A stretch of DNA of 64,000 nt from Alphaproteobacteria bacterium. Its GTDB lineage: Bacteria; Pseudomonadota; Alphaproteobacteria; Rs-D84. The stretch covers positions 21,760-85,759 of the forward strand of contig JAWPOF010000007.1 of assembly GCA_033345275.1 (NCBI GenBank), written 5' to 3'. A program made the translations under genes and the position numbers. A model generated the notes under the pieces. That model was not told where the DNA came from, searched no databases, and saw nothing but the letters and a program-made list of their open reading frames with translations. Positions 1 through 64,000 of this stretch are shown here, one piece after another (position 1 is the stretch's first letter; the number at the start of each line of letters is the position of its first letter).

Positions 1-451
1 GATTCAAGCCCGCGAAATCAATAACGACTGGATTCTGAGCCTGGTGTTTATGTTCTGCACCCGCATAAACGTGCAGTTTTGTTAAACGCTGGTTCGCCAG
101 AGCAACCGCAGTACGACGACCCATCATGCGTTTTACAGCGTTGAAAACCAATTTTTCTGGTTTTTCGCTGCGCATCTGACCCAATGTGCGGGATTTCAAG
201 GAACCTGTCCACAAAGAGTGCCAGAAGAAACGGTCTTTGTCAGCCTTGTGACCAGACAAAGCAACCTTGTCCGCATTGATGATGATAACATGATCACCGC
301 AATCCATGTTTGGTGTCCATGTTGGCTTATGCTTGCCACGCAGGATGTTCGCGGTATATGCCGCCAAACGACCCAATGTGCAATCAGTTGCGTCAATCAG
401 ATACCATTTGGCTTCTAATTCGCACTTTTTTAACGATTTTGTCGCTGCCAT
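1..451 (-). CDS. rplM: 50S ribosomal protein L13, 3'-partial at window edge (start ATG at 449-451 on minus strand)
   Basis: Minus-strand translation MAATKSLKKCELEAKWYLIDATDCTLGRLAAYTANILRGKHKPTWTPNMDCGDHVIIINADKV... matches the conserved L13 N-terminus (WY.VDA....LGRLA...L.GKHK..YTP..D.GD.VI..NA.KV). The ORF runs off the window edge. Confidence 0.85.
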   Translation of the reverse strand, partial: MAATKSLKKCELEAKWYLIDATDCTLGRLAAYTANILRGKHKPTWTPNMDCGDHVIIINADKVALSGHKADKDRFFWHSLWTGSLKSRTLGQMRSEKPEKLVFNAVKRMMGRRTAVALANQRLTKLHVYAGAEHKHQAQNPVVIDFAGLN

Positions 452-554
452 TTTTATTTTATCCTTGTTTTTGTAAATTAAAGCGGAACCATTATGAAGC
501 AACCCCGCAGAAAAGTCAAGAAAAAACTGTATGGTATTATTGTACCATAATATT

Positions 555-2333
555 TCATTCTTGGATAAATCCCCCAGATTGCATTTTCCACAGGCGCGCG
601 TATTCGCCACCACGACGAAGCAGTGCGGAATGAGTTCCTTGCTCTATTACATGACCGTCTTTTAAGACAACAATTCTGTCCATATTGCGCAACGTTGACA
701 GACGATGCGCAATTGCTAATGTCGTGCGACCATCCGCCAGTTCGTCAAATGATTTCTGGATACAAACCTCGGTTTCAGAATCCAGGGCGGATGTGGCCTC
801 GTCTAATATCAGGATTGGTGCATTTTTCAAGAATGCGCGCGCGATTGCGACACGTTGTCGTTGCCCGCCAGACAATTTGATTCCGCGGTCGCCAACCATT
901 GAATCATATTTTTTATCCGTCCCCATAATGAAATCGTGCGCCATGGCGCGTTTTGACGCGCGACGAATTTCGGCATCCGTTGCCCCCGGTTTACCATATT
1001 CAATATTTTCACGCAGGGTGCGGTTAAACATTGTCGGTTCCTGGGGGATGAATGCGATTGATTCACGCAGAGAATCCTGGGAAACATTGCGGATGTTTTG
1101 CCCGTCAATCAAGATTTCCCCATGCGTTGGGTCATAGAAACGCATTAACAGGTTCACTAATGTGGTCTTGCCCGCCCCAGATGGCCCAACCACCCCCACA
1201 CGTTCTCCGCACTTGATTTTCAAATTAAAATTTCGCAACACCCATTTGTGTTTGTATTTAAATGACACATTGCGAAATTCGATTTCACCACAAGACACCT
1301 GCAAAGCCGGCGCGTTTGGCGCATCCATAACATCCACAGGAACAACCAATTCTTCATACGCGCGCGAAGCCGAACCCAAAGTATCTGTAATATTTGGAAT
1401 CTGATTTACAATTGCGCCGATTGTGCCCATAACTGTAAAAAATACAGAATTAGTAAACACAATTTCCGCAACCGTTATTTTGTTGTTCATGTACAGCCAC
1501 ACACACAGCAACAATGTTACGCCATAACAGATGTCCCATACAACCATAGGAAATCCCCAGAACCAGCGCTGGATATAATATTTATGTTTGTGCGCACGAA
1601 CCGCCTTTTGGCGCGAGGGTTCTAGATACGCACGTTCGCGCGAAACGCCTGCAAACAGCTTAACAATGGAAAAGTTGGAAATACTGTCTACGCTTTTCCC
1701 AGAAACTTCGCTGTTTGCGCTGCTGTAATCTTTGGCTGATTTGTTCATAGGCTTTACCATCGCCCAACTGTATGCGGCACGAAAAATAAAAACAATCCCG
1801 AACATTATCGCAACATAAGTATTTATCGAAAAAATCAACCCCATATTGACGATAATCACTGCAAACAGACAAACAATACGCCAGAAATCAACGATGGCAT
1901 CAAATCCCTTGGTGACATACAGAATCTGAGTATGAACCTTGCCCGCCATACGACCTGTCCAAAACGATATAGACTGGCTATGAACATAATCGCTGAGGTC
2001 TGTCCAAATTCGATTTGAAATTATTGGCGACCAGCGCGCATAAAAAATGCCACGTAATAAGGCGCTGATATCTATTGCCAACAACAAAGCAACTATTAAT
2101 CCAATCGTCCACAACGCATGCGACATAAAGGTTGTTCCAGCAGGCACAGGGTTTTCAAATAACGCGATGAACCAACGCTGAAAATTGGGGAACAAAACCC
2201 CATCCATAGATACAATGAAAAAGAATATCGCCCATGCAATCAACGCACCCCAAGAGCCCGGCACAGCGTATTTGAAATAAAATTTCCATAAAGATTTCGG
2301 TAAAACCGCATTTGTGTTAATAAACTTAGACAT
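555..2333 (-). CDS. ABC transporter ATP-binding/permease protein, MsbA-like lipid exporter
   Basis: 592 aa with an N-terminal six-TM region and a C-terminal NBD. Walker A GPSGAGKTT, ABC signature LSGGQRQRVAIARAF, Walker B ILILDEATSALD. Confidence 0.85.
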   Translation of the reverse strand: MSKFINTNAVLPKSLWKFYFKYAVPGSWGALIAWAIFFFIVSMDGVLFPNFQRWFIALFENPVPAGTTFMSHALWTIGLIVALLLAIDISALLRGIFYARWSPIISNRIWTDLSDYVHSQSISFWTGRMAGKVHTQILYVTKGFDAIVDFWRIVCLFAVIIVNMGLIFSINTYVAIMFGIVFIFRAAYSWAMVKPMNKSAKDYSSANSEVSGKSVDSISNFSIVKLFAGVSRERAYLEPSRQKAVRAHKHKYYIQRWFWGFPMVVWDICYGVTLLLCVWLYMNNKITVAEIVFTNSVFFTVMGTIGAIVNQIPNITDTLGSASRAYEELVVPVDVMDAPNAPALQVSCGEIEFRNVSFKYKHKWVLRNFNLKIKCGERVGVVGPSGAGKTTLVNLLMRFYDPTHGEILIDGQNIRNVSQDSLRESIAFIPQEPTMFNRTLRENIEYGKPGATDAEIRRASKRAMAHDFIMGTDKKYDSMVGDRGIKLSGGQRQRVAIARAFLKNAPILILDEATSALDSETEVCIQKSFDELADGRTTLAIAHRLSTLRNMDRIVVLKDGHVIEQGTHSALLRRGGEYARLWKMQSGGFIQE

Positions 2334-2386
2334 AGAACACTTCCCCCACTTAGAGCAGTATCGTTTATTTTAATAAATTTTTCAAC

Positions 2387-4198
2387 TTATTTCCCGACAA
2401 TAATTTTCCGGAATATTTCAGCGGGGATTGTGCCACCCGTAATAGATGAATCCATGGGGGAAAAATCGTCGTTCCCCATCCATACACCGATTACCAAATC
2501 ACGTGTTGCGCCAACAAACCAGGCATCACGATTTTCATTACTGGTGCCTGTTTTTCCGCCCAACACTCCGTCTGTATATGCGCGACCACCTGTCCCGCCG
2601 GGGGCAACTACATCTGTCAACATCCTGGTCATAGATTCTACGGTTGCGGGCTGTAATATCATAATTGAGTCTGATGGATTCCGTTCATAAATCACATTTC
2701 CCGACATGTCTGTTATTTTTGTAATAGAATAGGGACGTACCGATTGCCCATTATTCCAAATAACCGCATAAATATTGGTCAGGTCCAGCAAACTCATTTC
2801 CGATGCGCCCAGAACAGTTGAATATTCGCGACGCAACTTGGTACCGACGCCCAATCTGCCCGCCATGGACAGTACAGAATCTATGCCATATTGTTCGGTT
2901 AATTTCAAAGGCACCGAATTTACGCTTTTTGCAAATGCCGTTGCCAATGTAATATCTCCATAATATTTTCCGTTATAGTTTGTCGGGTTATAATCGCCAA
3001 TTGCAAAGGGTGAATCATTTACTGCGCTGTCGGGCAACAAGCCATTTTCCAATGCCACCAGATACACCACAGGTTTAAAAGCACTGCCCGGTTGTCGGTC
3101 GGCTGTGACACGATTAAATTGACTGGCTTGATAATTTGTTCCGCCAGACATGGCGCGTATCGCCCCGTCAGATTCCAGTGCGACCACTGCCCCCTGGTAT
3201 GGGGCGACGCTGTCAGATAAAGTTGCGGCAACATGGTCCTGTAATTGCATATCCAATGTGGTATACACGTACATATCTGACTCAAACGTACCGATTGTGG
3301 ATTTTAATTCATCCATTACATAGTCTGTCCAATATCGATACAGATTTGTATTTGTTGGTCCTGTGGCTGCTTGTAATGACTGCGCAGCCAGTCGTGCTTG
3401 ATTAATTGTTATATACCCTTGTCGCACCATCTGGGTCAAAACAGTGCGCGCGCGCGTGATATTTTTATTTGGATTCCTCAAAGGGCTGTATGTCGTTGGT
3501 GCTTTTAACATAGCGGCAATTTGCGCTGCCTGACCAATCGATAACTTTTCGGCGGGTACATTAAACAGTGTGCGCGCCGCGGCATCAATACCGCGCAATC
3601 CGCCAACCAGCGACACTCGGTTCATATACAAATCCAGAATTTGATTTTTATCAAAACGATTTTCCAACCAATACGACAAAATCAGTTCTTGGACCTTGCG
3701 TGAAATCTTTTTTTCACGCGATAAAAATATATTTTTTGCCGTTTGCTGAGTAATGGTGGAACCGCCCGACGCCACGCGACCAGACACCAGATTGCCAAAG
3801 ACCGCCCGTGTTATACCACGCATATCAATCGGACCGTGTTGGAAAAATCGTTTGTCTTCGATGGCAACAATTGCCTGCCATACATGGGGTGGCAAAGTTT
3901 CAACAGACACAGGCGTGCCCATAATGCGGTTCGTGCTGCGGATTTCGTTGCCGTCCCGGTCCAGAAACACAACCGCTGCATCGCGCGTTTCATTCAAAAT
4001 TGCATCCAATGACGGCATACGCAGGTAAATTACCGCAACATAACCCGCAACTGCAACACAGGCCAATAAAAACAAATTAAAACACCACACCAACAACCGC
4101 CGCCTTAGTGACGGCTTGGGCGTATCGTTTTCAAGATTTTTATTTGCACGTTTTTGCGCCACGTTCCCTCCTCGATACAGGAATTTTAGCATAAACAA
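2387..4198 (-). CDS. mrcA: Class A penicillin-binding protein (transglycosylase plus transpeptidase), compact PBP1A-family
   Basis: N-terminal TM then GT51 motifs (EDKRFFQHGPID, GGSTITQQ). Transpeptidase motifs SAFKP (SxxK), SVN and KTGT. 603 aa is short for PBP1A but all motifs are present. Confidence 0.8.
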   Translation of the reverse strand: MFMLKFLYRGGNVAQKRANKNLENDTPKPSLRRRLLVWCFNLFLLACVAVAGYVAVIYLRMPSLDAILNETRDAAVVFLDRDGNEIRSTNRIMGTPVSVETLPPHVWQAIVAIEDKRFFQHGPIDMRGITRAVFGNLVSGRVASGGSTITQQTAKNIFLSREKKISRKVQELILSYWLENRFDKNQILDLYMNRVSLVGGLRGIDAAARTLFNVPAEKLSIGQAAQIAAMLKAPTTYSPLRNPNKNITRARTVLTQMVRQGYITINQARLAAQSLQAATGPTNTNLYRYWTDYVMDELKSTIGTFESDMYVYTTLDMQLQDHVAATLSDSVAPYQGAVVALESDGAIRAMSGGTNYQASQFNRVTADRQPGSAFKPVVYLVALENGLLPDSAVNDSPFAIGDYNPTNYNGKYYGDITLATAFAKSVNSVPLKLTEQYGIDSVLSMAGRLGVGTKLRREYSTVLGASEMSLLDLTNIYAVIWNNGQSVRPYSITKITDMSGNVIYERNPSDSIMILQPATVESMTRMLTDVVAPGGTGGRAYTDGVLGGKTGTSNENRDAWFVGATRDLVIGVWMGNDDFSPMDSSITGGTIPAEIFRKIIVGK

Positions 4199-4256
4199 CT
4201 TGCGTTTTGCAAAAGATTATATTTATAATCTTAACACATAACAAGGGATATAAAAT

Positions 4257-4910
4257 ATGAAAAAATTAGCATTTGTTCTGGCGATAACTATGGCTGCCCC
4301 AGCGGTCGCAAATGACTATTGGGATGAATACGACTATGACTATGATTCTGATGCAGCGACACAAATGAATATCAGACGCGATACATATGTTGGTTTTCGG
4401 TTGCATAAAAACGAAAGTCTTGCGTTTGAATACGATGTACATGGTGGCAACGACACAAATGTCAGCAAAGACAACTGGGGCTTTGGTGTGGTTGTTGGTA
4501 ATCGGCTCAGCGACCATGTAAAAATTGAATATGAAACAATGTACACAGGGATAAGCCAAACAAAATATGCTACTTCGTATGATTTTGATATATGGGCAAA
4601 TATGCTGAACACCTATTTGTTTTACGAATTTGACAAAGCGATTGCCCCGTATGCAGGGTTGGGTATCGGTTTTTCCAGTATTTGGGGCGCTGTCTCAGTC
4701 CCAGGCACATCAGATTATGCATTTGATTTATCGTACAGCGCAATGCTGGGTGTAAACTTTGCATTAAACGACAGGGTGGATTTGAATCTGGGGGTCAAGT
4801 ATCAATATTATGGTCGGGTTGCTCACAAATTTAATGACGAAGAATTTGCGGTCACAGACATCGATTCCACAGAATTCTACTTTGGTGCGGTATATAAATT
4901 TGGATTGTAA
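4257..4910 (+). CDS. Outer-membrane beta-barrel protein (OmpA/opacity-like 8-strand barrel family)
   Basis: Signal peptide MKKLAFVLAITMAAPAVA, alternating amphipathic strands, aromatic C-terminus YKFGL typical of OMP beta-barrels. Confidence 0.6.
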   Translation: MKKLAFVLAITMAAPAVANDYWDEYDYDYDSDAATQMNIRRDTYVGFRLHKNESLAFEYDVHGGNDTNVSKDNWGFGVVVGNRLSDHVKIEYETMYTGISQTKYATSYDFDIWANMLNTYLFYEFDKAIAPYAGLGIGFSSIWGAVSVPGTSDYAFDLSYSAMLGVNFALNDRVDLNLGVKYQYYGRVAHKFNDEEFAVTDIDSTEFYFGAVYKFGL

Positions 4911-6947
<2,037 letters not shown>

Positions 6948-6950
<3 letters not shown>

Positions 6951-6977
6951 AAATCCCGCAAATGCGGGATTTTTTGT
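6948..6977. terminator. Bidirectional rho-independent terminator between convergent ligA and ackA
   Basis: Hairpin aaaatcccgcaaatgcgggatttttt flanked by A-run and T-run. Confidence 0.75.
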
Positions 6978-7007
6978 CTTGCTAAATTATTTGCTGCCAG
7001 TTTTAGC

Positions 7008-8261
7008 TCAGGATTTTTGTTTTTGTGCAAAACTGTAATCCATCATTAAATGATTTGGATTGTATTTTTTATTCATGATTGCCAAAGTATCTTCAACGAT
7101 TACCAATTCTTCGTTTGTTGGAATCATAAACAGTTTAACAGGACTGTCAGGTGTGCTGATGACGGTTTCACCTGCACCCTTTCTCGCAAGGGTTTCATTG
7201 TTCTTTTTAGTATCCAGCTTAATACCGATGTTTTCCAATCCTTCGCAGAATTTACCACGCAGATATTCATCGTTTTCACCAACGCCAGCGGTGAATACAA
7301 CTGCGTCAACACGTCCCAGTTCCGCCATGAATGCACCAATATATTTTTTTACATTGTGCACTTCCATATCAATGGCCAGACGGCAAGAATCATTTGTTGT
7401 TTTGTTTTCTTCTACATCACGACGGTCGGCAAAACATTCGGTTACCCCCTTCAGCCCTGAATCCTTGCTTAGATGTGTTTGCATTTGAGCTGGTGACAGT
7501 TTCAATTGTTCCATTACGTACAGAACAACCCCAGGGTCTAAATCCCCTGGACGTGTACCCATCGTCAAACCTGCCAACGGTGTCATCCCCAACGAAGTAT
7601 CAACCGATACACCATTGCGTATCGCAGTTGCAGATGCGCCCGAACCAATATGCATTGTAATCAAATTACACTGGTCAGCCGGTTTGCCTAACATTGCGGC
7701 CGCACGTTTTGACACGTACAGGTGACTGGTGCCATGAAAACCATATTTGCGTACACCCAATTCTGTATACCAGGCACGTGGCACCGCATAGCGATACGCA
7801 TAGTCTGGCATTGTCTGGTGGAACGCGGTGTCAAATACAGCAACCTGTTTCGCGTTTGGTAACAACTGTTTTGCGGTCATAATCCCACGCAATGCAGGTG
7901 GGTTATGCAACGGTGCCAGGGGCGATAATTTATCAATTGTCTTGATAACTTCGTCTGTGATTTCAACAGACGAGGCAAATTTATCGCCGCCCATAACGAC
8001 ACGATGACCGACACCGCCGATTTCATTCAGATCAATTGAAGCATCGCGCAACATGAACAAGACCACGTTTAATGCCTCGTCATGATTTTTCATGGATGTT
8101 TCTTTTTTTTGTTTAGTGCCGTCTGGGTATTTCTGGGTAACGAAAGAATCTGGCAAACCAATCTTTTCAACGTTACCGCCAACAATCGCCGTTTTGGAAT
8201 CTGCGTCAAAGACCTGATATTTCAGGGACGAAGAACCACAATTCAGTGCAAGTATATACAT
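7008..8261 (-). CDS. ackA: Acetate kinase (probable start at internal Met, MYILALNCGSSSLKYQVF)
   Basis: Conserved N-terminus LNCGSSS.KYQ, plus VGHRVVMGG, HNPPALRGI, AVFDTAFHQTMP motifs. Track ORF extends to 8348 but the family alignment supports the start at 8261. Confidence 0.9.
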   Translation of the reverse strand: MYILALNCGSSSLKYQVFDADSKTAIVGGNVEKIGLPDSFVTQKYPDGTKQKKETSMKNHDEALNVVLFMLRDASIDLNEIGGVGHRVVMGGDKFASSVEITDEVIKTIDKLSPLAPLHNPPALRGIMTAKQLLPNAKQVAVFDTAFHQTMPDYAYRYAVPRAWYTELGVRKYGFHGTSHLYVSKRAAAMLGKPADQCNLITMHIGSGASATAIRNGVSVDTSLGMTPLAGLTMGTRPGDLDPGVVLYVMEQLKLSPAQMQTHLSKDSGLKGVTECFADRRDVEENKTTNDSCRLAIDMEVHNVKKYIGAFMAELGRVDAVVFTAGVGENDEYLRGKFCEGLENIGIKLDTKKNNETLARKGAGETVISTPDSPVKLFMIPTNEELVIVEDTLAIMNKKYNPNHLMMDYSFAQKQKS

Positions 8262-8317
8262 AATAAAATCCTTTTTTTCTTCTTCGGCGGTCAGCATAGC
8301 AATGTTTTTTATATATT

Positions 8318-8890
8318 TCAATAATAAACTCGGAATAAAATGCGCCAATTTTCATCCGTCAATTCAGTCTTGTTCCCTGTATCGCGGTGCGCCGTCCAGT
8401 ATGTTTGTGTTCCAACCATCAGGCGCACATTTAATTCATTGATATTAAAGAAATAATTTACCAACGGGGACGCGTATTCGCCGATTCCAAACGCGCAGAC
8501 TTCATCGCCGGCAACATATCCCGCTTCGTCATTTTGGCAAACCAATGTCACGCGCACCATAGTTGGCATTTTGTCGCCACTAAATGCGCAGTTCACATAT
8601 GCGGTTTCGCTGTTCATTGGTACCATGTCCGATTCAACAATTGTAAATGGCGCAGGTGCGTGTTTAGCAAATAAATCCGTCCAAAATTCATCAGAAACCT
8701 CTGTTATATCAAATGTACCGGCGTTGGTTGCCGCGTCGTCTGCGCGTTGCAGGGCAAATCCGCCCAGTGTTTGCCCGTCGTGAACGCGCAACGTCTTGGC
8801 GTCTATATCCATTGTGATTTCGCCGGGCATACCGGTGAAACCGTCGTTTTGCGCGGTGGTGCCGCGACGCAATTGTAAAACACGTGTCAT
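8318..8890 (-). CDS. Phage tail-fibre/Mtd N-terminal-domain-like protein (orphan, 190 aa)
   Basis: N-terminus MTRVLQLRRGTTAQNDGFTGMPGEITMDIDAKTLRVHDGQTLGGFAL closely resembles, from memory, the N-terminus of Bordetella phage BPP-1 Mtd (MSTAVQFRGGTTAQHATFTGAAREITVDTDKNTVVVHDGATAGGFPL). This motif is also found in many tail-fibre proteins. The rest of the protein is short and unassigned. Confidence 0.5.
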   Translation of the reverse strand: MTRVLQLRRGTTAQNDGFTGMPGEITMDIDAKTLRVHDGQTLGGFALQRADDAATNAGTFDITEVSDEFWTDLFAKHAPAPFTIVESDMVPMNSETAYVNCAFSGDKMPTMVRVTLVCQNDEAGYVAGDEVCAFGIGEYASPLVNYFFNINELNVRLMVGTQTYWTAHRDTGNKTELTDENWRILFRVYY

Positions 8891-9012
8891 AACTAATCCT
8901 TTTGATTTTCATGAAAATAAAAAATCCCCACCACACAGGGCAGGGCACAAAAAACAAACGCCATCGTTCCCGATGACGCATGTTTACATTATATCACAAA
9001 TCGCAGAAAAAA

Positions 9013-11499
9013 TCAAGCTGCATATGAATAGCCCGACAAATAATCAGAAATGATTGTTTGCTTTTGCCCATCAAATTTTTCCTGGGCATTACCAGCCTTA
9101 ATCGGTTTCCAGTTATACATTTTACCCATGTGCGTGTTGCGACCTGTTTCCAGCATGTCCCAATATGCCATCAGTTCCATGAATTTATCTTTGTGGTCTT
9201 CGTCCCACTTGTCCATAACCTCGTTGCGTTTTGATATACGTTCGTTGATTTCTTCGATACTTTTGGTCGCGTTTTCCCACTTATTTATTCGATCTGTTTG
9301 TGCATTATTTCGATCAACCGTGTCATTATAGTTTTGCAATTCTTGTTCATATTGTTGCCCCATCTGTTGATCGGTTGCCCAATTTGGATTGCGCGTTATT
9401 TGTGCCAATTCGTTTGGAATCGCCTGTAATCTTTGTTGAATTTGCGCCAATTGATTCGCGTATTGGATTTTTTCATTAATCAATTCATGATTGCGCATAT
9501 CTATTTCCTGCTGGGAAGCACCAGGAATGTTTTGATTTTGTTGAATCTGAGCATCTAAATTTGCGATTTGTTGACTGATAGCCAGAACATTTTGATTAAG
9601 TGAATTCTGTTCCTGAATTAATTTATGATGGTTGTTATAGCGCTGAATCGCAGGATCTTTGGCGCGCTGGTCCAGGCGGGCTTTTTCTGCGCTCTCGGCG
9701 GTTCTGGCGTTCTCTAAATTTGTTTTTTGCTGTTTAAAGTTCACATCGGTAATAACCTGTTGACCGGGTTGCAAATTCTGATTTACATCATTTTTATTTT
9801 GGTTTTCTTGTTGAATTAATGTTTGGTCCTGGGCATTCATTGCGTTACGTCGCGCGTCCGCCGCCGCCCTGTCGGCTGAGTTTTGTGTTTCCCATTCGGA
9901 CTGTTTCTTTCCCAAGCGACCGCGGTGCCCCTTAAACTTGCTGCCCGACAGGTTGATTGCATTACCAACCATTGTGATACCATATCCGATACCCATAAAC
10001 GCGGTTTTAATACTTTTGTCCAGCGCCTTGGTAACAACTGCCATCCCCTCGTTTTTATTCCATGATAATTTGCCGTCTGAAAAGATGCTTAACTTTTCCT
10101 TGCCCATGGCATCCATGATCTTGCTGGTGGTATATCCGTATTTAATGACAGACAAAACCTCCATCGCAGTTTTAGCTTCATCCACCTTGCCATCACGGAC
10201 GGCAATCATAATCATCTCTTCGATAATTGCATGCATTTGGCGACCGTTGCGCAAGGCACCTTCGAACGCCTTGGGCATCGTGTTGGACAGCTCCCCCATG
10301 GTCTTTGCGAACCATTTGAAATGGTCGGTCGCCTTGGGCGATTTATACAATAACCCCTTTTCTATATCGCTCGCCTTGTCCAGAACGCCCTTAATCCCGT
10401 CAGTTGGTTTTACCTTAGCCTTGTGTATTGCGGCGACGATATTTTTTGCATTAGGCGAAAAATACAGCCGATCGCCCTTGAACTTTACATACTTTTCAAA
10501 TACATCTGCATATGTTTCATCCGCCCACTTGGAAACCTGTTGCCATGGGGTCAGTTTATCATCACGCTTTGGCGGGATATAATCTTTGCTGTTTTGGTCA
10601 TCATAGCCTGTCAGTTCTTTGGCGCGATCAAACGCAGTTCTTATCTTGTCGCTGGGGAATGCATCACGTGTTTTTTCTTCGCTGTACAGCCTGCGCAAGA
10701 TAATATCATACTCGCCATTTTTGAAATTAAGAAATTCCGCACTGCTTGCCAGATTAGTATCATCGTCTTCAAACCCAGATGAAATCTTGTCAAAATCACA
10801 ACCCTTAAAATCAATGGACACTAGCTCGGTTGTACTGGTACGGTAATAATCAAGATATTCAACCAGGTCTTTGAGTTGTTTTTGCAGTGTGGGATCGCTG
10901 TCGTATTTATATTTGCCGTCTTTTTCAGTAATTCCGCTTACCAGATTATCATAATCAATCAAGTTGTTTCTTGTCAAAAACACCCTGAAAAATCTTTCAT
11001 TATTTACGATAACGTCGCGCAACTTGGCAATTTCTAGTTTAGCATCTGGCTTTGCTTTTGTTGAATTGAATAATTTGCCCGCACCAAAATAATCATCCAA
11101 GAAATTTAGTGCCTTGTCGTTCTTGCCACCAAAATCAATTAAGCCTTCTAATTTCTTTTTATTCGCAGCCAATGCACGGAATGCACTGCGGAACTCTTTA
11201 AAGAATTTAATCCATTCTTCTTCCGTCAGATGAAAATCTGGACCATTTGGGTCCGGTAATGGCTTGGATTCCCAGTTGCCTTTAACCTGATGCATCAGGC
11301 TGTTGCGCCAGTCCTTCATGTGTCCACGAAAATCATCCTTGCCCAGATATTCCTGGTATTTTGCCATAACTTCAGCAGGCATCTTTTTTATACGCAACTG
11401 CATAAAGTATTGTAATAAAAAATTTTCCATTGACACATCGGCCATATTTGCACCTTTATCTATCCCATTTATTATAGTGCAAATTGCGGGGAATTTCAA
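9013..11499 (-). CDS. Large hypothetical protein with C-terminal Gln/Asn-rich coiled-coil region (possible secreted effector or phage-derived structural protein)
   Basis: 828-aa ORF (alternative start MADVSMENF at ~11448). The C-terminal ~270 aa is heptad-like and Q/N-rich (QQIANLDAQIQQNQN..., LAQIQQRLQAIPNELAQI). No recognisable enzymatic motif. Confidence 0.4.
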   Translation of the reverse strand: MKFPAICTIINGIDKGANMADVSMENFLLQYFMQLRIKKMPAEVMAKYQEYLGKDDFRGHMKDWRNSLMHQVKGNWESKPLPDPNGPDFHLTEEEWIKFFKEFRSAFRALAANKKKLEGLIDFGGKNDKALNFLDDYFGAGKLFNSTKAKPDAKLEIAKLRDVIVNNERFFRVFLTRNNLIDYDNLVSGITEKDGKYKYDSDPTLQKQLKDLVEYLDYYRTSTTELVSIDFKGCDFDKISSGFEDDDTNLASSAEFLNFKNGEYDIILRRLYSEEKTRDAFPSDKIRTAFDRAKELTGYDDQNSKDYIPPKRDDKLTPWQQVSKWADETYADVFEKYVKFKGDRLYFSPNAKNIVAAIHKAKVKPTDGIKGVLDKASDIEKGLLYKSPKATDHFKWFAKTMGELSNTMPKAFEGALRNGRQMHAIIEEMIMIAVRDGKVDEAKTAMEVLSVIKYGYTTSKIMDAMGKEKLSIFSDGKLSWNKNEGMAVVTKALDKSIKTAFMGIGYGITMVGNAINLSGSKFKGHRGRLGKKQSEWETQNSADRAAADARRNAMNAQDQTLIQQENQNKNDVNQNLQPGQQVITDVNFKQQKTNLENARTAESAEKARLDQRAKDPAIQRYNNHHKLIQEQNSLNQNVLAISQQIANLDAQIQQNQNIPGASQQEIDMRNHELINEKIQYANQLAQIQQRLQAIPNELAQITRNPNWATDQQMGQQYEQELQNYNDTVDRNNAQTDRINKWENATKSIEEINERISKRNEVMDKWDEDHKDKFMELMAYWDMLETGRNTHMGKMYNWKPIKAGNAQEKFDGQKQTIISDYLSGYSYAA

Positions 11500-11556
11500 T
11501 ATTTACTGTACTTTTTTATGAGATTTTGCTTATAATTTCCTCCAAAGGATGGGATT

Positions 11557-12726
11557 ATGAAAAGATTGCTGATTTCTCTGTATGGATTTGCGTTTTTTAA
11601 CAAGTTTTTATTGCTGACCCCCGTCTATTCTATTTTTATGTTGGAAAACGGTTTAACTGATTTGCAACTGTCCACAATGTTTATAATTTCGGCACTGGGG
11701 ACAATTCTGGGCCAGGCACCGATTACATATATAACAAACCGTGTGGGACAACGATGGTCTATGATTTGTGGACAAATTCTAAAGGCGATTGCGATTTTAT
11801 TATGGCTGGTGCTGCCAACATATGTGGGATTTGTTGTCGGGATGTTTCTGTGGGGCGTTCAGGCCGGGTTTCGCAGTGTCGCGTTTGAAGGTCTGGTATA
11901 CGATTCTGTATCAGAATACGGTAAAAAACGCGAATATTCACGTATTCTTGGGCGCAAGGCCACGTTCGAGTCCATCGGTACAGCATTGTCTGCGTTTGGC
12001 TCGTTGTTGATGTTTATGGGATATGATTGGGTGACCTGGGCATCGGTAATTGCGATTTTGATTTCTATGGCTTGTTTGCTGTTGGTTCCTTATCACAAAA
12101 ATCTTGCCACACAACAGATGAAATCTGTACCTATGCGTAAACTTATGCGCATAGGTGTCAAGGTGTGCCTTAAAACCCCATGTCTATTGTCGATAATGTT
12201 GTTGACTTTGTTGGCGGCCAATATCCCATATCTGGACGATTTTTTAAGTCCCATAGGGTTGCAAATTGGAATACCGACTGAATATGTTGGGATTGTATCT
12301 TTGTTCTTGTTGGGGTGCGCAACAATTGGTCAGCGATTTGCGTACAAGTTTGCAAACATATCTGAAAACTTGATATATTCGCTTATCGGTGTGGTCGGGC
12401 TGCTGTTCATTGGTTTTGGCGTTGCATATAATGTTGGCATGTTGTGGCTGATGGGAATCGCGTACATGTTGTTTTATGGGCTGTATACGTTATTATACTC
12501 TCAGTTTCAGCACATGGTGCCGTCGCGCCATCGTTCTGTTGTATTGTCTTTTTATACGACCATAAACTATGTAATATATATGATTGTTTGTGGCATTGTT
12601 GGGCTGGGCGCAACTTTTGGCAGTTGGCGTTTCAGCATAGTCATTCTGGGCAGCATGATGTTAGTGCTGTGCCTGTGGGCGTTTTTATTCCTGCGTGGCC
12701 GTTGTCAGATTCATCGCCTGGATTAA
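11557..12726 (+). CDS. MFS-type transporter (12 predicted TM helices)
   Basis: 389 aa, hydrophobic throughout, two six-helix halves with loop motifs such as GxxxDRxGRR-like (NRVGQRWS). Confidence 0.6.
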   Translation: MKRLLISLYGFAFFNKFLLLTPVYSIFMLENGLTDLQLSTMFIISALGTILGQAPITYITNRVGQRWSMICGQILKAIAILLWLVLPTYVGFVVGMFLWGVQAGFRSVAFEGLVYDSVSEYGKKREYSRILGRKATFESIGTALSAFGSLLMFMGYDWVTWASVIAILISMACLLLVPYHKNLATQQMKSVPMRKLMRIGVKVCLKTPCLLSIMLLTLLAANIPYLDDFLSPIGLQIGIPTEYVGIVSLFLLGCATIGQRFAYKFANISENLIYSLIGVVGLLFIGFGVAYNVGMLWLMGIAYMLFYGLYTLLYSQFQHMVPSRHRSVVLSFYTTINYVIYMIVCGIVGLGATFGSWRFSIVILGSMMLVLCLWAFLFLRGRCQIHRLD

Positions 12727-12768
12727 CTTCCTGTACATATTCATACCAATAGGTTGTAATATGCATGT

Positions 12769-13440
12769 ATGAAAATAAATATTCGCACAATACTTTTAAA
12801 GTCATTACCATATTTGCTGTCAATTGCAGGTGGAATTATTTTGTATACGGGTGCCATAGATAATGCCCCAAATGACAATATTCGTGACCTGGTGATAAAT
12901 GTGTCGGCATCACTGCTGTCGATTCCATTGGTTTTTTTGCTGTATGACTATACGAATTCGCGTGTTGCAAATCAGATGAAGCGTACGATGATTAACAGCA
13001 TGACGGACAAGTTAAATGTATTGATGATGAATATTATTGGGTTGTTGCGGGACTCGATGGGTGTGCACAGCAAACTAACGACTGAAAACTTGAACAGAAT
13101 GTTGATTTTACACACAACAGAAATTTCAAAACGACTGAAAATAACGCCGCGAATTTTGGAAAAATTGCACGAATATCATAACGATTTGGATACATTGTTG
13201 TTTCGCAACAGTCAAAATTCTGTGCTGAATGCCGAACAGGTACAAATTCTGTCAGGACTAGTACGCGATATGACCCACCTTATAAACGAAAATAAATTTC
13301 GCCGTAATCGGCACCTGTCTGCAAAATACACAGAATCAATGATGGGGCGAATTTTAGATTGGATGGAATCTGATAATGTTGCGGCGATGAACTTGGCGCA
13401 GCATATATCAGAAACGACCGAGACAACGGACAAAAAATAA
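12769..13440 (+). CDS. Hypothetical membrane-anchored protein
   Basis: 223 aa, two N-terminal TM segments followed by a soluble helical region. No recognisable motif. Confidence 0.35.
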   Translation: MKINIRTILLKSLPYLLSIAGGIILYTGAIDNAPNDNIRDLVINVSASLLSIPLVFLLYDYTNSRVANQMKRTMINSMTDKLNVLMMNIIGLLRDSMGVHSKLTTENLNRMLILHTTEISKRLKITPRILEKLHEYHNDLDTLLFRNSQNSVLNAEQVQILSGLVRDMTHLINENKFRRNRHLSAKYTESMMGRILDWMESDNVAAMNLAQHISETTETTDKK

Positions 13441-13547
13441 AATGCATTTTTTATTATTTTTGCTTGATTTTTAATTTTATATATGTCAAAATTGCCCCTG
13501 TACCTTGGAAACAGAACCTTGTGTTCTCCCTTTCCAGGTCCGGTTTT

Positions 13548-13623
13548 GGGGACATAGCTCAGTTGGTAGAGCAAATGACTTTTAATCATTGGGTCCAGGG
13601 TTCGAGTCCCTGTGTCCCCACCA
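13548..13623 (+). tRNA. tRNA-Lys (anticodon UUU)
   Basis: GGGGACATAGCTCAGTTGGTAGAGCAAATGACTTTTAATCATTGGGTCCAGGGTTCGAGTCCCTGTGTCCCCACCA. Near-identical architecture to E. coli tRNA-Lys, anticodon loop CTTTTAA, 7-bp acceptor stem, encoded CCA. Confidence 0.95.
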
Positions 13624-13630
13624 AAAATTC

Positions 13631-13659
13631 AACGACCGCTTGCCGGTCGTTTAATTTTT
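13631..13659 (+). terminator. Rho-independent terminator after tRNA-Lys
   Basis: Hairpin aacgaccgcttgccggtcgtt followed by taatttttg. Confidence 0.7.
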
Positions 13660-13759
13660 GTATGGGGCGCGGACGAGAACCCAAAAAGGGTTCGGAACGT
13701 TAGTTGCTGAAAACAAGCGTATGCGCCGTTTGAACCTTACGAAGTGAATGGGGATTTAC

Positions 13760-13778
13760 AGTCCCTGTGTCCCCACCA
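13760..13778 (+). repeat. 19-nt direct repeat of the tRNA-Lys 3' end (agtccctgtgtccccacca), an att-site-like scar
   Basis: Exact copy of tRNA positions 13605-13623, located 136 nt downstream of the intact tRNA. The upstream flank gggatttaca is a degenerate T-arm. Confidence 0.8.
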
Positions 13779-14055
13779 CAATAACCTGCTGAAATCAGCA
13801 TGTTTTTTGTTTGTTTGCCCCCACCGCCCGGCGGGCAATATCTTCTATCTTATGGGTGTGTGCAATCGCCTGGTGTGTGAACTTGAACTGTCGGCACAAC
13901 TAAAACGAGAATACGAAACGGAAATCAACTATACGGACAACTATCAATCCCGCCTGACCGTCATGCAAAAATGGTTCGGTATTGTGTTTGTGGAGTAAGA
14001 AATATTGCTTGATTTGTTTTTTTTATATATTACGCTAAAAAGAAACGGCTCAAAA

Positions 14056-15681
14056 ATGCTTCTTGTAAAAAATCTTGAGAAGTCTTTTGATAGTAATGTA
14101 ATTTTCAAAAACTTGAATTTTTCTGTTCAGGACGGTGAAAAAGTCGCTGTTGTCGGTTTAAATGGTGCCGGAAAATCCACCTTGTTTAGAATTTTATTGA
14201 ATCAAATTGATAGTGATGCAGGCGAATTCTATATGGGTAAAAGTCCACGTATTGGTTGGATGCCACAAACAATAGATGAATTGAATCTGCCGGATGATGT
14301 TATTGTTTATGATTTCTTGCGTTCGGGGCGACCTTTGGCCGAAATAGAACGACGTATGACGGAAATATACACCAAAATGGCCGAAGGTGATGATTCAGAA
14401 GAATTGTTACAGCAATTGGGGGTGTGTCAATCTGAATTTGAATACTGGGATGGATATACTGCGGAATCTGAATTAGAAACTATGATAGACCAGATGGGTA
14501 TCGATCGTCAAAATCTGAACAAAAAGTTGGGCGAATTATCAGGCGGTCAAAAATCCAAGATTTCATTTATCCGAACATTATATTCACGCCCCAGCATTTT
14601 ATTTTTAGACGAGCCGACAAACCACCTAGATGCCACCAGTCGTGAATGGATGACGGATTATTTGGTTGCAACAGATGCGTCGGTAATATTTATATCGCAC
14701 GATGAAGAATTCATAGACAAGGTCGCGGATAAGACTCTGTATTTAGATGCTATGATGCATACCGGGACATTATATGGGTTTGGGTACAAACGTTTCTTGC
14801 GTACATTGGCGGAAACAAACGAGAGTTTGGAACGGCAATTACAAAAGCAAATGCGTGAAATAAATCGTATCCAGGCATTTGTTGACAGCCAACGTGGCAA
14901 ATCGGGTAAGGCAAAAAGACAGGCGCAAAGTCGTGAAAAAATGTTAGATAAAATGCGTCAGAATCTGGTGGTTGCACCCATGGAAAAGAAAGATATTGAT
15001 TTGGAGCTAAGTCCAAATCGTGAAGCGGATATTTTGCCAATCACGGTGGAAAATTTAAACTTTTCATACGTTGCCAATAAGAAAGTAATTAAAAATCTTA
15101 CATTTTCATTAAATCAGGGCGAGAAGTTTTTAATTGTTGGGGAAAATGGCGCAGGTAAATCGACCTTGTTAAAATTATTACACAAAATATTAAAACCTGA
15201 TTCTGGTATTGTTCGTATTGGCAAAAAAACCGACTTGGGATACTATGCCCAGGAATACGAGACATTAAACCCAAATATAACAATTCTGGAAAACGCATCA
15301 AGTGTAACAAATATCAGTACATCAAAACTGCGTTCTGTTTTAAATCACTTTAATTTTGTTGGGGACAAGGTAAAACAAAGCGTAAAAACAATGTCGCCAG
15401 GCGAACGCAGCCGTTTAGAGCTGGCCAAATTATGTCTTGGTGGTGCCAATGTTTTATTATTAGACGAACCAACAAATCATCTGGATGTAGCAACCAAGAA
15501 AACCATCGCACAAAGTTTTTCAGAATACGGTGGTACACTGATTATAGTCAGCCATGATTTAGAATTTTTGAAACACCTGGGCATAGATAGAATGCTAATG
15601 TTGCCCAGTGGGCGATTACAGTTTTTTGATGAAAACGTTGTTCGTAGATACATGGAACAAGAAAAACTAAAAGGACATTGA
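14056..15681 (+). CDS. ABC-F family ATPase (EttA/Uup/YheS-like translation factor), two tandem ABC domains
   Basis: Two Walker A motifs (GLNGAGKST, GENGAGKST) and two signature motifs (LSGGQKSKISF, MSPGERSRLELA). Charged inter-domain linker, no TM domain. Likely start is MLLVKNLEKSF, since the track's TTG/ATG at 14005 adds a hydrophobic extension. Confidence 0.85.
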   Translation: MLLVKNLEKSFDSNVIFKNLNFSVQDGEKVAVVGLNGAGKSTLFRILLNQIDSDAGEFYMGKSPRIGWMPQTIDELNLPDDVIVYDFLRSGRPLAEIERRMTEIYTKMAEGDDSEELLQQLGVCQSEFEYWDGYTAESELETMIDQMGIDRQNLNKKLGELSGGQKSKISFIRTLYSRPSILFLDEPTNHLDATSREWMTDYLVATDASVIFISHDEEFIDKVADKTLYLDAMMHTGTLYGFGYKRFLRTLAETNESLERQLQKQMREINRIQAFVDSQRGKSGKAKRQAQSREKMLDKMRQNLVVAPMEKKDIDLELSPNREADILPITVENLNFSYVANKKVIKNLTFSLNQGEKFLIVGENGAGKSTLLKLLHKILKPDSGIVRIGKKTDLGYYAQEYETLNPNITILENASSVTNISTSKLRSVLNHFNFVGDKVKQSVKTMSPGERSRLELAKLCLGGANVLLLDEPTNHLDVATKKTIAQSFSEYGGTLIIVSHDLEFLKHLGIDRMLMLPSGRLQFFDENVVRRYMEQEKLKGH

Positions 15682-15682
15682 T

Positions 15683-16729
15683 ACGCAAGGATTTGGCTTA
15701 CAAATAAAACCCGCAGGCAATAATTGTAATCTAAGGTGTAAATATTGTTATGCGGCCCCTTTCGCCAAATCATGTATCAAAATAATGCCCCTGGATATTC
15801 TTGAAACTGCAATAAGAAAAAATTTAGCTTTTCAAGGCAGTGTATTTTTCTCTTGGCATGGTGGTGAACCGTTACTTGCGGGTATAGACTTTTTCAAAAA
15901 GGCAGTTGAATTTATAGATAAATATAAAAACAGTGAACATATTGTAACAAATATGGTGCAAACAAATGCTACACTAATAACCCCAGAATTTGCTCGGTTC
16001 TTCAAGGATAATGGTATCACTGTTAGTGTCAGCATTGATGGGCCAGAATTTTTACATAATTTGAACCGTGTTGACCATGCAGGGATTGGTAGTTTTTCGA
16101 ATGTAATGCGTGTAAGGGATGTTGGACTGCAACCACCGGTGATTGCAACAATTACGCAAGACAGCATAAAATACGGCAAAGAAATATTTGATTTTTTGGT
16201 TGTCAATGGGTTTACCGATATCAAATTTAGTCCAGTTTACGATTCTTGTTCTGATAATTTTAGTGTTAGTTCGGATGATTGGTTTTACTTTTTAAAAGAT
16301 GTATTACACGCATGGTTTGAACATGGTGACACATCTGTCAAGGTTCGCGAAATAGATGAAGTTGTTGCGTGGTTGTCAAATAAAACGATGAACCTGTGTG
16401 CAAGCAAACATTCTTGCTTAAGTTGGATATCTATAGACCCAGATGGGAATATTTATCCATGTGAATATCTGCGCAGTGAAATGCCATACGGAAACATATT
16501 AGACATGGATTTGGCTGATGTTTACAAGACTGCTTCTTATGCAAGATTTAAAAAACTATTTTTACACAAACCAGAAAAATGCCAGAAGTGTCGTTTTTGG
16601 GATTTGTGTGGAAATGGCTGTCCTGCGACTCGTGTCAAGGACGGTCTAATGACCCATGACGGTGTCTATGTTTATTGCGAGGAAAGAATCAAACTGTTTA
16701 ACGAACTAAAAATTATTCTTGAATCCTGA
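15683..16729 (+). CDS. Radical SAM / SPASM-domain enzyme (anSME / peptide-maturase-like); apparent start codon ACG
   Basis: In-frame translation from 15680 gives DTQGFGLQIKPAGNNCNLRCKYCYAAPF (CxxxCxxC rSAM cluster in the canonical N-terminal position). The C-terminus carries a SPASM motif CQKCRFWDLCGNGCPATR. No ATG/GTG/TTG lies between the upstream in-frame TAA (15668) and the motif. A good SD AAAAGGA sits 7 nt before ACG 15683. The first in-frame ATG (15785) is downstream of the Fe-S motif. Confidence 0.75.
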   Translation, partial: TQGFGLQIKPAGNNCNLRCKYCYAAPFAKSCIKIMPLDILETAIRKNLAFQGSVFFSWHGGEPLLAGIDFFKKAVEFIDKYKNSEHIVTNMVQTNATLITPEFARFFKDNGITVSVSIDGPEFLHNLNRVDHAGIGSFSNVMRVRDVGLQPPVIATITQDSIKYGKEIFDFLVVNGFTDIKFSPVYDSCSDNFSVSSDDWFYFLKDVLHAWFEHGDTSVKVREIDEVVAWLSNKTMNLCASKHSCLSWISIDPDGNIYPCEYLRSEMPYGNILDMDLADVYKTASYARFKKLFLHKPEKCQKCRFWDLCGNGCPATRVKDGLMTHDGVYVYCEERIKLFNELKIILES

Positions 16730-16771
16730 GCATAAATATCTTCATGTACAAAGATAGACAGGAGAACAAAC

Positions 16772-16867
16772 ATGAAAAAACAAATGTTGTTGGCCGCTAT
16801 CCATAGAATAGAAGAGCAATCTGCTATGAAATGGCGTGGCATCATGGTCAACTGGATGAAATGTTAA
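16772..16867 (+). CDS. Small peptide gene (31 aa, MKKQMLLAAIHRIEEQSAMKWRGIMVNWMKC), candidate RiPP precursor co-transcribed with the rSAM-SPASM gene
   Basis: Strong SD (gacAGGAGAacaaacATG), an ATG, 31 sense codons and a TAA immediately followed by a strong intrinsic terminator. It lies 43 bp downstream of the rSAM gene on the same strand. The C-terminus is rich in Trp/Lys (KW...NWMKC). Confidence 0.55.
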   Translation: MKKQMLLAAIHRIEEQSAMKWRGIMVNWMKC

Positions 16868-16870
16868 TAT

Positions 16871-16895
16871 TCCCCCGTAATGGGGGGATTTTTTA
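16871..16895. terminator. Rho-independent terminator (tcccccgtaatggggggatttttt) ending the rSAM-peptide transcript; also serves the convergent PLD gene
   Basis: 7-bp GC-rich stem, 4-nt loop, T6 run. On the opposite strand a short A-run precedes the hairpin. Confidence 0.8.
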
Positions 16896-17480
16896 CCTAT
16901 ACATCCCCCACAAATACTCAAATTGTTTGCTGTATTCTTGTGCTGGGTAGGTCAGGAAGATACAGTTTTCGTTGTTGTACTTGGTGGCGGCGGTGGTCCA
17001 GTTATAGGAACCCGTCACCATACTCATATTATCAAAGACGGCAAATTTATTATGTTCAATCTTGTGCTGGCGGTTGGTGCGGACGGGAATGCCGGCGGCG
17101 ACCAACTCCCCAATCATGGACGATTTATGCCCAGCCATAGTTCGGTCTGTGACAATTCGCACCCTTCCGCCCCGACGGTGGGCGGCAATAATGGCGTTCG
17201 CAATTTTCGGATTGGTTATGGAATATACGGCAACGTCGATTTTATCGGCCCGACCCAGCTCGGCAATTATGCGGTCTTCGCATTCGGTGCCGGGGGTGAA
17301 ATATGATTCTATGTGTGCGGGTATGCTGGGTGGTGCGACCGTCCGTGTGGGCAATTGCGCCCCAACGCCAACCCCAATGGCAAACGCAATCCCAATAACA
17401 AAAGTCCATTGTCTGACAACCATACAACCCCAAACAAAAGACCACTCAAATAAAGAGTGGTCGGGAGTTGATCGATTCAA
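16893..17480 (-). CDS. Phospholipase D-family protein (Nuc-like endonuclease / PLD superfamily), secreted
   Basis: HKIEHNKFAVFD matches the HxK(x)4D PLD motif. N-terminal signal/TM (VVRQWTFVIGIAFAIGVGVGA). Size (~170 aa mature) is typical of Nuc-type PLD nucleases. Confidence 0.7.
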   Translation of the reverse strand: MNRSTPDHSLFEWSFVWGCMVVRQWTFVIGIAFAIGVGVGAQLPTRTVAPPSIPAHIESYFTPGTECEDRIIAELGRADKIDVAVYSITNPKIANAIIAAHRRGGRVRIVTDRTMAGHKSSMIGELVAAGIPVRTNRQHKIEHNKFAVFDNMSMVTGSYNWTTAATKYNNENCIFLTYPAQEYSKQFEYLWGMYR

Positions 17481-17665
17481 GAACAGAACTCTGCGCCTTC
17501 AGGATAAACCTTATTATATAGCAACAGCATCCCGACCATTGTCGGGACATTAGAAGTTGTGGTTCTCGGGCGATCAAACCCGTTCTCACTTTTAATGTCG
17601 CTTGTACAATTACTTGCACACACATATTGTACAACATTTCCCACAAAAATCAAGGGCGGTGTGTT

Positions 17666-18532
17666 TTACATCACGATCTGTAATACTTTATTTACATTTC
17701 TGTCGGGTGATTTTCCCATTTCTAAATCTTCTTTGATATCATATAACAGATTTACTACAGATTGAAAACGCTGTCTTTCTGGGAAATATACGTCTCCAGT
17801 GTCGCCATATCCTGCCAGCAATTCTTTTGCACCATTGCCATAGTAATAGTGCATGTCGCGTGATGGTTCGGCATATCCCGCTTCGCCAAAGTCAATAAGC
17901 CCCACGATTTTTTTTGTGTTTGTATCGAACATCATGTTGCCAAAATGCAAATCACAGTGTGTCAAAACTGGTTTTACAGGATATTGTTCAGATAAGTATT
18001 TATATCTGTCGCGCACGGCGTTGATGTGCTGAATCTGCTCATCTGTGAATTGTTTTTTTACTATGTCAGGAAAGTATTCGTCAAACACTTCTAAGCTGTC
18101 TGTGTAATGTAATGGTGCATCTTGCAACCAACTGTAATCATTCTCCAGATTATGTAATTCGCGTGCAATTTTACCGATTTGACGTAATATATCGGATTTT
18201 GTTTCTTCGTCAAAAGAATCGTGCATTTCCTGGGTGTATGTCGTGCCGTGTACCAATGTTTCGCCAATGATGTTTCGACCTGACTTGTCCTTTTTGTGAT
18301 ATAAAATTTCTGGAACCTCAAAGCTCAACTTGCCTTTTAGAAAGTTTAATACTTTGATTTCTTTGTCAGGATTGTTAAATGGCGCGTCTTCTTTTTTAGG
18401 TATTCTGAATACAACGCTGTCATTAACCAATACAGCGATGACATTTCGTCCCGAACCTATTTTTTTTATACTTTTTATTTCTATTTCAGGAAACGTTTCG
18501 ATGATGGTTTCCTGGATTTGTTCAGTTGTCAT
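17666..18532 (-). CDS. Phosphotransferase-family protein (APH / choline-kinase-like kinase fold)
   Basis: Brenner motif HCDLHFGNMMFD and the downstream IDFGEAGYAEPSRD (DFG-like) typical of the aminoglycoside phosphotransferase / CotS / choline kinase family. Confidence 0.75.
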   Translation of the reverse strand: MTTEQIQETIIETFPEIEIKSIKKIGSGRNVIAVLVNDSVVFRIPKKEDAPFNNPDKEIKVLNFLKGKLSFEVPEILYHKKDKSGRNIIGETLVHGTTYTQEMHDSFDEETKSDILRQIGKIARELHNLENDYSWLQDAPLHYTDSLEVFDEYFPDIVKKQFTDEQIQHINAVRDRYKYLSEQYPVKPVLTHCDLHFGNMMFDTNTKKIVGLIDFGEAGYAEPSRDMHYYYGNGAKELLAGYGDTGDVYFPERQRFQSVVNLLYDIKEDLEMGKSPDRNVNKVLQIVM

Positions 18533-18914
18533 TTTTTTATTCCTGTGTTTTTAATTGCCAAAACACCCCAGAAATTCGTATGAATTTACTGGCTGTTTCG
18601 CAACAAATTATTGCGTGATTATATTTTTTTGAGATTTTGCGGCGGGTCAGTGCAATTGCACTATATTGACACATGCATTATAAGGTATGATATTGCAAAA
18701 GTCAAGATATGTGTTTCGGGGGACAAAAATCGTTTTTTACAAATGCACAACTTCTATGTAAGGAAATTGTGATGCGATGTATTCGGCGGCCAGTCTTCGG
18801 TGGCATTGGTGTGCGGTCTTTTCTGTGCACATCAGGCATATGCGGTCCAGTTCGTCCGGATTGCGCCCCGTCAATGGCGCACGCCCCGCAATCAGGCGTC
18901 TGTAAATCGGTTCG

Positions 18915-19736
18915 GTGTCGGCCCAGGTTGCCCCGGACAGAAATGTTGATACACGTGATGTAGAATGGTTAAAAAAATCACTGACCCAGTTAGATTGTTA
19001 TGAACCCGATACCCGTGCCAGCGAAAGTGCCGACAATCCAAACCCGTATCCGAACCAGAAGCTGTTTGATGCGATTGAAAAGTTCAGAAAGTTACAAAAA
19101 ATCAAAGAGCGTGGCGCTGTCAAACCCGGCTACTGGACAGAAGTAAAAATAAATCAAGAACTGGAAAAGAAACAAAGCGAGAAAAAAGATATGAAAGATA
19201 TTGATACAAACAAAGTGTCCGATATGAAATTTGAACAAGCATACAATAAATTACAATAACCCGAAGGTGGCTATACAGACGGTAAAGACCAAGTTGATGA
19301 TGAACCAACCAACATGGGAATTAAACAAAGCACGCTGGACAGATACGCTAACACGCATCCAGACAAAAATTTCCCAGCAGATGTAAAATATTTAACAGCC
19401 GCACAGGCCAAAGAAATTTATAAAAACGAATATTGGGACAATACAAGAATCCCAGAAATCAAAAACGACAGAATACCTGATGCAGTTTTTGATATGAATG
19501 TGATGGGAGGTGCTGGGAAGACAGTTCAACGTGCACTAAATTCTTTCTTGGACGCAAACTTGGTTGTTGATGGCGCAATAGGCAGCGAAACAATTAAATC
19601 CATAAATGCTATTCCCGATAACGCGGTCAACAAATTTATGGTCGCACTAAAATCTGAAAGAATAGATTACTTAAAACGCACAAAAAACTGGGTAACGGCA
19701 AAAAACGGTTGGTTGAAAAGAGTAAATAAATACTAA
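18915..19736 (+). pseudogene. GH108-like lysozyme / PG_binding_3 protein interrupted by an in-frame TAA (19257-19259) immediately before the catalytic EGGY motif
   Basis: Track ORFs 18915-19259 and 19314-19736 are in the same frame. Read through the TAA, the sequence gives ...FEQAYNKLQ*PEGGYTDGKDQVDDEPTNMGIKQST..., matching the GH108 N-terminal motif (F..A...L.hEGGY...DPGGETN.GIT). The C-terminus VDGAIGSETIKSIN resembles a peptidoglycan-binding domain. Confidence 0.6.
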
Positions 19737-20186
19737 TTACTGTCTAAGCCATATTCCTTCAAGTGTTGCTTGCATGCCACAAAATGCACTAAATGAATCT
19801 GTATTGATAAAATGCAGATTCATTTTATCTTCTGACTCCATGTGAAACAATATACCAACAGGAATAAAATATTCCGTATCTGTCTCTCTGTCATATTGAT
19901 ATTTTTTGCTGTTGTATTCTGCCTTATCCCAGCTGATTTATATTTTACCTTCAACATCACAGAGTCGCCGAACAATATACGCAAAGTTTTTACCATGTTC
20001 GCTATTATTTAAATTTGGCGTATTGTTGTATTTGTGACAACGTAATCAATCATAGGTTGTATATTGCGTTTGCGTTTAATTTTTGCTGGATTTTGGCGAC
20101 GGTATAAGAAATAATTCAACCTGGATTTGAAAGATATTTATTAAACAACCGAATAAAAGGAGGGATGAATTGGAACATAAAATATT

Positions 20187-20411
20187 ATGGGCGCAATTGA
20201 AAAGCTGGCACAGGCTCATGGGTTAACCTGCTCAGGCTTAGCAAGGCTCAGTGGCTTGGATGCCAGTACCTTTAACAAAAGCAAGCAGTTTTCACCGGAC
20301 GGTACACCGCGTTGGCCATCATGTTGTACGATTGCAAAAATTATACGCGCAACAAACACTACATTAGTAGAATTTGCCCAATTATGCATGTCGGGGCAGG
20401 GGGAAGAATAA
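20187..20411 (+). CDS. XRE-family helix-turn-helix DNA-binding protein (74 aa)
   Basis: HTH_3-like segment GLTCSGLARLSGLDASTFNKSK. Small size typical of Cro/CI-type regulators. Confidence 0.55.
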   Translation: MGAIEKLAQAHGLTCSGLARLSGLDASTFNKSKQFSPDGTPRWPSCCTIAKIIRATNTTLVEFAQLCMSGQGEE

Positions 20412-20425
20412 ATGAAAAACAAGAA

Positions 20426-21736
20426 TCATTTTATAATATCTCCGGACTTGATATATTCCGCATCTGTTTTTTGCAAATGTTTCTGTGCGCGTTTGGCATA
20501 TATTTTAGCTTCGTCTTTTTTTCCAATCATATTATTGTATTCAGCCATTGCCCATGCTGCGCGCCCTGGGTCGTCGTCGCCATATGCACGCGCTATCACC
20601 CAGTACGTCAGTGGCGCGGGCTCGATTAATATCGCGCGTTTACATAATTCGATTGCGCGCGCCGTATCGCCTGTTTTTTTTCTTTCGCCCAGCACCAGTG
20701 CCAACGCCGTCTGAATCTGGGGGGCTTCCCCCGCTAAAACCAATGATTTTTCATATGCTTCAACACTGTTGTCATAGTGTCCAAATTGATATTCTATATC
20801 CCCCAGCAACTCGTAAAAATACGGATTTTTTGGATGACGTGCTATTAATGTCCCAGTCCCCACACGCGCCCCGTCCAGATTGCCCTGACGCATATTTGCA
20901 ATTGCGCGCGCATAGATGGCAGCATCTGATTTATCTGAACTGGGATATTTTTCACGCACTTGGTTTGGTGTATCCAAATATCCTATCAGCTTTGCCCGCA
21001 CCAGTTCATATTCTGCCCTATTTATTTTGTTCCATTTTTTAGCAGTGTTTATTTGTGCAATCTGTTCTCGTACATTATTCAGTCTTTCTGTGGTCAGTGG
21101 GTGATTTACGCGATTTGGGTTGATTCTGGACTCCATAACCCCTGTCAGTTCTTGCATTTGTTCAAATACTGTGACAAATCCATCAGGGTTCTGATTGGCA
21201 CGCACCATCAAATCCACACCCAGATTATCCGCAATTCGTTCCTCGTCGCGCGTAAATGCCAGCATAGATTGTTGCGCAACCCCAGACGAACCCGCTAAAA
21301 CTCCGGCCCCCAGTGTCGGATTGCCCCCCGCCACCATCAGACCAACGCCCAACGCCTGAATCAACATAGTGCGCTTTATTTCCGCCGCCATGCGGTCGGA
21401 CATCTGGGCCATATGTCCGCCAAGTGTGTGTCCAAATTCATGCGCAATTACGGCCTGTAATGCATTTGGTGTTTTTATTTGTTTTAATAAACCGGTATAA
21501 ACATAAATATCTTCGCCCCCCATAACAAATGCGTTAAAGTCATCATCTTTGACAATATGAATTTTCATCCGATTTTCAGGGATGTTTGCCGCTTGTGCCA
21601 ATGGCATCATCAGTTTGGTTAATACGCGTTCCGTTTCTGTGTCGTTAATCAATGATGCACCCCACACAGGAACAGCGCATAATGTTATCAGCAAAGATAC
21701 AAAAAATTTACGCACCCAGCACCACCCCACGGTCAA
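20426..21736 (-). CDS. bepA: M48-family zinc metalloprotease with C-terminal TPR repeats (BepA/YfgC-like periplasmic protease-chaperone)
   Basis: Signal peptide, HEFGHTLGGH (HExxH) motif, M48 fold, then a TPR-like helical region (AYEKSLVLAGEAPQ..., YAKRAQKHL). Confidence 0.8.
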   Translation of the reverse strand: MTVGWCWVRKFFVSLLITLCAVPVWGASLINDTETERVLTKLMMPLAQAANIPENRMKIHIVKDDDFNAFVMGGEDIYVYTGLLKQIKTPNALQAVIAHEFGHTLGGHMAQMSDRMAAEIKRTMLIQALGVGLMVAGGNPTLGAGVLAGSSGVAQQSMLAFTRDEERIADNLGVDLMVRANQNPDGFVTVFEQMQELTGVMESRINPNRVNHPLTTERLNNVREQIAQINTAKKWNKINRAEYELVRAKLIGYLDTPNQVREKYPSSDKSDAAIYARAIANMRQGNLDGARVGTGTLIARHPKNPYFYELLGDIEYQFGHYDNSVEAYEKSLVLAGEAPQIQTALALVLGERKKTGDTARAIELCKRAILIEPAPLTYWVIARAYGDDDPGRAAWAMAEYNNMIGKKDEAKIYAKRAQKHLQKTDAEYIKSGDIIK

Positions 21737-23762
21737 AGAAATACATTAAATCATGCGCCCACGAATCTATATCGTTATCACGTGCCGCTGTTGATGCCAA
21801 TTTGAACAAATCCCGATGTTCGCGATAGTCAACAAAATAATATCGCATCCAACCGCTTTGTCGCGTGCCCAATAATTCGCCCACGCCACGCATCATCAAA
21901 TCTTGTTCCGCAATAGCAAATCCATCATCTGTTTCACACAGTACATCTAATCGTTTTAATCCATCGTCTGATACGTTTCGTCCAAATACCAGTACACAGT
22001 ACGATTGTGTGTTGCCACGTCCGACGCGCCCACGTAATTGGTGCAACGCCGCCAATCCGAACCGTTCTGCGTTTTCGATTACAATGATAGACGCCTGTGG
22101 CACGTCAATTCCAACCTCGATAACAGTTGTGGCGACCAGTATTGGCATATTGGAATCTGGTGCGGCAAATTCAGCCATAACCGCATCGCGTTCTTTCTTG
22201 TCCATTTTTCCATGAACCAGTCCCGCATTTGGGAAATATTCTGCCAGCATTTTATGCCGTTCTTCGGCAGCGGTCATGGCATTATCGTTTTCTGATTCTT
22301 CAACCAGCGGACAAACCCAGAACACCTTGGCGCCTGCGTTAACTTGCATATCTATGCGTTCTAATAAATCCATAATACGTCCGCATGACAGTTTTGTTGT
22401 TTTAATAGGCTTTCTTCCTGCGGGCTTTTCGTTAATAATTGATACATCCATATCGCCGTAAATCGTCATGGATAATGTACGCGGAATTGGTGTTGCAGAC
22501 AATGCCAGCAAATCGGGGTTATTGCCCTTGTTGCGTAATGCTTCGCGCTGGGCAACGCCAAATCTGTGCTGTTCATCAATTATCACCAGTCCTAAATCTT
22601 TATACTCAACATCCGCCGAGAACAATGCGTGCGTTCCCACAACAACGCGTGTTCGTCCCGAACGCAATGATATTAATTTTTCACGGCGTGCCACGCCTTT
22701 GTCCCGTCCGGTCAGAATATCGCATACAATACCAATTTTATCGCACATTGGTTTTAATTTTGCAAAGTGCTGTTGCGCCAACGTGTCCGTCGGGGCCAGT
22801 ATGGCTGTCTGCGCGCCCATTTCCGCCATGCGTATGGCAGCGGCCAATGCGACAATGGTTTTTCCGCTGCCTACATCCCCCTGAACCAGTCGCATCATAG
22901 GTACATCGCGCATCATGTCGGCAAATATTTCGTCGCAGGTGCGTTTTTGCGCGCCTGTCATTTCAAAAGGTAATGTTGCCCAAAACCGTTCCATTAAATT
23001 ATGTTTTTGCGCCCGCACGCTTCGCTGGTTCCGTACGTCCATTCGATTGCGCCGACTGATAACAATCGCCACCTGGTGCGCCAACAATTCACAATACGCC
23101 AGTTTTGCCATATATATGTTGTTCGGCGCCAAATCAGAATCTGACTTTGGAAAATGCACATGTTCCAGCGCATCAAAGAATTCCAATACCCGTTCATCAC
23201 TTTCGCCGCGCAGTTTATCTGGCAGGGCGGCAAAAATCTGGTCGCGAATATTTGCGAATACTTTCTGGGTTAAACCTTCGCCCGCCGGGTAAATTGCCTG
23301 GGCGGATGGTATTTTTGCTGCGTTTTGTAATTCTTCGATAAAGTCCGGGTGGTTAATTGTCGGTTTGGCTGTCTTTTCCAGTTTGCCCGATACCATACGC
23401 CACGTCCCCACCGGCATTTTATTCAGCCAATAATCCAGATATTTTGCGTTAAAGAATTGAATAATAACCGTATTTCCCAATTTATCGTTGCATGTAATCT
23501 GGGTCGGGCTGCGTCGTCCACGAAATGCGCGCCCCGCCCGATGGGATTTGATTAGCAATGGAATTGTAATTGTGTCTCCGGGATTTGCGTCCATAACATT
23601 TTCGGTTATTCCGCGTGCCCGCACATACGACGGGCGATGGCGCAGAAAATCCAATACTCGTCGTCCCCCCAAAACTTCGTCCAGACGCGCCGCCAACGCG
23701 GGTCCCACCCCGCGAATAAATTGCAGGTCAGTATTTAAAAAATCTATTACCTCGCGCCTCAT
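21708..23762 (-). CDS. recG: ATP-dependent DNA helicase RecG
   Basis: 684 aa. Wedge-domain N-terminus, helicase motifs GDVGSGKT (I), DEQHRFGV (II), SATPIPRT (III), LRGRVGRG (VI). Overlaps bepA by 29 nt. Confidence 0.92.
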   Translation of the reverse strand: MRREVIDFLNTDLQFIRGVGPALAARLDEVLGGRRVLDFLRHRPSYVRARGITENVMDANPGDTITIPLLIKSHRAGRAFRGRRSPTQITCNDKLGNTVIIQFFNAKYLDYWLNKMPVGTWRMVSGKLEKTAKPTINHPDFIEELQNAAKIPSAQAIYPAGEGLTQKVFANIRDQIFAALPDKLRGESDERVLEFFDALEHVHFPKSDSDLAPNNIYMAKLAYCELLAHQVAIVISRRNRMDVRNQRSVRAQKHNLMERFWATLPFEMTGAQKRTCDEIFADMMRDVPMMRLVQGDVGSGKTIVALAAAIRMAEMGAQTAILAPTDTLAQQHFAKLKPMCDKIGIVCDILTGRDKGVARREKLISLRSGRTRVVVGTHALFSADVEYKDLGLVIIDEQHRFGVAQREALRNKGNNPDLLALSATPIPRTLSMTIYGDMDVSIINEKPAGRKPIKTTKLSCGRIMDLLERIDMQVNAGAKVFWVCPLVEESENDNAMTAAEERHKMLAEYFPNAGLVHGKMDKKERDAVMAEFAAPDSNMPILVATTVIEVGIDVPQASIIVIENAERFGLAALHQLRGRVGRGNTQSYCVLVFGRNVSDDGLKRLDVLCETDDGFAIAEQDLMMRGVGELLGTRQSGWMRYYFVDYREHRDLFKLASTAARDNDIDSWAHDLMYFFDRGVVLGA

Positions 23763-23844
23763 CAGATATAAATTTAATGAAAAATGCGCAAATATTCAAT
23801 AACAAAAAGAAAAGTTGAAAACCCACAAAAAACTGCTAGAATCA

Positions 23845-24178
23845 TCCACTGTAAGATGCACAGGGCATGGCTGGCCAGAAATGGTCAGAGGAAAGTCCGG
23901 ACTGCACGGGACAGCGTACCGGCTAATATACCGGGCGGGGCAACCCGACGATCAGAGCAACAGTGACGTAAACGATTAAATTCGAGTGAAACGGGCAATC
24001 TCTGCGCGCAGCAACTTCAAATAGGCCCCCTATATGTGTCCCGCATCGGGGGCGGGTAGAAGGCTTGACATATCGCAGTAATGCAATATGCAGATTAATC
24101 ATGCCCACTACCGTGGGGTGGTATGCGAAACATACTGGCCTGCGGCATGACAGAATCCGGCTTATATGTTCATCTGCA
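23845..24178 (+). ncRNA. rnpB: RNase P RNA (bacterial type A)
   Basis: Universally conserved blocks present: GAGGAAAGTCCGGACTGCACGGGACAGCGTACCGG (P4/CR-I region), later ACAGAATCCGGCTTAT (CR-V / P4 3' strand). Followed by terminator atgcgcccacgggcgcat+T7 at 24181-24206. Ends approximate. Confidence 0.85.
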
Positions 24179-24261
24179 CCATGCGCCCACGGGCGCATGT
24201 TTTTTATCTTGTATATTTGTTTGCTTTTTTATGATAGAATATATCAAAACGGAGAGAGTAC

Positions 24262-25191
24262 ATGAAAATATCTATCATTGGAATTGGTTCTGTTGGTTCA
24301 GCGGTTGCAACCGCGGTTGCAAACACGGGGCTGGCACATGAAATTGTTTTATTTGACCGTGATGGCATTCGCGCCCGCGCCGCCGCCGAAGATTTGGGTC
24401 ATGCCGCCGCATTTTCATATGATATAAAAATAACGGCGGTAAATACATATCGTGCGATTCGTGGGTCTGAAATCGTAATAATTGCCGCCGGCGCAAATCA
24501 GAAGCCGGGTCAAACCCGTACTGATTTATTACATGCGAATGCGGCGGTAATATCAGACATTGTTCCACGTGTTATGGCAAATGTTGATGCAAAAAATGTA
24601 AAATTGATAATTGTCACTAATCCATTGGATGTCATGGTTATGCTGGCCCAGAAAATATCTAAATTGCCTGCGTCGCGTGTTATTGGAACCGGAACAATGC
24701 TGGATTCTGCGCGATTGCGTACGATTTTATCGCGCCAATTGTCCGTGTCAACCCAGTCTATTAATGCATACGTCCTGGGCGAACATGGCGACAGCAGCAT
24801 GATTGTTTGGTCGTCTGCATGTGTGGGCGGTATTGATTTGAATTCATTCTGTCGCCAGACGAAAATCAGTCTGCCCCAGACGACGCGAAAAACCATTGAA
24901 CACCGTGTCCACAATGCCGCATACGAAATCATCCAGGGCCGTGGTGCGACCTGGGACGGTATTGCGGGCGCAGTTGCGGATTTGGTGCGTTGCATAGTGA
25001 ATGACGAACGCAGAATTTTAACCGTGTCCACCGTTGACGGGCCGGGTGATAAAGCGTTGTCTATATCTTTGCCACGTATTGTGGGGCGGGATGGTGTTAT
25101 TGCGACCCTGACCCCCAAAATGGACGGATCAGAATCAACGGCGCTTCGTCGCAGTTCTCGAATAATTCGCAAAAACTTTGACTTGTTATAA
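24262..25191 (+). CDS. L-lactate/malate dehydrogenase-family oxidoreductase (LDH-like)
   Basis: Rossmann GxGxxG (IIGIGSVGSAVA), AGANQKPGQTR substrate loop, VTNPLDVM, catalytic-His region LGEHGDS. Confidence 0.85.
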   Translation: MKISIIGIGSVGSAVATAVANTGLAHEIVLFDRDGIRARAAAEDLGHAAAFSYDIKITAVNTYRAIRGSEIVIIAAGANQKPGQTRTDLLHANAAVISDIVPRVMANVDAKNVKLIIVTNPLDVMVMLAQKISKLPASRVIGTGTMLDSARLRTILSRQLSVSTQSINAYVLGEHGDSSMIVWSSACVGGIDLNSFCRQTKISLPQTTRKTIEHRVHNAAYEIIQGRGATWDGIAGAVADLVRCIVNDERRILTVSTVDGPGDKALSISLPRIVGRDGVIATLTPKMDGSESTALRRSSRIIRKNFDLL

Positions 25192-25267
25192 CAGCATCCC
25201 GCAATGCGGGATTTTTTTTGAATACAGTCCGATACAAAAAACGCCTTGGCTGTGTTATATTAAAAAC

Positions 25268-25567
25268 ATGTCAGATGTTGTTCAATATTTTATGTCAGAA
25301 ACTCGCAATGGATTTGATGCGATTGTATCTGGGCGCAAGATTGGCGAGATTACATTCGTTCGTATTGGTGCGGACAAATTAATTATTGATTACACTGGCG
25401 TTGCCCCCGAATATCGCAATCGTCACATTGGTTTATCCTTGGTTCGTAATGTTGCCAGCATGGCGCGCACACAGCATCGTCGTGTGATAACCCTGTGTCC
25501 ATTTGCCCAGGCCATGTTCAATCGTTTTCCTGAATTTGATGATATTCGTTTAGTAAATGCGCACTAA
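25268..25567 (+). CDS. Small GNAT-like acetyltransferase-fold protein (Acetyltransf_CG-type)
   Basis: About 100 aa with RNRHIGLSLVRNVASMARTQ (acetyl-CoA binding R/Q-x-x-G-x-G/A-like). Start taken at MSDVVQYF rather than the track's upstream start that overlaps ldh. Confidence 0.5.
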   Translation: MSDVVQYFMSETRNGFDAIVSGRKIGEITFVRIGADKLIIDYTGVAPEYRNRHIGLSLVRNVASMARTQHRRVITLCPFAQAMFNRFPEFDDIRLVNAH

Positions 25568-25632
25568 AAATGAGTTGCGTCCATTAGCATTTTTTTTCTA
25601 GACTATGTTGTATATATATTCGGGGGAAAGTT

Positions 25633-27015
25633 ATGCATAAACTATCACGTGCTACGTCGGTGTTTTTAATCTTTTTAAATGGTTATGTCAGTTTATCTTT
25701 GGAATTGGTTGTTCTGCGACAACTGTCTTTTTATGTTGGGTCCAGTGCCGTTATAACCAGTATTATTATGGCTATATTTTTAGGTTTTATGTCATTTGGG
25801 TATTTTATTGGCGAGACTCAAAAGATAAACAATGAAAAAATTCGCAAAGTTTTACACGCCAGTTTTCTGATAATCGCGATTTTATCTGTTTGCGCGGCCA
25901 GTTTCCCGCTTATCACAAATTATTTTGAACTAATGTACGCATGTGGTATTCAGTCAGGGGTTGTCCAGACATTTGTTTATTCTATGATGTTTTTGTCTGT
26001 GGGGCCATTTTTGTTTGGGCTTAACACGACTTTGCTGTCGCGCCAGTTGCGCGCATACAACAAAAATTGCATGGGTAACATTATGGCGTGGGATACAATA
26101 GGGTCGGTTTTTGGTTCAATTGCCACAACATTGTTATTAATGCCATTCATAGGTGTTAATTATACAGTTATTTTGGTTACATTATTATCAGCTGTGGGCG
26201 CTTTGATGTTATGTCGTCGGTGGCATGCGTGGCTTGTATGTTCGGTTGTGTTATGTGGCTCTTTGTATATCAACAGCAATATGTATCAACGTAAATGGCA
26301 TGGTATATTGGTTAACAATGCAAATTCTACCATCTCTGTATATAAATTAGGTGATGAAACACATGTACTGTACATGAACGGTTTACCTATGTCGTTATAT
26401 AACAAGAACGGTTATATGGCGGGATACATAGACTATCTGAATACAAACTTCATATATAATATGCCATCAGACAAGATATACAAAATTTTAGTTCTGGGGG
26501 CAGGGGGCTTTACACTAGGACTGAATGATACGCGCAATGATTATACTTTTGTTGATATAGAACACACGTTAAAAGACGTGTCGGAAAAACACTTTCTGAA
26601 TCAAAAGTTGTCGCCCAATAAAAAATTCATAGTCGCCGACGCCAGCCAGTTTTTAAAGAACACCACGGAACAATATGACTTTATATTGCTGGACGTTTAT
26701 TCAAATTCGTATCAGGTCCCAGAATCCTTAATTACGGCGGAATTTATGGAACGATTAAAATCGCGTATTGCGCCAAATGGCACAGTTGCGATGAATATGA
26801 TTGTATCACCTGAATATGATGACAAATATTCGCGTGTATTTGATAACACTTTCCACACGATTTTTCCACACAATACCACGCGCCAGGTAATTGGGTATTT
26901 TAACCCCTGGACTGAAATAGACGGTCCAGCAAACGTGTTATACATATATCATAACATTGAAAATGACGGGCGTATTTATACAATAAACAAAACCCCCGTC
27001 ATATATGACAGATAA
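25633..27015 (+). CDS. Membrane protein with C-terminal spermidine-synthase-like (aminopropyl/methyltransferase) domain
   Basis: N-terminal ~7 TM helices, then a Rossmann-like ILVLGAGGFTLG ... DFILLDVYSN ... NGTVAMNM pattern typical of the fused membrane/SpeE-like family. Confidence 0.6.
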   Translation: MHKLSRATSVFLIFLNGYVSLSLELVVLRQLSFYVGSSAVITSIIMAIFLGFMSFGYFIGETQKINNEKIRKVLHASFLIIAILSVCAASFPLITNYFELMYACGIQSGVVQTFVYSMMFLSVGPFLFGLNTTLLSRQLRAYNKNCMGNIMAWDTIGSVFGSIATTLLLMPFIGVNYTVILVTLLSAVGALMLCRRWHAWLVCSVVLCGSLYINSNMYQRKWHGILVNNANSTISVYKLGDETHVLYMNGLPMSLYNKNGYMAGYIDYLNTNFIYNMPSDKIYKILVLGAGGFTLGLNDTRNDYTFVDIEHTLKDVSEKHFLNQKLSPNKKFIVADASQFLKNTTEQYDFILLDVYSNSYQVPESLITAEFMERLKSRIAPNGTVAMNMIVSPEYDDKYSRVFDNTFHTIFPHNTTRQVIGYFNPWTEIDGPANVLYIYHNIENDGRIYTINKTPVIYDR

Positions 27016-27041
27016 AAAACCGGGATTATCCCCGGTTTTTT
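27014..27041. terminator. Bidirectional rho-independent terminator (aaaaaccgggattatccccggtttttt)
   Basis: Perfect hairpin with flanking A- and T-runs between convergent genes. Confidence 0.8.
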
Positions 27042-27042
27042 A

Positions 27043-28131
27043 TTATGCAGCATTCTGTTTGAATTGCCCAATTTGCCACATCTGTATTTGTTGTTGGAAT
27101 TTCAACTGCAATTGTGCACGTTGTTCCGCGCGGATTTCCAGACGCTGTTGCGCGACCTGAAATTCCTTGACCTTTTCTTCGCTTTTAACAATATTCTGCT
27201 GTTTAACATTGTCGCGAACCGCGGGCAGGGCGCCTGATTGCTTGACCGGTGCCGCGACCGCCTTGGGCATATGATGAACGATTGGTTTTTGTTTCTGTGC
27301 AACCACGGGCTTGACCGCGGGGTGTTCTTGCTTTTTCTCGATTGGCTTTGCCACGGCGGGCTTTGCAACCACCGTCGGCACTTCGACCGGTTTATCGGCA
27401 ATCGCGGTATTTGGGCGTTTTACCGCGTCGCGCACCATCGCAAACGCGCCCGATTGCTGTGCCGGCTGTGCAACCGATTTTACAGAATTTTGTGCCACTT
27501 GTTGTGGCGCCTGTGGCAATGCGTGCATTGGTGCCTGGGCTGGTGCTGACCCCGGTTGATGTGTGGGTTGTGCCTGTTCTGGGGTGTTTTGCGCCATCGC
27601 CATCACGGGTTGTGATTGCGTCTGTGCCATCGCCTGTGGCATCGCAGATGTATGCATTTGCGCTTTTTCCTTTGATTGCGTGGCAACCAGTTCTTCGACC
27701 CGTTCATTATATCGCGCCAGTATCAGATTAATCTTGTCCATGCTTTCGCGAATCATGCGTTCGCCATGTGCGCGTAATTTTTTGATTTCTTGGTCATCCG
27801 GGTTAATTACATTATCGCGCGCGCCATGCGTCATAATAACGCGAGACCAGTATTTTTTATGCGCATCACATACATTTTTCAAATATTTTGCCGCGGGGTT
27901 CTTTTTATTTTTAGTATCACAAAACGCGCCACATTGTGCCAATGCGGTCTGCCATGCCCGCCCCAGTGAATGTTTATTAGTCCAATTTCGCCATGCGAAC
28001 CCTGTGAACATTTGTAGATACGCCGCCGCTAATTCTTTGCGGTCAAATGGCGATACGATTTTTGCGATTTGTGGGTCAACGTGGATAATAAACTTTTCTT
28101 GGTTTTCAGCGATATTTTGTTGTGTATTCAT
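27043..28131 (-). CDS. Hypothetical protein with long Ala/Pro/Gln-rich low-complexity central region
   Basis: 362 aa. N-terminal ~150 aa globular (FTGFAWRNW..., CGAFCDTKNKK). Centre is a QAPMHALPQAPQQVAQ / AKPAVAKPIEKK-type repeat. C-terminal coiled coil. Confidence 0.35.
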   Translation of the reverse strand: MNTQQNIAENQEKFIIHVDPQIAKIVSPFDRKELAAAYLQMFTGFAWRNWTNKHSLGRAWQTALAQCGAFCDTKNKKNPAAKYLKNVCDAHKKYWSRVIMTHGARDNVINPDDQEIKKLRAHGERMIRESMDKINLILARYNERVEELVATQSKEKAQMHTSAMPQAMAQTQSQPVMAMAQNTPEQAQPTHQPGSAPAQAPMHALPQAPQQVAQNSVKSVAQPAQQSGAFAMVRDAVKRPNTAIADKPVEVPTVVAKPAVAKPIEKKQEHPAVKPVVAQKQKPIVHHMPKAVAAPVKQSGALPAVRDNVKQQNIVKSEEKVKEFQVAQQRLEIRAEQRAQLQLKFQQQIQMWQIGQFKQNAA

Positions 28132-28289
28132 GATAGAACCTCTTGATTAAAGTACTGCGGTTCCCCCACAGCAATTTTATATAGGTCGCCCGTCATAACT
28201 TTTCAAGCCCCCCATGTCAAGAAAATTTATTTTTTGACAAAGTTCCTATATTGCGCAAAAATAAGTTCGTTCATATCGCAAAAACATAC

Positions 28290-28350
28290 TGTTGCCAATA
28301 ATGGGCGGTGTGGATATGAACCCACATCTTGCCAATAATGGGGGTGTGGC
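28290..28350 (+). promoter_or_regulatory. Two ~21-bp direct repeats (TTGCCAATAATGGGCGGTGTGG / TTGCCAATAATGGGGGTGTGG) ~40 bp apart in the OMP promoter region
   Basis: Seen directly, 30-90 bp upstream of the 28380 start codon. Candidate transcription-factor binding sites. Confidence 0.45.
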
Positions 28351-28379
28351 ATTTCATCGAAAACTAAGGAGTTAAACAG

Positions 28380-29414
28380 ATGAAAAAAACTATCAGTGCA
28401 GCAGTTGCATTGTCGATATTCGCGGCACCTGCGATTGCGGCCAACCTGGAACACCCATTGTATATGCCATACAAGGGCGCGGTGTATTCCAAAACATCTG
28501 CGGGTGTTATGTACAAAATCGCAGATGATTCAGACGCACATGTTAAAAAGAATCATGATGGCGCAACAGAATTTCCAATCTGGCGTGTTCACGAAGAATT
28601 GGGATACGGTATCTTGGACAACCTGGAAGCGTACGCGAAATTCGGTTATACCCACGACGGCGACATTGATCGCAAGGGTATGCACCTGGGGCGTGCGGGT
28701 TTGAAATACCGTGCAATTAACACATATTCTGGTTGGGTATGGGATTTGTATGCAGACGCGCAATTGGGCGGAATCAGTGAAATGTCTGGTTCATTTGCGG
28801 CAAATGGTTTCACATACGATAACTATTCAAATGGTCGCTGGGGATTCCACGTTGGGACCCAGGTGGGCAAGGTGTGGAATAAATTCAGCACTGCTGGATT
28901 CATAGAAGTCCTGCGCACATTCGGCAATGACAACAACAGCATTGAACTGATTGCTATTGACACAGAAAGCCCATTGGGCATCCTAGGGCGTACTCAGTTG
29001 ACTGACTTGGGTTTCCCAGATGAAATCTCGGTTGACTTGAAATCTACAACCGAAGTTAATGCCGGTTTGAAAATGTTCTATCAATTGGATAATCGTTGGT
29101 CATTCGGTGGTGGTTTAACATATAAACACCATGCAGACAATGGCGTAGAAGGTTTAGCATCAGAATTAAAAACATTGCCTTCACCATATGCCGAGCAACA
29201 GGCGATGTTAGTAAACGGTTTATTAGACAAAGTTGCCGACATGAACGACGGGTTTGATGAATATATCATTAACCTGACTGCGGCATATCAGTTGACCGAT
29301 ATGATCCAGGGTGTCATCTATGGCGAGTACACATTCGATACGGCGCATGAACAATCCCAGAATGGCACAGATGTCAAGGCTGAAGCGGGTGTTCGCTTGA
29401 ATGTTCAGTTCTAA
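28380..29414 (+). CDS. Outer-membrane beta-barrel protein (porin-like surface protein), paralog A
   Basis: Signal peptide MKKTISAAVALSIFAAPAIA, shared paralog motif E.PLYMP..G..YSKTS.G, alternating beta-strand pattern, C-terminal RLNVQF (aromatic terminal residue). Confidence 0.65.
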   Translation: MKKTISAAVALSIFAAPAIAANLEHPLYMPYKGAVYSKTSAGVMYKIADDSDAHVKKNHDGATEFPIWRVHEELGYGILDNLEAYAKFGYTHDGDIDRKGMHLGRAGLKYRAINTYSGWVWDLYADAQLGGISEMSGSFAANGFTYDNYSNGRWGFHVGTQVGKVWNKFSTAGFIEVLRTFGNDNNSIELIAIDTESPLGILGRTQLTDLGFPDEISVDLKSTTEVNAGLKMFYQLDNRWSFGGGLTYKHHADNGVEGLASELKTLPSPYAEQQAMLVNGLLDKVADMNDGFDEYIINLTAAYQLTDMIQGVIYGEYTFDTAHEQSQNGTDVKAEAGVRLNVQF

Positions 29415-29460
29415 TTAAACGGAACTAAAAAACAAAAAATAAAACTAACATATATTGGAC

Positions 29461-29488
29461 AAAATCCCGCCATCCAGCGGGATTTTTA
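29461..29488. terminator. Bidirectional terminator between convergent OMP paralogs (aaaatcccgccatccagcgggatttt)
   Basis: Hairpin plus flanking A/T runs. Confidence 0.75.
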
Positions 29489-29512
29489 TTTAATATATTT
29501 GGTAAATTTTTG

Positions 29513-30673
29513 CTAGAATGTTAAATTCAATCGAATTCCCAGTTCTGCTTGAACATCAGCATTGTTCCGGAATATATTGAACGTGCATTCACTATAGGCC
29601 CCAATTTGTACAATGTCCGTTAATTGATATGCGGCCGCCATACTAAAAGTATATGTATCATACCAACCAAAATTGCTTATATATGACAATATTTTATTTT
29701 TGGTATTTATTTGCATTCCAGCTGTTGGCCAGCCATCTAAAAACTGTTGGGATGGAACCTTTGGGGGTGGGGTTACAGATAAGATAACACCCTTTTGCTT
29801 GTGCATAAATTTAAACCCGCTGCCAAATGACCAGCGATTATCATTCTGATAAAATATATTAAACCCCAGGTTATAATTTGTTCTGTCATCAAGTCTAACA
29901 GAAATCTCGTTTGGGAAGCCAAGTATATCCAATTTAGGTCGTATCATAACGTTATATACTGGGCGCATATCAACCTGTATCAGTTTTATTTTGTAGTCGT
30001 CATTGCTGAAATTTCGCTCAACCCCAACAAAAGCCGAAACACTGAACTTTGACCAAGTCTTGCCCAATTGTGTCCCAACATGAAGTCCCCGACTGCCATC
30101 GTAACAATTGTCCGGGATCAGCCCATGTGATGTTATTGAGCCACGCATTGCGCCAAATCCATTAGAATGGGCATCTGCATATAAATCCAATGTCCACCCA
30201 GACATTGTATCAATCGCGCGAAAATTCAAGCCAGCCAAAGCAAATTGAATGCCAGATTTCTGGGTATTGTCATCGCGCATATAGTCGATTTTTCCGTAGA
30301 GTTTCAGTGCGTTTAAAATGCCGATCCCCAGTTCTTCTCGTGCACGCCAGCTGGTTTTATTACGGGGGGTATCATCAGATAAAACGAACGTCGGTCCCAG
30401 TGACGTCTTGGAATATATTGTTCCTGGTTTAGGCATATAAAGCGGACTTTCCGCATTGGCGCTATGATCCATTTTGTTCTGGGGGGTATTAGATTTTTCT
30501 GTCTGTACGGTTCGATCTGTATTGCCTGACAAACCATATCTTGGTTGCTTATATACTTTGTTGCGTTGCACATATGCCCAATCATCGTCTGTGGATGTAT
30601 TATAGGGGGCGGCCGCGACCATGTGGGGGACAAATAAACACAATACAGCAGGTACAAAGAAATTTTTTTTCAT
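29513..30673 (-). CDS. Outer-membrane beta-barrel protein, paralog B (begins with an A8 tract in codons 2-4)
   Basis: 386 aa. SPLYMPKPGTIYSKTSLG motif shared with 28380-29414. C-terminal IRLNLTF. Signal peptide MKKNFFVPAVLCLFVPHMVAA. Confidence 0.65.
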   Translation of the reverse strand: MKKNFFVPAVLCLFVPHMVAAAPYNTSTDDDWAYVQRNKVYKQPRYGLSGNTDRTVQTEKSNTPQNKMDHSANAESPLYMPKPGTIYSKTSLGPTFVLSDDTPRNKTSWRAREELGIGILNALKLYGKIDYMRDDNTQKSGIQFALAGLNFRAIDTMSGWTLDLYADAHSNGFGAMRGSITSHGLIPDNCYDGSRGLHVGTQLGKTWSKFSVSAFVGVERNFSNDDYKIKLIQVDMRPVYNVMIRPKLDILGFPNEISVRLDDRTNYNLGFNIFYQNDNRWSFGSGFKFMHKQKGVILSVTPPPKVPSQQFLDGWPTAGMQINTKNKILSYISNFGWYDTYTFSMAAAYQLTDIVQIGAYSECTFNIFRNNADVQAELGIRLNLTF

Positions 30674-30836
30674 CTTTTATTGCCTCGTTGTTAACAGAAT
30701 ATTCCAAATGCTTTTTGATATACTATATTATCACTTATTTCAGGAAAAAAATCAAAGCATCTTTTTGCTGTTAACGCCCAAATTTCAGCATAGCCCCGAT
30801 TAAAAATCAAACAAAGTAATTATAAGACTATAAATA

Positions 30837-30859
30837 AACCCGCCACTCGGCGGGTTTTG
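30837..30859 (-). terminator. Terminator downstream of gap (aaacccgccactcggcgggtttt)
   Basis: Hairpin immediately 3' of the gap stop codon on the minus strand. Confidence 0.7.
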
Positions 30860-30863
30860 GACA

Positions 30864-31865
30864 TTATTTTATAAACTTGCCCATCTCGACAGCGGTGTCA
30901 TTCATGCGGTTTGAAAAACCCCATTCGTTATCATACCATGCGGTCACGTGCGCCAATTTTTTGTCCAAGACTTTGGTCAGGCCCGCATCAAAAACCGAAC
31001 TGTGTGCATCATGAGTAAAATCAATTGATACCAATGGCAATTCGTTATATCCAAATGTTTCTGATTGCGCCGCACGCATAGCTGCATTTATCTCTTCGAC
31101 TGTTGCGTCATGTTCCATATTTACAACCAGTTCCACAACAGACACATCTGGTGTTGGAACACGAATGGCCATACCATCCAGTTTCCCTGCCAGTTCTGGC
31201 AATACCAATCCAATTGCCTTGGCTGCGCCCGTACTGGTTGGAATCATAGACAAGCTTGCCGCCCGTGCACGACGGAAATCTTTGTGATTTTTATCCAGCA
31301 ACTGTTGGTCGCCTGTATATGCATGCACAGTTGTCATCCAACCCGACACAATACCGAATTTTTCATTCAATACTTTGACCACCGGTGCTAAACAGTTTGT
31401 TGTACAAGATGCATTTGAAACAATAATATCATCAGCGGTCAACGTGTCCTGATTTACTCCGAACACAATTGTTTTGTCAGCTCCGGCTGATGGGGCAGAC
31501 ACTAACACGCGTTTTGCGCCTGCGTCAATATGTACACGGGCCTTGTCAGCGGCGGTAAAAATACCAGTACATTCCATAACCACATCGATATTTAATTCGC
31601 GCCATGGCAATTTTGCCGGGTCACGTTCCGCGATACATTTAATGCGCTGATTGCCGACAACAATGTATTCGCCGTCCAGTTTCACATCCAACGGCATATT
31701 TCCATGCACAGAATCATATTTCAGCAAATAGGCATTTTGTTCCGCAGGCGCCAAATCATTAACCGCCACAAACTCAATATCATCGCGCTTTGATTCCAGT
31801 GCAGCCCGCAACACTAAACGACCAATGCGCCCGAAACCATTAATAGCTACTCTTAATTTTGACAT
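30864..31865 (-). CDS. gap: Glyceraldehyde-3-phosphate dehydrogenase (type I)
   Basis: INGFGRIGR N-terminus, active-site SNASCTTNCLAP, 333 aa. Confidence 0.95.
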   Translation of the reverse strand: MSKLRVAINGFGRIGRLVLRAALESKRDDIEFVAVNDLAPAEQNAYLLKYDSVHGNMPLDVKLDGEYIVVGNQRIKCIAERDPAKLPWRELNIDVVMECTGIFTAADKARVHIDAGAKRVLVSAPSAGADKTIVFGVNQDTLTADDIIVSNASCTTNCLAPVVKVLNEKFGIVSGWMTTVHAYTGDQQLLDKNHKDFRRARAASLSMIPTSTGAAKAIGLVLPELAGKLDGMAIRVPTPDVSVVELVVNMEHDATVEEINAAMRAAQSETFGYNELPLVSIDFTHDAHSSVFDAGLTKVLDKKLAHVTAWYDNEWGFSNRMNDTAVEMGKFIK

Positions 31866-31973
31866 ACTTATTTCCTTTCGTTTATTTAATTGGACTTGGT
31901 TATAATACCCCCGGCGGGAAAAAAATACAATATTTTATTTACATTTTGAACTTGTTGTCTATAATTCAGTTCA

Positions 31974-32867
31974 ATGAAACCAGTCGCATATATCATCACA
32001 GGACCAACTGCTTCGGGCAAATCGGACTTTGCTCACCAGTTGGCATGTCGTACAAATGGCACTGTTATAAATTGTGACAGTGTCCAAATATATCGTGGTA
32101 TTGAATCCATTTCGGCCAGTCCTTTTGTCAACCGTGATAATTTTGATGACATTGACGGCATTCCGTATCGCCTGTTTTCCATATTGCCATTAACAGACCA
32201 GATTTCTGTATCAGAATATTTGGAAATGGCGACAAGGGAATATGACGCAGCTGTCGCATCAGGGCGCACACCAATCTTTGTTGGTGGGACCGGATATTAT
32301 ATAAACGCATTGATAAACGGGATTTCGCCAATGCCGGACATTTCAGACGAGATTCGTCAACGTGCGCGTGAATTAGTCGCCACCGATTTGGATGGGGCGC
32401 GTCGCATGTTGCCACCCGAATTTGCTGCAACCGACCCGCAACGCGTTGCCCGCGCGGTCGAGGTTTTTTTTGCAACTGGTCGCCACATTACAGAATTTCA
32501 AAGCGCCCCCCGGGTTGGCGCAGTTGTACCATCTGCAAAACGCATTTTAATAAATCCAGATTCTGAATTGTTACGCGAACGCATTGCCGCGCGCATACCG
32601 TTGATGTTGAACGCAGGCGCCATGGCCGAGGCTCACAGAATTTTGGAATCAGGCTGGGATGAAAATCGTGCGATTGGCGCATCGCAGTTGTGCAGACTTA
32701 TTCGTGGCGAAATATCACAATCAGAATGTATTGAAAATTGGATAACTCGCACAAACCAGTATGCTAAACGTCAACGCACTTGGTTCCGCACCCAGTACAA
32801 TCCGGACATTGTTTTATCGCATGTTCCAACGACGAACGATATTGCAATTTTATTAGATAATATTTAA
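31974..32867 (+). CDS. miaA: tRNA dimethylallyltransferase
   Basis: P-loop ITGPTASGKSDFA, conserved GGTGLY-like VGGTGYYINALI, 297 aa. Confidence 0.9.
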   Translation: MKPVAYIITGPTASGKSDFAHQLACRTNGTVINCDSVQIYRGIESISASPFVNRDNFDDIDGIPYRLFSILPLTDQISVSEYLEMATREYDAAVASGRTPIFVGGTGYYINALINGISPMPDISDEIRQRARELVATDLDGARRMLPPEFAATDPQRVARAVEVFFATGRHITEFQSAPRVGAVVPSAKRILINPDSELLRERIAARIPLMLNAGAMAEAHRILESGWDENRAIGASQLCRLIRGEISQSECIENWITRTNQYAKRQRTWFRTQYNPDIVLSHVPTTNDIAILLDNI

Positions 32868-32893
32868 AATACAAAAAACAAAGGAGAAAACAT

Positions 32894-33433
32894 ATGTGGA
32901 CAGCAGTCGCAATAATCGCAGTTGTATTATTATATTTCATTGCCGTATATAACGGCCTGATAGCTCGTCGCAACCAAGTACGCGAGGCATGGGCAACCGT
33001 CGACACTCAGTTAAAGCGCAGATATGATTTAATTCCTAATTTGGTTGAAACTGTTCGTGGCGCAGCCAAGCATGAATCTGAAACATTGGCGGCGGTGACA
33101 AATGCCCGTAATGCGGCAATGGCGGCGAACGGCCCCGCATCAGGAGATGCGCAGAATAAATTAACCCAGACATTGAAAAGTTTGTTCGCGGTCGCTGAAT
33201 CTTATCCAGATTTAAAAGCGAACCAGAATTTTCTGGAATTACAGCGCGAACTGACGGATACAGAAACAAAAATCCAGGCGTCTCGGCAGTTTTATAATAC
33301 GGTTGTCATGGGGTTGAATACTCAGATTGAACAGTTCCCATCCAGCATAGTTGCGAACATTTGCAAAATCACACCGGAAAAAATGTTTGAAATTGACGAA
33401 GCGGAACGCGTCGCCCCCCAGGTAAAATTCTAA
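32894..33433 (+). CDS. lemA: LemA-family membrane protein
   Basis: N-terminal TM then the conserved LIARRNQVREAWATVDTQLKRRYDLIPNLVETV LemA core. 179 aa. Confidence 0.85.
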   Translation: MWTAVAIIAVVLLYFIAVYNGLIARRNQVREAWATVDTQLKRRYDLIPNLVETVRGAAKHESETLAAVTNARNAAMAANGPASGDAQNKLTQTLKSLFAVAESYPDLKANQNFLELQRELTDTETKIQASRQFYNTVVMGLNTQIEQFPSSIVANICKITPEKMFEIDEAERVAPQVKF

Positions 33434-33473
33434 GTCCAAGACATTTGAACCGATATATTCGTTAAAATAAACG

Positions 33474-34748
33474 ATGCTTGAAACGGTCGCCCCAATCTTA
33501 AACGCAACGCAGTTATCTGCATTTGATGCGATTGAACGCACTAATTCAAATATTTTAATATTGGGGCCGGCTGGAACTGGCAAATCGACATTTATAAATT
33601 ATCTTAAAAGCGCGTCGAAAAAGCGGATTATATGTGCCTGCCCAACGGCTGTATCAGCGCTGAATGTTGGGGGACAGACGATTCACTCTTTGTTTCAAAT
33701 ACAGCCGCGCGATTTCATATTGCCAGAATTTTTGAAATTAAAGGCCAAGCCTCGCAATATTCTGAACGCCACAGATGTTTTAGTTATCGATGAAATTTCG
33801 ATGGTTGCACCTGATTTGTTGGACGCAATTGACATTTTGGCTCGAATGGCCCGTCGCAACAATGAACCCTTTGGCGGAATCCAGATTGTGGCCATTGGCG
33901 ATTTATTCCAGTTGCCACCTGTAATAACGCGCGAAGCAACCCAGTATTACACATCTGAATACGGTCATCCCAACGCATACTTTTTTGACAGCAATGTTTA
34001 CCATCGGGCAAATTTTACAAAGTATAATTTTGATTTTGTATATCGTCAAAATGATTTGCCCTTACTAGAAAATTTGGTACAACTGCGCAACAACGATACC
34101 GCCAGTCTGGATTTTTTTAACGCATGCCGTATTGACGATGTCACTCGTCGTGCGAATGCGGTTTTAATCACGCCTTTTCGTGCTGTGGCCGAGCGTATAA
34201 ATGCGACTCGCCTGGCCCAGATAAATGAAACGCCTGTTGTGTACAATGGTGTACTGACTGGCAGTTTTTCCGAACGTGATGTGCCGGCACCATTGGCATT
34301 GGAATTAAAGGTTGGCGCATTGGTTGTTTTTGTGAAAAATGGCGACAAATGGCATAACGGTTCTATGGGATTGGTGCGCAGTTTATCTGCCCGTGAAATC
34401 ACGGTTCAGTTATTGTCGGATTCGCGTGACACGGTATCTGTCAAGCCTGACAAATGGGAAAAGATTGAATACACTCGTGATGAAAACGACCGTTTGATTG
34501 AAAACGAGATAGGCGCATATAAACAGTTTCCGCTAACATTGGGATACGCCATGACAATCCATCGAGCCCAGGGCAAAACCTTGGATGCGGTTGTGGTTGA
34601 TATTTCGCGTGGCGCATTTGCACACGGCCAAACCTATGTTGCATTATCTCGCACTCGGCGCAGTACCGACATGCATATTGCAACCCCACTTCGTCCACGT
34701 GATGTTATTTTTGATGAACGTGTTTTGGACTTTGTTTTGCGCGATTAA
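33474..34748 (+). CDS. PIF1/RecD-like SF1B DNA helicase (AAA_30-type ATPase)
   Basis: Walker A ILGPAGTGKST, Walker B VIDEISMV, C-terminal TIHRAQGKTLD...ALSRTRR motif characteristic of PIF1/RecD/TraA-like helicases. Confidence 0.7.
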   Translation: MLETVAPILNATQLSAFDAIERTNSNILILGPAGTGKSTFINYLKSASKKRIICACPTAVSALNVGGQTIHSLFQIQPRDFILPEFLKLKAKPRNILNATDVLVIDEISMVAPDLLDAIDILARMARRNNEPFGGIQIVAIGDLFQLPPVITREATQYYTSEYGHPNAYFFDSNVYHRANFTKYNFDFVYRQNDLPLLENLVQLRNNDTASLDFFNACRIDDVTRRANAVLITPFRAVAERINATRLAQINETPVVYNGVLTGSFSERDVPAPLALELKVGALVVFVKNGDKWHNGSMGLVRSLSAREITVQLLSDSRDTVSVKPDKWEKIEYTRDENDRLIENEIGAYKQFPLTLGYAMTIHRAQGKTLDAVVVDISRGAFAHGQTYVALSRTRRSTDMHIATPLRPRDVIFDERVLDFVLRD

Positions 34749-35742
34749 CTTTACCAAATAATTGTTTGCCCGTTGCCCGCATTCGTTGGACGTCGATATC
34801 GTTACCAGATACCAGTTGTTCGGGGCATGGGACCTCGGCGCCAGCTATTGCAGCATTGATGGCGTTATTTATTGCGTTTTGTTCCGCAGTAAAAATTATT
34901 TTTCCATTTTGTGTCAATTGTTCAGAATTGTTTTTATAGCCATAGCTAAATCCATGTTCTGCGCCATTTGTGGTATTTAATTTTCCTGCAATAAAAACAT
35001 TTGCATAGTCTTTGCCCATAAAAGCAGGTGCCAAATTATCCTGATGCAAAGCAATCTGTGAAAATTTATCATAAAAATTCAATGTGTCATCAGACGCAGA
35101 CATAAAATTTACAGTAGTGAACATAGCGTTTTCCAGCGGTGCTGTTGGATTGTGCTGAATTGCCACCACTGCGGCCAGACATCGTTTAATTGTCGCGTCA
35201 TCAAAGCCCGCATTTTGCATATTCAATGCAGCCATTCGGGCCAGTTCATTTGTCACCACCGCTCCATGGCAGTGCGAATAAATAATTAAATTACGCATAT
35301 TTTGCATGGTTGCGCCCGCGTCCCCATATACAATGCGAGGTTCAATCAGTTCATCATACACATCTTCGATATAGCCTGGGGTCGGTTCGTTTTCGTTTAT
35401 ATTGGCCAACTGTTGTTCTTTGCGTCGAGCTGCAACCTGATCTGTATCCAATGCAACCCTGCGCCCAGCGCGTCGAAAAATATCAGCCTTGACCAACATT
35501 GGGTCCAGTGATTCAAATTTATACACCGCCGCATACATGTTAATTTCAGACCTGGCTTGAATAATGCTGTCCAGGCGTTCCATGTACCCCAGCGCCTTAG
35601 CCTCGCTTACGGTCAGCGCCCCACCCAGCACCAGCAGTGCCGGTTTGTCTGTCGGGATATTTCCTGCATACACAAAGTGTTTGCCATTTGTGCTGGGCAA
35701 ATATTTTATGATCTGTGCGCTGCTGCCAACATATTGTGTCAT
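34705..35742 (-). CDS. Hypothetical protein (345 aa)
   Basis: No confidently recognisable motif. Convergently overlaps the helicase 3' end by ~44 nt. Confidence 0.35.
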   Translation of the reverse strand: MTQYVGSSAQIIKYLPSTNGKHFVYAGNIPTDKPALLVLGGALTVSEAKALGYMERLDSIIQARSEINMYAAVYKFESLDPMLVKADIFRRAGRRVALDTDQVAARRKEQQLANINENEPTPGYIEDVYDELIEPRIVYGDAGATMQNMRNLIIYSHCHGAVVTNELARMAALNMQNAGFDDATIKRCLAAVVAIQHNPTAPLENAMFTTVNFMSASDDTLNFYDKFSQIALHQDNLAPAFMGKDYANVFIAGKLNTTNGAEHGFSYGYKNNSEQLTQNGKIIFTAEQNAINNAINAAIAGAEVPCPEQLVSGNDIDVQRMRATGKQLFGKVNRAKQSPKHVHQK

Positions 35743-36125
35743 ATATCCTTCCTCATTATAATGGCATCAATACCATCGTAATATTTCGGGCGTATCCCAA
35801 TTTGTACAAAGTTGTTTTGCTTGTACAACGCGCGTGCTGGGGTATTATCCGCCGCCACCTCTAAAAATATATGTTTTACACCACGTTTTTTCAAGTCTAC
35901 TTCCATAATCCCAATCATCGCTGCGGCAATACCGGTACGTCGTGCCTCGGGCGCAACCCCAACAGTGATAATTTCTGCCTCGTCGCATGTTGCGCGATAA
36001 ACAATAAATCCATTTTGACTAGAGATAATTTCACATCCCGATTTTTTTAAATCGGCAAAATCGTCCGCAGACCATGGTTTGTGCGGAAAGCATTTTTGAT
36101 GAAGGTTTGCCAATTCATTTAACAT
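35739..36125 (-). CDS. rimI: Ribosomal-protein-alanine N-acetyltransferase (GNAT)
   Basis: GNAT motif A region VGVAPEARRTGIAAAMIG, ~130 aa, in the tsaB neighbourhood. Confidence 0.8.
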   Translation of the reverse strand: MLNELANLHQKCFPHKPWSADDFADLKKSGCEIISSQNGFIVYRATCDEAEIITVGVAPEARRTGIAAAMIGIMEVDLKKRGVKHIFLEVAADNTPARALYKQNNFVQIGIRPKYYDGIDAIIMRKDI

Positions 36126-36441
36126 TTTGTTTAAGGAGCTTCAGCTTTAACTGTTCGAATATTTGTTTTGCAAATTCAGTATTTGTTTCTTGAATTTTTA
36201 CATTTGTTTCGTCTATTTGCATAATAAAATGTAAATCAATACTTTGTTTGCTGTTATAGTCCCGGATGTGATAAACATCTAAAAATTCATTACTTTTCCA
36301 TATGCGATATGTATCTATATATTTATATGATTGTTTGCAAAATGGGGCATGCTGTAAAAAACAAACCTTTTCATTATCTGCAAGGCATTCAATACGACTG
36401 TGTATTTGGTTTTTTAATAAAGATTTGATATTTTCTTGCAT
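36115..36441 (-). CDS. Hypothetical small protein encoded by an AT-rich insert between tsaB and rimI
   Basis: 108-aa ORF. Local composition is markedly more AT-rich than the flanking genes. No motif recognised. Confidence 0.3.
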   Translation of the reverse strand: MQENIKSLLKNQIHSRIECLADNEKVCFLQHAPFCKQSYKYIDTYRIWKSNEFLDVYHIRDYNSKQSIDLHFIMQIDETNVKIQETNTEFAKQIFEQLKLKLLKQNVK

Positions 36442-36444
36442 ATA

Positions 36445-36987
36445 TTATTTGCCCTTGTTTTCTTCTGCATAGCTGGGACGCAGGTACATCGGCACCACAG
36501 GTTTAAAGTCTTTGGCGGCAATTTTATGTTGCACAAATTGCACCCCTAGTTTCAAATCAAATGGTTTATGTCCAACAGTGCGCGCCCATTCCATCTGTTT
36601 TGTTTCAATTTCATCTATTGTCATTGTTTGTGGTTCTAAACTGTCCGCTGCGACAAAGAAATCCCCCCGTCCAGAATCGATCGCAACAAATGCATCTGGT
36701 GCCGCCGCCAGATATAAATCAAACGCACTGATTCCAACAACTGGTATTTCTAAGCCCAACGCAATCCCTTTTGCGTATGCGATGCCCAGTCGAATACCTG
36801 TAAAACTGCCTGGCCCTACAACGACACCAATTGCAGATATATCGCGCCATGATGCCCCAGATTCTGTGATAAATTTTTCGCATTCAACGGGCAGGGCGCT
36901 TGATTGCTTTTCCGCCATCACAGATTTGTATTTGTTATCTAACACAAATTCCAGTCCTGCCCCAGATGTGTTAATAATCAATATCAT
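36445..36987 (-). CDS. tsaB: tRNA threonylcarbamoyladenosine biosynthesis protein TsaB (YeaZ)
   Basis: MILIINTSGAGLEFVL N-terminus and GPGSFTGIRLGIAYAKGIA motif of the inactive Kae1/TsaD-like fold. 180 aa. Confidence 0.85.
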   Translation of the reverse strand: MILIINTSGAGLEFVLDNKYKSVMAEKQSSALPVECEKFITESGASWRDISAIGVVVGPGSFTGIRLGIAYAKGIALGLEIPVVGISAFDLYLAAAPDAFVAIDSGRGDFFVAADSLEPQTMTIDEIETKQMEWARTVGHKPFDLKLGVQFVQHKIAAKDFKPVVPMYLRPSYAEENKGK

Positions 36988-38753
36988 ACACGCACCCCAA
37001 ATCCAATTTTTTTACCGCTGTTCAAGGTTCTTCTGATTGCCAGCAACTCGTCGATTTTTTCTGGCGTAAATTCCGTCTTAGTATCCACGCAGTTGTTTTC
37101 CAACAAAGAACGGCGCAATACTGCGGTCAATTCACGTTGCGCCTGGCGCACACCTTGTTCCGAAGTATATTTTTGAATCAAATGACGAATTGCATCATCA
37201 TTCATGATAATATCATCAATATTCCAGCCTGTGTCATGCGCCGCCCGTCCAATCAGATGTTCACGTGCGATTTTAACTTTGTCGTCCATTGAATAGCCTG
37301 GAATTTCAATGATTTCCATACGGTCTTTCAGCGCATTGGACATATTCAAACTGTTCGCAGTTGCGATAAACATAACATTTGACAGGTCAAAGTCCACCTC
37401 TAAATAATGGTCACGGAAAGCCTTGTTCTGTTCTGGGTCCAGTATTTCCAGCAACGCAGATTCTGGATCGCCGCGCCAATCTCGTCCCATCTTATCAATT
37501 TCGTCCAGCACGATAACCGGATTGTTTGCTTTGCACCGTTTCAGCGCATCCATAATTCGTCCTGTTTGTGCACCGATATATGTCTTGCGATGACCACGGA
37601 AATGAGCTTCGTCTGAAATTCCGCCCAGGGAAATGCGTTGATATTTGCGCCCCAATGCGGCTGCAATTGATTTGCACAGCGAAGTTTTACCAACGCCTGG
37701 CGCGCCAACAAAGCACAAAATTGAACCCAGATTAGATTTAGTTTTTTTCATTACAGCAATATGTTCCAGAATGCGTTCTTTGACTGCGTCCATACCCGAA
37801 TGTTCTCTGTCCAACACATCGCGCGCATGTTTCAAATCAATTTCTGTTTTGTCTGATTTGTCCCACGGCATAGCCAACAGTTCGTCCAGATATGTTTTCA
37901 ACAGGGCTCCTTCATTAGACGCAGGCGACATCGAACGCATGCGTTTCCATTCGGTCATTGCTTTTTCTTTGGCATCTGCTGGCATTGACGACATCAGGAT
38001 TTTTTTACGAATATTGGCGGTATCTACTTCGCCATCATCTTCGCCCATTTCTTTTTGCAGTGCGCGCATTTTTTCTTGTAATATAGCCTCTCGCCTGCCA
38101 GTTTCCATCTGCTGATGTATGCGTCGATTAATGGATTCTTCGATTTTGGCTGTTTCAAGCATCAGTTTGACTGCCTCAAGCAATATAGTCAGCTTATCCC
38201 TCCAACTGGTCGCCCTTAGAACACGCACAGCAACATCAGTACTAACATCAGCGGTCTGGATTACCGCATCGACAAACGCGGGCAGGGGATAGTTTTCAAT
38301 CACATTACGCAATTTATCCATTTTGAATTTGTGTGTAGAAAACGCCAGCGAACGCATATTATCCGCCAGCACATCGCGCAAAGCCAAGGTCTGCTCGGCA
38401 TTCATATCATCTTGGACAACGATTGGCGTTGCCTGGCCAGAAAATATTCCATCATTAACTTCAATATCAGATATCGATACGGCATCGGTCGTCCGAACCA
38501 ACAGGTGGACTGCCCCATCTGGCATAGACAACACCTGGACAACCTCTCCGATTGTGCCAACGTCATAAATATCATCGACGCTGGACGGATATGCCCAACT
38601 GCGCTGAGGCACCAGTATTAATTGTTGATGTCCCGTATTTGCAGCGGTTTTGATACAATTAACAGACATGTGATTGTCAACTAACACCGGCACAGGCTGC
38701 CCCGGAGAAACGACCAAATCACGAAATGGTAAAATATAGTTTTTCATGGCCAA
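36984..38753 (-). CDS. lon: Lon-like ATPase: Lon N-terminal substrate domain plus AAA+ module but no S16 peptidase domain (truncated lon)
   Basis: Strong collinearity with Lon through the LON N-domain and AAA+ (GAPGVGKTS Walker A, VIVLDEIDK Walker B, sensor regions). The ORF stops at ...NSGKKIGFGVRV, exactly where the protease domain would begin. No KDGPSAG motif. Stop overlaps the tsaB start. Confidence 0.75.
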   Translation of the reverse strand: MAMKNYILPFRDLVVSPGQPVPVLVDNHMSVNCIKTAANTGHQQLILVPQRSWAYPSSVDDIYDVGTIGEVVQVLSMPDGAVHLLVRTTDAVSISDIEVNDGIFSGQATPIVVQDDMNAEQTLALRDVLADNMRSLAFSTHKFKMDKLRNVIENYPLPAFVDAVIQTADVSTDVAVRVLRATSWRDKLTILLEAVKLMLETAKIEESINRRIHQQMETGRREAILQEKMRALQKEMGEDDGEVDTANIRKKILMSSMPADAKEKAMTEWKRMRSMSPASNEGALLKTYLDELLAMPWDKSDKTEIDLKHARDVLDREHSGMDAVKERILEHIAVMKKTKSNLGSILCFVGAPGVGKTSLCKSIAAALGRKYQRISLGGISDEAHFRGHRKTYIGAQTGRIMDALKRCKANNPVIVLDEIDKMGRDWRGDPESALLEILDPEQNKAFRDHYLEVDFDLSNVMFIATANSLNMSNALKDRMEIIEIPGYSMDDKVKIAREHLIGRAAHDTGWNIDDIIMNDDAIRHLIQKYTSEQGVRQAQRELTAVLRRSLLENNCVDTKTEFTPEKIDELLAIRRTLNSGKKIGFGVRV

Positions 38754-38942
38754 CTAAATATAATACATTTTATAGACTTTGCAAGATGAATAAAATGCTT
38801 GATTTTTCAAACAAAAGCGTATAGACTGTGCCTCGCTGGGTAATCAGAACTGATTAAACGGCGGTGGATTTTGGTCCCGCCCGCGATAAGGATTCTGTAA
38901 AATATCCGGCACCGTAAAACCAAAAATAAAAGGACAAAAATT

Positions 38943-39575
38943 ATGGCAAGAGCAGGCGCAAAGCGCAGCACACGCAAATTAAAGATTGGACGCTCGTTGG
39001 GTGTCAATCTGTGGGGCCAGGCTAAATCCCCATTTAACAAACGTAAATACAAACCGGGTCAGCATGGGCCAACATCTCGTGGTGGCAACTCATCTGATTA
39101 TGCAAAACAGATGCGTGCCAAGCAGACATTAAAGGGCTACTATGGCAACATCGGTGAAAAGAAATTCCGTAAATATTATATCGAAGCCGACAATATGAAG
39201 GGCGACACACCAGAAAACTTGATTGGTTTGTTGGAACGTCGTTTGGATGCGGTTGTATATCGTGCGAAATTGGCACCAACTGTATTCTCTTCACGTCAGT
39301 TAATCAGCCACGGCCACATCAATGTTAATGGCAAACGCGTAAAGATTGCATCGTACCAGGTTAAACCAGGTGATGTCATCACAGTCAGCGAAAAAGCCAA
39401 ACAGATGCCATTGGTCGTATTGGCGTTGGAATCTGCTGAACGCAACTTTGCGGACTATGTATCTGTTGACAGTGCGAACTTCACAGCGACATTTGTACGC
39501 GTACCTGCGTTCGAAGACGTACCATATCCTGTTCAGATGTTCCCAGAATTGGTCGTCGAATTCTATTCACGTTAA
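38943..39575 (+). CDS. rpsD: 30S ribosomal protein S4
   Basis: [53 protein letters not shown]-terminal VPYPVQM...VVEFYSR; alpha-type S4. Confidence 0.95.
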
Positions 39576-39590
39576 TTTACAACGAATACG

Positions 39591-39622
39591 AAGCCCCCCC
39601 CTGCACAAGGGGGGGATTTTTT
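39591..39622 (+). terminator. Rho-independent terminator after rpsD (aagccccccctgcacaagggggggatttttt)
   Basis: 8-bp G/C stem plus T-run. Confidence 0.8.
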
Positions 39623-39703
39623 ATTGCCAGCCTTATTAAAAAACTTCTAATATGCGGATTTGCAAGGTTTTTTGTTTACTTTTCAAAATGCTGTGTTATC
39701 ATT

Positions 39704-40606
39704 TTGCTTATGACAGAAAAAACATATTCCGGCTTTGTTGCTATTATTGGCCCCACCAATGCGGGCAAAAGTACTTTGTTAAATCAAATCATGGGACGCA
39801 AGGTTTCCATTGTCTCGCACAAGGTTCAGACCACAAGAACCCGCCTGCGCGCCGTTAAAATGGTGGGTGATAAACAGTTGATTTTTGTTGATACGCCCGG
39901 CGTTTTCAAGCCTTCGCGCCGTCTGGATCGGGCAATGGTTGCGGCCGCAATGGATGCGGTGTCTGACGCAGATGCGGTGCTGCTGCTGATTGATGCGCAA
40001 AAGGGGATAACCGAAACAATTCGCGCACTGGTGGAAAAAATTGCCGAGTGTCCAAACATCTTTGTCGCCTTGAACAAGGTTGATGCAGTTCCCAAGCTGG
40101 ATTTATTGCCAATGGTCGCAGAAATATCATCCATGGCGCCATGGCGTGAAATCTTTATGATTTCCGCGTTGAAAAACGATGGCGTTGAAAAAATGCTGAA
40201 CGCATTGGCGGACGTAATGCCGGCAGGCCCATATCTGTTTGACACTGTTGACGCCCCCGATGTGCCCGATGAATTGTATCTGGCGGAATTAACTCGTGAA
40301 AAGATTTACAAATATATCCACCAGGAATTACCTTATCATATTAATGTTGTCACCGAACGTGTTGATGTCGCAGATGATGGCGTTCTGGACATATATCAGA
40401 AAATTGCTGTGCGCAGTGACGCACACAAGAAAATTGTGGTAGGCAAGGGCGGCGAGCAGTTAAAACGCATTGGTACCGCCGCGCGCCATGACATTCAGGA
40501 CCAGTGGGGTGTAAATGCCCGTCTGCATCTGTTTGTTCGTGTCGAGCCAGATTGGGAAGAAAAGGCCGAAAACTACATCGACCAAGGATTGGAATACAAG
40601 AAATAA
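39704..40606 (+). CDS. era: GTPase Era
   Basis: G1 GPTNAGKST, G3 DTPG, G4 NKVD, C-terminal KH domain. Start TTG 39704 or ATG 39710. Confidence 0.93.
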   Translation: MLMTEKTYSGFVAIIGPTNAGKSTLLNQIMGRKVSIVSHKVQTTRTRLRAVKMVGDKQLIFVDTPGVFKPSRRLDRAMVAAAMDAVSDADAVLLLIDAQKGITETIRALVEKIAECPNIFVALNKVDAVPKLDLLPMVAEISSMAPWREIFMISALKNDGVEKMLNALADVMPAGPYLFDTVDAPDVPDELYLAELTREKIYKYIHQELPYHINVVTERVDVADDGVLDIYQKIAVRSDAHKKIVVGKGGEQLKRIGTAARHDIQDQWGVNARLHLFVRVEPDWEEKAENYIDQGLEYKK

Positions 40607-40607
40607 A

Positions 40608-42751
<2,144 letters not shown>

Positions 42752-42798
42752 AAATACAAATAAAGAACCCCCCCACAATTAACGTAGCAACAACAAAC

Positions 42799-43107
42799 AT
42801 GCCGGCCCCCAGTGGCATGCCATTATTAAACCTGTCAATGACTGACAAGATTTACCTAGCTGTATCGCGTCAGTATGCAGACAATTTGCATTATATCTAT
42901 ACACTGTTTTGTCGTGAAAATCGCCCCAATAATTATAACATGATTCCAGAAACAGAAATTGCCACATTCCAAGATGCCACACAGGCAGATGTTTATTACA
43001 ACACTGTGTTGAAAATCAAAGAATTTCAATCACGTGGCGAAGTGCACAAGGCCCTGTCGGGGTTCGCAGACATTTCTATTGCGGATTTTCAGAAAAGAAC
43101 GCGCTAA
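42799..43107 (+). CDS. Hypothetical protein (102 aa)
   Basis: ORF only; no motif. Confidence 0.3.
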   Translation: MPAPSGMPLLNLSMTDKIYLAVSRQYADNLHYIYTLFCRENRPNNYNMIPETEIATFQDATQADVYYNTVLKIKEFQSRGEVHKALSGFADISIADFQKRTR

Positions 43108-43171
43108 AAAAATATTGCAATATCACACGATAATCGATTAAACTTCTTGTATTACAGCAAAGGAGTTTTTT

Positions 43172-44203
43172 ATGGCACGTGCAAAAAAACAAATAGAAGT
43201 TATCGATATGGGGGGCGTAAAAACCGTTGCGAAAAAGAAATCGCTTATAAACGGCGTCAAACGCGCGATGTTAATATTTACAGTCATATGGTTTGCCTTG
43301 ATAATTTGGCTGCCTTTGCACATAAAGAATACTTATTCCCAACCGATTAAGAAATCAATTGTTGTGTCAATGTTTTTTGATTTGCAAAAGGGAATTGTAA
43401 AACAGTACGAAGCGTTATTAGATGGCGTTGCAGATTCCATCAATTTGGAAAAACCGATTGCTGTCGCCATAGATGGTGTCAAGATGGTAGAACAGGGGGT
43501 CGATAAAGTCTCGGAAACTACTGCCTCGGCCAAGGAAACAACGACCAAAGCATCAGATGCTACTGCCGATGCACGCGAAAAAACATCTGGTGTAAAAAAA
43601 CTGACCGGATTTGCAAAAATGCTGGGGGTTAAAACAGACACTGTTGATAATGCCGTTGATGAAGTGAACAAAGGGCTGGATAAGGCAGACAGTGCCATAG
43701 ACAAGGCCAACACAACAATCGCCAAAGTTGATGCTACTGCCGCCAAGGTAAATCAGCAACTAGACAAAATAAAAACAGATTTGACACGCGTTGCCCAGAC
43801 CGAGGTTGATAAAATGCTGGACGCAGCGATAAAAAAATCATTGGATAAACAGACTGGTGGTCTGGGGACAACATTTTTAACAAACTATGGTATTGAACAT
43901 GTTTATCCGTGGCGTCCATCTTCTTGGCCTGTGGCAACCAAGATTTATAACGACCTGTCACAGTCAGACGTCACAACGATTACAGTCATCACCAATACAG
44001 TTGATAAATACTTTGGCTATGTTGCGTGGGGATTGGTAATAGCCACATGGGCTGTTGGCGCTTATTTGTGGCTGTTGGTATTCAAAAAGGCCAAAGCCGT
44101 CATAAGACCGTTTAATGTGTGCCCACGCTGTGGCCATACTTATGCTGACAAGCGTACTGCGCTGGGGTTGTTAAAGGTATTCCAACCCTGGACATGGTTC
44201 TGA
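43172..44203 (+). CDS. Hypothetical membrane protein with extended Ala/Lys/Thr/Asp-rich coiled-coil ectodomain
   Basis: N-terminal TM (LIFTVIWFALIIWLPL), a long repetitive helical region (KVDATAAKVNQQLDKIKTDL...), a C-terminal TM pair and a CPRCGH zinc-ribbon-like tail. Confidence 0.4.
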   Translation: MARAKKQIEVIDMGGVKTVAKKKSLINGVKRAMLIFTVIWFALIIWLPLHIKNTYSQPIKKSIVVSMFFDLQKGIVKQYEALLDGVADSINLEKPIAVAIDGVKMVEQGVDKVSETTASAKETTTKASDATADAREKTSGVKKLTGFAKMLGVKTDTVDNAVDEVNKGLDKADSAIDKANTTIAKVDATAAKVNQQLDKIKTDLTRVAQTEVDKMLDAAIKKSLDKQTGGLGTTFLTNYGIEHVYPWRPSSWPVATKIYNDLSQSDVTTITVITNTVDKYFGYVAWGLVIATWAVGAYLWLLVFKKAKAVIRPFNVCPRCGHTYADKRTALGLLKVFQPWTWF

Positions 44204-44424
44204 TTTTTAATATGGCCCAACACAAACCCCGCACGCCAAGAAGGTTTGCGGGGTTATAATCTGGTTTAATAAAAGGCAATATGTTCCTGTAATAGGGCGG
44301 TATTCTTATTCAGGTACCTTTTCCTAAATGCTGTATTGCGATTGCGTGTTCTAAACGAAAGGTGTATAATATCAGTGTCTTATTTACAAGACATGTATAA
44401 CACCTTGAAAAGGAGAAAAAATAG

Positions 44425-44640
44425 ATGAGAGGACTTACAAACTATGTTCTTATACCATTGACATTTATTGGGGCCCTGAACTGGGGTCTGGTTGGTATCT
44501 TTGGTTTTGACTTGGTAGCATTTTTATTTGGCCCCGCAACTTTGGCCAGCAATATTGTATATGCTATTATCGGTATTGCAGCGTTGATATGGTTGATTTG
44601 GATGTTTATTAACCGTCCTATGTCACGCGACGAGCGCTAA
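44425..44640 (+). CDS. DUF378-family small membrane protein
   Basis: 71 aa, two TM helices with the conserved ALNWGLVGIFGFDLVAFLFG core. Own SD (aaaggagaaaaaatagATG). Confidence 0.75.
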   Translation: MRGLTNYVLIPLTFIGALNWGLVGIFGFDLVAFLFGPATLASNIVYAIIGIAALIWLIWMFINRPMSRDER

Positions 44641-44726
44641 TTATGTCACCAAAAGTTTCATGGCAGCGCCCCGCACAGGGGCGTTTTTTATATTAATAAA
44701 ACCTGCATTTTGCAGGTTTGTATTTA

Positions 44727-45023
44727 TTATAGCATTGGAACGCCGGCTGTTGCTTCGCCCATGATTTTATCTATCACGGAATCCACTTTATTTTTTGCAT
44801 CTGTATATGCTGCCGTAACAGCCTGCTCGACAGCAGGCACCCCACCCGCAAAAACATCTGGATTGATTGTCAATTTAACCAAATCGTATTTGCCGGTCAT
44901 ATCTACAATGCATACACCATTCGGAGCAATGCCTTTAACAATGGTTTTTCCCAATTGTTCTTGGGCGGCACTTACTTTTGATTGCAGTTCGGTGGCTTGT
45001 GCCATCAAAGATTCCATGTCCAT
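44727..45023 (-). CDS. ybaB: Nucleoid-associated protein YbaB/EbfC
   Basis: MDMESLMAQATELQSKVSAAQEQL...VKLTINPDVF matches the YbaB family. Start chosen at the internal Met by family length (~99 aa). Confidence 0.85.
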   Translation of the reverse strand: MDMESLMAQATELQSKVSAAQEQLGKTIVKGIAPNGVCIVDMTGKYDLVKLTINPDVFAGGVPAVEQAVTAAYTDAKNKVDSVIDKIMGEATAGVPML

Positions 45024-45401
45024 TTTATCCCCCTTTGGCTTTATTTTTTGTTTTTCATTTATATGCAACATCTAAATTGCGCGTGTCCGAACAGCAATAA
45101 GCGCCACATAAGAATCAGAGAAAGCCGTACGCGGCAAAACCCTTCCATTGGCACAGCAGGTTACATGTTCGGATGATTCAAATTCTTTGTCCGATGACAC
45201 AAATGACTGAACACGTTTCGCACCAGATGGCGCAACACTCAGTTTGGTCATTTGAAATGAATGCTTGCCCGTTTTCATATCGCGGGTAATGCCCGGAAAA
45301 TAATTTCCCGTCACCCATTGGCGTAATGCTGGGACGTCCCGGGCAACACACCTGGGGTGTGATGCCCATTGTTTGTCCGCCCAGGCTAATTGTTCAGGTC
45401 T

Positions 45402-47561
45402 TTATTCCTTTACAATTTCTTGACCTGTTTTCTGGTCAATACCAACCATAGACATGCGTGTTTTACCACGTTTGTCGGCACCCAGATAACGGACGTAAAC
45501 CGTATCGCCTTCCTTGATTTTTGTATCTTCGATTTTTGCGATACGTTCGCCAGTGATTTCAGAAATATGAACCATGGCTTCAAACCCATTCATAATTTTT
45601 ACAAACAGACCGAAATCTTTCATGCCCGATACGGTGCCTTTGTAAATCTGGCCAACTTCTGGTTCTGCAACAATGTCTTTTATGCGACGGATTGCTTCGT
45701 CAGCTTCTTCTTTGGTTGTTGCCATTATTTTGATAGTGCCGTCATCTTCCAGATCAATAATTGTGTTTGTTTCGCGAACCAGTGCCTGGATAACAGAACC
45801 ACCTTTGCCAATTACTTCACGAACTTTGTCAGGATTGATTTTCATCATATATGCCTGTGGGGCATATTCAGATACTTTTTCGCGTGGCTTTTTAATCGCC
45901 TTTTCAATCTTGCCCAAGATATGCATACGGCCATCTTTTGCCTGGGCCAGGGCACGTTCCATAATTTCAAACGTAATGGATGTGATTTTGATATCCATCT
46001 GCAGGGCGGTGATACCTTGGTCAGTCCCTGTCACCTTAAAGTCCATATCGCCCAGGTGATCTTCGTCACCCAAGATGTCTGTCAGAATTGCGTAATCATC
46101 GCCTTCTTTAATCAGGCCCATTGCAATACCCGCAACCGGACGTTTCATTGGGACGCCACCATCCATCATTGCCAACGTTGCGCCACATGTTGTTGCCATT
46201 GATGATGAACCATTGGATTCCAAAATATCTGACACAATACGAATGACATAGTCAAATTCGGCGCGTGTTGGCACCATCGGATGAACCGCGCGCCATGCCA
46301 AATTTCCGTGACCGATTTCACGACGACCAGGCGACTTTAACCCCTTGGCTTCGCCAACAGAATAGCCCGGGAAATTATAGTTCAAAATGAAATCGCGTTC
46401 TTCGGACCCATCCAAAGATTCGATTGGCAATGCATCTTTGCCACCACCCAATGTCAAAGACACCAGGGCCTGGGTTTCACCGCGTGTAAACAATGCAGAA
46501 CCGTGTGCACGTGGCATAACACCCAATTCGATTTCAATTGGACGAACTGTTTTATTGTCGCGACCGTCAATACGTGGTTTCCCTGCCAAGATATTTCCAC
46601 GCATAATACGTGCTGTCAGGTTTTCAATCACTTCATCCGCCCATGATTCCAGTGTAGATGTGGCACGCGTCGATTCTGGGAACAATTCTGGGATGCGTGC
46701 CTTGGCATCGGCATGGATAGACGCCAATGTTTCCAGACGAACCAATTTTTCTTTGATTTGCAGGGCTGCCTCAATCGCAGGTGCAAACTGTTCAAAATCA
46801 GATTCCATCGTTAATTGTTCTGGGGTCTTTTCAGGTATAGCCCAGCGTTCTTTGCCTGCTTTCTGGGCCAATTCGTTAATTGCGTTGATAACTGCCTGTT
46901 GTGCGTCAAATCCGAATTTAACCGCCCCTAAAACGGTCTTCTCATCCAGTTCGCCAATTTCAGATTCAACCATCAGCACACCGTCCTTGGTTGCGGCGAC
47001 AACCAAGTCCATTTCGGATTCTTCAACGAATTTTTTAGATGGATTTAAAATATATTTACCATCGGCAAAGCTAACACGTGCAGCGCCGATTGGGCCCTGG
47101 AATGGGACGCCAGATAATGCCAACGCCGCAGACGATGCAATCATCGCCAAAATGTCAGGCTGGTTCACTTTGTCATATGAAAATACCTGGGCGATAATCT
47201 GAACTTTGTTTTTAAATGTTTCTGGGAACAGCGGACGGATTGGACGGTCAATCAAACGTGCAGTCAATGTTTCAGCAGTTGACGCTTTGCCTTCACGGCG
47301 ATCGCGCGAACCTGGGATGCGTCCAGCAGACGCAAATTTTTCCTGATAATCAACCGTCAGTGGAAAGAAATCCTGACCTTCGACTGCGGCCTTTTCTGCG
47401 CAAACAGTTGCCAATACCATTGTTTCGCCCAATGTCGCCAGCACAGAACCGTTTGCCTGTTTTGCCATTCGACCGGTTTCCAAACGCAGTGCTGTATCTC
47501 CGTATGGGATTTCCACAACGATTGGGTTATTTAATGTGGTTTTTTCAAAACCAATTGCCAT
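45402..47561 (-). CDS. pnp: Polyribonucleotide nucleotidyltransferase (PNPase)
   Basis: 719 aa with two RNase PH domains, KH, and C-terminal S1 (GQIYKGTVSGMKDFGLFVKI). Canonical N-terminus MAIGFEKTT. Confidence 0.95.
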   Translation of the reverse strand: MAIGFEKTTLNNPIVVEIPYGDTALRLETGRMAKQANGSVLATLGETMVLATVCAEKAAVEGQDFFPLTVDYQEKFASAGRIPGSRDRREGKASTAETLTARLIDRPIRPLFPETFKNKVQIIAQVFSYDKVNQPDILAMIASSAALALSGVPFQGPIGAARVSFADGKYILNPSKKFVEESEMDLVVAATKDGVLMVESEIGELDEKTVLGAVKFGFDAQQAVINAINELAQKAGKERWAIPEKTPEQLTMESDFEQFAPAIEAALQIKEKLVRLETLASIHADAKARIPELFPESTRATSTLESWADEVIENLTARIMRGNILAGKPRIDGRDNKTVRPIEIELGVMPRAHGSALFTRGETQALVSLTLGGGKDALPIESLDGSEERDFILNYNFPGYSVGEAKGLKSPGRREIGHGNLAWRAVHPMVPTRAEFDYVIRIVSDILESNGSSSMATTCGATLAMMDGGVPMKRPVAGIAMGLIKEGDDYAILTDILGDEDHLGDMDFKVTGTDQGITALQMDIKITSITFEIMERALAQAKDGRMHILGKIEKAIKKPREKVSEYAPQAYMMKINPDKVREVIGKGGSVIQALVRETNTIIDLEDDGTIKIMATTKEEADEAIRRIKDIVAEPEVGQIYKGTVSGMKDFGLFVKIMNGFEAMVHISEITGERIAKIEDTKIKEGDTVYVRYLGADKRGKTRMSMVGIDQKTGQEIVKE

Positions 47562-47708
47562 TTGTTTTCTCCTAGTTTTTTATTTGGTTTTCAATTATGC
47601 GAAGAAAAATCATTCGTTTCTGCATTTTCTAACAAATGCACAAAAGAATAATTTAATCTTCGCCTCATAAAATTATAAGAAATATTTAATGTATTGCAAG
47701 TTTAATTC

Positions 47709-48620
47709 TTACTCGCTTGCACGTGGATGTGCATGTGTATATATGTTGGAAATTTCGGTCATGTTAACCTTGGTGTACAATTGGGTTGTAGACAACGAAG
47801 AGTGCCCCAACAGTTCTTGCAGACTGCGCAAATCCGCGCCGTCTGACAACAGTGCTGTTGCAAATGTATGTCTTAATGCATGCGGTGTCACATAATCTGG
47901 CAATTGCAAATAACTGCGCAATTGTTCGACTGTCTTTTCTGCCATGCGCGGCGACATAGGCAATCCGCGTACACTGCGAAACAACTTGTCGTCCGGCATA
48001 TTTCCGAATGGGCGCACAGATACGTATTTATCAATTGCGTTCCAAACCGCTGGCAACACAGGCACCAGCCGTTCTTTATTGCCTTTACCAACAATACGCA
48101 AAACATTTGGTTGTCCCTGAATATCTCGGTTGCGCAGGGCCAGGGCCTCGGATATGCGCAGCCCGCATCCAAATAACAACACCACCAACGCCCAATCTCG
48201 TGCCGCAATCCACGGTTTATTCATATCTATTTCACGAATTGCATCATGCATATTTTCTACATCAATTGGTTCTATTGCTTTGGACAGTTTGCGGGGCACG
48301 CGCGGCGAAGAAATCAGACCAATCGCATCGTTGTTTACCCCGTAATTTTTGGTCAAGAATTTATAAAATCCACGCAATGACGACAAGGCGCGCGCTGTTG
48401 ATTTTGCGGACATGCCACGCTTTTGTCGATCTGCCAGGAACGAACGAAAACATATGGTATCCACTTGTGACAAATCAGACAGATGTGCCACCCCGCCATT
48501 AAATTTTTCATAAAAGGTCAAAAAATCCCGAACATCTCTTTCGTATGCGATTGCAGTACAAGGCGAATAATTTTTTACCCTTGTTAAGTATTCCAGAAAG
48601 TCTGTAACAGCATTTTTCAT
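47709..48620 (-). CDS. Tyrosine site-specific recombinase XerC/XerD
   Basis: 303 aa. Catalytic R...HxLRH...Y pattern with HALRHTFATALLSDGADLRSLQELLGHSSLSTTQLYT. Confidence 0.85.
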   Translation of the reverse strand: MKNAVTDFLEYLTRVKNYSPCTAIAYERDVRDFLTFYEKFNGGVAHLSDLSQVDTICFRSFLADRQKRGMSAKSTARALSSLRGFYKFLTKNYGVNNDAIGLISSPRVPRKLSKAIEPIDVENMHDAIREIDMNKPWIAARDWALVVLLFGCGLRISEALALRNRDIQGQPNVLRIVGKGNKERLVPVLPAVWNAIDKYVSVRPFGNMPDDKLFRSVRGLPMSPRMAEKTVEQLRSYLQLPDYVTPHALRHTFATALLSDGADLRSLQELLGHSSLSTTQLYTKVNMTEISNIYTHAHPRASE

Positions 48621-48626
48621 ATATGA

Positions 48627-49358
48627 TTATTTTATTTCGAATACGGCGTGGACTGACACAAACACATCAGTGTCGCGCGACATAATTGTGCCTGACGCAT
48701 CCCCCATGGCAGCGGTCGCGACCATTTTTGTGCGCAATAAACCGTTAGTGGGTTGTGCGATGTTATCAGAATTTGCACCATACGAAACGGATAACAATTT
48801 TCCAACCTTGTCCCCATCGGCCATAACCAGAGCGTTTGCGCGCTCACGTGCATTTTCAACTGCAATTGACAAACACTTTTCTATTGCGGGTTGCAGTTTT
48901 TGGGGACTGGTGTACATACGCAGATTTTCAGAATAGATATTTGGTATCCCCGCAAAATCAGACAAAATCCTCTCGATTACATCAATACTGTCAGCGGAAA
49001 CTTCAACGGCAATCACAGTTTCGATTCCCAGCACCACAGATTTTTGTTTGTCGTGATTCCATTCAGTTTTTTCATACGAGCTGAACTGGGTGGTTTGCAT
49101 CTCGACAGGCAAATCCTTTAGATATTGCGTTAATTCCGCCATTTGTGTTGTCGCTGTACGTACAGACTCAATCGCCGTTGGGGCCAATGTTGCGACGCGC
49201 AAAGTAATTGCCGTTTTGTCGCGTGGTGCAGTTGTCAGACATTCTCCATTTGTTGCAACTGTGCGTGGCGTCGAGCGTCGTTCAAACGCGCCAAATGCCA
49301 AAGCCATCACCGCGGCCACACCAATAACAGTCCCAATCCAAATAAATGCTTTTTTCAT
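48627..49358 (-). CDS. SIMPL-domain protein (DUF541 / YggE-like periplasmic protein)
   Basis: Signal/TM then the typical SIMPL layout with VEVSADSID... and C-terminal VSVHAVFEIK. Confidence 0.65.
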   Translation of the reverse strand: MKKAFIWIGTVIGVAAVMALAFGAFERRSTPRTVATNGECLTTAPRDKTAITLRVATLAPTAIESVRTATTQMAELTQYLKDLPVEMQTTQFSSYEKTEWNHDKQKSVVLGIETVIAVEVSADSIDVIERILSDFAGIPNIYSENLRMYTSPQKLQPAIEKCLSIAVENARERANALVMADGDKVGKLLSVSYGANSDNIAQPTNGLLRTKMVATAAMGDASGTIMSRDTDVFVSVHAVFEIK

Positions 49359-49381
49359 ATTTGCTCCCTCGTTGTTTTTAG

Positions 49382-50380
49382 TTAACCCAACATAGCATGT
49401 TTAACCCGCACAATTGTCTCTTGTGCGACGGCGCGCGCACGCGTCGCACCCGATGCCAGAATTTTATCAATTTCGTCTGGGTTAGCCATCAAACGTTCAT
49501 ATTCCGCACGCGGTGCGGACAGAACAGAATTGATTTGTTCAAACAATATTTTTTTTGCGTCGCCATAGCCCATACCACCCACACGGAATTTTTCGGCAAA
49601 TTTTGCGGTTTGGTCTGGGGTTGCAAAATGTTTATACAGCTGATAAATCGTGGATTCATCTGGGTCTTTTTTGTCCGCAGGTAATTTTGAATCCGTGATA
49701 ATGCGCATAATTTTTTTCTTTAATTCAGATTCAGGCGCAAACAACGGGATGATGTTATCATAAGATTTGCTCATCTTACGACCATCTAATCCTGGGATTA
49801 AACCGGTGTCTGCCCCAATCACAGGTTCAGGCAACTTGAACGTATTTCCGTATATACGATTAAAATATTCCGCAATATCACGTGCAAATTCAACATGTTG
49901 CTTTTGATCTGCGCCAACGGGAACAATGTCTGAATTATACAACAATATATCGGCACTCATCAAAACAGGATATGTGTACAGCCCCATATTAATACCCGCA
50001 TCAACATCCAATCCAGCAGCTATGTTTTTATCCATGGCAGCCTTGTACGAATGTGCGCGGTTCATCAGGCCCTTTGGTGTAATGTTCATCAGTAATGTGT
50101 TCAACTGATAGATTTCATCAATATCAGATTGGCGGAACAATGCCGCATTTTCTAGATTCAGCCCCAACGCCACCAACAGCGCTGTGATTTCGTATGTGTG
50201 TTGCCGTATCTGTGAAGCGTCGCGGATTGTGTTCAATGCATGTAAATCCGCAATAAAAACAAATGCCTTATGTGTCTTTGATTGTTCTATCAACGGTTTC
50301 AGCGCACCAACATAATTGCCAAAATGTGGCATGCCAGTTGGCTTAATCCCAGTTAAAACAATTTTATCTGCGTTTGACAT
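49382..50380 (-). CDS. trpS: Tryptophan--tRNA ligase
   Basis: HIGH-type motif (TGMPHFGNY) and KMSKS. 332 aa. Confidence 0.93.
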   Translation of the reverse strand: MSNADKIVLTGIKPTGMPHFGNYVGALKPLIEQSKTHKAFVFIADLHALNTIRDASQIRQHTYEITALLVALGLNLENAALFRQSDIDEIYQLNTLLMNITPKGLMNRAHSYKAAMDKNIAAGLDVDAGINMGLYTYPVLMSADILLYNSDIVPVGADQKQHVEFARDIAEYFNRIYGNTFKLPEPVIGADTGLIPGLDGRKMSKSYDNIIPLFAPESELKKKIMRIITDSKLPADKKDPDESTIYQLYKHFATPDQTAKFAEKFRVGGMGYGDAKKILFEQINSVLSAPRAEYERLMANPDEIDKILASGATRARAVAQETIVRVKHAMLG

Positions 50381-50472
50381 AGTAAATACCCCTTTCAGCG
50401 CACAATTTTAATAATTATCCCAATAAATTAAAAGCCTAAAATTGCATCCCACCCAGTGATAACAGTGCAAAC

Positions 50473-51228
50473 TTATGTGCTTTTAATTTTTTTGTTTCTC
50501 TGCTTCTTTTTTTCCTGCAAAACATGATATTCCAGTTGTATTGCAACGCCTATGCCAGATTCTTGCATTTTTTTTGAAAAAGCGGTGCAATTTCTGAATT
50601 CCGTTTCCAATGGCCCCCATCCAGAATATTCCCAGTCAATCAGTCCAACAATATTCATTGTCTTTGTATCAACAATTATGTTGTTGCAAATATCATGATG
50701 GTTCCAACCATCCCCGTCAGATGTTTTTAAATCTGCCAGTTCCACCGGGTTCGCATTATGCATTGCGTCAATAAATTCTGCCAGTTGTTTTCCCCATTTC
50801 CATCCATTTTTTTCAATTGTTCGCAAGGGCATACGATTCAAATTTTTCCCTGGAATGAATTCATATTTATAAAAAATATATCCGTTTGATTTAACGATTT
50901 CTATTCTGGGTATGCGTACAGGCACGATTGGTGCGAACGCATCAGTTATCCTTTTTTCCCGCATAATCTTATCTGTTGGAACATCTTTGTTGCAGAACTT
51001 TCGAATTTTGCAAACATATTTATTGTCAATTATAAATCCGATATTCCAGCCACCTTTTATGACACGTACATGTTTGAAGTCGCCACGGGGTAACGAAGTT
51101 TTTAAAGCGTTAAATTTTTTACGATAGTCGTACAGTTTATTGCGTCTAATTTTTTCACGCCAGGCCTGATTCGGCACCAGCCCCACCAAGAAATCACAAA
51201 TCTCAAAATATAAGCGCCACAAGTTCAT
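50473..51228 (-). CDS. Phosphotransferase-family protein (APH/choline-kinase-like), paralog 2
   Basis: HHDICNNIIVD (Brenner motif) and IDWEYSGWG (DWE-type motif) as in APH/LicA-like kinases. Confidence 0.65.
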   Translation of the reverse strand: MNLWRLYFEICDFLVGLVPNQAWREKIRRNKLYDYRKKFNALKTSLPRGDFKHVRVIKGGWNIGFIIDNKYVCKIRKFCNKDVPTDKIMREKRITDAFAPIVPVRIPRIEIVKSNGYIFYKYEFIPGKNLNRMPLRTIEKNGWKWGKQLAEFIDAMHNANPVELADLKTSDGDGWNHHDICNNIIVDTKTMNIVGLIDWEYSGWGPLETEFRNCTAFSKKMQESGIGVAIQLEYHVLQEKKKQRNKKIKST

Positions 51229-51297
51229 AGAATCTCTCGCAAATTTTATGCCATAAATGGTATTGAAAAAAAAGAAAAAAACAAGTACTTTATAAAC

Positions 51298-53490
51298 ATG
51301 TTTGATTCTGGTACCGTTGTAAAAGTTTTAATATCCAATATTCCAAGCGCTGGCTATGATTATCGGCTGACGGCGCCTGCGGATATTGGAACATTTGTAT
51401 CAGTGCATGTTATGAACAGGCCATGCATAGGTGTCATTTGGGGAATTGGGGACAGTAATCTACCCCGGGAAAAAATACGCGATATATCAGCGGTGCATAA
51501 CGCGCGCCTGAACATCACAGATTTACAATGGATAAAACGTATGTCCGATTGGACTTTGATGGCCCCTGGTACGGTTTTACGTTTGATTGTAAATATTCCC
51601 GATGCATTTTCTGCCCCCCGTATGGAACCACTTTATTCATTCAATTTTGCATCTGAAGCTCGTGTAACTGAAAATCGTATGGCGGTTATGGATGCTTTTT
51701 CATCTAATGACAACGAACCAATGACGGTATCGGACATCCAGAATATCGCCCATGTGTCATCAGCGGTTGTGCGTACTATGATAAAGAATGGCACATTAAT
51801 CCCATCTGGTGCCCAGGATAAATTGCGCCAATTTATTCCAGATACCTATTGCGATTCGGGAAACATACGATTAAATGCCCAGCAACAATTGGCGGCAGAC
51901 ACAATTGCTGCTGCCATCAACCGGGGTGGCTTTTCGGTCCATTTGTTGGATGGTATCACAGGCAGCGGAAAAACCCAGGTCTATTTTGATTCTGCCTGGC
52001 GTGCCTATAAAAGTGGTAAATCGGTATTATTGATGATGCCAGAAATCGCCTTGACAGCCCAGTTTATGTCGCGTTTCGAAGCGCGATTTGGTGCACCGCC
52101 TGTTGTCTGGCACAGCAATTTAACTGCGGCTCGTCGCCGTGAAATTTGGCATGGTGTCCTGGATGGTCGGGTCAAGATGGTGGTCGGTACACGCAGTGCA
52201 TTGTTTCTGCCCTGGCAGGATTTGGGGCTGATTGTCATAGACGAAGAACATGACACATCGTATAAACAGGAAGATATGGGTAACTATCACGCCCGTGACA
52301 TGGCAATTTTACGTGCAAAAATTGCCGGGTTCTCAGTCGTTTTGGCCAGTGCCACCCCAGCAGCTGAAACATTAGAAAATGTGAACAATGGCAAATACAG
52401 CCGCTTGCAGTTAACATCACGATTTGGCGGCGCTCACTTGCCAACGATTACAACGATTGATTTGCGCCAGAATCGTCCTGCTTCATATACGGCAAATGCA
52501 GTCGAACAAACCGGATTTTTATCAGAACCATTATGCGCAGCGATATCAGAAACCTTGGCTGTCGGGCATCAGACAATGTTGTTTATAAATCGTCGCGGTT
52601 TTGCCCCTATTATTCAATGCAAAAAATGTGGATGGACGGCAACCTGTCCTGATTGCAGTGTTGGTATGACTTATCACAAACGCATCAGTAAATTACAGTG
52701 TCACATGTGTGGTCGTGTTTCGCCATTGAATGTACGTTGCCCAGATTGCGGAACTGATGTTTCTATGCGTGGTACAGGTATTGAAAAAATCCAGCAAGAG
52801 GTTAATGTTCGATTCCCGTCTGCCCGCACCGCATTGGTGTCCAGCGATATAATTACATCGCGTCAGGCACTAGAGCGTTTGGTGCGCAAAATGGAAAACG
52901 GTGAAATAGATATAGTTATAGGAACGCAAATCCTGGCCAAAGGTCACCACTTTCCAAACCTGACTCTGGTCGGGGTCGTTGATGCGGATATGGGATTGTT
53001 TGGCACGGATTTTCGTGCTGCCGAACATACTTTTCAACAGTTGTTCCAGGTTGCGGGGCGGGCAGGGCGGGGTGCTAACCCAGGCCGCGTTCTTATGCAA
53101 ACCTACCAGCCCGAGCATCCGGTTTTCGCGGCAATTTGTTCGGGGACTCGCGATGAATTTATGTCGACAGATATGGCAGGACGTCGTGCCGCGCAAATGC
53201 CCCCATATGGCCAGTTAATCGCCATTATTGTCGAGGCTGAACGAGAAAACGTTCTGCAAAAATACTGTGCAGATTTGGCTGCCGCAGCACCTGTGTTGAC
53301 GGGCGCAAAAATAATGGGGCCAATTGTTGCTCAGGTTTATCAAATACGCAACTGGTATCGCATGCGTTTTTTGGTCACAGGCGCTCAACATGCCGCCCTG
53401 CAACCGGCAGTATCCCATTGGTTAGCCAAGATAAAACAACCTGCCAACGTTCGTGTTAAAATTGATGTAAATCCGATAAATTTCATGTAA
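51298..53490 (+). CDS. priA: Primosomal protein N' (replication restart helicase PriA)
   Basis: Walker A GITGSGKTQVY, DEAH-like VIDEEHD, two Cys4 zinc-binding motifs (CKKCGWTATCPDC, CHMCG...CPDCG), helicase motif VI QVAGRAGRG. Confidence 0.93.
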   Translation: MFDSGTVVKVLISNIPSAGYDYRLTAPADIGTFVSVHVMNRPCIGVIWGIGDSNLPREKIRDISAVHNARLNITDLQWIKRMSDWTLMAPGTVLRLIVNIPDAFSAPRMEPLYSFNFASEARVTENRMAVMDAFSSNDNEPMTVSDIQNIAHVSSAVVRTMIKNGTLIPSGAQDKLRQFIPDTYCDSGNIRLNAQQQLAADTIAAAINRGGFSVHLLDGITGSGKTQVYFDSAWRAYKSGKSVLLMMPEIALTAQFMSRFEARFGAPPVVWHSNLTAARRREIWHGVLDGRVKMVVGTRSALFLPWQDLGLIVIDEEHDTSYKQEDMGNYHARDMAILRAKIAGFSVVLASATPAAETLENVNNGKYSRLQLTSRFGGAHLPTITTIDLRQNRPASYTANAVEQTGFLSEPLCAAISETLAVGHQTMLFINRRGFAPIIQCKKCGWTATCPDCSVGMTYHKRISKLQCHMCGRVSPLNVRCPDCGTDVSMRGTGIEKIQQEVNVRFPSARTALVSSDIITSRQALERLVRKMENGEIDIVIGTQILAKGHHFPNLTLVGVVDADMGLFGTDFRAAEHTFQQLFQVAGRAGRGANPGRVLMQTYQPEHPVFAAICSGTRDEFMSTDMAGRRAAQMPPYGQLIAIIVEAERENVLQKYCADLAAAAPVLTGAKIMGPIVAQVYQIRNWYRMRFLVTGAQHAALQPAVSHWLAKIKQPANVRVKIDVNPINFM

Positions 53491-53498
53491 AAATCACA

Positions 53499-53537
53499 AC
53501 AAAAAATAACCCCCGCAGATATGGCGGGGCGGTTATT
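53499..53537 (-). terminator. Terminator after rpoD (stem ataacccccgcagatatggcggggcggttat, T-run on the minus strand)
   Basis: Hairpin overlapping the rpoD stop codon. A8 run on the plus strand equals a T-run on the coding strand. Confidence 0.6.
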
Positions 53538-55626
53538 AGTCTTCCAAGAAGCTGCGTAATTTGCGTGCACGCGTTGGATGTTTTAACTTATTCAATGCCT
53601 TTTGCTCAATCTGACGGATACGTTCGCGTGTCACCCCGATATATTCGCCAACTTCTTCCAGGGTACTAGTCTTATTGGTGGACATGCCAAAACGTTGACG
53701 CAAAACGGTTTCTTCTTTTGGATCCAGTTCGGACAGAATGCGGGTAACAATTTCACGCAGATTCTTTTGTGCTGCTGATGTGAACGGATTTTTCGCAGTT
53801 TCGTCCGCGATAATTTCGATACGAGAACTATCATCTTCTGTTCCAACGGGCGCTTCTAATGAAATAGGCTTTAAATTCACCTTCATGGCTTTGTGAATCT
53901 TGTCCACAGGCAAATAGATAATTCTGGACAATTCTTCGGCAGTTGGCTGACGACCGTATTTATGCATAAATTGACGTGTTGCACGCTGAATCTTGTGAAT
54001 ATTGTCAATCATATGTACAGGAATACGAATTGTTCGCGCCTGATCGGCAATACTGCGCGAAATACCCTGTTGAATCCAATTTGTTGCATATGTAGAAAAT
54101 TTATTTCCCAAACGATAGTCAAATTTATCAACAGCCTTCATCAAACCGATATTGCCATCCTGAACCAAGTCCGAGAAATCCAACCCCAATCCGCGATTAC
54201 TGGATTTTTTTGCAAATTTAATAACCAGACGCAAATTAGCCTCGATCATTTCGCGTTTTGCACGTGCGGCTTCGGTCTGACCACGACGCACCAATTCAAC
54301 AACTTTTTTATATTCCGATGTGGGTTGCCCTGTTTCATTGGCGATTGCGGTAATATCCGCCTGGATTTTCAGAATATCTGCTTCGTGTTTTTTTGCGAAA
54401 CTTGCCCAAACTGGATTTTTATGTTTTAATAATCGTTTAACCCAATTACGGTTTAATTCATTTCCTGCATATTCAACCAAGAAATCTTCGCGTTTAATTT
54501 TGTTTGCCAATGCCAGACGCAACAATTTCCCTTCAAGTCCCATCAACAACTGGTCGCGTTTGGTTAATTGTTCCAAAATTTCCGCAATTCTGTCGTCATT
54601 CAGACGGATTTTGCTGACGTGTTCAAACAGCTCCAAGCGCAGTTTCGTGTACTTTTTTTCCAAAGCAGCATCGGGCGTGTCAGACGACAGCAGATTTTCC
54701 AGACGTTTGACTTGTAATTTTTGCATACTGTTAAATATGCGTTTGATTTTTGTGAATAAATCTAAGACTGTCGGCATCAAGGCTTCTTCCATAACAGGAA
54801 TTGGAACGCCGGATGTACTGCGTGGTGTGTCTTCTTTTTTTATTCCGTCTTCTTCATCCTCGTCGTTTAATTCATCTTCTTCCTCGGCACTGACCGAAGC
54901 GCTGGCCAAATCATCCAGTTCGTCATCATCCAGTTCGTCGACATGCTCGACACCCTTGGATTTCAAAGCCTCGGACAGCGCAGCCAATGATTTTTGTTCA
55001 GAATCACTGGAATACATAACCTCCAAATTTATGATATAGCGCAGACGAATATCTTCGTTTAATAATTGCTGATACCAATCCAGCATGGCTTGAATCGTCA
55101 TTGGGCTTTCGCACAGGCCATACACCATCAGACGCGATGCCGCCTCGATACGTTGTGCGATTGCGACTTCGCCTGCGGCAGTTAACAGCTGCACCGTTCC
55201 AATTTGCTTCAAATAAGATTGAACAGAATCCTGAACGCCAAGAACCAGCGAGCCAGTTTGGCTGCGTTCCAACTGTTTCGCATAATGTTCATAGTTGTCA
55301 TCATTAACATCAACTTGCTCTGCATCCGCATTCAGCAAATTGCGGGTTTTGTCGCGGGGTGCGTCATCCTCGTCTGTGCCGTAATATCGGCTCAGGTCTT
55401 GGGGATAGTTATCGGATTCCAATATCTCCAGTCCTAAATCTTGCTGAAAGAAATCCAGAACTTCATCATGTTCTTCTGTTGGGATTTCGTCCGCTTCGGT
55501 TGCGGACGCAAAATCCATACGCGACATATAGCCATTTTCAATTGCGTTATATGCCAATTTTTGCAGGTTTTCCGGCAAAGAATCAACCAATAAACGCGTT
55601 GCTTCGTCCAGTTTTTTTACCATCAA
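53536..55626 (-). CDS. rpoD: RNA polymerase sigma factor RpoD (sigma-70)
   Basis: Region 2/3/4 signatures ([43 protein letters not shown]). Acidic region 1.1 plus a non-conserved insertion. 696 aa. Confidence 0.95.
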
Positions 55627-55687
55627 TTACCCCGTCACAGTTGTTAAAGTTTTTCTGAAAAACACCCGTCAAAACAGATTATTTTTA

Positions 55688-56242
55688 TTAGTTATTTCTG
55701 TTTTTTTTCTTAGGCGCGCCTGCATGTTTTTGCGCCTTGGCAACAGCATCATGAATTGCTGATTCTGACACCAAACCCAAAACGATTGGATTTTGAATCT
55801 GTATAACAGAATAAGATGCATGCGTCTTATTGCGGACGGACGCAACAGTTGGGTTTGTGCTGCGCATCAGGCGCGCCACCTGGCCGTCAGACAATTCCGG
55901 ATAGTTTTTCAAAATCCACAAAATACCGCCCAAGCGATTTTGACGATGCAATTTTGGTGTATAACCAACGCCGCGTTTGTTTTGTTTTTGTTGGGCGTCA
56001 ACAATTTCTTTGCGTAATGTCAGACGTGCAGATGTGTCTGTTTCGCAAATTTCAATGTCCTCACGTGTTAACTGGCCGCTTAAAATTGGGTTTAATGGCT
56101 GAATTTTATATGTTTCAGCGTCTGCGATATTTTTGACTTCCAATTCATGCAGACCGCAGAATTCCGCAATTTGTTCAAATGTCAATGCTGTGTTTTCAAT
56201 TAACCACAGGGCTGTTGATTTTGGCATATATGGATAGTTCAT
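55688..56242 (-). CDS. DUF1013-family protein (alphaproteobacteria-restricted)
   Basis: MPKSTALWLIENTALTFEQIAEFCGLHELEV N-terminal block recalled as DUF1013. 184 aa. Confidence 0.55.
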   Translation of the reverse strand: MNYPYMPKSTALWLIENTALTFEQIAEFCGLHELEVKNIADAETYKIQPLNPILSGQLTREDIEICETDTSARLTLRKEIVDAQQKQNKRGVGYTPKLHRQNRLGGILWILKNYPELSDGQVARLMRSTNPTVASVRNKTHASYSVIQIQNPIVLGLVSESAIHDAVAKAQKHAGAPKKKNRNN

Positions 56243-56333
56243 GGAAATTTCCTCTATTGTTAACGTGGGGCAATATACACTAATATTGCCCCAATTTCAA
56301 CCGATTTTTATTATTTTTTATGTTTTTAGTAAT

Positions 56334-57758
56334 TTATGCCTTTTTGACAATTTTATACCCGTCTTTGCTGTCAATGACCGACCAGCCGGCATTTTCGATT
56401 TCCGCGCGCAGTGCATCCGCCACAGTCCAGTCTTTATTGGTCTTGGCCACCGCGCGTTTTTCCGCCAATTCGACTATTTCCGCCGGCGCACTTTCATTTT
56501 CCAGCGCACGCAACTTTTGCGCGCGGTCAATGAATTGCAGTCCCAACAAATCGTCTGCAAAACGCACCAATGCCAATTTCGTCGCATCGTCAATATCGGC
56601 GGATTTAATAAAGTCCTGGACCAAGACCAATACAGACGCCGTTTTCAGGTTATCAGACATGGCTGCCAACATATCGTCGTGCCATTTGGTATAAACACCT
56701 TGGTTAACCGGCGCGCCGTCAGACGCCAACAAATCCGCCACGCGACGTGTCAGGTTCGCATAACTTTTTGCCGTTGCGTCCATAGTTTCCCATGAAAACG
56801 CCAATTGCGACTGATAATGCCCCATTGCAACAAAATAGCGATATACCATCGGATCATAGCCACGATTGCGGACGGCATCCATCCCCAGGAATTCGCCCTT
56901 GGACTTGGCCATTTTTTCGCCGGATTTATCCAACAAGAAACTGTAATGCAGCCAAGTGTTCACCCATGGCGCGCCGGTTATCGGTTCGCTTTGCGCGATT
57001 TCGTTTGCGTGGTGTACACGCGACAGGTCTTCGCCACCAGTGTGTATATCAAAGTGATTGCCCAGTAATTTCATACTCATCGCGCTGCATTCTGCGTGCC
57101 AGCCGGGGAATCCGACACCCCATGGGCTGTCCCATTCCATTTGCCGCTTTGTGTCGGTCGGCGAATATTTCCACAATGCAAAGTCCGACGGGTTGCGTTT
57201 AGCATCGTTAAAGCCAACGCGCGCCCCCGCACGATTACCAGACAGTGACCCGCCCGTTAATGCGCCATATGCGGCAAATTTGGATGTATCATAATAAATA
57301 CCGTCGCCCGGGATTTCATAGGTATAGCCCAGGTCTTGTAATTTCTGCACCAGTTCGATTTGTTCGTCAATATAATCTGTTGCATGTGGCATAATCGTTG
57401 GCGCAATCATGTTCAGGTCATTAAAGTCGCGCATAAATTCGCCCTTGTAGAATCTAGCAATATCCCAGACCGATTTGTTGTCGCGGGCGGCACCTTTTTC
57501 CATTTTGTCTTCGCCAGAATCATCTTCGTCGTTGGTCAGGTGGCCCACATCTGTGATATTCATAACATGGCGCACATCAAAGCCGTTTGCCTGAAACATG
57601 CGTTTCAAAAAATCATTGTGTAAAAATGTACGCAGGTTCCCCAGGTGCGTATAGTGATAAACCGTTGGGCCGCATGAATAAAAACTAACTTTGCCTGGTT
57701 CCAGTGGGTGAAAGTCTTCCAGTTTGCGGGTTAATGTATTATATAGTCTGATCGTCAT
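56334..57758 (-). CDS. cysS: Cysteine--tRNA ligase
   Basis: Class I aaRS: CGPTVYHYTHLGN (HIGH region), KMAKSKG (KMSKS), Zn ligand cysteines. 474 aa. Confidence 0.93.
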   Translation of the reverse strand: MTIRLYNTLTRKLEDFHPLEPGKVSFYSCGPTVYHYTHLGNLRTFLHNDFLKRMFQANGFDVRHVMNITDVGHLTNDEDDSGEDKMEKGAARDNKSVWDIARFYKGEFMRDFNDLNMIAPTIMPHATDYIDEQIELVQKLQDLGYTYEIPGDGIYYDTSKFAAYGALTGGSLSGNRAGARVGFNDAKRNPSDFALWKYSPTDTKRQMEWDSPWGVGFPGWHAECSAMSMKLLGNHFDIHTGGEDLSRVHHANEIAQSEPITGAPWVNTWLHYSFLLDKSGEKMAKSKGEFLGMDAVRNRGYDPMVYRYFVAMGHYQSQLAFSWETMDATAKSYANLTRRVADLLASDGAPVNQGVYTKWHDDMLAAMSDNLKTASVLVLVQDFIKSADIDDATKLALVRFADDLLGLQFIDRAQKLRALENESAPAEIVELAEKRAVAKTNKDWTVADALRAEIENAGWSVIDSKDGYKIVKKA

Positions 57759-57921
57759 TGTATACGTCCTTTCGGTTTATTAATATTGGGATTTTAGTAA
57801 GTGTGTGTTTGAAATGCAAACGAATTAAGTTTGCGAAAGTGTATTATTAGCGACAACAGTAAAAATTAATAAAACGAATTGTCATACCCCTATTATGGCA
57901 CGATTGCCCCGCGTAAGTCAA

Positions 57922-57953
57922 GACACAAAAATTAAACCCGACAAAAGTCGGGT
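57922..57953 (-). terminator. Terminator downstream of tRNA-Ser(GCU) on the minus strand
   Basis: Plus-strand aaaaattaaacccgacaaaagtcgggtt; read on the minus strand this is a hairpin followed by a T-run. Confidence 0.65.
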
Positions 57954-57961
57954 TGAATTTA

Positions 57962-58049
57962 TGGCGGAGCGTATAGGACTCGAACCTATGGACCGAAAAA
58001 CCCGGTCACAGATTAGCAATCTGCTGCATTACCACTCTGCCAACGCTCC
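57962..58049 (-). tRNA. tRNA-Ser (anticodon GCU), type II with long variable arm
   Basis: Reverse complement is GGAGCGTTGGCAGAGTGGTAATGCAGCAGATTGCTAATCTGTGACCGGGTTTTTCGGTCCATAGGTTCGAGTCCTATACGCTCCGCCA. Anticodon loop TTGCTAA, 7-bp acceptor, encoded CCA. Confidence 0.92.
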
Positions 58050-58195
58050 GTGCAGGGAGTATTATATAGAAACACAAAAACAAATGCAAGTGGGAAAATG
58101 TTCCCACGATAAATAAAAGTTTATTTAATTAGCAAGTGGTTAGTGGTGTAGCTATAATGTGCGACAAATGTTGCACACAAACACTCTGCGCCAAC

Positions 58196-58230
58196 CACAA
58201 AAAACCCGCCATTCGGCGGGATTTTTATTG
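58196..58230. terminator. Bidirectional terminator (aaaaaacccgccattcggcgggattttt) 3' of the ferredoxin gene
   Basis: Hairpin flanked by A6 and T5. Confidence 0.75.
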
Positions 58231-58407
58231 CATATCTGGTGCGATTGCACCAACCGGACAAATTGCGGCGCATGTGCCACATGAAATACATTTACTGGGG
58301 TCAATTACACACTTGCCATCTGCGCCTGTTGAAATTGCGGCAACCGGACAAACACCCATACAGGTGTGGCAACCGATACATTTACTTGGGTCAATTTTAT
58401 AAGCCAT
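58225..58407 (-). CDS. 2[4Fe-4S] ferredoxin (60 aa)
   Basis: Two CxxCxxCxxxCP motifs (CIGCHTCMGVCP and CISCGTCAAICP). Confidence 0.9.
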   Translation of the reverse strand: MAYKIDPSKCIGCHTCMGVCPVAAISTGADGKCVIDPSKCISCGTCAAICPVGAIAPDMQ

Positions 58408-58435
58408 TTTATTTTCTCCTTGTTTGACTTACAGT

Positions 58436-59167
58436 TTATTCACGGTTAAACAAACTTAACAAATACTGGAACATTGCAATAAATGAAATATACAGATGTA
58501 ATGCCCCCAAAACAGCCAGTTGATTTTTCTGATGCTCGTCACCGATAACGGCATAAGCGCGTTTCAGGTTTTGCATATCATATGCAGTAAACAGTGCAAA
58601 CACCAACACCCCAATAAAGCATACTATTGTGCCGAATGTGCCACCCATCATTCCCGGCCAAATAAATGACAGTAATCCAACCAGAATCAGGCCAATCATG
58701 CCCATCATCAAGAAAATCCCCAAGAAAGACAAATCTTTGACGGTCTTATACCCAAACAAGGCCATGCAAGCAAACATCAATGCGGCAACAATAAATGCCA
58801 TCAGTATAGATGCAGGATTTACTGCCAGTGCGCTTGCAATCAAAGGGGTCATCGTCACGCCAATCAATACAGCGTACAGCACAAGCAACAGCGCCGCCGA
58901 CGCGGGTTTCATATTAAATACGCGCACCTGAGCCCAAATAGACAGCGCCAGCCCGCCAAACAGTAAAATATAGTACAAAGCCGACATGCCGCCTGTGTGG
59001 AAATTAATCAGATATTGCAATCCGCCACCCCAAATGGTCAGGTATGCAGCGACCGCAGTTATCCCAACCGCCCCGAACATTAATGCGAAAATGCGCTTTA
59101 AGTATAAATCAATACCACCATTATTTTGTGGGTTTATATTATGAATTTGTGCTTTTTGTCTCAACAT
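58436..59167 (-). CDS. Bax-inhibitor-1 / YccA-family membrane protein
   Basis: 243 aa, seven TM helices, charged C-terminal tail (YISFIAMFQYLLSLFNRE). Family-typical size and topology. Confidence 0.7.
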   Translation of the reverse strand: MLRQKAQIHNINPQNNGGIDLYLKRIFALMFGAVGITAVAAYLTIWGGGLQYLINFHTGGMSALYYILLFGGLALSIWAQVRVFNMKPASAALLLVLYAVLIGVTMTPLIASALAVNPASILMAFIVAALMFACMALFGYKTVKDLSFLGIFLMMGMIGLILVGLLSFIWPGMMGGTFGTIVCFIGVLVFALFTAYDMQNLKRAYAVIGDEHQKNQLAVLGALHLYISFIAMFQYLLSLFNRE

Positions 59168-59243
59168 CTGTTGTTTCTCCTTGCTATTCGAAAATATATA
59201 TAATACAATGCTCCAGCAAATTCAAGAATAAAAGGATTAAAAA

Positions 59244-59600
59244 ATGAATTCACCAAGAATGAAGTTGATTGCAGCGAATAAAAATTGGCTTGGTATGGAA
59301 AGGGCGGCAGAGGTAGCTATATTGTCCGCACACTATCGCAGAAAACAAACTTTGGAAGAAATTGAAGAAAAATACCACAAAATCGGCAAAGAAATCGAAG
59401 AGGAAATGCTCAGCAAATATCCAAGCGTTGAAACAATCAAGGCAAAAACATCAAAACGTGAAGAGCTCAAAGAAATGCTGGCTCGTTATGGTATCAAGGT
59501 CAAAAGTAAAATGAGCACAGCCATCGTATCAAGATACGAAGCAGCTCGCCAAGCAAGTCTTGACGCGATTCAAAAAAATCAATCACAAAATGTAAAATAG
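59244..59600 (+). CDS. Hypothetical protein (118 aa, Lys/Glu-rich helical)
   Basis: ORF only. Confidence 0.3.
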   Translation: MNSPRMKLIAANKNWLGMERAAEVAILSAHYRRKQTLEEIEEKYHKIGKEIEEEMLSKYPSVETIKAKTSKREELKEMLARYGIKVKSKMSTAIVSRYEAARQASLDAIQKNQSQNVK

Positions 59601-59607
59601 TTTTCCA

Positions 59608-60405
59608 GTGGCAATTACAATTAATACGATTTCGCCAGTTGCATTTTCCATATTGGGCATAGATATTCGTTGGTATGCGCTGGCTTATATCGTTGCATTT
59701 GTGATTGGTTATTGGCTGTTTTGCCGTTTAATGCGTCGCTCTGGCGGCGCATTATCATTGAATAAAAAGCAAATGGACGATTTGCTGACCGCGATTATAC
59801 TTGGGGTTATCATAGGCGGCCGTTTGGGGTATGTTTTATTCTATGACCTGGGGTATTTTCTGGCGCATCCGCTGGAAATTTTTGCGCTGTGGCATGGTGG
59901 CATGAGTTTTCATGGTGGGTTGCTGGGGGTAATTTTCGCGACATTTTTGTTTGCGCACCGTAAAAAGATAAACGCATGGAGTGTCCTGGATTTATTGGCG
60001 GTTGTTGCGCCAATTGGGTTGTTCTTTGGCCGTATCGCAAATTTCATTAACCGCGAGGTTATGGGGCGCCCAACCGATGTTTCGTGGGCGGTGGTTTTTA
60101 ATGGCGATACCCCAATACCGCGTCATCCCAGCCCATTGTACGAGGCGGCCACCGAGGGCATTTTGCTGTTTATCATAATGTATTGCCTGTATCGTTACAC
60201 AAATCTGCGCAAATACCCTGGTGCATTGGGGGGGATTATGGGCATGGGATACGCGCTGTTCCGCATGTTTTGCGAATTGTTCCGCGCCCCCGACGCCCAG
60301 ATTGGTTTTCTGACATCTTGGGGATTGACGATGGGGCAGTTGTTATCTTTGATAATGTTTTTTGCTGGGCTGGCGATTTTTATATTTGCAATACGAAAAA
60401 AATAA
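59608..60405 (+). CDS. lgt: Prolipoprotein diacylglyceryl transferase
   Basis: Lgt signature FGRIANFINREVMGRPT (G-x-GR-x-x-NF-x-N-x-E) and GGRLGYVLFY. 265 aa. Confidence 0.92.
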   Translation: MAITINTISPVAFSILGIDIRWYALAYIVAFVIGYWLFCRLMRRSGGALSLNKKQMDDLLTAIILGVIIGGRLGYVLFYDLGYFLAHPLEIFALWHGGMSFHGGLLGVIFATFLFAHRKKINAWSVLDLLAVVAPIGLFFGRIANFINREVMGRPTDVSWAVVFNGDTPIPRHPSPLYEAATEGILLFIIMYCLYRYTNLRKYPGALGGIMGMGYALFRMFCELFRAPDAQIGFLTSWGLTMGQLLSLIMFFAGLAIFIFAIRKK

Positions 60406-60508
60406 TGTACAATATGCGCCGTTGACCAAAACCAAGAAAGTCTGGTTTGCGAACACTACGAAGCGTCAGCGAAGTGCGGTGCGAGTATGATAAAATCATA
60501 CGCAGCAC

Positions 60509-60580
60509 CAAAACCGCAGGTTGAAAGACCGCGGGGAAAAGTTTAGGATGGTTGGCAGACGGGGCGTTGCGGCGGTCTTG
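60509..60580 (+). repeat. Pseudo-tRNA: tandem partial duplicate of the tRNA-Ser(UGA) upstream region plus its 5' half (through anticodon position 35)
   Basis: aaaaccgcaggttgaaagaccgcggggaaaagtttaGGATGGTTGGCAGACGGGGCGTTGCGGCGGTCTTG is ~90% identical to 60660-60732. Identity ends exactly inside the anticodon loop (CTTG|). Repeat period 151 nt. Confidence 0.8.
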
Positions 60581-60697
60581 CATACGAGTAAGCAAGACAA
60601 GCAAAGCGCGGTCGAGCGCTAACGAGTGGTGAGCAGTACCGTCAGGTACGGTCAGCGAACAAAACCGCAGGTTGAAAGACCGCGGGGAAAAAGTTTA

Positions 60698-60787
60698 GGA
60701 TGGTTGGCAGAGCGGTCGAATGCGGCGGTCTTGAAAACCGTTGTGGGGGCAACCCCACCGGGGGTTCGAATCCCTCACCATCCGCCA
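60698..60787 (+). tRNA. tRNA-Ser (anticodon UGA), type II
   Basis: GGATGGTTGGCAGAGCGGTCGAATGCGGCGGTCTTGAAAACCGTTGTGGGGGCAACCCCACCGGGGGTTCGAATCCCTCACCATCCGCCA. Anticodon loop CTTGAAA, long variable arm, encoded CCA. Confidence 0.9.
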
Positions 60788-60798
60788 TAAAAATCAGA

Positions 60799-60832
60799 CA
60801 TCCCGGGTCAATCCCCCGGGATGTTCTTTTTC
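60799..60832 (+). terminator. Rho-independent terminator after tRNA-Ser(UGA) (catcccgggtcaatcccccgggatg + T-run)
   Basis: 9-bp stem, ttctttttct tail. Confidence 0.75.
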
Positions 60833-61011
60833 TCCCCGTTTCAGGCAGTTTTTACCCGCGATATTACCAGTGTATATCACTCCATATGCCCAATTCACCC
60901 AAATCTTCACCTTTTATATACTTCGCCTATTTTAGGGATGTCACTGTTTTACAATTGTTCAGCAGAAGCGATTGCAAACAAATCACTAATATTTTTTGTT
61001 TGTTTGCCAGA

Positions 61012-61038
61012 TAAAATCTTATTGGCTATAAGATTTTA
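61012..61038. promoter_or_regulatory. Perfect 11-bp inverted repeat TAAAATCTTAT-(5 nt)-ATAAGATTTTA, candidate operator
   Basis: Seen directly, ~70 bp upstream of the GT2 fragment in an AT-rich intergenic region. Confidence 0.35.
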
Positions 61039-61107
61039 CATTTATAACCAATAGAGGCAAAATTTTACCAAGGACAAAGAATCAAATACGTATTAAATAT
61101 AAAAAAA

Positions 61108-61839
61108 AACTGTGGTCCAGCTACCGCACGTAATTTGGGATTGCAAATCGCAATTGGGAAATATATTGGATTTATAGATTCTGATGATTATGTCGATTTG
61201 GATTTCTATGAAAAATTGTATAGTGCTGCAATCGAACAAAAAGCCGATATATCCAAAACAACTGCCATAATGATTAATCCAGATGGCATTACAAAAAGTG
61301 TATTTGGCCCTGACTTTACGGACATACAAAAAAGCAAATCAGCCCTGTCGTATTCTTTTACCACGTGCATTTACAATCGCCGTTTCCTAAATAAATATGA
61401 TATTATTTTTCCAACAGATCTGAAACTGGCAGAAGATGCGTATTTTATTTTAAACGCATCATCGCATTCGAATAAAATCGCTTTGATTATGTCAACAAAT
61501 TATTATTATGTACGTCGTACAAATTCATTAGATTCTAGTTCTTTAAATTTAATAAAAATCAAACAGTTAATAAAATATGTATCAAAAATCATACAGTTAA
61601 TAAATAACTCGCCTTTGAGCGAGGAAGAATATAATCAAACTTTTTTATGGAAAATTAATTACCTTTTAACAGATATATTTTTTAGAACAAACAATAAAAA
61701 CTCACAAGCGTTCATTACAAAAAAAGCAAAACAATTGTGGGACCTATACAAATACAAAAAACAATATACCGCAAAATATATCAGCTATACCAACCACAAC
61801 AACCAACAGGGCATACAATTAACAATAACCCATATTTAA
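61108..61839 (+). pseudogene. 5'-truncated family-2 glycosyltransferase (lacks the N-terminal ~90 aa with the DxD/UDP-binding half)
   Basis: Frame opens right after a TAA (61045) with no start codon. Homology begins at NCGPATARNLGLQIAIGKYIGFIDSDDYV (GT2 xGPAxARN...G.Y..F.DSDD motif). An A9 homopolymer lies immediately upstream. Very AT-rich. Confidence 0.6.
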
Positions 61840-62723
61840 CCACTGATAAAATTACCAATAGCTGGTATTACCCATGCTTCTAAATCGCTTTCTTTTATTG
61901 CATGCAAAGATTCTTGGACATTTAACCAATAAACCAAGTTAACCGTTTCCACCATATTTAACTGATGCAATCTATTTTCATCAATATGCACACCCGTTTT
62001 TTGTTCATACTTCTGTGATACGATATTAAAGAATTCTTTACCAGAATCAGAAAAGAACAATCGCATAAAATCTTTAGTTCGTTCTCCTATTCCACAATTT
62101 CCCCAATCGAAAACCCCTGCAAGCCTATCGTTTTTATCCAAGACACAATTATTTCCATTAAAATCGCCATGACAAAACACCTTGTCAACCACATTAAAAT
62201 TTAATGCTTCATCATATTTCTTTGCCAAAATCATTAAATCATTCGCTGTAAAGAATGACTTTAAATAATACTCAAGTTCAGCAAAATCTCTAGGACCAAA
62301 TTCTTCATAATACAAATCGACATTTTCTAATTTTGTTTTACTGTTTACTTTATCCGCATCGAGTCCATGAATTTGAGACAGAAAATCCACACAATCATCC
62401 GCTAACGACATTTGTGCTTTTTCGTCCAAACCGCGAACATAATTCATATTCCATGTTCTGCCATCCAGCTTCTTGTGAATAGCGTATGGAAATTCCGCAT
62501 TTTTATTTACAAAAATACATGGCACAGAAAAAGAAATTAAATCACGAATAACATTACAAACAACCGATTCTTTGATATATTTTCCCGGATGTTCACGTGG
62601 AATTCTGACAATTTTATCATCAACCTGAAACGCGATAGATGTCCAGCCTTCACCAAGATATTTTATACATTCATTTGGGAAAGTTGTCTGCAAAAAATCT
62701 GTTAAAACACCCTTGTCTATCAT
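61836..62723 (-). CDS. Phosphotransferase-family kinase (APH / LicA choline-kinase-like), paralog 3, in a glycan locus
   Basis: HGDFNGNNCVLD (Brenner motif) and FDWGNCGIGER. Overlaps the neighbouring GT2 genes by 4 nt at both ends. Confidence 0.65.
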   Translation of the reverse strand: MIDKGVLTDFLQTTFPNECIKYLGEGWTSIAFQVDDKIVRIPREHPGKYIKESVVCNVIRDLISFSVPCIFVNKNAEFPYAIHKKLDGRTWNMNYVRGLDEKAQMSLADDCVDFLSQIHGLDADKVNSKTKLENVDLYYEEFGPRDFAELEYYLKSFFTANDLMILAKKYDEALNFNVVDKVFCHGDFNGNNCVLDKNDRLAGVFDWGNCGIGERTKDFMRLFFSDSGKEFFNIVSQKYEQKTGVHIDENRLHQLNMVETVNLVYWLNVQESLHAIKESDLEAWVIPAIGNFISG

Positions 62724-63610
62724 TTTCTTAACCTTTTTTTGGAAAATATCTTAATACAGCCAAATATGAAAACCCATATACATGTCTTAGACACCGCAAC
62801 AGACAGCAAAGGCAAACCTATTTTAAACCACCTTTTATCATCACACAAAGTTAATTTTATTTGCTTTTGCTTGTTTAAATCTTTTGTCAAAAAATCCAAC
62901 ATGTTTTGTTGAATTTCTGTTGCAACCCTGCGCTGTTTCTCGCTTCGACTATTAGACGAATTGTTCGAATGCCAACGATATTTTAATAAAACTTCGGGAA
63001 TATTCGCCATCTTTAAAACTTTTATCGCACGCGACCAAAGGTCATAATCTTCTGCGGGGGACACATCCGTATTGTACCAGAAACCAAATTTTTTAAAATC
63101 TTTTCTTCTAAACATAACGGCAGGATGCGCCAACCTACATTTTGACAGCATATCTAAATATCCAATTTCAGAAGGATATTCATAAGTAAATTCAACATCC
63201 CCAAAAAATCTTATCCAACTACCGACTACTGATATATCAGGGTTCGATGTTAAAAAATCTAGTTGTTTTTGTAATCTATTTGGCAACGAGATATCATCTG
63301 CATCCATCCTGGCAATAAATTCAGATTTTGATAATCTTAACCCATAATTTAACGCGTCTCCTATATCACCGTTTTCTTTATAAAAATACTTAATTCTGTT
63401 ATCCCGATACGAATCTACCGTTGCTTTCACATGCTTTTCGGTACTTCCATCATCTATTATTAGAAATTCAAAATCTTGATATGTTTGCCCCAATATCGAA
63501 TCTATAGCCTCTCTCAAATATTTTTCTGGCGTATTATAAACAGGCATAAGTACTGATATTTTAGGCATTATATCTCTTGTGTTTTTTAACTCTTTCTTGG
63601 AATGTATCAT
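62720..63610 (-). CDS. Family-2 glycosyltransferase
   Basis: PKISVLMPVYNTPEKYLREAIDSILGQTY..FEFLIIDDGS (GT-A N-terminal signature), DADD motif. 296 aa. Confidence 0.8.
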   Translation of the reverse strand: MIHSKKELKNTRDIMPKISVLMPVYNTPEKYLREAIDSILGQTYQDFEFLIIDDGSTEKHVKATVDSYRDNRIKYFYKENGDIGDALNYGLRLSKSEFIARMDADDISLPNRLQKQLDFLTSNPDISVVGSWIRFFGDVEFTYEYPSEIGYLDMLSKCRLAHPAVMFRRKDFKKFGFWYNTDVSPAEDYDLWSRAIKVLKMANIPEVLLKYRWHSNNSSNSRSEKQRRVATEIQQNMLDFLTKDLNKQKQIKLTLCDDKRWFKIGLPLLSVAVSKTCIWVFIFGCIKIFSKKRLRK

Positions 63611-64000
63611 CTTTCTTTAAATCTAGCAACAGAATTTTCAAATGTGTACTTTTTTGCATTCGCAAAAAATAAGCTATCATCAAACGAGTGTTGAATAGAA
63701 TTTTACACCGTTCTTTTTTTATAACTCCGCCAGTATTCTGGCATACATGCCGACACAGATAAAAAGCCCGCGATTCCGCGGGATTTTTCATGCATTGACT
63801 TTGGTATAGACCAAGAAAACCACATTTTTACACCCAAAAACACCTGTTTCTATACACTGGCCGTTTTCCGATAGTCAATGGTCAGGTTATTGACTTTTCA
63901 AATTAAACACACTATAATTATAAACATGAAAACACAAATTGCATTTTGTTCTTTCACTTGGTGGCTGTAGTCGCAGCCAGTATTCTTCACACCTATTATA

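Follow-up and report, generated by a model that had tools for sequence, protein, structure and literature searches.

The 190-aa reading frame at positions 8318..8890, on the minus strand of the window (the whole 64-kb stretch of DNA analysed, about 7% of a roughly 0.9-Mb genome), is interpreted as the gene of a phage-type tail fibre, and as an old, domesticated host gene of Rs-D84 rather than a decaying prophage fragment; we assign to this reading a probability of about 0.85. The coordinates of this frame, and those of the 828-aa frame upstream of it (9013..11499, minus strand, from a TTG), were confirmed. By alignment of 49 homologues, the true start of the longer gene was placed at the ATG at 11445 (MADVSMENF..., 810 aa), and the gene is called big810 here. 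The two genes are flanked on one side by ackA, co-directional and downstream of the 190-aa gene, and on the other by a divergent MFS gene (11557..12726, plus strand). The start of ackA is at 8261, and not at the TTG at 8348, and therefore this gene does not overlap with the 190-aa one. The features of the locus are:

7008..8261, minus strand: acetate kinase gene ackA (Pfam Acetate_kinase, E=4e-147)
8293..8321, minus strand: predicted promoter of ackA, TTGAAA-N17-TGcTATGCT (promoter scan)
8318..8890, minus strand: mini tail-fibre gene, 190 aa and stop (ORF, homologue family, AF2 model, dN/dS)
8321..8650, minus strand: beta-sandwich tip domain, residues 81-190 (profile search, alignment)
8651..8749, minus strand: linker, residues 48-80, two short helices, with the conserved motif FDI..V.DEFW (AF2, alignment)
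8750..8890, minus strand: Mtd_N domain, residues 1-47, putative trimerisation and attachment adaptor, a beta-prism in BPP-1 Mtd
8897..8900, minus strand: Shine-Dalgarno AGGA, 6 nt before the ATG (sequence)
8926..8979, minus strand: leader hairpins, each followed by a U-run (8979-8958 and 8945-8926), terminator-like (fold, scan)
8988..9016, minus strand: predicted sigma-70 promoter, -35 TTGATT (9016-9011), -10 TATAAT (8993-8988) (scan)
9013..11445, minus strand: big810, neighbour, a lineage-specific 810-aa alpha-helical protein (homologue alignment)
9016-9204, minus strand: conserved C-terminal module of big810
9205-9909, minus strand: variable Q/N-rich coiled coil of big810
9910-10089, minus strand: most conserved segment of big810, Gly-rich and mildly hydrophobic
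10090-11445, minus strand: conserved helical N-region of big810

The likeness of the N-terminus to tail fibres of the Mtd type, noted in the first-pass annotation for the block RRGTTAQNDGFTGMPGEITMDIDAKTLRVHDGQTLGG (residues 8-44 of the protein), was borne out by profile searches. Pfam Mtd_N (PF18454) matches residues 6-41 with an E-value of 1e-11, over profile positions 2-37 of 37; the score of 45 bits lies above the curated gathering threshold of 26.3 bits that defines membership. The domain is present in all of the 120 homologues listed, and was also recovered by a PHROG search. By using the family profile, BPP-1 Mtd (1yu0 and others) was found over residues 1-77 (E=1.2e-15). The N-terminus of the family is invariant, M-x-[RK]-[VI]-L-Q-[IL]-R-R-G (here MTRVLQLRRG...), and so are the N-domain residues common to the family and Mtd; all together, the family alignment contains 23 invariant columns, and W70, in the linker, is invariant. 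Full-length homologues of about 190 aa reach down to 45% identity, the distant members having a longer, Gly-rich linker. The AF2 model has a mean pLDDT of 89, with linker helices at residues 50-56 and 67-77 and a drop to 56 near residue 55. Fold matches to BFVD tail fibres reach a TMq of about 0.45 over roughly 150-230 alignment columns.

The protein had been regarded as an N-domain only; its C-terminal 110 residues turned out to be a phage tail-fibre tip domain, carrying the motif P..L.C...EAGY..GD.V...TN...R...HK.TG..T.T..NW. A profile built from residues 58-190 matches 1147 representative proteins (E<=1e-3), within a family defined here by alignments A3/A4, and retrieves proteins with phage-fibre N-termini at E-values down to 4e-22; the N-termini of these relatives match tail-fibre PHROGs. 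Residues P, C, V, G, T and W are invariant in alignment A4. The domain is found on 45 IMG/VR contigs and always sits at the extreme C-terminus, ending 0-8 aa before the stop in 43/43 cases. In one of them (L165), it closes a 465-aa ORF directly behind the major head, tail and distal tail proteins. The 190-aa protein shows both the match to the motif profile and the extreme C-terminal place that the domain occupies on phage tail proteins. No match to the tip domain was found in Pfam, nor any sequence match in PDB. Since the C-terminal half is a tip domain, the gene encodes a complete minimal fibre.

Small fibres or tip proteins of phages, such as the L165 ORF and the ORFs of about 157 aa in L181, L188 and L201, share the same C-terminal beta-sandwich and motif, and some are equally small, with an adaptor of about 55 aa followed by the tip; unlike the mini-fibre, the phage versions examined carry other N-terminal adaptors and lie within structural modules. 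BPP-1 Mtd (PDB 1yu0) has in common with the mini-fibre the Mtd_N domain, but the mini-fibre is half its size, has a tip of another family, lacks the C-type lectin variable domain and a DGR (TR/VR, RT), and is encoded by a chromosomal gene with no surrounding phage. Mtd is a trimer located at the ends of tail fibres (PMC2408619). Because of the homology with Mtd, the 190-aa protein is probably a homotrimer, assembled through its N-domain, and its tip probably binds a ligand, likely a surface glycan or protein.

In order to evaluate the phage context, the ORFs of at least 180 aa in the window were scanned against Pfam, leaving out 55688-56242, 56241-56795, 61135-61839, 62720-63610 and overlapping antisense ORFs. 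Those scanned belong to housekeeping families or have no match, and, as originally noted, no C-type lectin domain, reverse transcriptase (RT) or intact phage gene is found among them. The sole phage-type item in the window is a truncated GH108/PG_binding_3 ORF, 10 kb from the fibre gene; a Phage_lysozyme gene occurs in the flank of one relative. Capsid, portal, terminase and tail genes are absent from the window and from the examined flanks of relatives, and a prophage, GTA or tailocin module at the locus was rejected, as no structural genes are adjacent in these regions. No direct or inverted repeat in the window involves 8318-8890, and the gene tables of the relatives' flanks, three of which were covered, contain no RT. 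An Mtd-type DGR variable protein was rejected in turn, as neither a C-type lectin fold nor TR/VR repeats nor an RT was found in the window or these flanks, and the suggestion of a degenerate DGR target was dropped with it.

Rs-D84 is a reduced-genome gut order (Candidatus Enterousia and relatives); several of these MAGs are labelled Rickettsiales by their NCBI submitters, and their placement is uncertain. The genomes are smaller than 1 Mbp, without TCA cycle or respiration, and a dependence on partners, via cell contacts, has been proposed (PMC12306168). In 46 of the 62 species-level Rs-D84 genomes, deepest clades included, the fibre gene (mtd190) is found at the same chromosomal position, and the order big810->mtd190->ackA recurs in GTDB species loci and in about 70 metagenome loci, with housekeeping genes on the flanks both in the window and in relatives. 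The reading frames are intact, at 184-197 aa, across saturated divergence, and dN/dS values of 0.07-0.21 indicate purifying selection. The full-length protein, combining Mtd_N and this tip, was not found on any IMG/VR viral contig. The gene has been deleted about nine times, leaving relics behind, and is missing from 16/62 species, one of them a sister of this genome; in L032 promoter and hairpin are kept and the ORF is gone, and in L044 an internally deleted, in-frame version of 119 aa is found. A tandem pair of fibre genes is present in the L210 context, in a genome of 53% GC.

Order-wide conservation, purifying selection and a conserved predicted promoter of its own argue against the earlier view of the gene as an orphan or prophage remnant. 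A functionless relic, left by an ancient prophage or DGR target and persisting through slow decay and conserved synteny, would account for the isolation from phage genes, the missing functional assignment, the many losses and the internally deleted allele; it is nevertheless very improbable, in view of the intact frames and their dN/dS, the 23 invariant columns, a promoter and RBS conserved in 52/52 loci, the absence of CLec fold, TR/VR repeat and RT, and a coding density of 81-94%, with no reported pseudogene accumulation, in Rs-D84 genomes (PMC12306168). A conserved non-phage operon with an assigned function, named in the first-pass annotation as grounds for refutation, describes the locus only by half: it is conserved and non-phage, but neither forms an operon nor has such a function.

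The fibre gene travels as a cassette, composed of predicted promoter, hairpin with U-run, and ORF. The predicted promoter has a 17-nt spacer, an extended -10 element, with the TG at 8996-8995, and 10/12 consensus matches, and its -35 box, TTGATT, contains the TGA stop of big810. The anchored alignment gives the consensus TTGatT-N17-TgTG.TATAAT, and the motif T.TG.TA[TCA]A[AG]T is found in 52/52 spacers with mtd190, and in 1/16 of those without. The same predicted promoter occurs in the unrelated L210 context and in most metagenome loci, and in L017 an inserted gene parts big810 from the promoter, leaving the promoter-fibre gene unit whole. Terminator-like hairpins begin about 9 nt after the -10 box in the window, and a hairpin with a T-run follows the -10 box in 52/52 loci, at a median distance of 11.5 nt; in L210 the hairpin precedes the tandem pair. 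The stem sequence varies by clade while pairing is kept, the predicted fold of the leader has an energy of -30.8 kcal/mol (z=-3.55), and no Rfam family matches the leader. At the Shine-Dalgarno position, AAAGGA is conserved in relatives.

A strong promoter with a terminator-like hairpin placed immediately after it suggests, as far as the sequence goes, that output may be gated by read-through; the U-run could also be a mere product of AT-rich DNA, and the hairpin could serve to stabilise the 5' end of the mRNA or to terminate the upstream gene. In lambdoid late control, the strong promoter PR' is followed by a close terminator, tR', and is read through only with the antiterminator Q. The cassette resembles this system in predicted architecture, a near-consensus promoter and a terminator-like hairpin preceding a virion structural gene, although neither a Q-like gene nor a Q-binding element or pause site was recognised for it. 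On the other side of the fibre gene, no minus-strand terminator-like site is predicted between 8318 and 8261, the next being at 6974-6949, and co-transcription with ackA is probable. ackA also has its predicted own promoter, whose -35 box overlaps the mini-fibre stop codon and which is kept in other genomes without the fibre gene and in L008, where the fibre gene was lost and the ackA promoter junction stayed in place. No neighbour of the cassette is more constant than ackA, and the mtd190->ackA adjacency persists where big810 is inverted or missing. The consensus sigma-70 promoter and the probable co-transcription look more like constitutive cellular expression than phage-timed expression.

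The Q/N-rich coiled coil attributed to the upstream protein was found as described, with 31% Q+N over ORF residues 530-765 and long helices in the AF2 model. Its likeness to tape-measure proteins or fibre shafts did not hold: big810 has no relatives in Pfam, PHROG, NCBIfam or viral contigs, its fold matches are of generic coiled-coil type, and a role as tape measure or fibre shaft was rejected for lack of phage family homology and of any occurrence on phage genomes. By hydropathy, neither a signal peptide nor a TM segment was recognised; the N-terminus is hydrophilic, and the 19-residue Kyte-Doolittle mean peaks at 1.09, in AFMGIGYGITMVGNAINL, below the usual cut-off of about 1.6. The proposed pairing of the two genes was not supported either. 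Because big810 persists where the fibre has been lost (16/16 genomes, with an unchanged C-terminal motif), the two are judged from their sequences to be neighbours and not an obligate pair, big810 being a lineage-specific protein unrelated to the fibre.

The same data bear on a two-protein fibre, in which big810 would be the stalk or scaffold and the mini-fibre an exchangeable tip on its conserved C-terminal module. In most genomes the gene order is that of shaft, then tip; the C-terminal module comes after the coiled coil, some highly conserved, low-pLDDT segments of big810 resemble interaction sites, and Mtd_N may attach tip modules to a fibre, by analogy with Mtd (PMC2408619). We nevertheless hold such an assembly to be distinctly unlikely: besides its retention in fibre-less genomes, big810 has the opposite orientation in L251, L265 and L280, and is missing from the side of the fibre gene in L210, L211 and L281; a terminator-like hairpin separates the genes and the fibre has its own predicted promoter; the coiled coil is predicted to form antiparallel helical hairpins and not a long trimeric shaft; and big810 lacks an export signal or TM segment. 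Adjacent genes also show discordant dS (0.12 for big810 vs 1.0 for the fibre in L010/L011) and identities (42% vs 73% between the window and L033), from which the alleles of the two genes appear to reassort.

As to its mode of action, the likeliest target of the mini-fibre would be particles, phage or phage-like, that are assembled inside the cell or leave it, since no export signal is found and the adaptor used by phages is kept in all members; we hold this proposal tentatively, at rather less than even odds, and the explanation as a whole, a domesticated mini-fibre directed at particles, only slightly more firmly. The mini-fibre would be incorporated into, or would cap, tails carrying an Mtd_N docking site, and the adsorption of such tails would be altered. 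Loss in scattered lineages, the tandem duplication and the discordant dS of adjacent genes fit an accessory gene interacting with phages; trimerisation by itself could account for the conserved N-domain. A surface role seems less likely than this particle-directed action. As a host adhesin or lectin, a released or displayed trimer would bind a partner cell, host mucus or a glycan, which would suit the partner-dependent, contact-based lifestyle proposed for Rs-D84 (PMC12306168); the tip is of a putative receptor-binding class, and the strong predicted promoter and probable ackA co-transcription suggest an abundant, constitutive protein. MAT fibres of Bdellovibrio bacteriovorus are a precedent for cellular fibres of phage type, being likewise phage-tail-fibre-like trimers with variable tips, put to the bacterium's own use, the recognition of prey, in a cell-dependent organism (PMC10769870). 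MAT proteins are 600-1100 aa long and form a 21-member family with a common N-domain of about 130 aa, and 21/21 have signal peptides; by description, the mini-fibre is set apart by its 190 aa, its phage Mtd_N adaptor and its single copy, and no member of its family has a signal peptide or other hydrophobic leader, a lipobox or a recognisable secretion signal. Its C-terminus lies within the beta-sandwich, as in phage homologues, and is therefore not a T1SS signal. The missing signal peptide may be compatible with non-classical release (lysis, vesicles); with the gene also dispensable in 16 species, an adhesin is rated as a lesser possibility.

Still less probable is that the gene supplies, from an unlinked position, the fibre or spike of a phage-like particle encoded by the host (GTA, tailocin or contractile injection system), with the main cluster located elsewhere. 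In RcGTA, fibre and spike genes lie outside the main GTA cluster. The tail fibre rcc00171 and the head spike fibre rcc01080 of Rhodobacter capsulatus are separately numbered genes, and are also alphaproteobacterial, phage-derived, free of export signals and partly dispensable (PMC10218006, PMC7296036); this organism too is an alphaproteobacterium, a missing export signal is normal for particle components, the truncated GH108 ORF and the relative's Phage_lysozyme gene would fit, and so would the repeated losses, head spikes being dispensable for low-level transfer (PMC10218006). Compared by description, RcGTA fibres belong to a known particle and regulon, whereas the mini-fibre has a constitutive-looking promoter and no particle genes in view. 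Its consensus promoter and ackA read-through are unlike a tightly restricted GTA regulon, such reduced genomes would need to retain a 15-kb structural cluster, and the Rickettsiales label of several MAGs, of uncertain placement, lies outside the known GTA clade. A more specific version of particle-directed action, which we consider improbable, is that the cassette is a host-encoded decoy fibre, switched on by phage infection and poisoning phage assembly for the benefit of the population. Before infection, the strong promoter would make only a short, terminated leader RNA; a phage late-gene antiterminator, or another infection cue, would permit read-through, and the mini-fibre, made alongside phage tail proteins, would fill the Mtd_N docking sites of nascent tails, so that progeny would get a wrong or blunted receptor-binding tip. 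Such a cassette would be kept even in genomes below 1 Mb, and lost where cognate phages are absent. To our knowledge, a decoy fibre encoded by the host is without precedent. PADLOC-DB 2.0 contains no defence model matching the 190-aa protein, and gave for big810 only a chance ZorA coiled-coil match (E=0.32).

Known bacterial reuse of phage tail parts includes GTAs, tailocins, injection systems and the MAT fibres of Bdellovibrio. The present case differs from these in that one fibre of 190 aa stands alone, no particle genes being in view; in that its leader of predicted promoter and hairpin, which travels with it, is very well conserved; and in that it is fixed for an order of bacteria with genomes below 1 Mb, where little persists without use. 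About 1150 representative clusters of the tip domain are without annotation, none in Pfam or PDB, and the family could improve the annotation of receptor-binding proteins in viromes. One small protein and one promoter are a compact target, easily expressed and tested. Should phage particles be the target of the protein, this would represent a host-phage interaction of a new type; an adhesin would instead provide a handle on the attachment of uncultured, partner-dependent gut bacteria.

The first-pass annotation had placed a protein with a phage tail-fibre N-terminal domain, and a Q/N-rich neighbour, between ackA and an MFS transporter gene. This arrangement was confirmed by the ORFs, Pfam matches, a profile match and the Q+N content. 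The genes concerned are:

from 7008, with its start at 8261, minus strand: ackA, co-directional with the two genes that follow
8318-8890, minus strand: the mini-fibre ORF, 190 codons
9013-11499, minus strand: the big810 ORF (Q/N-rich coiled-coil protein), 828 codons
11557-12726, divergent, upstream of big810: MFS transporter gene, assigned by Pfam

Alignment with 48 homologues identifies the ATG at 11445 as the big810 start (MADVSMENF...), for a protein of 810 aa.

The proposed similarity of the 190-aa protein to the N-terminal domain of Mtd, the major tropism determinant of Bordetella phage BPP-1, was upheld by profile searches. The protein matches Pfam Mtd_N with E=1e-11 and 45 bits (threshold 26.3), the family profile matches BPP-1 Mtd over residues 1-77 (E=1.2e-15), and residues 1-54 match a PHROG 'tail protein'. 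The AF2 monomer model (mean pLDDT 89) predicts a small beta domain at the N-terminus, followed by two short helices and a beta-sandwich running from residue 84 to the end.

The C-terminal part, or tip domain, has no Pfam family, and a search by sequence for a solved relative or structure returned none. Its profile (A3, residues 58-190) was compared with 1.84 billion representative proteins, yielding 1147 matches at E<=1e-3. Beyond the family of about 190 aa, the domain is mostly C-terminal in proteins of 150-1000 aa, several of which have N-termini classified by PHROG as tail-fibre or tail-protein, and one motif is common to all the relatives and to the window protein (alignment A4). The domain occurs on 45 IMG/VR contigs, and its end lies 0-8 residues before the stop codon in 43/43 cases; in one viral locus (L165) it closes a 465-aa ORF located directly after major head, tail and distal tail proteins. 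Phage versions of about 157 aa, with a different short adaptor, also exist. When the whole 190-aa sequence was used as a query against viral contigs, matches never extended beyond residue 103, and the exact combination of Mtd_N and tip was found only on bacterial chromosomes. To our knowledge, the tip-domain family is undescribed.

Full-length families of both mini-fibre and big810 are large, and come only from uncultured gut or rumen Alphaproteobacteria. With each GTDB species represented by one genome, a scan located big810 in 76 loci, whose titles are mostly Candidatus Enterousia or uncultured Alphaproteobacteria/'Rickettsiales'; the closest one (L008) shows 78% identity for big810 and 97% for ackA. 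These bacteria are members of the order Rs-D84, whose genomes are mostly smaller than 1 Mbp and lack the TCA cycle and respiration, features that point to a partner-dependent lifestyle (PMC12306168). The order p223 <- MFS <- | -> big810 -> mini-fibre -> ackA recurs in the GTDB loci and in about 70 further metagenome loci; p223, a 223-aa ORF whose synteny with MFS and big810 holds throughout the order, has hydrophobic N-terminal stretches. Pairwise Nei-Gojobori dN/dS values, which are rough estimates, range between 0.07 and 0.21 for the mini-fibre, 0.05 and 0.35 for big810, and 0.02 and 0.09 for ackA, and on this basis the mini-fibre and big810 genes are judged to be real and constrained. Three loci are filed among 'Bacteroides fragilis'/'Bacteroidales bacterium' records: L041 (CAVGNU010000004.1) carries the full Rs-D84 MFS-big810-fibre-ackA block, while L069 and L071 (JAFGUD01...) are contigs of about 2.4 kb with big810 only. 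Mis-binning or mislabelling of the contigs probably explains these records.

The big810 stop is followed by a 122-nt spacer with, in order, a promoter, two hairpins each with a U-run, and an AGGA ribosome-binding site (RBS). The predicted promoter is TTGATT-N17-TGaTATAAT, and its -35 includes the big810 TGA stop. All 52 spacers that precede a mini-fibre gene contain the extended -10 motif, versus 1/16 spacers from genomes without the gene, and in each of the 52 it is followed by a hairpin and T-run, starting at a median of 11.5 nt downstream. Alignment anchored at the -10 produced the consensus TTGatT-N17-TgTG.TATAAT; the leader stems vary in sequence among clades, with pairing retained. In two relatives (L001 and L017) an extra 239-aa gene sits between big810 and the promoter, and the promoter remains next to the fibre gene. 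Since this insert leaves the promoter-fibre link intact, promoter and hairpin are assigned, from sequence comparison, to the fibre gene. The inserted gene (6881-7600 in L001, a roe-deer MAG) encodes a coiled-coil protein with only a sub-threshold DUF2203 match, and another locus (L018, 8410-8892) carries a GC-rich non-coding insert of about 480 nt in the same place; the stretch that separates big810 from the cassette of promoter, hairpin and ORF accepts insertions.

Two further loci carry tandem mini-fibre genes (L210, 7330-8618; L211, 4408-5696), of 219 and 205 aa with an 11-nt spacer, behind a single copy of the same promoter-hairpin-RBS leader. Here the locus has about 53% GC and is surrounded by gatB, MiaB-like, M23 peptidase, tatC, lolA, recJ and PBP genes, with no big810 or ackA nearby. 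Sequence prediction found no terminator-like site between the fibre gene and ackA; a predicted ackA promoter (TTGAAA-N17-TGcTATGCT) overlaps the fibre stop codon, and is kept in genomes without the fibre. No known RNA element was recognized in the leader, the best candidate being a sub-threshold chance match to BTnc201 (22.8 bits versus a gathering score of 105). A terminator-like hairpin within about 10 nt of a near-consensus promoter could gate expression, by analogy with lambdoid late operons; it could also stabilize the mRNA 5' end, or terminate transcription of the upstream gene as well.

Presence of the fibre gene was counted in the 62 species-level loci with both the big810 end and ackA on the contig. 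The gene is present in 46, and the remaining 16 have only a spacer of 80-200 nt. On an approximate ackA neighbour-joining tree, the loci without the gene are spread over about nine separate positions, and the gene is present on the deepest branches. The pattern points to ancestral presence and repeated loss. Deletion is confirmed by relics in three relatives. In L032 the spacer between big810 and ackA is an 'empty' cassette, in which promoter and hairpin are fused to the ackA promoter with no ORF; L044 (6007-6366) has an in-frame 119-aa allele without residues ~46-120; and L008, the sister of the window genome, has kept the junction at the ackA promoter. The first two are decay intermediates. 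Adjacent genes also differ up to ten-fold in dS in three pairs of loci (L010/L011, L016/L017, L014/L054): values are 0.12 for big810 versus 1.0 for the fibre in the first pair, and 1.65 for MFS versus about 0.1 for its neighbours in the second. Such discordance suggests recombination mosaics, with frequent homologous recombination at the locus, or chimeric MAG assemblies.

Searches of Pfam, PHROG and NCBIfam assigned big810 to no family. Residues 530-765 of the ORF are 31% Q+N, and AF2 predicts long helices there. The gene is found in every locus, and the 16 that lack the fibre are no exception. Its orientation is reversed with respect to the fibre in L251, L265 and L280, and in L210 and L281 the fibre has no big810 next to it. 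Viral contigs yielded no big810 relatives, and the protein has no TM segment, a hydrophobic Gly-rich segment being too weak to count as a transmembrane anchor. This set of observations argues against a phage origin for big810 and against an obligate partnership with the fibre. The suggested tape-measure or fibre-shaft role, in particular, found no family, viral or fold support. Dependence of the C-terminal motif (LMAYWD.LE.GR, unchanged throughout) on the fibre was rejected, the motif being equally conserved in fibre-less genomes, and big810 showed no homology to the 514-aa protein encoded next to the cassette in L210. The most conserved parts are ORF residues 301-340 and 441-520, which partly have low pLDDT in AF2. 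The motifs FSDGKLSWNKNEG...AFMGIGYGIT..GNA and Y.PPKR.DELTP.QQ (9910-10089 and 10480-10600; residues 471-530 and ~301-340) have pLDDT <50. Conservation combined with low pLDDT is commonly seen in binding or oligomerisation motifs, and hints that these segments may be interaction surfaces.

Within the 64-kb window, the prophage-remnant reading is rejected: Pfam assigned the window ORFs of at least 180 aa (four unscanned) to housekeeping families or to none. A degenerate DGR target was likewise discarded, as the window has no TR/VR-like repeat, its scanned ORFs include no RT and the protein has no CLec fold; PADLOC matched no known defence system. Sizeable ORFs (223-386 aa) without a Pfam family lie at 12769-13440, 27043-30673, 34705-35742 and 43172-44203, and are further lineage-specific unknowns of this genome of about 0.9 Mb. 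The ORF at 47709-48620 (minus strand) matches Phage_integrase and Phage_int_SAM_1. It is flanked by a SIMPL-family gene and PNPase, after which comes tryptophanyl-tRNA synthetase; with the two-domain make-up of XerC/XerD-type recombinases and housekeeping neighbours, it is not taken as prophage evidence. An ORF-poor stretch of 1.9 kb (18532-20426), with strong AT skew (0.405 at 19001-19500), contains one further feature:

19314-19736, plus strand: 140-aa ORF, matching Glyco_hydro_108 from profile position 24 on, and weakly PG_binding_3

Positions 1-23 of the profile are absent, and the ORF is read as a truncated phage-endolysin-type muramidase. The stretch may be a decaying mobile-element remnant, about 10 kb from the cassette.

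Mtd is a trimer at the ends of tail fibres, where it acts as receptor-binding protein (PMC2408619); by homology, the mini-fibre would form a homotrimer and bind a ligand. We tentatively favour, with a probability of roughly 0.35, an action on phage or phage-like particles, because an export signal is absent, and the phage attachment adaptor kept, in every family member, and because the gene behaves as an accessory one, with loss, duplication and allele shuffling. A surface adhesin resembling the mosaic adhesive trimer (MAT) fibres of Bdellovibrio comes next as a possible but doubtful role: all MAT proteins have signal peptides (PMC10769870), unlike the mini-fibre family. That the protein belongs to a GTA or tailocin encoded elsewhere in the genome is rather unlikely; the fibre genes of the Rhodobacter capsulatus GTA (PMC10218006) offer a comparison. 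A tip for big810 is still less probable, and the claim of an obligate pair fails on the fibre-less loci and the inverted or separate arrangements. A dead remnant is hardly credible; the orphan or remnant status first considered is not supported, given the recurrent gene order and the constraint on the gene.

Domesticated phage fibres are already known; for a cassette that encodes a lone 190-aa fibre and is fixed in genomes below 1 Mb, we know of no description. In the mini-fibre, these bacteria carry a whole minimal tail fibre of phage origin, constrained, order-wide and equipped with a promoter, in a non-phage chromosomal context.

Follow-up and report, generated by a model that had tools for sequence, protein, structure and literature searches.

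A probable RtT-like repeat unit downstream of tRNA-Lys in an uncultured gut alphaproteobacterium

A stretch of about 118 nt on the tRNA-Lys gene of an uncultured gut alphaproteobacterium is probably an RtT-like repeat unit, a distant relative of the tyrT repeats of E. coli (rttR, RF00391). The unit lies in a 64-kb window, a term used here for the whole stretch of DNA that was analysed. A preliminary description of the window had read the same site as the scar of an integrative island, inserted between two copies of the tRNA 3' end and almost wholly deleted, leaving attL/attR remnants. The evidence on the anatomy, distribution and relatives of the unit is presented below, together with the other explanations that have been considered.

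The tRNA-Lys gene and its duplicated 3' end

The tRNA-Lys gene is found directly 3' of a gene for a 223-aa protein (12769-13440), an arrangement which is syntenic throughout Candidatus Enterousia (30+ related loci). The last 19 nt of the tRNA, AGTCCCTGTGTCCCCACCA, occur exactly twice in the window, even when three mismatches are allowed, and no match was obtained in 100 dinucleotide shuffles, so that the second copy is not expected by chance. The window search and the shuffles thus confirm what the preliminary description had reported, namely an exact 19-nt copy of the tRNA-Lys 3' end at a distance of 136 nt (13624-13759); the degenerate T-arm-like flank that it mentioned is also present, as GGGGATTTAC preceding the second copy. 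Two parts make up the spacer: an intrinsic terminator and then the conserved structured unit, which begins 38 nt after tRNA-Lys on the same strand (Table 1).

Table 1. Features around the tRNA-Lys gene (positions in the window)
Feature	Position	Strand	Evidence or remark
tRNA-Lys (anticodon UUU)	13548-13623	+	ARAGORN call tRNA-Lys(ttt); Rfam tRNA 77.5 bits
19-mer, copy 1	13605-13623	+	Last 3 nt of T-loop, T-stem 3' strand, acceptor 3' strand, discriminator A, CCA
tRNA trailer with intrinsic bidirectional terminator	13624-13660	+	Hairpin 13631-13651, then T-run; terminator scan, RNA fold
Probable RtT-like unit (X), about 118 nt	13661-13778	+	Covariance model R1, covariation, E. coli RtT link
Unit 5' arm, GGGGCGCGGAC	13664-13674	+
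Unit hairpin H1, GAACCC/GGGTTC	13677-13693	+
Unit variable middle domain	13694-13747	+
Junction of the 29-nt deletion removing hairpin H3, ATGGGG	13748-13753	+	Comparison with L001
Unit linker, ATTTAC	13754-13759	+
Unit tRNA-derived tail	13760-13778	+	Exact 19-nt copy of the tRNA-Lys end
19-mer, copy 2	13760-13778	+	Exact; 3' end of the unit and left border of the strain-variable segment
Second terminator-like hairpin and T-run	13779-13807 (hairpin 13787-13800)	+	Terminator scan
Accessory segment, 5.4 kb	13779-19220		blastn: absent from conspecific L001
Leader region with non-conserved small ORF	5' of the ABC-F gene		Leader of 277 nt
Ribosomal-protection-like ABC-F	14056-15681	+	Passes the NCBI cut-off, 403 bits against 380
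Radical SAM/SPASM gene	15785-16729	+	Pfam, NCBIfam
PLD nuclease	16893-17480	-	Pfam, NCBIfam
APH-like kinase	17666-18532	-	Weak similarity to APH(2'') and Mph enzymes
Two small ORFs	18709-19259		Part of the accessory segment
GH108 lysozyme-like gene, inactivated	19224-19736	+	TAA at 19257-19259 where L001 has GAA

The second terminator-like module has a homologue (CGATAACCTGCTGA...) directly 3' of the tRNA CCA in six other Enterousia species. In the conspecific contig L001, a 29-nt trailer follows both copies of the 19-mer, giving a 48-nt direct repeat formed by the 19-mer and the terminator.

Anatomy and folding of the unit

At its 3' end the unit repeats the tRNA exactly and in direct orientation, from the T-loop to the CCA; its 5' part carries the T arm and the acceptor 3' strand in inverted and degenerate form. 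When the unit is folded, both ends close into a helix resembling the acceptor and T stems and the NCCA tail stays free. Hairpin H1 stands next to the inverted part: its 3' strand repeats the 5' strand of the T stem and the start of the T-loop (GGGTTCG), its G-run follows the local T stem, and the variable small hairpins come next. The interiors of the Enterousia units open with GGGGCGCGGACGAGAACCC-loop-GGGTTCG and close with a hairpin, a short linker and the tRNA tail. The relation with the neighbouring gene is also seen in an alignment-based test that includes the T-arm part, where, among 19 contexts, there are 11 in which the best match of the 5' region is to the unit's own tRNA in reverse complement; the E. 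coli 5' region scores 14 against the reverse complement of its own tRNA, versus a mean of 5.8.

A covariance model (R1) was trained on 12 Enterousia-type units from seven Enterousia loci and five metagenome contigs, all of them associated with tRNA-Lys and with no information from E. coli. Its sole match in the window is 13661-13778, with 123.8 bits and E about 1e-30, R1 E-values being rough. In the 12-unit alignment (A1), 94.8% of the cells pair and 11 pairs are changed on both sides, values which were reached by none of 500 shuffles, while controls in which the alignment was slid pair at 19-51%. This alignment supports the closing helix, hairpin H1, which is invariant, and three further hairpins in which compensatory changes occur. 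Moreover, GNRA tetraloops (GAAA, GCAA) and G-U wobbles sit on the + strand of the units.

The window copy is peculiar in having no hairpin H3, owing to a deletion of 29 nt between ATGGGG repeats with respect to L001; every other complete Enterousia-type copy of the set keeps this hairpin. The deletion is of the slippage type, and the window copy may be impaired.

Relationship with the RtT repeats of E. coli

The 178-bp repeats of tyrT reportedly each end in 19 bp of the tRNA-Tyr 3' end, a finding ascribed to Egan and Landy in 1978 and to Rossi et al. in 1981. A 171-nt rtT RNA, released by processing, is said to have been described by Bosl and Kersten in 1991 as affecting or modulating the stringent response in E. 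coli. More recently, rttR has been described as processed from the tyrT transcript, its mode of action being given as unknown (bioRxiv 10.1101/2024.07.17.603846), and RtT members adjoining tRNA-Asn and tRNA-Lys genes in Pasteurellaceae have been reported as expressed RNAs (PMC4986893).

The unit of the window resembles these repeats in several respects. Both follow a tRNA gene directly, on its own strand, and have as their last part a copy of its 3' end with CCA; both carry an inverted T arm and acceptor strand in their 5' part, followed by a hairpin of the GAGAACC-loop-GGTTCGA type, and the overall plan of closing helix, small hairpins and free NCCA tail is the same. This plan is shared by the minimum-free-energy folds of one E. 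coli unit, L001 and L014, including H1. The same TCG-to-GAG change in the inverted T-loop is common to E. coli and Enterousia-type units, and tandem copies are found among the relatives of the window unit. Outside the tRNA-derived parts, the unit has GCGAAGCG-type hairpins, CCCGAAGGG and GAATAATCC in common with E. coli and intermediate units. The layout of the unit is also that of the Rfam RtT consensus (...GGAUGAGAACC-loop-GGUUCGA...GCGAAGCG...CGAGUAAUCCUUCCCCCACCACCA), and the E. coli units end in AATCCTTCCCCCACCACCA.

Unlike the E. coli repeats, the window unit is a single copy on the tRNA-Lys of an uncultured gut alphaproteobacterium. It is separated from the tRNA by an intrinsic terminator, whereas the E. 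coli spacer is terminator-less; it has neither a tpr-like ORF nor H3, and its middle domain is different.

Covariance models were also run in both directions. When R1 was run on 2.5 kb of E. coli K-12 covering tyrT-tyrV-rttR, its four best matches were the RtT units: the one that separates tyrT from tyrV and the three found 3' of tyrV, of which one is the annotated rttR. On 50 kb of the same genome these units were hits 1, 2, 3 and 5, at low scores of 12.8-17.1 bits, and one spurious match of 12.8 bits was found in narL. Each of the E. coli matches is full length and stops inside the CCACCACCA tail, where 3 nt remain to the tRNA-Tyr-type end. The E. coli tRNA genes themselves score about 2 bits. 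In the opposite direction, and with relaxed thresholds, RF00391 matches the units of L115 and L107 over its full length at 29.1 and 25.4 bits, under a gathering threshold of 45; it gives no match to the window or L001 copy, even at E<=10. As RF00391 does not reach the window copy, this is classed as a distant RtT-like unit and not as a member by the Rfam criterion. When a gammaproteobacterial unit was compared directly with E. coli genomes by blastn, the sequences were too diverged for a match, and the link emerged only through covariance models. The membership of the window unit depends on a transitive chain of matches, and part of the resemblance could be convergent, as both elements derive from tRNA top halves.

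The unit in Candidatus Enterousia

Relatives of the locus were found through the 223-aa gene upstream. An exact-protein look-up led to conspecific metagenome contigs with 98-99% identity, and a genome scan led to 33 species from animal guts, labelled Candidatus Enterousia or unclassified Alphaproteobacteria, in nearly all of which tRNA-Lys follows the gene. The unit is absent from many Enterousia species. At least 12 of them have a second copy of the tRNA end 140-187 nt downstream, with homologous interiors, and where the tRNA end is a variant (...GTTCCCACCA, in L018 and L020) the second copy carries the same variant. One Enterousia species (L042, 6426-6740) has a tandem array, formed by a full RtT-like unit, a terminator and a truncated second unit consisting of the 5' half only.

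The conspecific contigs differ precisely at this point. L004 has the tRNA and its terminator without the unit, while L001 has the unit, the 48-nt direct repeat and an intact GH108 gene, without the insert of the window. In L002 and L003, the tRNA CCA is immediately followed by a 502-aa Phage_integrase gene. The window and L011 share a further arrangement, in which the unit is followed by the accessory segment.

These data bear directly on the scar reading, according to which a large island was integrated at tRNA-Lys and nearly all of it was deleted, leaving attL, a random remnant and attR. The direct repeat of the tRNA 3' end, the empty site in L004 and the integrases at the hotspot in L002 and L012 are all in its favour. 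However, the interior is not random: in every examined locus with a second copy it is the conserved structured unit with its compensatory changes, never island DNA, and its boundaries, sequence and structure are conserved in at least 12 species and far beyond. The claim is also contradicted by the homologues at other tRNA genes and at a tmRNA gene, and by the link to the E. coli RtT. An occupied state was looked for in about 45 related loci, and none has an island, or island genes, between the two copies; where there is an insert, it follows either the tRNA CCA (L002, L012) or the CCA of the unit (window) and is never inside. As to remnants of an integrase, which the preliminary description proposed to seek by tblastn, the L002 and L012 integrases give no match in the window and none near other units, and no Pfam or NCBIfam integrase is found among the ten largest ORFs of 9.0-21.7 kb. 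The collapsed scar is thus already largely refuted, and we consider it extremely improbable.

The ORF 13744-13998, which the preliminary description had envisaged as a possible conserved ordinary gene, is not a conserved one: it has no family match, and its homologue in L029 contains an in-frame stop. The fallback of the same description, a small duplication of the tRNA end, comes closer to the truth than the island scar, and its suggestion of an island-cargo context stands in part: the tRNA-Lys hotspot, the integrase genes of L002/L003 and the variability of 13779-19220 agree with it, but the 223-aa gene is core and syntenic. Displaced tRNA fragments of the attR type share with the window a direct repeat that starts in the T-loop, the use of tmRNA genes and, at the tRNA-Lys locus, variable DNA and integrase genes abutting such repeats. 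They differ in that the DNA between the repeats of the window is a conserved structured unit and not mobile-element DNA, with no integrase linked.

The similarity between units does not follow that of their surroundings. In L044 the unit has 98.6% identity versus 70% for the flanking gene (both at the nucleotide level), and in L041 the unit has 93% identity versus 56% protein identity for the flanking gene, which, judged from these comparisons, points to horizontal exchange or strong constraint.

A functionless local duplication has also been weighed, in which a fold-back or tandem copy of the tRNA 3' portion would be neutral and the RtT resemblance convergent. Both arms of the unit derive from the adjacent tRNA, RF00391 does not detect it, the window copy tolerates the loss of a hairpin and many Enterousia species do without the unit, all of which fits such an origin; yet the compensatory changes fall in an interior that is not tRNA-derived, conservation of the unit is very high by the standard of the neighbouring coding gene, and the unit shares motifs foreign to the tRNA with E. 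coli and intermediate units. A neutral duplication is therefore regarded as very unlikely, and an RtT-like unit remains the preferred explanation.

Homologues beyond Enterousia

A scan of metagenomes with the H1 motif gave 75 matches, about 25-30 of which are true homologues. These sit 41-64 nt after genes for tRNA-Lys(UUU or CUU), tRNA-Ser, tRNA-Val, tRNA-Arg or tmRNA, usually with a terminator in between. Most of them end in the 3' end of their own neighbour gene, although the copy is short or absent in some; the tail copies begin 17-20 nt from the gene end, and some units are tandem. With R1, one copy was found in most of these loci and two in L042 and L118, always beside a tRNA or tmRNA gene. 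The window has one copy; a second copy, in tandem or partial, is found in L042, L048 and L118. Many of the contexts belong to the core genome, such as serS-tRNA-Ser-unit, tRNA-Ser-unit-SRP RNA-dnaX and tRNA-Val-unit-asd.

In L054 (671-1220), the gene upstream of the RtT-like unit is a one-piece tmRNA gene (tag ANDDNYALAA), whose 3' end is copied at the end of the unit; therefore, the family is not restricted to tRNA genes. In L107 (3279-3680), the order is tRNA-Ser, RtT-like unit, SRP RNA and dnaX, and the tRNA 3' end, the terminator and the 5' arm of the unit form one long inverted repeat, with chance matches to plant miRNAs in Rfam.

Other known RNAs and elements were tried as candidates and rejected. 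ARAGORN found no tmRNA-like or permuted tmRNA, and the Rfam tmRNA models gave matches at chance level only. An SRP RNA, suspected from the dnaX neighbourhood of L107, proved to be a separate gene beside the unit. An attP arm of a phage or prophage was sought by two pattern scans of IMG/VR (2.9 million viral contigs), which gave either nothing or chance matches in coding sequence, and by blastn against the INPHARED phages, which gave chance matches only; no copy of the unit was found in either collection. No unit copy was found adjoining an integrase gene, and the literature offered nothing relevant on miniature integrative elements or on tRNA-like sequence downstream of tRNA.

The behaviour of the unit could also be that of a miniature integrative element, lacking an integrase and holding little beyond attP, which would be moved in trans by tRNA-targeting tyrosine integrases, with the 19-mers as attL and attR. 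Presence and absence in conspecifics fall exactly at the repeats (L004 empty, L001 filled, with its 48-nt direct repeat), unit similarity is uncoupled from the flanking gene in L044 and L041, homologues are found at several tRNA genes and a tmRNA gene with the local 3' ends and some in tandem, the block of identity begins, like typical integrase targets, in the T-loop, and insertions bearing integrases are known at the same tRNA. Against this, no circular or attP form was seen, and copies were found neither in the 2.9 million viral contigs nor beside an integrase; tyrosine-recombinase synapsis would have to take place on a very small circle, of 155-185 bp; the compensatory changes in hairpins and the GNRA loops point to selection on RNA; homologous recombination between the 48-nt repeats can account for loss; and the E. 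coli RtT repeats are stable chromosomal features. Mobility of this kind is accordingly held to be unlikely. Non-autonomous elements with att sites at their ends, of the CIME (cis-mobilizable) or MITE-like type, are similar in that the unit is small, non-coding, flanked by att-like repeats and strain-variable, and can stand in tandem with other inserts, but the unit is at least ten times smaller than the CIMEs described, gave no evidence of excision, and its structural conservation fits an RNA.

Possible expression of the unit

Returning to the RtT-like reading, a route of expression can be proposed by analogy with the tyrT operon of E. coli. A strong terminator lies directly upstream of the unit, and there is no room for a promoter of its own; therefore, any expression would depend on transcription reading through the tRNA terminator. 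The tRNA 3'-processing machinery would then trim the unit at the CCA, because its tail mimics a tRNA 3' end, and a small stable RNA would be released, of about 155 nt if it started at the tRNA 3' end.

The insertion hotspot and neighbouring genes

The tRNA-Lys site is a real insertion hotspot. In the window, the accessory segment joins exactly after the CCA of the unit and begins with the terminator module, and homology with L001 resumes at the start codon of the GH108 gene, which is the right border of the segment. Neither an integrase nor a right-hand repeat was found in it, and other species have its genes singly downstream of tRNA-Lys, as a mosaic. The segment appears to have been exchanged by recombination, on the left through the tRNA-end identity in the unit and on the right through the lysozyme gene, and integrase action in its acquisition is possible. 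The duplicated tRNA end would, by its sequence, offer a second copy of the insertion target at tRNA-Lys.

Several genes of the segment deserve comment. The ABC-F protein is not on record in an exact-sequence look-up, and together with the APH-family kinase it could form an antibiotic-tolerance cassette. In the radical SAM/SPASM ORF (15785-16729), the ATG start lies downstream of the CxxxCxxC motif of the protein itself: CNLRCKYC is found in frame upstream of the ORF, 13 codons after a stop and without an intervening ATG, GTG or TTG, and NCBIfam aligns the ORF from model position 34. Loss of the start codon, or use of a non-canonical one, is probable for this gene. The ORF 18915-19259 runs in frame into the GH108 gene from upstream.

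The stretch 11079-11208 of L001, replaced in the window, is a conserved intergenic module with a near-consensus promoter (TTGAAA...TATAAT) and two terminator-like hairpins. The module is located between the RtT-like unit and lysozyme-type genes in many Enterousia species (L004, L019, L022, L032, L038, L039, L041 and L044), and it may be a small RNA or a regulatory leader. Further downstream, a family of 74-aa proteins (window 20187-20411), with no Pfam or NCBIfam match, has one to several paralogues near tRNA-Lys in many Enterousia species, and a bacterial class A RNase P RNA gene (23853-24180, 172.6 bits) lies about 10 kb downstream of the unit. On the other side, an ORF of 828 aa (9013-11499, - strand) has no Pfam match and adjoins a gene with an Mtd_N domain. 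The stretch 9018-11440 gives no blastn alignment to most conspecific contigs, only L010 matching, while its flanks are 99% identical; the ORF may be a hypervariable surface or tropism-type gene.

Meaning for the RtT family

The unit of the window adds a member to a known and poorly understood family. The comparison suggests that RtT reaches well beyond Enterobacteria and Pasteurellaceae, to an uncultured gut alphaproteobacterium, to several tRNA genes and to a tmRNA gene. A broader proposal, which we regard as speculative and rather doubtful, is that RtT-like units form a Proteobacteria-wide class of fold-back copies of tRNA and tmRNA top halves, repeatedly created, exchanged and moved, taking the tails of their hosts and providing secondary attachment sites for islands; if this were true, they would be mobile or recombination-generated elements, and more than a by-product of the enterobacterial tyrT operon. 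In practice, RtT-like units will give false attL/attR pairs in island callers that use repeats of tRNA fragments. Finally, RtT was described in 1991 and its function is still unclear; the comparative set assembled here, with its fold-back anatomy, tRNA-specific tails, presence or absence within a species and island DNA at the CCA, could aid the study of that function.

Follow-up and report, generated by a model that had tools for sequence, protein, structure and literature searches.

Does a 31-codon open reading frame that lies between a radical SAM/SPASM enzyme gene and a terminator encode the substrate of that enzyme and, if so, what would be done to the peptide and to what end? We analysed this locus in a 64,000-nucleotide stretch of an alphaproteobacterial genome (the window) and, on balance, read it as a three-gene operon of RiPP type, in which an ABC-F ATPase gene is followed by an anSME-like radical SAM/SPASM enzyme gene, the gene of a 31-aa precursor peptide and a terminator. 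The peptide modification system encoded here is apparently widespread and undescribed. The features of the locus are as follows.

14056–15681, + strand: ABC-F ATPase gene (541 aa, two ABC domains; NCBIfam NF000355)
15677–16729, + strand: anSME-like radical SAM/SPASM maturase gene (translation; Pfam Radical_SAM and SPASM)
15725–15748, + strand: CxxxCxxC motif (CNLRCKYC) of the radical-SAM [4Fe-4S] cluster (translation)
16112–16113, + strand: junction of a 12-nt in-frame deletion (DNA alignment to the 98%-identical relative)
16580–16633, + strand: SPASM cysteine motif CQKCRFWDLCGNGCPATR, auxiliary-cluster ligands (aligned to C317, C320, C326 and C330 of anSMEcpe)
16760–16765, + strand: Shine–Dalgarno sequence AGGAGA, 6 nt 5′ of the peptide ATG
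16772–16867, + strand: precursor-like peptide gene, 31 aa, MKKQMLLAAIHRIEEQSAMKWRGIMVNWMKC (from the ORF list; TAA stop)
16853–16864, + strand: W-M-K-C codons at the peptide C-terminus (W, K and C invariant in the alignments; family motif W-x-K/R-C-stop)
16869–16895, + strand: intrinsic terminator that closes the operon (9-bp stem with five G-C pairs, T run)

The maturase open frame extends from 15671 to 16729 and ends in a TGA stop (16727–16729). Both cysteine motifs reported by the first-pass annotation are in frame and Pfam finds both domains; the 31-codon ORF with its AGGAGA, ATG, TAA and intrinsic terminator is likewise present at 16760–16895. Two details had to be revised: the spacer between maturase and peptide genes is 42 nt and not 43 bp, and the maturase cannot be taken to start at 15669, as no ATG, GTG or TTG lies in frame before the CxxxCxxC motif. 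The terminator hairpin proper spans 16869–16889 and is followed by the T run, and comparable hairpins lie 3′ of the peptide gene at four other loci (L001, L013, L014 and L015). A 31-codon ORF by itself carries no weight, given that 105 ORFs of 25 aa or more overlap 13–20 kb of the window; its significance comes from conservation only.

We compared loci with an enzyme of 40% or more identity to that of the window (in-family; 35 partly redundant loci from 23 distinct lineages, many on short contigs) with 144 out-of-family control loci (1.08 Mb) that carry more distant anSME-like enzymes. An ORF of 20–90 aa ending in W-x-[KR]-C-stop is present in 31 of the 35 in-family loci, which together encode about 20 distinct peptides, and in none of the 144 controls, a comparison that supports the RiPP reading proposed earlier. 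Counting each lineage once, 19 of the 23 in-family lineages have the ORF, against 0 of the 144 out-of-family loci (Fisher p about 2e-21). The peptide-bearing loci belong to Alphaproteobacteria, SR1, Saccharimonas, other Patescibacteria and Clostridia, and in other phyla the ORF adjoins enzymes that are 43–51% identical to the one in the window. The enzyme clade and the short W-x-K-C peptide thus co-occur across phyla, and we regard the two as very probably a genuine maturase–precursor pair. The locus had been proposed to be an undescribed one of an alphaproteobacterial lineage. We found no match to the system in the curated models and literature searched, so it apparently is undescribed, but its occurrence in Patescibacteria, Clostridia and others shows that it is not specific to that lineage.

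The small ORF is also conserved, and adjacent to the enzyme gene, in close orthologous loci (98%, 72% and 70% relatives). The peptide consists of a leader, MKKQMLLAAIHRIEEQSAMK, and the core WRGIMVNWMKC. It is identical in the 98%-identical relative (L007) and conserved in L001–L006 and L008, where core changes are mostly synonymous. In the 72% and 70% relatives, the length is unchanged, the C-terminal W-x-K-C is retained and core substitutions are largely synonymous. Between the window and L001, the core codons show two synonymous and no nonsynonymous changes; between the window and L008, the numbers are five and two. The peptide frame is therefore under purifying selection, and a search of the peptide region against Rfam matched no family. 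Trp, Lys and Cys are invariant in alignments A2–A4, with W-x-K/R at positions −4 to −2 and a single K-to-R variant (L099). The leader, of the K-K-x-F-L-x-x-V/I type, is variable and diverges fast while about 4–11 core residues stay fixed, and one locus (L014) carries two tandem precursors. A profile of the peptide recovered 41 cluster representatives at E ≤ 0.001 among 1.84 billion proteins; nearly all are 31–53 aa long and end in W-x-K-C, and in two long proteins, of 835 and 1713 aa, a short internal segment is all that is matched. Since gene callers miss the peptide gene or call the wrong frame, most of the family goes unseen in present annotation.

The resemblance of the enzyme to anSMEs, which had been pointed out before, is borne out in both sequence and fold. 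The best NCBIfam match of the window enzyme is the anSME model TIGR03942, with 250.7 bits against a cut-off of 349, and four intact relatives (P0001, P0043, P0023 and P0113) reach 260–277 bits; the family lies 70–100 bits under the cut-off. Every NCBIfam model is below cut-off for the window enzyme, the neighbours being anSME, DynA, GrrM/OscB and PapB. The DynA model (NF041298) ranks second (191–213 bits; cut-off 450), GrrM/OscB is the best of the cyclophane-synthase models (139–171 bits; cut-off 310), with XyeB, YhhB, AmcB and FxsB lower, and DarE (NF038005) gives 122–145 bits (cut-off 650). The AF2 model of the enzyme (pLDDT 93) matches anSMEcpe best in a Foldseek search (4k37, TM 0.87), followed by the leader-bound triceptide synthase ChlB (TM 0.85); the PqqE fold gives a TM of about 0.59.

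The three CxxxCxxC cysteines are invariant in 118 family members, each of the eight auxiliary cysteines is conserved in at least 117 of them, and all 11 align to cluster ligands of anSMEcpe. The enzyme thus has an anSME fold in which the radical-SAM cluster is retained and the two auxiliary clusters have all their ligands; it has no RRE domain. Like the anSMEs (TIGR03942; PDB 4K36–4K39), to which it is about 30% identical and equal in size, it usually carries an acidic residue after the third Aux I cysteine: the residue at the position of anSME D277 is Glu in 106 of the 118 members and Ala or Ser in 12. Whereas family members are 41–51% identical or more, true anSMEs reach at most 37%, and by this identity gap the family is a discrete clade. 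Unlike anSMEs, it has a dedicated peptide of 25–50 aa with a C-terminal Cys and no C-x-P-x-R context, and no sulfatase nearby: the sulfatase signature is present in none of the in-family loci and is absent from the 64-kb window. Among more distant anSME-like loci, a genome scan found the signature in 7 of 74. Two outcomes named beforehand as refuting, a small ORF that is not conserved or not adjacent in orthologous loci and an enzyme that falls within the sulfatase maturases, were both looked for, and neither was observed.

It might still be argued that the enzyme merely matures sulfatases in the ordinary way, given that its top HMM and PDB matches are anSMEs, and that the small ORF arose by chance, as short ORFs frequently do, is an element associated with the terminator or encodes a leader peptide that regulates the ABC-F gene. 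ARE-type ABC-F genes are indeed often controlled by short leader peptides. We consider this most improbable, since every member tested scores below the anSME cut-off, in-family loci are devoid of the sulfatase signature and the ORF is conserved as a protein across phyla with synonymous drift. Furthermore, an attenuator would be expected 5′ of the genes, whereas the ORF lies 3′ of them and before the terminator, it tracks the radical SAM gene even where ABC-F is missing, and an RNA element finds no support in Rfam. An ordinary sulfatase maturase with a chance ORF is contradicted by the co-occurrence data.

For the maturase–precursor pair, a mechanism can be proposed by analogy. The maturase would bind the peptide leader and cleave SAM, and the 5′-deoxyadenosyl radical would take a hydrogen from the C-terminal tail, most likely at Cβ of the Lys in the W-x-K triad. 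The resulting radical would add to the Trp indole and close a three-residue cyclophane of the kind known from triceptides and from the W-S-K ring of darobactin, with the auxiliary clusters accepting the electron; the invariant terminal Cys would either be modified as well, through a thioether or by anSME-like oxidation, or serve as a functional thiol. The aromatic-x-x core motif, a trait of triceptides, is present as W-x-K/R, and the upstream W-R-G of the core could form no triceptide ring because Gly lacks a Cβ. By comparison with characterized enzymes, aromatic-x-Lys is a known register of radical SAM crosslinking: HtkB connects His-C2 to Lys-Cβ on H-T-K, and its motifs H-T-K and F-T-K are both linked through Lys Cβ (PMC11499958), and darobactin has a Lys–Trp C–C crosslink (PMC9055067). 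On these analogies, the enzyme probably crosslinks Trp and Lys, modifies the terminal Cys or does both; the Trp–Lys crosslink specifically is a plausible proposal, albeit one to which we give somewhat less than even weight.

Two known crosslinking systems share features with the present one and differ from it in others. Triceptide enzymes (XyeB, GrrM/OscB, YhhB, AmcB, HtkB and ChlB) are also anSME-like, have no RRE and act on short precursors whose register fits W-x-K, and ChlB is the second-best structural match. However, all cyclophane models of NCBIfam are below cut-off, ChlB lacks the Aux I cysteines that are kept here, and the peptides described here carry a single motif, which sits at the very end of the chain with just the invariant Cys behind it. 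We know of no report of ABC-F linkage for triceptides. With darobactin and dynobactin (DarE, DynA) the present system shares its second-best NCBIfam model, DynA, and the register of the Trp–Lys C–C link, which is W-S-K in darobactin (PMC9055067). The scores, on the other hand, are far under 450 and 650, the enzyme lacks an N-terminal extension of the DarE type, the peptide core bears no relation in sequence to darobactin and no DarBCD-type exporter is encoded. The hosts also differ: darobactin is made by Photorhabdus-like Gammaproteobacteria, whereas the present family occurs mostly in uncultured Patescibacteria, Firmicutes and gut Alphaproteobacteria.

The invariant Cys, the retained Aux I cluster and the acidic D277 equivalent, taken as sequence features, would point equally to Cys-directed, anSME-like chemistry. 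In that case, a two-electron oxidation would convert the terminal Cys to a thioaldehyde or a formylglycine-like aldehyde, which may condense with the Lys amine, and no Trp–Lys C–C link would be made. anSME is the top neighbour in sequence (251–277 bits) and structure (4k37, TM 0.87), the two auxiliary clusters each have their full set of ligands, like those of anSME and unlike ChlB with its missing Aux I cysteines, the proposed anSME base D277 is replaced by Glu in 106 of 118 members and the C-terminal Cys never varies. Nevertheless, the anSME motif C/S-x-P/A-x-R requires residues C-terminal to the Cys, which is the last residue here, 12 of the 118 members have Ala or Ser at the D277 position, and the next-best models are the cyclophane synthases DynA and GrrM/OscB. 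Since Cys oxidation by itself also leaves the invariance of Trp and Lys unexplained, we judge it rather unlikely as the sole reaction.

The gene upstream of the maturase may bear on function. The encoded ABC-F protein matches NF000355 (‘ribosomal protection-like ABC-F family protein’) with 403.4 bits, above the cut-off of 380, and is below the cut-offs of every named resistance subfamily and of EttA and Uup. Its orthologues have the Pfam order ABC_tran, ABC_tran_Xtn, ABC_tran, the layout of an ABC-F protein with two ABC domains, a linker and no membrane domain. The first-pass annotation had not considered this gene. In 9 of the 23 in-family lineages, the window included, an ABC-F homologue is encoded no more than 5 kb from the maturase (33–98% identity across alignments of roughly 290 to 540 residues), whereas none of the 144 out-of-family loci has one near the enzyme. 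In three loci (L098, L092 and L007), the ABC-F gene overlaps the maturase gene or is at most 3 nt away, and in two others (L011 and L094), the peptide gene is found 3′ of the ABC-F gene and not of the radical SAM gene. The ABC-F gene is part of a conserved cassette in many lineages and is often translationally coupled. It is not obligatory, because it is missing from 14 of 23 lineages, including the entire ..DDWRGLLHNWIKC clade, and in some lineages the two genes could be neighbours because they were inherited from a common, transferred cassette.

Because a coupled ‘ribosomal protection-like’ ABC-F recurs, we tentatively suggest that the peptide product might act on the ribosome and that ABC-F might protect the producer, a possibility we regard as doubtful rather than probable. 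Like the ABC-Fs of antibiotic producers (TlrC/CarA/OleB/SrmB type; NF000171) and ARE ABC-Fs, the protein passes the generic NF000355 and is linked to a biosynthetic enzyme in the manner of self-resistance genes; unlike them, it stays below the named resistance-subfamily cut-offs, and its protective role is putative. No ABC-F linked to a radical SAM-modified peptide was found in the literature searched.

A leader peptidase and/or an exporter is common, albeit not universal, in radical SAM RiPP clusters. The earlier remark that no transporter or peptidase is adjacent extends to the family: none is conserved across the loci, which have scattered MFS, MacB or ABC exporters only. This is unusual for a secreted antibiotic, and the peptide might instead yield a cofactor or an intracellular effector, as in PQQ (PqqA/PqqE) and mycofactocin (MftA/MftC), and might regulate the cell's own ribosomes together with the translationally coupled ABC-F. 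In those systems too, the substrate of the SPASM enzyme is a short peptide with conserved residues at or near the C-terminus, as is the case in MftA, and export machinery is not needed; moreover, the present system is retained in the small genomes of Saccharimonas, SR1 and other Patescibacteria. We nevertheless think this improbable, since PqqB/C/D-like or MftB/D/E/F-like accessory enzymes do not recur in the loci, be it as an MftB or PqqD chaperone or as tailoring genes, and the sequence match is weak. Fast leader divergence with few fixed core residues and the tandem precursors of L014 are typical of RiPP diversification, and the patchy spread over phyla suggests a horizontally transferred accessory trait.

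In the window genome itself, the cassette may be impaired. No in-frame ATG, GTG or TTG is present from the upstream stop (15668–15670) to the ATG at 15785, which is the first of the maturase frame and lies 3′ of the CxxxCxxC motif. The codon aligned to Met1 of the 98%-identical relatives is ACG (15683–15685); the ancestral codon is ATG, which L007 carries at this position. The NCBI record MDW2974900.1 (P0136) takes ATT at 15677 as the start and is identical to the window translation if ATT is read as Met. The TGA of the ABC-F gene (15679–15681) overlaps this annotated ATT and ends 1 nt 5′ of the ancestral start codon. In addition, a 12-nt deletion (GTGTTAAATATC in the 98% relative) removes GVKY and changes L148 to V, within helix 138–150 of the AF2 model. 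The lost Gly144 is conserved in 118 of 118 family members, and Leu148 in 116 of 118. This copy of the enzyme looks damaged, and with ACG for ATG and the deletion of an invariant Gly, this genome probably makes less of the peptide product or none.

If the pair is active, its peptides would make up a new precursor family, and SPASM enzymes would probably have to be credited with a new reaction or a new substrate context, one that lies at the sequence boundary of sulfatase maturases and cyclophane synthases and would help to explain how the chemistry switches. An ABC-F linked to a ribosomally made peptide would be unusual, and the recurring translational coupling offers a testable lead to a ribosome-directed function. 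In its most extended form, our reading is a speculative one: an anSME-like radical SAM enzyme might place a new modification on a Trp-x-Lys-Cys tail, coupled to a dedicated ABC-F, to give either a ribosome-targeting peptide with ABC-F self-immunity or a regulator of the cell's own translation, in a system that would be undescribed and widespread in uncultured, often small-genome bacteria (Patescibacteria, gut Alphaproteobacteria and Firmicutes MAGs). The system is found almost wholly in uncultured lineages with reduced genomes, in which specialised metabolism is thought to be scarce.

The cassette lies on the forward strand of the window:

14056-15681 (+), ABC-F ATPase gene, 5′ of the rSAM/SPASM frame
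open from 15671 to TGA 16727-16729 (+), rSAM/SPASM reading frame (Pfam Radical_SAM and SPASM)
15725-15748 (+), CxxxCxxC motif (CNLRCKYC), within that frame
16580-16633 (+), SPASM-region motif CQKCRFWDLCGNGCPATR, within that frame
16760-16765 (+), AGGAGA, 5′ of the peptide ORF
16772-16867 (+), 31-codon peptide ORF MKKQMLLAAIHRIEEQSAMKWRGIMVNWMKC, stop TAA
16869-16889 (+), G+C-rich hairpin of 9 bp followed by a T run, directly 3′ of the peptide ORF

The enzyme frame and the peptide ORF are separated by a 42-nt spacer. The first-pass annotation, which proposed a RiPP-type cassette here, described these features accurately; its gene start did not stand, since no in-frame ATG, GTG or TTG lies 5′ of CxxxCxxC. 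The earliest in-frame ATG of the maturase frame is at 15785, 3′ of the cluster motif.

Homologues of the enzyme form a large family in metagenomes and MAGs, with about 41–51% identity outside the closest relatives. We gathered loci by exact look-up, which gave no record for the window enzyme itself, and by scanning collections of genomes and metagenomes; each scan gave at least 6–10 in-family loci among the matches listed, and the window's own genome is not among these. With enzymes at least 40% identical to P0001 (the maturase of a 98% relative) defined as in-family, 35 loci were obtained. An ORF of 20–90 aa ending in W-x-[KR]-C-stop is present in 31 of them (about 20 distinct peptides), usually immediately 3′ of the enzyme gene, and in 0 of 144 out-of-family loci (1.08 Mb; enzymes of at most 37% identity, mostly Bacteroidales-type anSMEs). 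Counted by distinct lineage, 19/23 in-family lineages carry the ORF versus 0/144 controls (p about 2e-21). Its position varies: the SR1 genome of L010 has it 1.4 kb 5′ of the enzyme gene, in L011 and L094 it lies 3′ of ABC-F, and L014 (Patescibacteria) has two tandem copies 3′ of the maturase (5063-5281; ..EWSGSAAQWIKC and ..EWQGSVASWTKC), the first with a GTG start. As for loci without the ORF, L009 and L107 have less than 230 nt between the enzyme gene and the contig end, in L012 the enzyme gene stands at the very start of the contig, and in L108, a metagenome contig, the 41%-identical family maturase (1255-2292) is interrupted by an in-frame stop near 1690, possibly a pseudogene or an assembly error.

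A profile of the peptides found 41 matches at E ≤ 0.001 among 1.84 billion cluster representatives. Nearly all are 31–53 aa long, and their consensus reads M-S-x-K-x-F-L-L-x-V-I...N-W-R-G-T-L-[ST]-[SN]-W-I-K-C; in two of the 41, which are long proteins, only a short internal segment was aligned. Hosts identified by name include, from the loci, Alphaproteobacteria, candidate division SR1, Candidatus Saccharimonas, other Patescibacteria and Clostridia and, from protein matches, Bacilli and Elusimicrobia. Among the profile matches, P0187 (241 aa) is a chimera from internal deletion or misassembly, in which the N-terminal ~207 residues of a family maturase run straight into an entire precursor (..MSNKEFLKKIINSLKNNSSNKENWRGELSNWIKC), and P0197 (85 aa) is a precursor whose stop is read through (..WIKCWRNK..).

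The 13–20 kb region is overlapped by 105 ORFs of 25 aa or longer, and a 31-codon ORF is therefore by itself no evidence of a gene. The proposed pairing of this ORF with the enzyme nevertheless holds up across orthologous loci: the ORF is kept in the 98%, 72% and 70% relatives and in more distant in-family loci. The peptide of the 98% relative (L007) is the same as that of the window, the 72% relatives (L001–L006) have MQKQMLLTAIQRIETHVAKQWRGIMVNWMKC and the 70% relative (L008) has MQKQMLQIALERLEKRNPLTWRGMMTNWMKC. Over the 11 codons of the core, the window differs from L001 by two synonymous and no nonsynonymous changes, and from L008 by five synonymous and two nonsynonymous changes. Such a pattern of mostly silent core changes is characteristic of translated genes, not of RNA elements. 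Across the entire window, a scan at Rfam gathering thresholds gave no match at the peptide or the terminator. In L001–L006 the metagenome gene caller chose an overlapping 56-aa ORF in another frame (MYAKTNVIDRYPTDRD..., about 7095-7265) and left the conserved 31-aa W-x-K-C peptide (about 7099-7194) uncalled; current annotations thus mostly miss the peptide family or place it in a wrong frame.

The RiPP-type proposal allowed for an enzyme of anSME appearance, and comparison with the rSAM/SPASM subfamily models is compatible with it: the enzyme falls under the cut-off of every NCBIfam model, anSME included. The top model is TIGR03942 (anaerobic sulfatase maturase; cut-off 349 bits), on which the window enzyme scores 251 bits and intact relatives score 260–277 bits; DynA (191–213 bits versus a cut-off of 450) is followed by GrrM/OscB, PapB and DarE/DarW. 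The nearest solved structure is anSMEcpe (175 bits, Foldseek TM 0.87), followed by the triceptide synthase ChlB bound to its precursor leader (TM 0.85), CteB and SuiB. CxxxCxxC and all eight auxiliary-cluster cysteines are retained in the family; the cluster ligands of anSMEcpe align with these cysteines, whereas ChlB is without the Aux I Cys set. At the position of the proposed anSME base D277, 106/118 members have Glu and 12/118 have Ala or Ser, which weakens a strict need for a D277-like base. The sequence begins directly at the rSAM domain, and the enzyme is therefore without an RRE. A sulfatase signature was found in 0 in-family loci versus 7/74 more distant anSME-like loci taken from the genome scan. 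The family thus stands apart as a discrete anSME-like clade, with a peptide partner and, in its loci, no sulfatase partner. Just outside it, an unlike 63-aa ORF with a high content of Ser, Asn, Trp, Asp and Tyr (L109 1181-1380; ..SSNWSDSLWSNSYSDDYYVDN) lies 3′ of a 37%-identical rSAM gene and may represent another precursor class of a neighbouring enzyme clade.

The ABC-F gene scores 403 bits against NCBIfam NF000355 ("ribosomal protection-like ABC-F family protein"; cut-off 380) and falls under the NCBIfam cut-offs of EttA, Uup and every named resistance subfamily. In 9/23 in-family lineages, versus 0/144 controls, a homologue (33–98% identity) is encoded no more than 5 kb from the maturase gene (p about 4e-9), and partial ABC-F ends are found at the edges of two contigs. 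In the window, L007, L092 and L098, ABC-F either overlaps the maturase gene or is separated from it by 1–3 nt. The identities of the two proteins drop roughly together (ABC-F/maturase 73/73, 44/50, 42/50, 39/46), as would be expected of a co-inherited cassette. ABC-F is missing from other in-family lineages, including the entire ..DDWRGLLHNWIKC clade, and is a frequent, not obligatory, partner.

The window's own maturase allele is unusual. The database protein P0136 (MDW2974900.1, "radical SAM protein [Alphaproteobacteria bacterium]") is identical to the window translation, provided that the ATT at 15677 is read as Met. Its 98% relatives P0001, P0135 and P0137 (locus L007) start with an ATG two codons further on; the aligned codon in the window is ACG (15683-15685), a position suited by the spacing of the Shine-Dalgarno AGGA (15672-15675). 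DNA alignment with L007 shows that 12 nt (GTGTTAAATATC) are missing from the window maturase, with loss of GVKY and change of the adjoining Leu to Val. The deleted Gly occurs in 118/118 family members and the altered Leu in 116/118, and the site lies in helix 138–150 of a confident AF2 model (pLDDT 93). At 350 residues, the window enzyme is the sole exception to a length of 352 among the listed non-truncated members (at least 340 aa) of the >90%-identity cluster. An assembly error may be the source of this allele. Taking the sequence as it stands, we infer that the maturase in this genome is weakly expressed or decaying, next to an intact peptide gene, and the window's copy of the cassette is probably impaired.

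The surroundings of the cassette contain the following features:

11557-12726 (+), MFS_1 transporter gene, two genes 5′ of ABC-F, with a 223-aa ORF and a tRNA between
13548-13620 (+), tRNA gene (Rfam)
16893-17480 (-), PLD-like (PLDc_2) gene, convergent on the terminator region of the peptide gene
17666-18532 (-), APH-family kinase gene, next after the PLDc_2 gene
about 18.5-19.3 kb (within 18500-19740), free of long ORFs
19314-19736, 140-aa GH108/PG_binding_3 lysozyme-like ORF
23853-24180 (+), bacterial class A RNase P RNA (Rfam)
57965-58049 (-), tRNA gene (Rfam)
60698-60784 (+), tRNA gene (Rfam)

One of the three tRNAs lies about 435 nt 5′ of the ABC-F start codon. The GH108 match begins at profile position 24 of 85; the ORF is possibly what is left of a muramidase, phage-derived or truncated. 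In L007 the cassette is followed by two APH genes, together with a 141-aa ORF of a different kind; since this content differs from that of the window, the downstream flank is variable. The MFS gene directly 5′ of the maturase in L090 has no similarity to the window's MFS_1 gene and was rejected as a homologue, as was a UbiE-like methyltransferase as a conserved partner, being common to L094 and L011 only. L097 alone has a convergent Peptidase_S66 gene (LD-carboxypeptidase/MccF-like family; 6211-7113, -) adjoining the precursor gene and an M16 peptidase upstream. NUDIX hydrolase genes recur near in-family cassettes (L090 1549-1971; L092 1577-1981, 7284-7802 and 8820-9215; L095 4293-4739; L097 7570-8001 and 9993-10475), in L095 with one directly 5′ of the maturase; their recurrence may stem from what variable regions of small genomes contain and not from a functional link.

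Scans of six precursor peptides against Pfam and NCBIfam (release 20; E up to 10 for NCBIfam) gave no match to any family model. Literature searches, including the literal strings SWIKC and NWMKC, found no description of the system; subscription journals lay outside their coverage, and an earlier description is possible. Plasmid and phage collections, searched in protein mode, hold anSMEs of at most 32% identity and zero in-family members. PADLOC gave generic rSAM-core (pVip) and ABC-ATPase matches alone, and the cassette is therefore not a known defence system.

A maturase-like enzyme and a precursor-like peptide thus form a conserved pair, frequently with an operonic ABC-F gene. The enzyme would bind the leader, and SAM-derived radical chemistry would act on the invariant W-x-K-C tail. 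HtkB, an anSME-like rSAM enzyme, links His-C2 to Lys-Cβ on H-T-K (PMC11499958), and darobactin contains a Trp–Lys C–C bond (PMC9055067). Crosslinking in an aromatic-x-Lys register is thus documented for anSME-like rSAM enzymes, and by analogy we tentatively favour a Trp-to-Lys three-residue cyclophane as the product. A serious but less probable option, instead of the crosslink or alongside it, is Cys-directed chemistry (thioether formation or formylglycine-type oxidation), to which the invariant Cys at the C-terminus and the resemblance of the enzyme to anSME point. The presence of ABC-F hints at a ribosome-directed product with self-protection, a reading of fairly low confidence; since neither a peptidase nor an exporter is conserved, an intracellular role of the product is its main functional rival. 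We class the cassette as an rSAM/SPASM RiPP-type system in which the precursor family is new and the linkage to ABC-F is unusual.

Follow-up and report, generated by a model that had tools for sequence, protein, structure and literature searches.

Probable start-codon loss followed by decay of a radical-SAM/SPASM maturase gene behind an ABC-F gene in one sublineage of an uncultured bacterium

In the stretch of 64,000 nucleotides analysed here (the window), a radical-SAM/SPASM gene which follows directly upon an ABC-F gene has ACG at the position where its ATG start codon would be expected, and this raises the question of whether the gene is being lost, is translated from an unusual start codon, or has been misread during sequencing and assembly. 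An earlier note made from the DNA alone had put forward all three of these options. The features of the locus are collected in Table 1.

Table 1. Features of the ABC-F / radical-SAM (rSAM) / peptide locus, in window coordinates.
Feature	Position	Strand	Remark
ABC-F ATPase gene, 541 aa, ribosomal-protection-like, intact	14056..15681	+	NF000355 403 bits (cut-off 380); product identical to MDW2974899.1
Shine-Dalgarno-like AAAAGGA within the ABC-F 3' end	15669..15675	+	7 nt 5' of ACG, 1 nt 5' of ATT
In-frame ATT, start implied by public annotation (350-aa MDTQGFG...)	15677..15679	+	overlaps ABC-F codons CAT-TGA
ACG at the ancestral ATG start position, T-to-C at 15684	15683..15685	+	allele comparison
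Radical-SAM/SPASM gene, anSME-like peptide maturase, 348 codons and stop	15683..16729	+	no start codon; 4-codon deletion
CNLRCKYC, CxxxCxxC radical-SAM [4Fe-4S] motif	15725..15748	+	5' of the first canonical start
First canonical ATG of the rSAM frame	15785..15787	+	ORF listing with ATG/GTG/TTG starts; 314-aa product without cluster ligands
Junction of the 12-nt in-frame deletion relative to all relatives	16112..16113	+	GVKY lost, L to V
31-aa ORF MKKQMLLAAIHRIEEQSAMKWRGIMVNWMKC, candidate precursor peptide of the maturase, intact	16772..16867	+	AGGAG 7 nt upstream
Intrinsic-terminator-like hairpin and T-run, closing the ABC-F / rSAM / peptide unit	16869..16895	+	sequence

Direct reading of the DNA confirmed that the radical-SAM frame opens after the TAA at 15668-15670, overlapping the ABC-F 3' end, where it runs AAG GAC ATT GAT ACG CAA GGA and onwards (translated as K D I D T Q G F G L Q I K P A G N N C N L R C K Y C), and likewise that the ACG stands downstream of a Shine-Dalgarno-like AAAAGGA at the distance that the earlier note had reported. 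The ABC-F stop codon (TGA, 15679-15681) ends 1 nt ahead of the ancestral radical-SAM start, so that the ancestral junction reads TGAtATG. The note had also stated that no start codon precedes the CNLRCKYC motif; this holds for ATG, GTG and TTG, but the in-frame ATT, which is a permitted table-11 initiator, had been missed, and it is from this codon that the GenBank product (MDW2974900.1, 350 aa) begins. Starting at the first canonical ATG would indeed, as had been claimed, delete the Fe-S ligands, and just such a 314-aa product without the motif was called on a Logan contig (L010). Homology assigns the 34 codons upstream of this ATG to the protein: position 3 of the TIGR03942 profile aligns 6 residues past the ACG codon, and orthologs begin with MQGFGLQIKPAGNNCNLRCKYCY.

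That the product is a member of the radical SAM superfamily with a C-terminal SPASM domain is seen from its CxxxCxxC motif and from its matches to PF04055 (53.1 bits, cut-off 29.5) and PF13186 (39.3 bits, cut-off 21.5), and it is 98% identical to P0001, the intact 352-aa product of an ATG allele. The three motif cysteines C15, C19 and C22 are invariant in family alignments, as are (in P0001 numbering) C243, C249, C264, C304, C307, C313, C317 and C336.

Comparison of strains and orthologs showed that ATG occupies exactly the position of the ACG in a strain 96% identical to the window (L001), in ten more strain contigs (L094-L103) and in the 72% identical orthologs (L002-L004), bearing out the expectation of an ATG here. 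ACG was found in the window and in three contigs (L010, L011 and L092), all four of which share one ABC-F 3' haplotype. As every ortholog and sister allele outside this one sublineage has ATG, the ACG is a derived T-to-C transition that, from the alleles compared, marks a single sublineage, and the start-codon lesion proposed in the earlier note is upheld. A further contig (L093) carries lesions of the ACG lineage but does not extend to the start codon. Sequences of several strains may be mixed within single Logan and ENA contigs, and L011 departs from the window over its first 79 nt. When JGI metagenome contigs were scanned for exact copies of either allele (GGACATTGATAYGCAAGGATTTGG) there was no match, so the allele frequencies come from ENA and Logan contigs only; in a scan of genome contigs the best among the matches listed were 42-49% identical, and the window's own species was not among them.

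A sequencing or assembly error hiding a genomic ATG might be suspected from a single-base difference in a metagenome-assembled genome, but the same C is present in L010 (which matches the window at 100% identity along 10,146 nt), in L011, which stems from another run, and in the ENA scaffold L092, which stems from another BioSample (the ACG contigs outside the window record come from assemblies SRR22308413, SRR10504701 and ERZ28633813/SAMN15871092), and it is linked to the distinct ABC-F haplotype. With assemblies from three other read sets in agreement, we regard such an error as extremely improbable. The earlier note had held that ATG in the orthologs would indicate an assembly error; the orthologs do have ATG, but this points instead to a real mutation.

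Nothing in the start region appears to have made good the loss of the ATG. Bases 15652-15683, and with them the AAAAGGA element, are the same in ATG-allele and ACG-allele contigs, and thus there has been no compensating change of start codon or Shine-Dalgarno sequence. The ATT is likewise found in the ATG-allele strains and is therefore no newly evolved substitute for the lost ATG; it is dictated by the CAT-TGA end codons of the ABC-F gene. The spacing of the Shine-Dalgarno-like element is good for the ACG and too short for the ATT, and both codons are weak initiators.

The window copy has a second lesion, a 12-nt in-frame deletion after 16112 which had escaped the earlier note. In an alignment of 41 homologs this deletion removes the invariant G144 and turns the invariant L148 to V, and it falls in the middle of helix 138-150, a core helix of the AF2 model (mean pLDDT 92.7). 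Two marks of a pseudogene were found in the window copy, namely loss of the ancestral start without a canonical replacement and loss or alteration of invariant residues; it has no frameshift or premature stop and is open over its 348 codons. A compensating paralog was sought in the window by tblastn and was not found.

Further damage was present in every ACG-bearing contig, and such secondary lesions were confined to contigs of the ACG lineage. The 12-nt deletion is shared by the window and L010, a +1 frameshift (+T after 16191) by L011, L092 and L093, and a -1 frameshift (-A at 16573) by L092 and L093, while L011 additionally has C243Y at an invariant SPASM cysteine and has lost its stop codon (TGA to AGA). 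The ATG alleles examined were all intact at 352 aa (P0001, P0122, P0124, P0125 and P0126 were checked by sequence and the others by listed length). ABC-F sequences of the ACG lineage are separated by 0-2 substitutions, its radical-SAM sequences by 19-26 as well as by indels. Relaxed selection was weighed by hand from branch-wise dN/dS, the changes being too few for statistics; the substitutions between ACG sub-branches were mostly synonymous and the terminal branches were rich in damaging changes. The synonymous excess between sub-branches suggests that they diverged largely under constraint or through recombination, and hence that the decay is recent. That every ACG copy carries extra damage, partly independent, where ATG alleles are intact suggests an ordinary gene turning into a pseudogene rather than an unusual translation start, which is the option of the earlier note that we favour.

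We thus consider it likely that loss of the start codon came first and decay of the gene followed, with both the loss of expression or function and the order of events deduced from the alleles. Translation of the ancestral radical-SAM maturase would have been coupled to that of the ABC-F gene before it at the TGAtATG junction, until in one sublineage of an uncultured species (NCBI ‘Alphaproteobacteria bacterium’, with a gut-type genome) a T-to-C change made the ATG an ACG. For E. coli, Hecht et al. (bioRxiv 10.1101/063800) give initiation from AUU as 1-2% of that from AUG, and from the other codons, ACG among them, as 0.1-1%. With no canonical start taking over, expression would have fallen to roughly 0.1-2% of the AUG level; selection on the radical-SAM ORF would then have relaxed and separate descendants gained different secondary lesions, the window copy losing 12 in-frame nucleotides and with them invariant residues. 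These sequence comparisons make an early-stage pseudogene the best reading of the window copy, with a severe hypomorph as the most that it could be.

The case for decay has some observations to set against it. The four deleted residues amount to roughly a single turn of helix, a loss which the enzyme might tolerate; the genes for the precursor peptide and the ABC-F protein remain intact; and a maturase, being a catalyst, may suffice in small amounts. Residual weak initiation at the ACG or ATT is possible, as the tight stop/start junction together with the well-spaced Shine-Dalgarno element could allow some termination-reinitiation there. Taken further, this becomes the alternative that the gene is functional, with ribosomes that terminate on the ABC-F gene re-initiating at ATT 15677 or ACG 15683, at a low but sufficient level, to make an active enzyme four residues shorter. 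The open frame of the window copy, the 1 nt between stop and start with the Shine-Dalgarno element well placed for the ACG, the NCBI annotation of a 350-aa protein from the ATT and the mostly synonymous substitutions in the gene would all suit this, and non-AUG codons do initiate detectably in E. coli, where ACG-initiated GFP bore an N-terminal Met (Hecht et al., bioRxiv 10.1101/063800). However, the non-AUG state is not conserved, since relatives outside the sublineage all have ATG; the ATT is a product of the ABC-F coding sequence lying 1 nt from the Shine-Dalgarno element and is present where an ATG is available; the deletion strikes two invariant residues; and the frameshifts in sister ACG contigs indicate that the radical-SAM gene is dispensable in this lineage. 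We therefore judge functional non-AUG initiation, which the earlier note had offered as an option, to be unlikely.

Two forms of recoding were also considered, a programmed +1 frameshift at CAT-TGA that would fuse ABC-F to the radical-SAM protein, and C-to-U editing of the mRNA to restore AUG. The radical-SAM frame is indeed +1 relative to ABC-F, with an SD-like element directly 5' of a codon and then a stop, an arrangement loosely like that of prfB. Against this, the relatives encode two separate proteins, the second with its own ATG; CAT-T would offer tRNA-His no slippery +1 re-pairing; the frameshifted sister alleles speak against any selected product; and start-codon editing from C to U is, to our knowledge, a feature of plant organelles and not of bacteria. 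Both were rejected on these grounds, and their chance of being correct is in our view negligible.

Start-codon loss with subsequent decay, which we take as the probable history, matters mostly for annotation. Gene callers that accept ATG, GTG and TTG alone give the truncated 314-aa protein lacking the Fe-S ligands, and the 350-aa ‘radical SAM protein’ of NCBI and GenBank, begun at the ATT, is an annotation rescue. As the population evidence indicates that the gene is probably dying, neither call should be taken as a functional enzyme without that caveat. The locus is also a clean, small case of start-codon loss ahead of independent secondary lesions in sister strains.

Its wider value lies in the context. 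Peptides homologous to the 31-aa ORF, 27-50 aa long and ending in W-x-K-C-stop, adjoin the radical-SAM gene in 11 of the 12 family lineages, and the window contains a single occurrence of the motif, against none across 585 kb of control loci of distant anSME-like type. The peptides have no match in NCBIfam or Pfam, even at E = 10. As expected for a radical-SAM-dependent RiPP cassette, a short candidate precursor ORF whose core is conserved thus adjoins the maturase across lineages, and the linkage to ABC-F recurs in lineages labelled SR1, Patescibacteria, Saccharimonas, Clostridia and Alphaproteobacteria. No description of an ABC-F / rSAM-SPASM / W-x-K-C cassette or motif was found in the searchable literature, and the cassette, which is conserved from Patescibacteria to Alphaproteobacteria, is apparently not yet described. 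We suggest, tentatively, that the lesion has hit the maturase of an undescribed and phylogenetically wide cassette, in which case the ACG lineage would be a natural collection of strains with the maturase knocked out or down but ABC-F and precursor retained; more narrowly, re-initiation at the ACG or ATT by ribosomes terminating on ABC-F may serve to hold the dose of maturase very low. Having both ATG and ACG alleles within a single species provides natural material for comparison in studying the function of the cassette.

In E. coli infC and pcnB the AUU start is conserved and regulatory. The gene studied here resembles both start-codon-loss pseudogenes and E. coli infC and pcnB in being one base away from AUG at the head of an otherwise open homologous ORF, but it differs from infC and pcnB in that its non-AUG codon is limited to one sublineage and shared by no ortholog outside it, the ATT is an accident of the ABC-F end, and the ORF is gaining indels. 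AUU is a confirmed start codon in both E. coli genes (Hecht et al., bioRxiv 10.1101/063800).

Among known radical-SAM enzymes the best match of solved structure was anSME of Clostridium perfringens (PDB 4K36-4K39; 175 bits over residues 4-322), and the anSME family TIGR03942 was the best NCBIfam match, the common features being the radical-SAM core and a SPASM domain with auxiliary-cluster cysteines. The scores remained below the equivalog cut-offs (250.7 bits against 349.45 for TIGR03942 and 184.7 against 441 for NF010321), and inspection of neighbouring genes identified no sulfatase; what adjoins the radical-SAM gene is a conserved 27-50-aa peptide ending W-x-K-C. Second-tier NCBIfam matches were the Trp-Lys/cyclophane radical-SAM/SPASM RiPP maturases (DynA, DarE, GrrM/OscB, XyeB and AmcB), all far below their family cut-offs (DynA 196.6 bits against 450, DarE 130.8 against 650, GrrM/OscB 148.3). 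As in those systems, a short candidate precursor lies next to the enzyme gene and has a conserved aromatic-x-basic motif, W-x-K, which may be compared to the W-S-K ring of darobactin; those systems lack both the invariant Cys at the C-terminus and the link to ABC-F. The upstream gene, passing the NF000355 model for ‘ribosomal protection-like ABC-F’, recalls the ARE-type ABC-F genes that serve for self-resistance in some antibiotic biosynthetic clusters, but differs from them in its coupling, which here is with a peptide maturase and a very small precursor.

The window product scored above the cut-offs for both PF04055 and PF13186 and so is a radical-SAM (rSAM)/SPASM protein, with the anaerobic sulfatase-maturating enzyme (anSME) as its top NCBIfam match (250.7 bits, under the curated equivalog cut-off of 349.45). 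Direct reading of the window matched the earlier note's description of the sequence around an ACG codon standing where the start ATG is expected; after the TAA the frame translates as K D I D T Q G F G L Q I K P A G N N C N L R C K Y C Y, and in the ORF listing its earliest ATG, GTG or TTG, at 15785, lies 3' of the CxxxCxxC motif. As the anSME profile alignment starts 6 residues past the ACG codon, the start is expected exactly there. GenBank uses an in-frame ATT instead: the ABC-F protein encoded upstream is exactly MDW2974899.1 (from an 'Alphaproteobacteria bacterium' MAG), and the accession that follows it, MDW2974900.1 (P0123), named 'radical SAM protein', has 350 aa beginning MDTQGFG, which equals the window ORF from ATT 15677. 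Judged from its sequence context, this ATT did not evolve as a start but is near-cognate by accident, since it is also present in strains with ATG, is dictated by the ABC-F codons CAT-TGA and lies 1 nt from the Shine-Dalgarno (SD) sequence.

Features of the rSAM cassette in the window and in contigs or loci of relatives (L numbers); start-codon and lesion rows use window positions
Feature	Source	Position	Strand	Remarks
ABC-F, ribosomal-protection-like	window	14056-15681	+	final codons CAT TGA, stop 15679-15681
rSAM frame	window	opens after TAA 15668-15670, stop 16727-16729	+	+1 vs ABC-F; sequence reading
ATT, in rSAM frame	window	15677-15679	+	absent from earlier note
ACG codon	window	15683-15685	+	7 nt between it and AAAAGGA (15669-15675)
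CxxxCxxC motif	window	15725-15748	+	translation
31-aa ORF	window	16772-16867	+	directly 3' of rSAM gene; AGGAG 7 nt upstream
Hairpin + T-run terminator	window	16869-16895	+	3' of 31-aa ORF
C at 15684	L010	15684		Logan assembly of SRR22308413; 100% identity to window across 10,146 nt
C at 15684	L011	15684		Logan contig, SRR10504701
C at 15684	L092	15684		ENA scaffold, ERZ28633813 / SAMN15871092
12 nt missing, in frame	window, L010	after 16112		MRGVKYLRD to MRVRD
Additional T	L011, L092, L093	after 16191		frameshift
A missing	L092, L093	16573		second frameshift
C243Y; TGA to AGA	L011			C243 is an invariant SPASM cysteine
ABC-F, ribosomal-protection-like	L104	2339-3985
ABC-F, ribosomal-protection-like	L106	6221-7855	-
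ABC-F, ribosomal-protection-like	L012	5136-6686	-
ABC-F, ribosomal-protection-like	L013	6248-7840
ABC-F, ribosomal-protection-like	L016	2418-3961
ABC-F, ribosomal-protection-like	L017	5232-6782	-
W-x-K-C-stop peptide	L002 (L002-type orthologs)	11099-11194
W-x-K-C-stop peptide	L104	5061-5165
W-x-K-C-stop peptide	L106	5108-5203
W-x-K-C-stop peptide	L108	5082-5234
W-x-K-C-stop peptide	L012	2489-2602		labelled SR1
W-x-K-C-stop peptide	L013	7977-8075		labelled Clostridia
W-x-K-C-stop peptide	L015	5086-5196
W-x-K-C-stop peptides, two tandem copies	L016	5063-5161, 5195-5281		labelled Patescibacteria
W-x-K-C-stop peptide	L017	5077-5160		labelled Saccharimonas

The N-terminus that had been predicted for an ATG version is seen in P0001, a protein 98% identical to the window product in a protein search (N-terminus MQGFGLQIKPAGNNCNLRCKYCY), whose contig (L001; 96% DNA identity to the window) reads GATATGCAAGG compared to GATACGCAAGG in the window. 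ATG is likewise aligned to the window ACG in the orthologs L002-L004 (72% identity) and stands at this position in ten more strain contigs (L094-L103), so that, on these alignments, the ACG is a derived T-to-C transition. The suggestion that it was a sequencing error is refuted by the same C at 15684 in three assemblies besides the window record, and we give sequencing or assembly error, like recoding, next to no probability. A distinct ABC-F 3'-end haplotype is common to the ACG contigs, which form one sublineage. Nucleotides 1-79 of L011 did not align to the window and the following ~1,500 nt were identical to it; it may be a chimera or combine several strains, and its private substitutions should be taken with some caution.

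Further lesions were found in every ACG copy, whereas the ATG alleles examined were all 352 aa without indels (P0001, P0122, P0124, P0125 and P0126 by sequence; L001 and L094-L103 by DNA), the metagenomic contigs underlying this comparison being of a kind that can be strain mosaics. One contig (L093) stops short of the start codon and has lesions in common with L011 and L092. The 12-nt deletion (junction 16112/16113), absent from the earlier note, is specific to the window and L010 and takes out GVKY; the deleted G144 and L148, which becomes V, are invariant in an alignment of 41 sequences (36-73% identity range), and an AlphaFold model of the intact protein (mean pLDDT 92.7) places residues 144-148 midway along helix 138-150 of its rSAM core, a segment that aligns with a helix region of anSME 4K37. 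Divergence inside the ACG lineage amounts to 0-2 substitutions in the ABC-F gene compared to 19-26 substitutions plus indels in the rSAM gene. The 32 nt 5' of the start codon are identical in the ACG and ATG alleles, and so nothing compensates for the lost start.

The derived ACG, the extra damage in every ACG copy and the intact ATG alleles support the proposal of a start-codon lesion in an incipient pseudogene, and we consider it likely that the start codon has really been lost and that the gene is decaying or severely hypomorphic. Loss followed by drift would be the simplest history: the ancestral junction TGAtATG would have coupled translation of the rSAM gene to that of ABC-F, a single T-to-C change would have abolished the start codon, expression would have dropped to the level that ACG or AUU supports (in E. 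coli, initiation relative to AUG is 1-2% for AUU and 0.1-1% for other codons including ACG; Hecht et al., bioRxiv 10.1101/063800), and the ORF would then have drifted, separate descendants gaining separate indels. Functional low-level initiation at a non-AUG codon, the other option offered, is unlikely, even though the window copy is without a frameshift, its four-residue deletion (about one helical turn) might be tolerated, and the substitutions separating the ACG sub-branches are mostly synonymous, which would mean that decay is recent or that functional-looking sequence was imported by recombination. Start-codon loss is in itself an ordinary phenomenon, and GenBank already lists this gene as starting at ATT; it is the surrounding cassette which is worth separate attention.

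The ORF directly 3' of the rSAM gene encodes MKKQMLLAAIHRIEEQSAMKWRGIMVNWMKC. In 11/12 lineages of the subfamily the rSAM gene adjoins an ORF for a peptide of 27-50 aa whose leader is similar and whose C-terminal W-x-K-C-stop is invariant, usually following W-R/Q-G. The motif occurs once across the six frames of the 64-kb window, compared to none in the 585 kb of loci that surround more distant anSME-like genes; the peptides had no match in NCBIfam or Pfam, and no description of peptide or cassette was found in the literature searched. The precursor ORF is intact in all ACG contigs, the sole change being V-to-I in L092 and L093. At the orthologous L002-L009 loci (72% identity) the called gene is a 56-aa ORF (11095-11265) in another frame which overlaps the conserved 31-aa peptide, so the precursor is hidden in existing gene calls. 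An ABC-F gene adjoins the rSAM/peptide pair in most lineages of the subfamily (those with the linkage are labelled Alphaproteobacteria, Clostridia, Patescibacteria, Saccharimonas and SR1); at L108 there was no ABC-F among the called genes within ±4 kb, and an MFS transporter lies upstream of the rSAM gene.

Just 5' of the window cassette lies a gene for tRNA-Lys(UUU) together with a bidirectional terminator-like hairpin (13548-13651), followed by ~400 nt without a convincing gene (13652-14055) up to the ABC-F start, which could be an ABC-F leader/attenuator region or an insertion hotspot. The region 3' of the cassette is the most variable between strains (6.5% divergence plus indels) and includes a PLD-like nuclease (16893-17480, - strand); here L001 (3798-4607; window ~17660) has an extra APH-family phosphotransferase gene (3805-4596) beside one common with the window (17666-18532). 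Near the cassette, the L002-L009 loci encode large autotransporters that carry Chlam_PMP repeats (e.g. L002 1-2954), and their neighbourhoods are otherwise not syntenic with those of the window species.

From their conserved sequences, the W-x-K-C small ORFs are probably an undescribed family of RiPP precursors, and the occurrence of such a peptide beside the rSAM gene indicates that the enzyme is most likely a RiPP-type maturase of it. The recurrent ABC-F linkage suggests a functional tie of the peptide product to the ribosome, as immunity or as target. By family resemblance, our guess at the chemistry would be either a Trp-Lys cross-link as in darobactin or triceptides, or an anSME-like oxidation of the C-terminal Cys.
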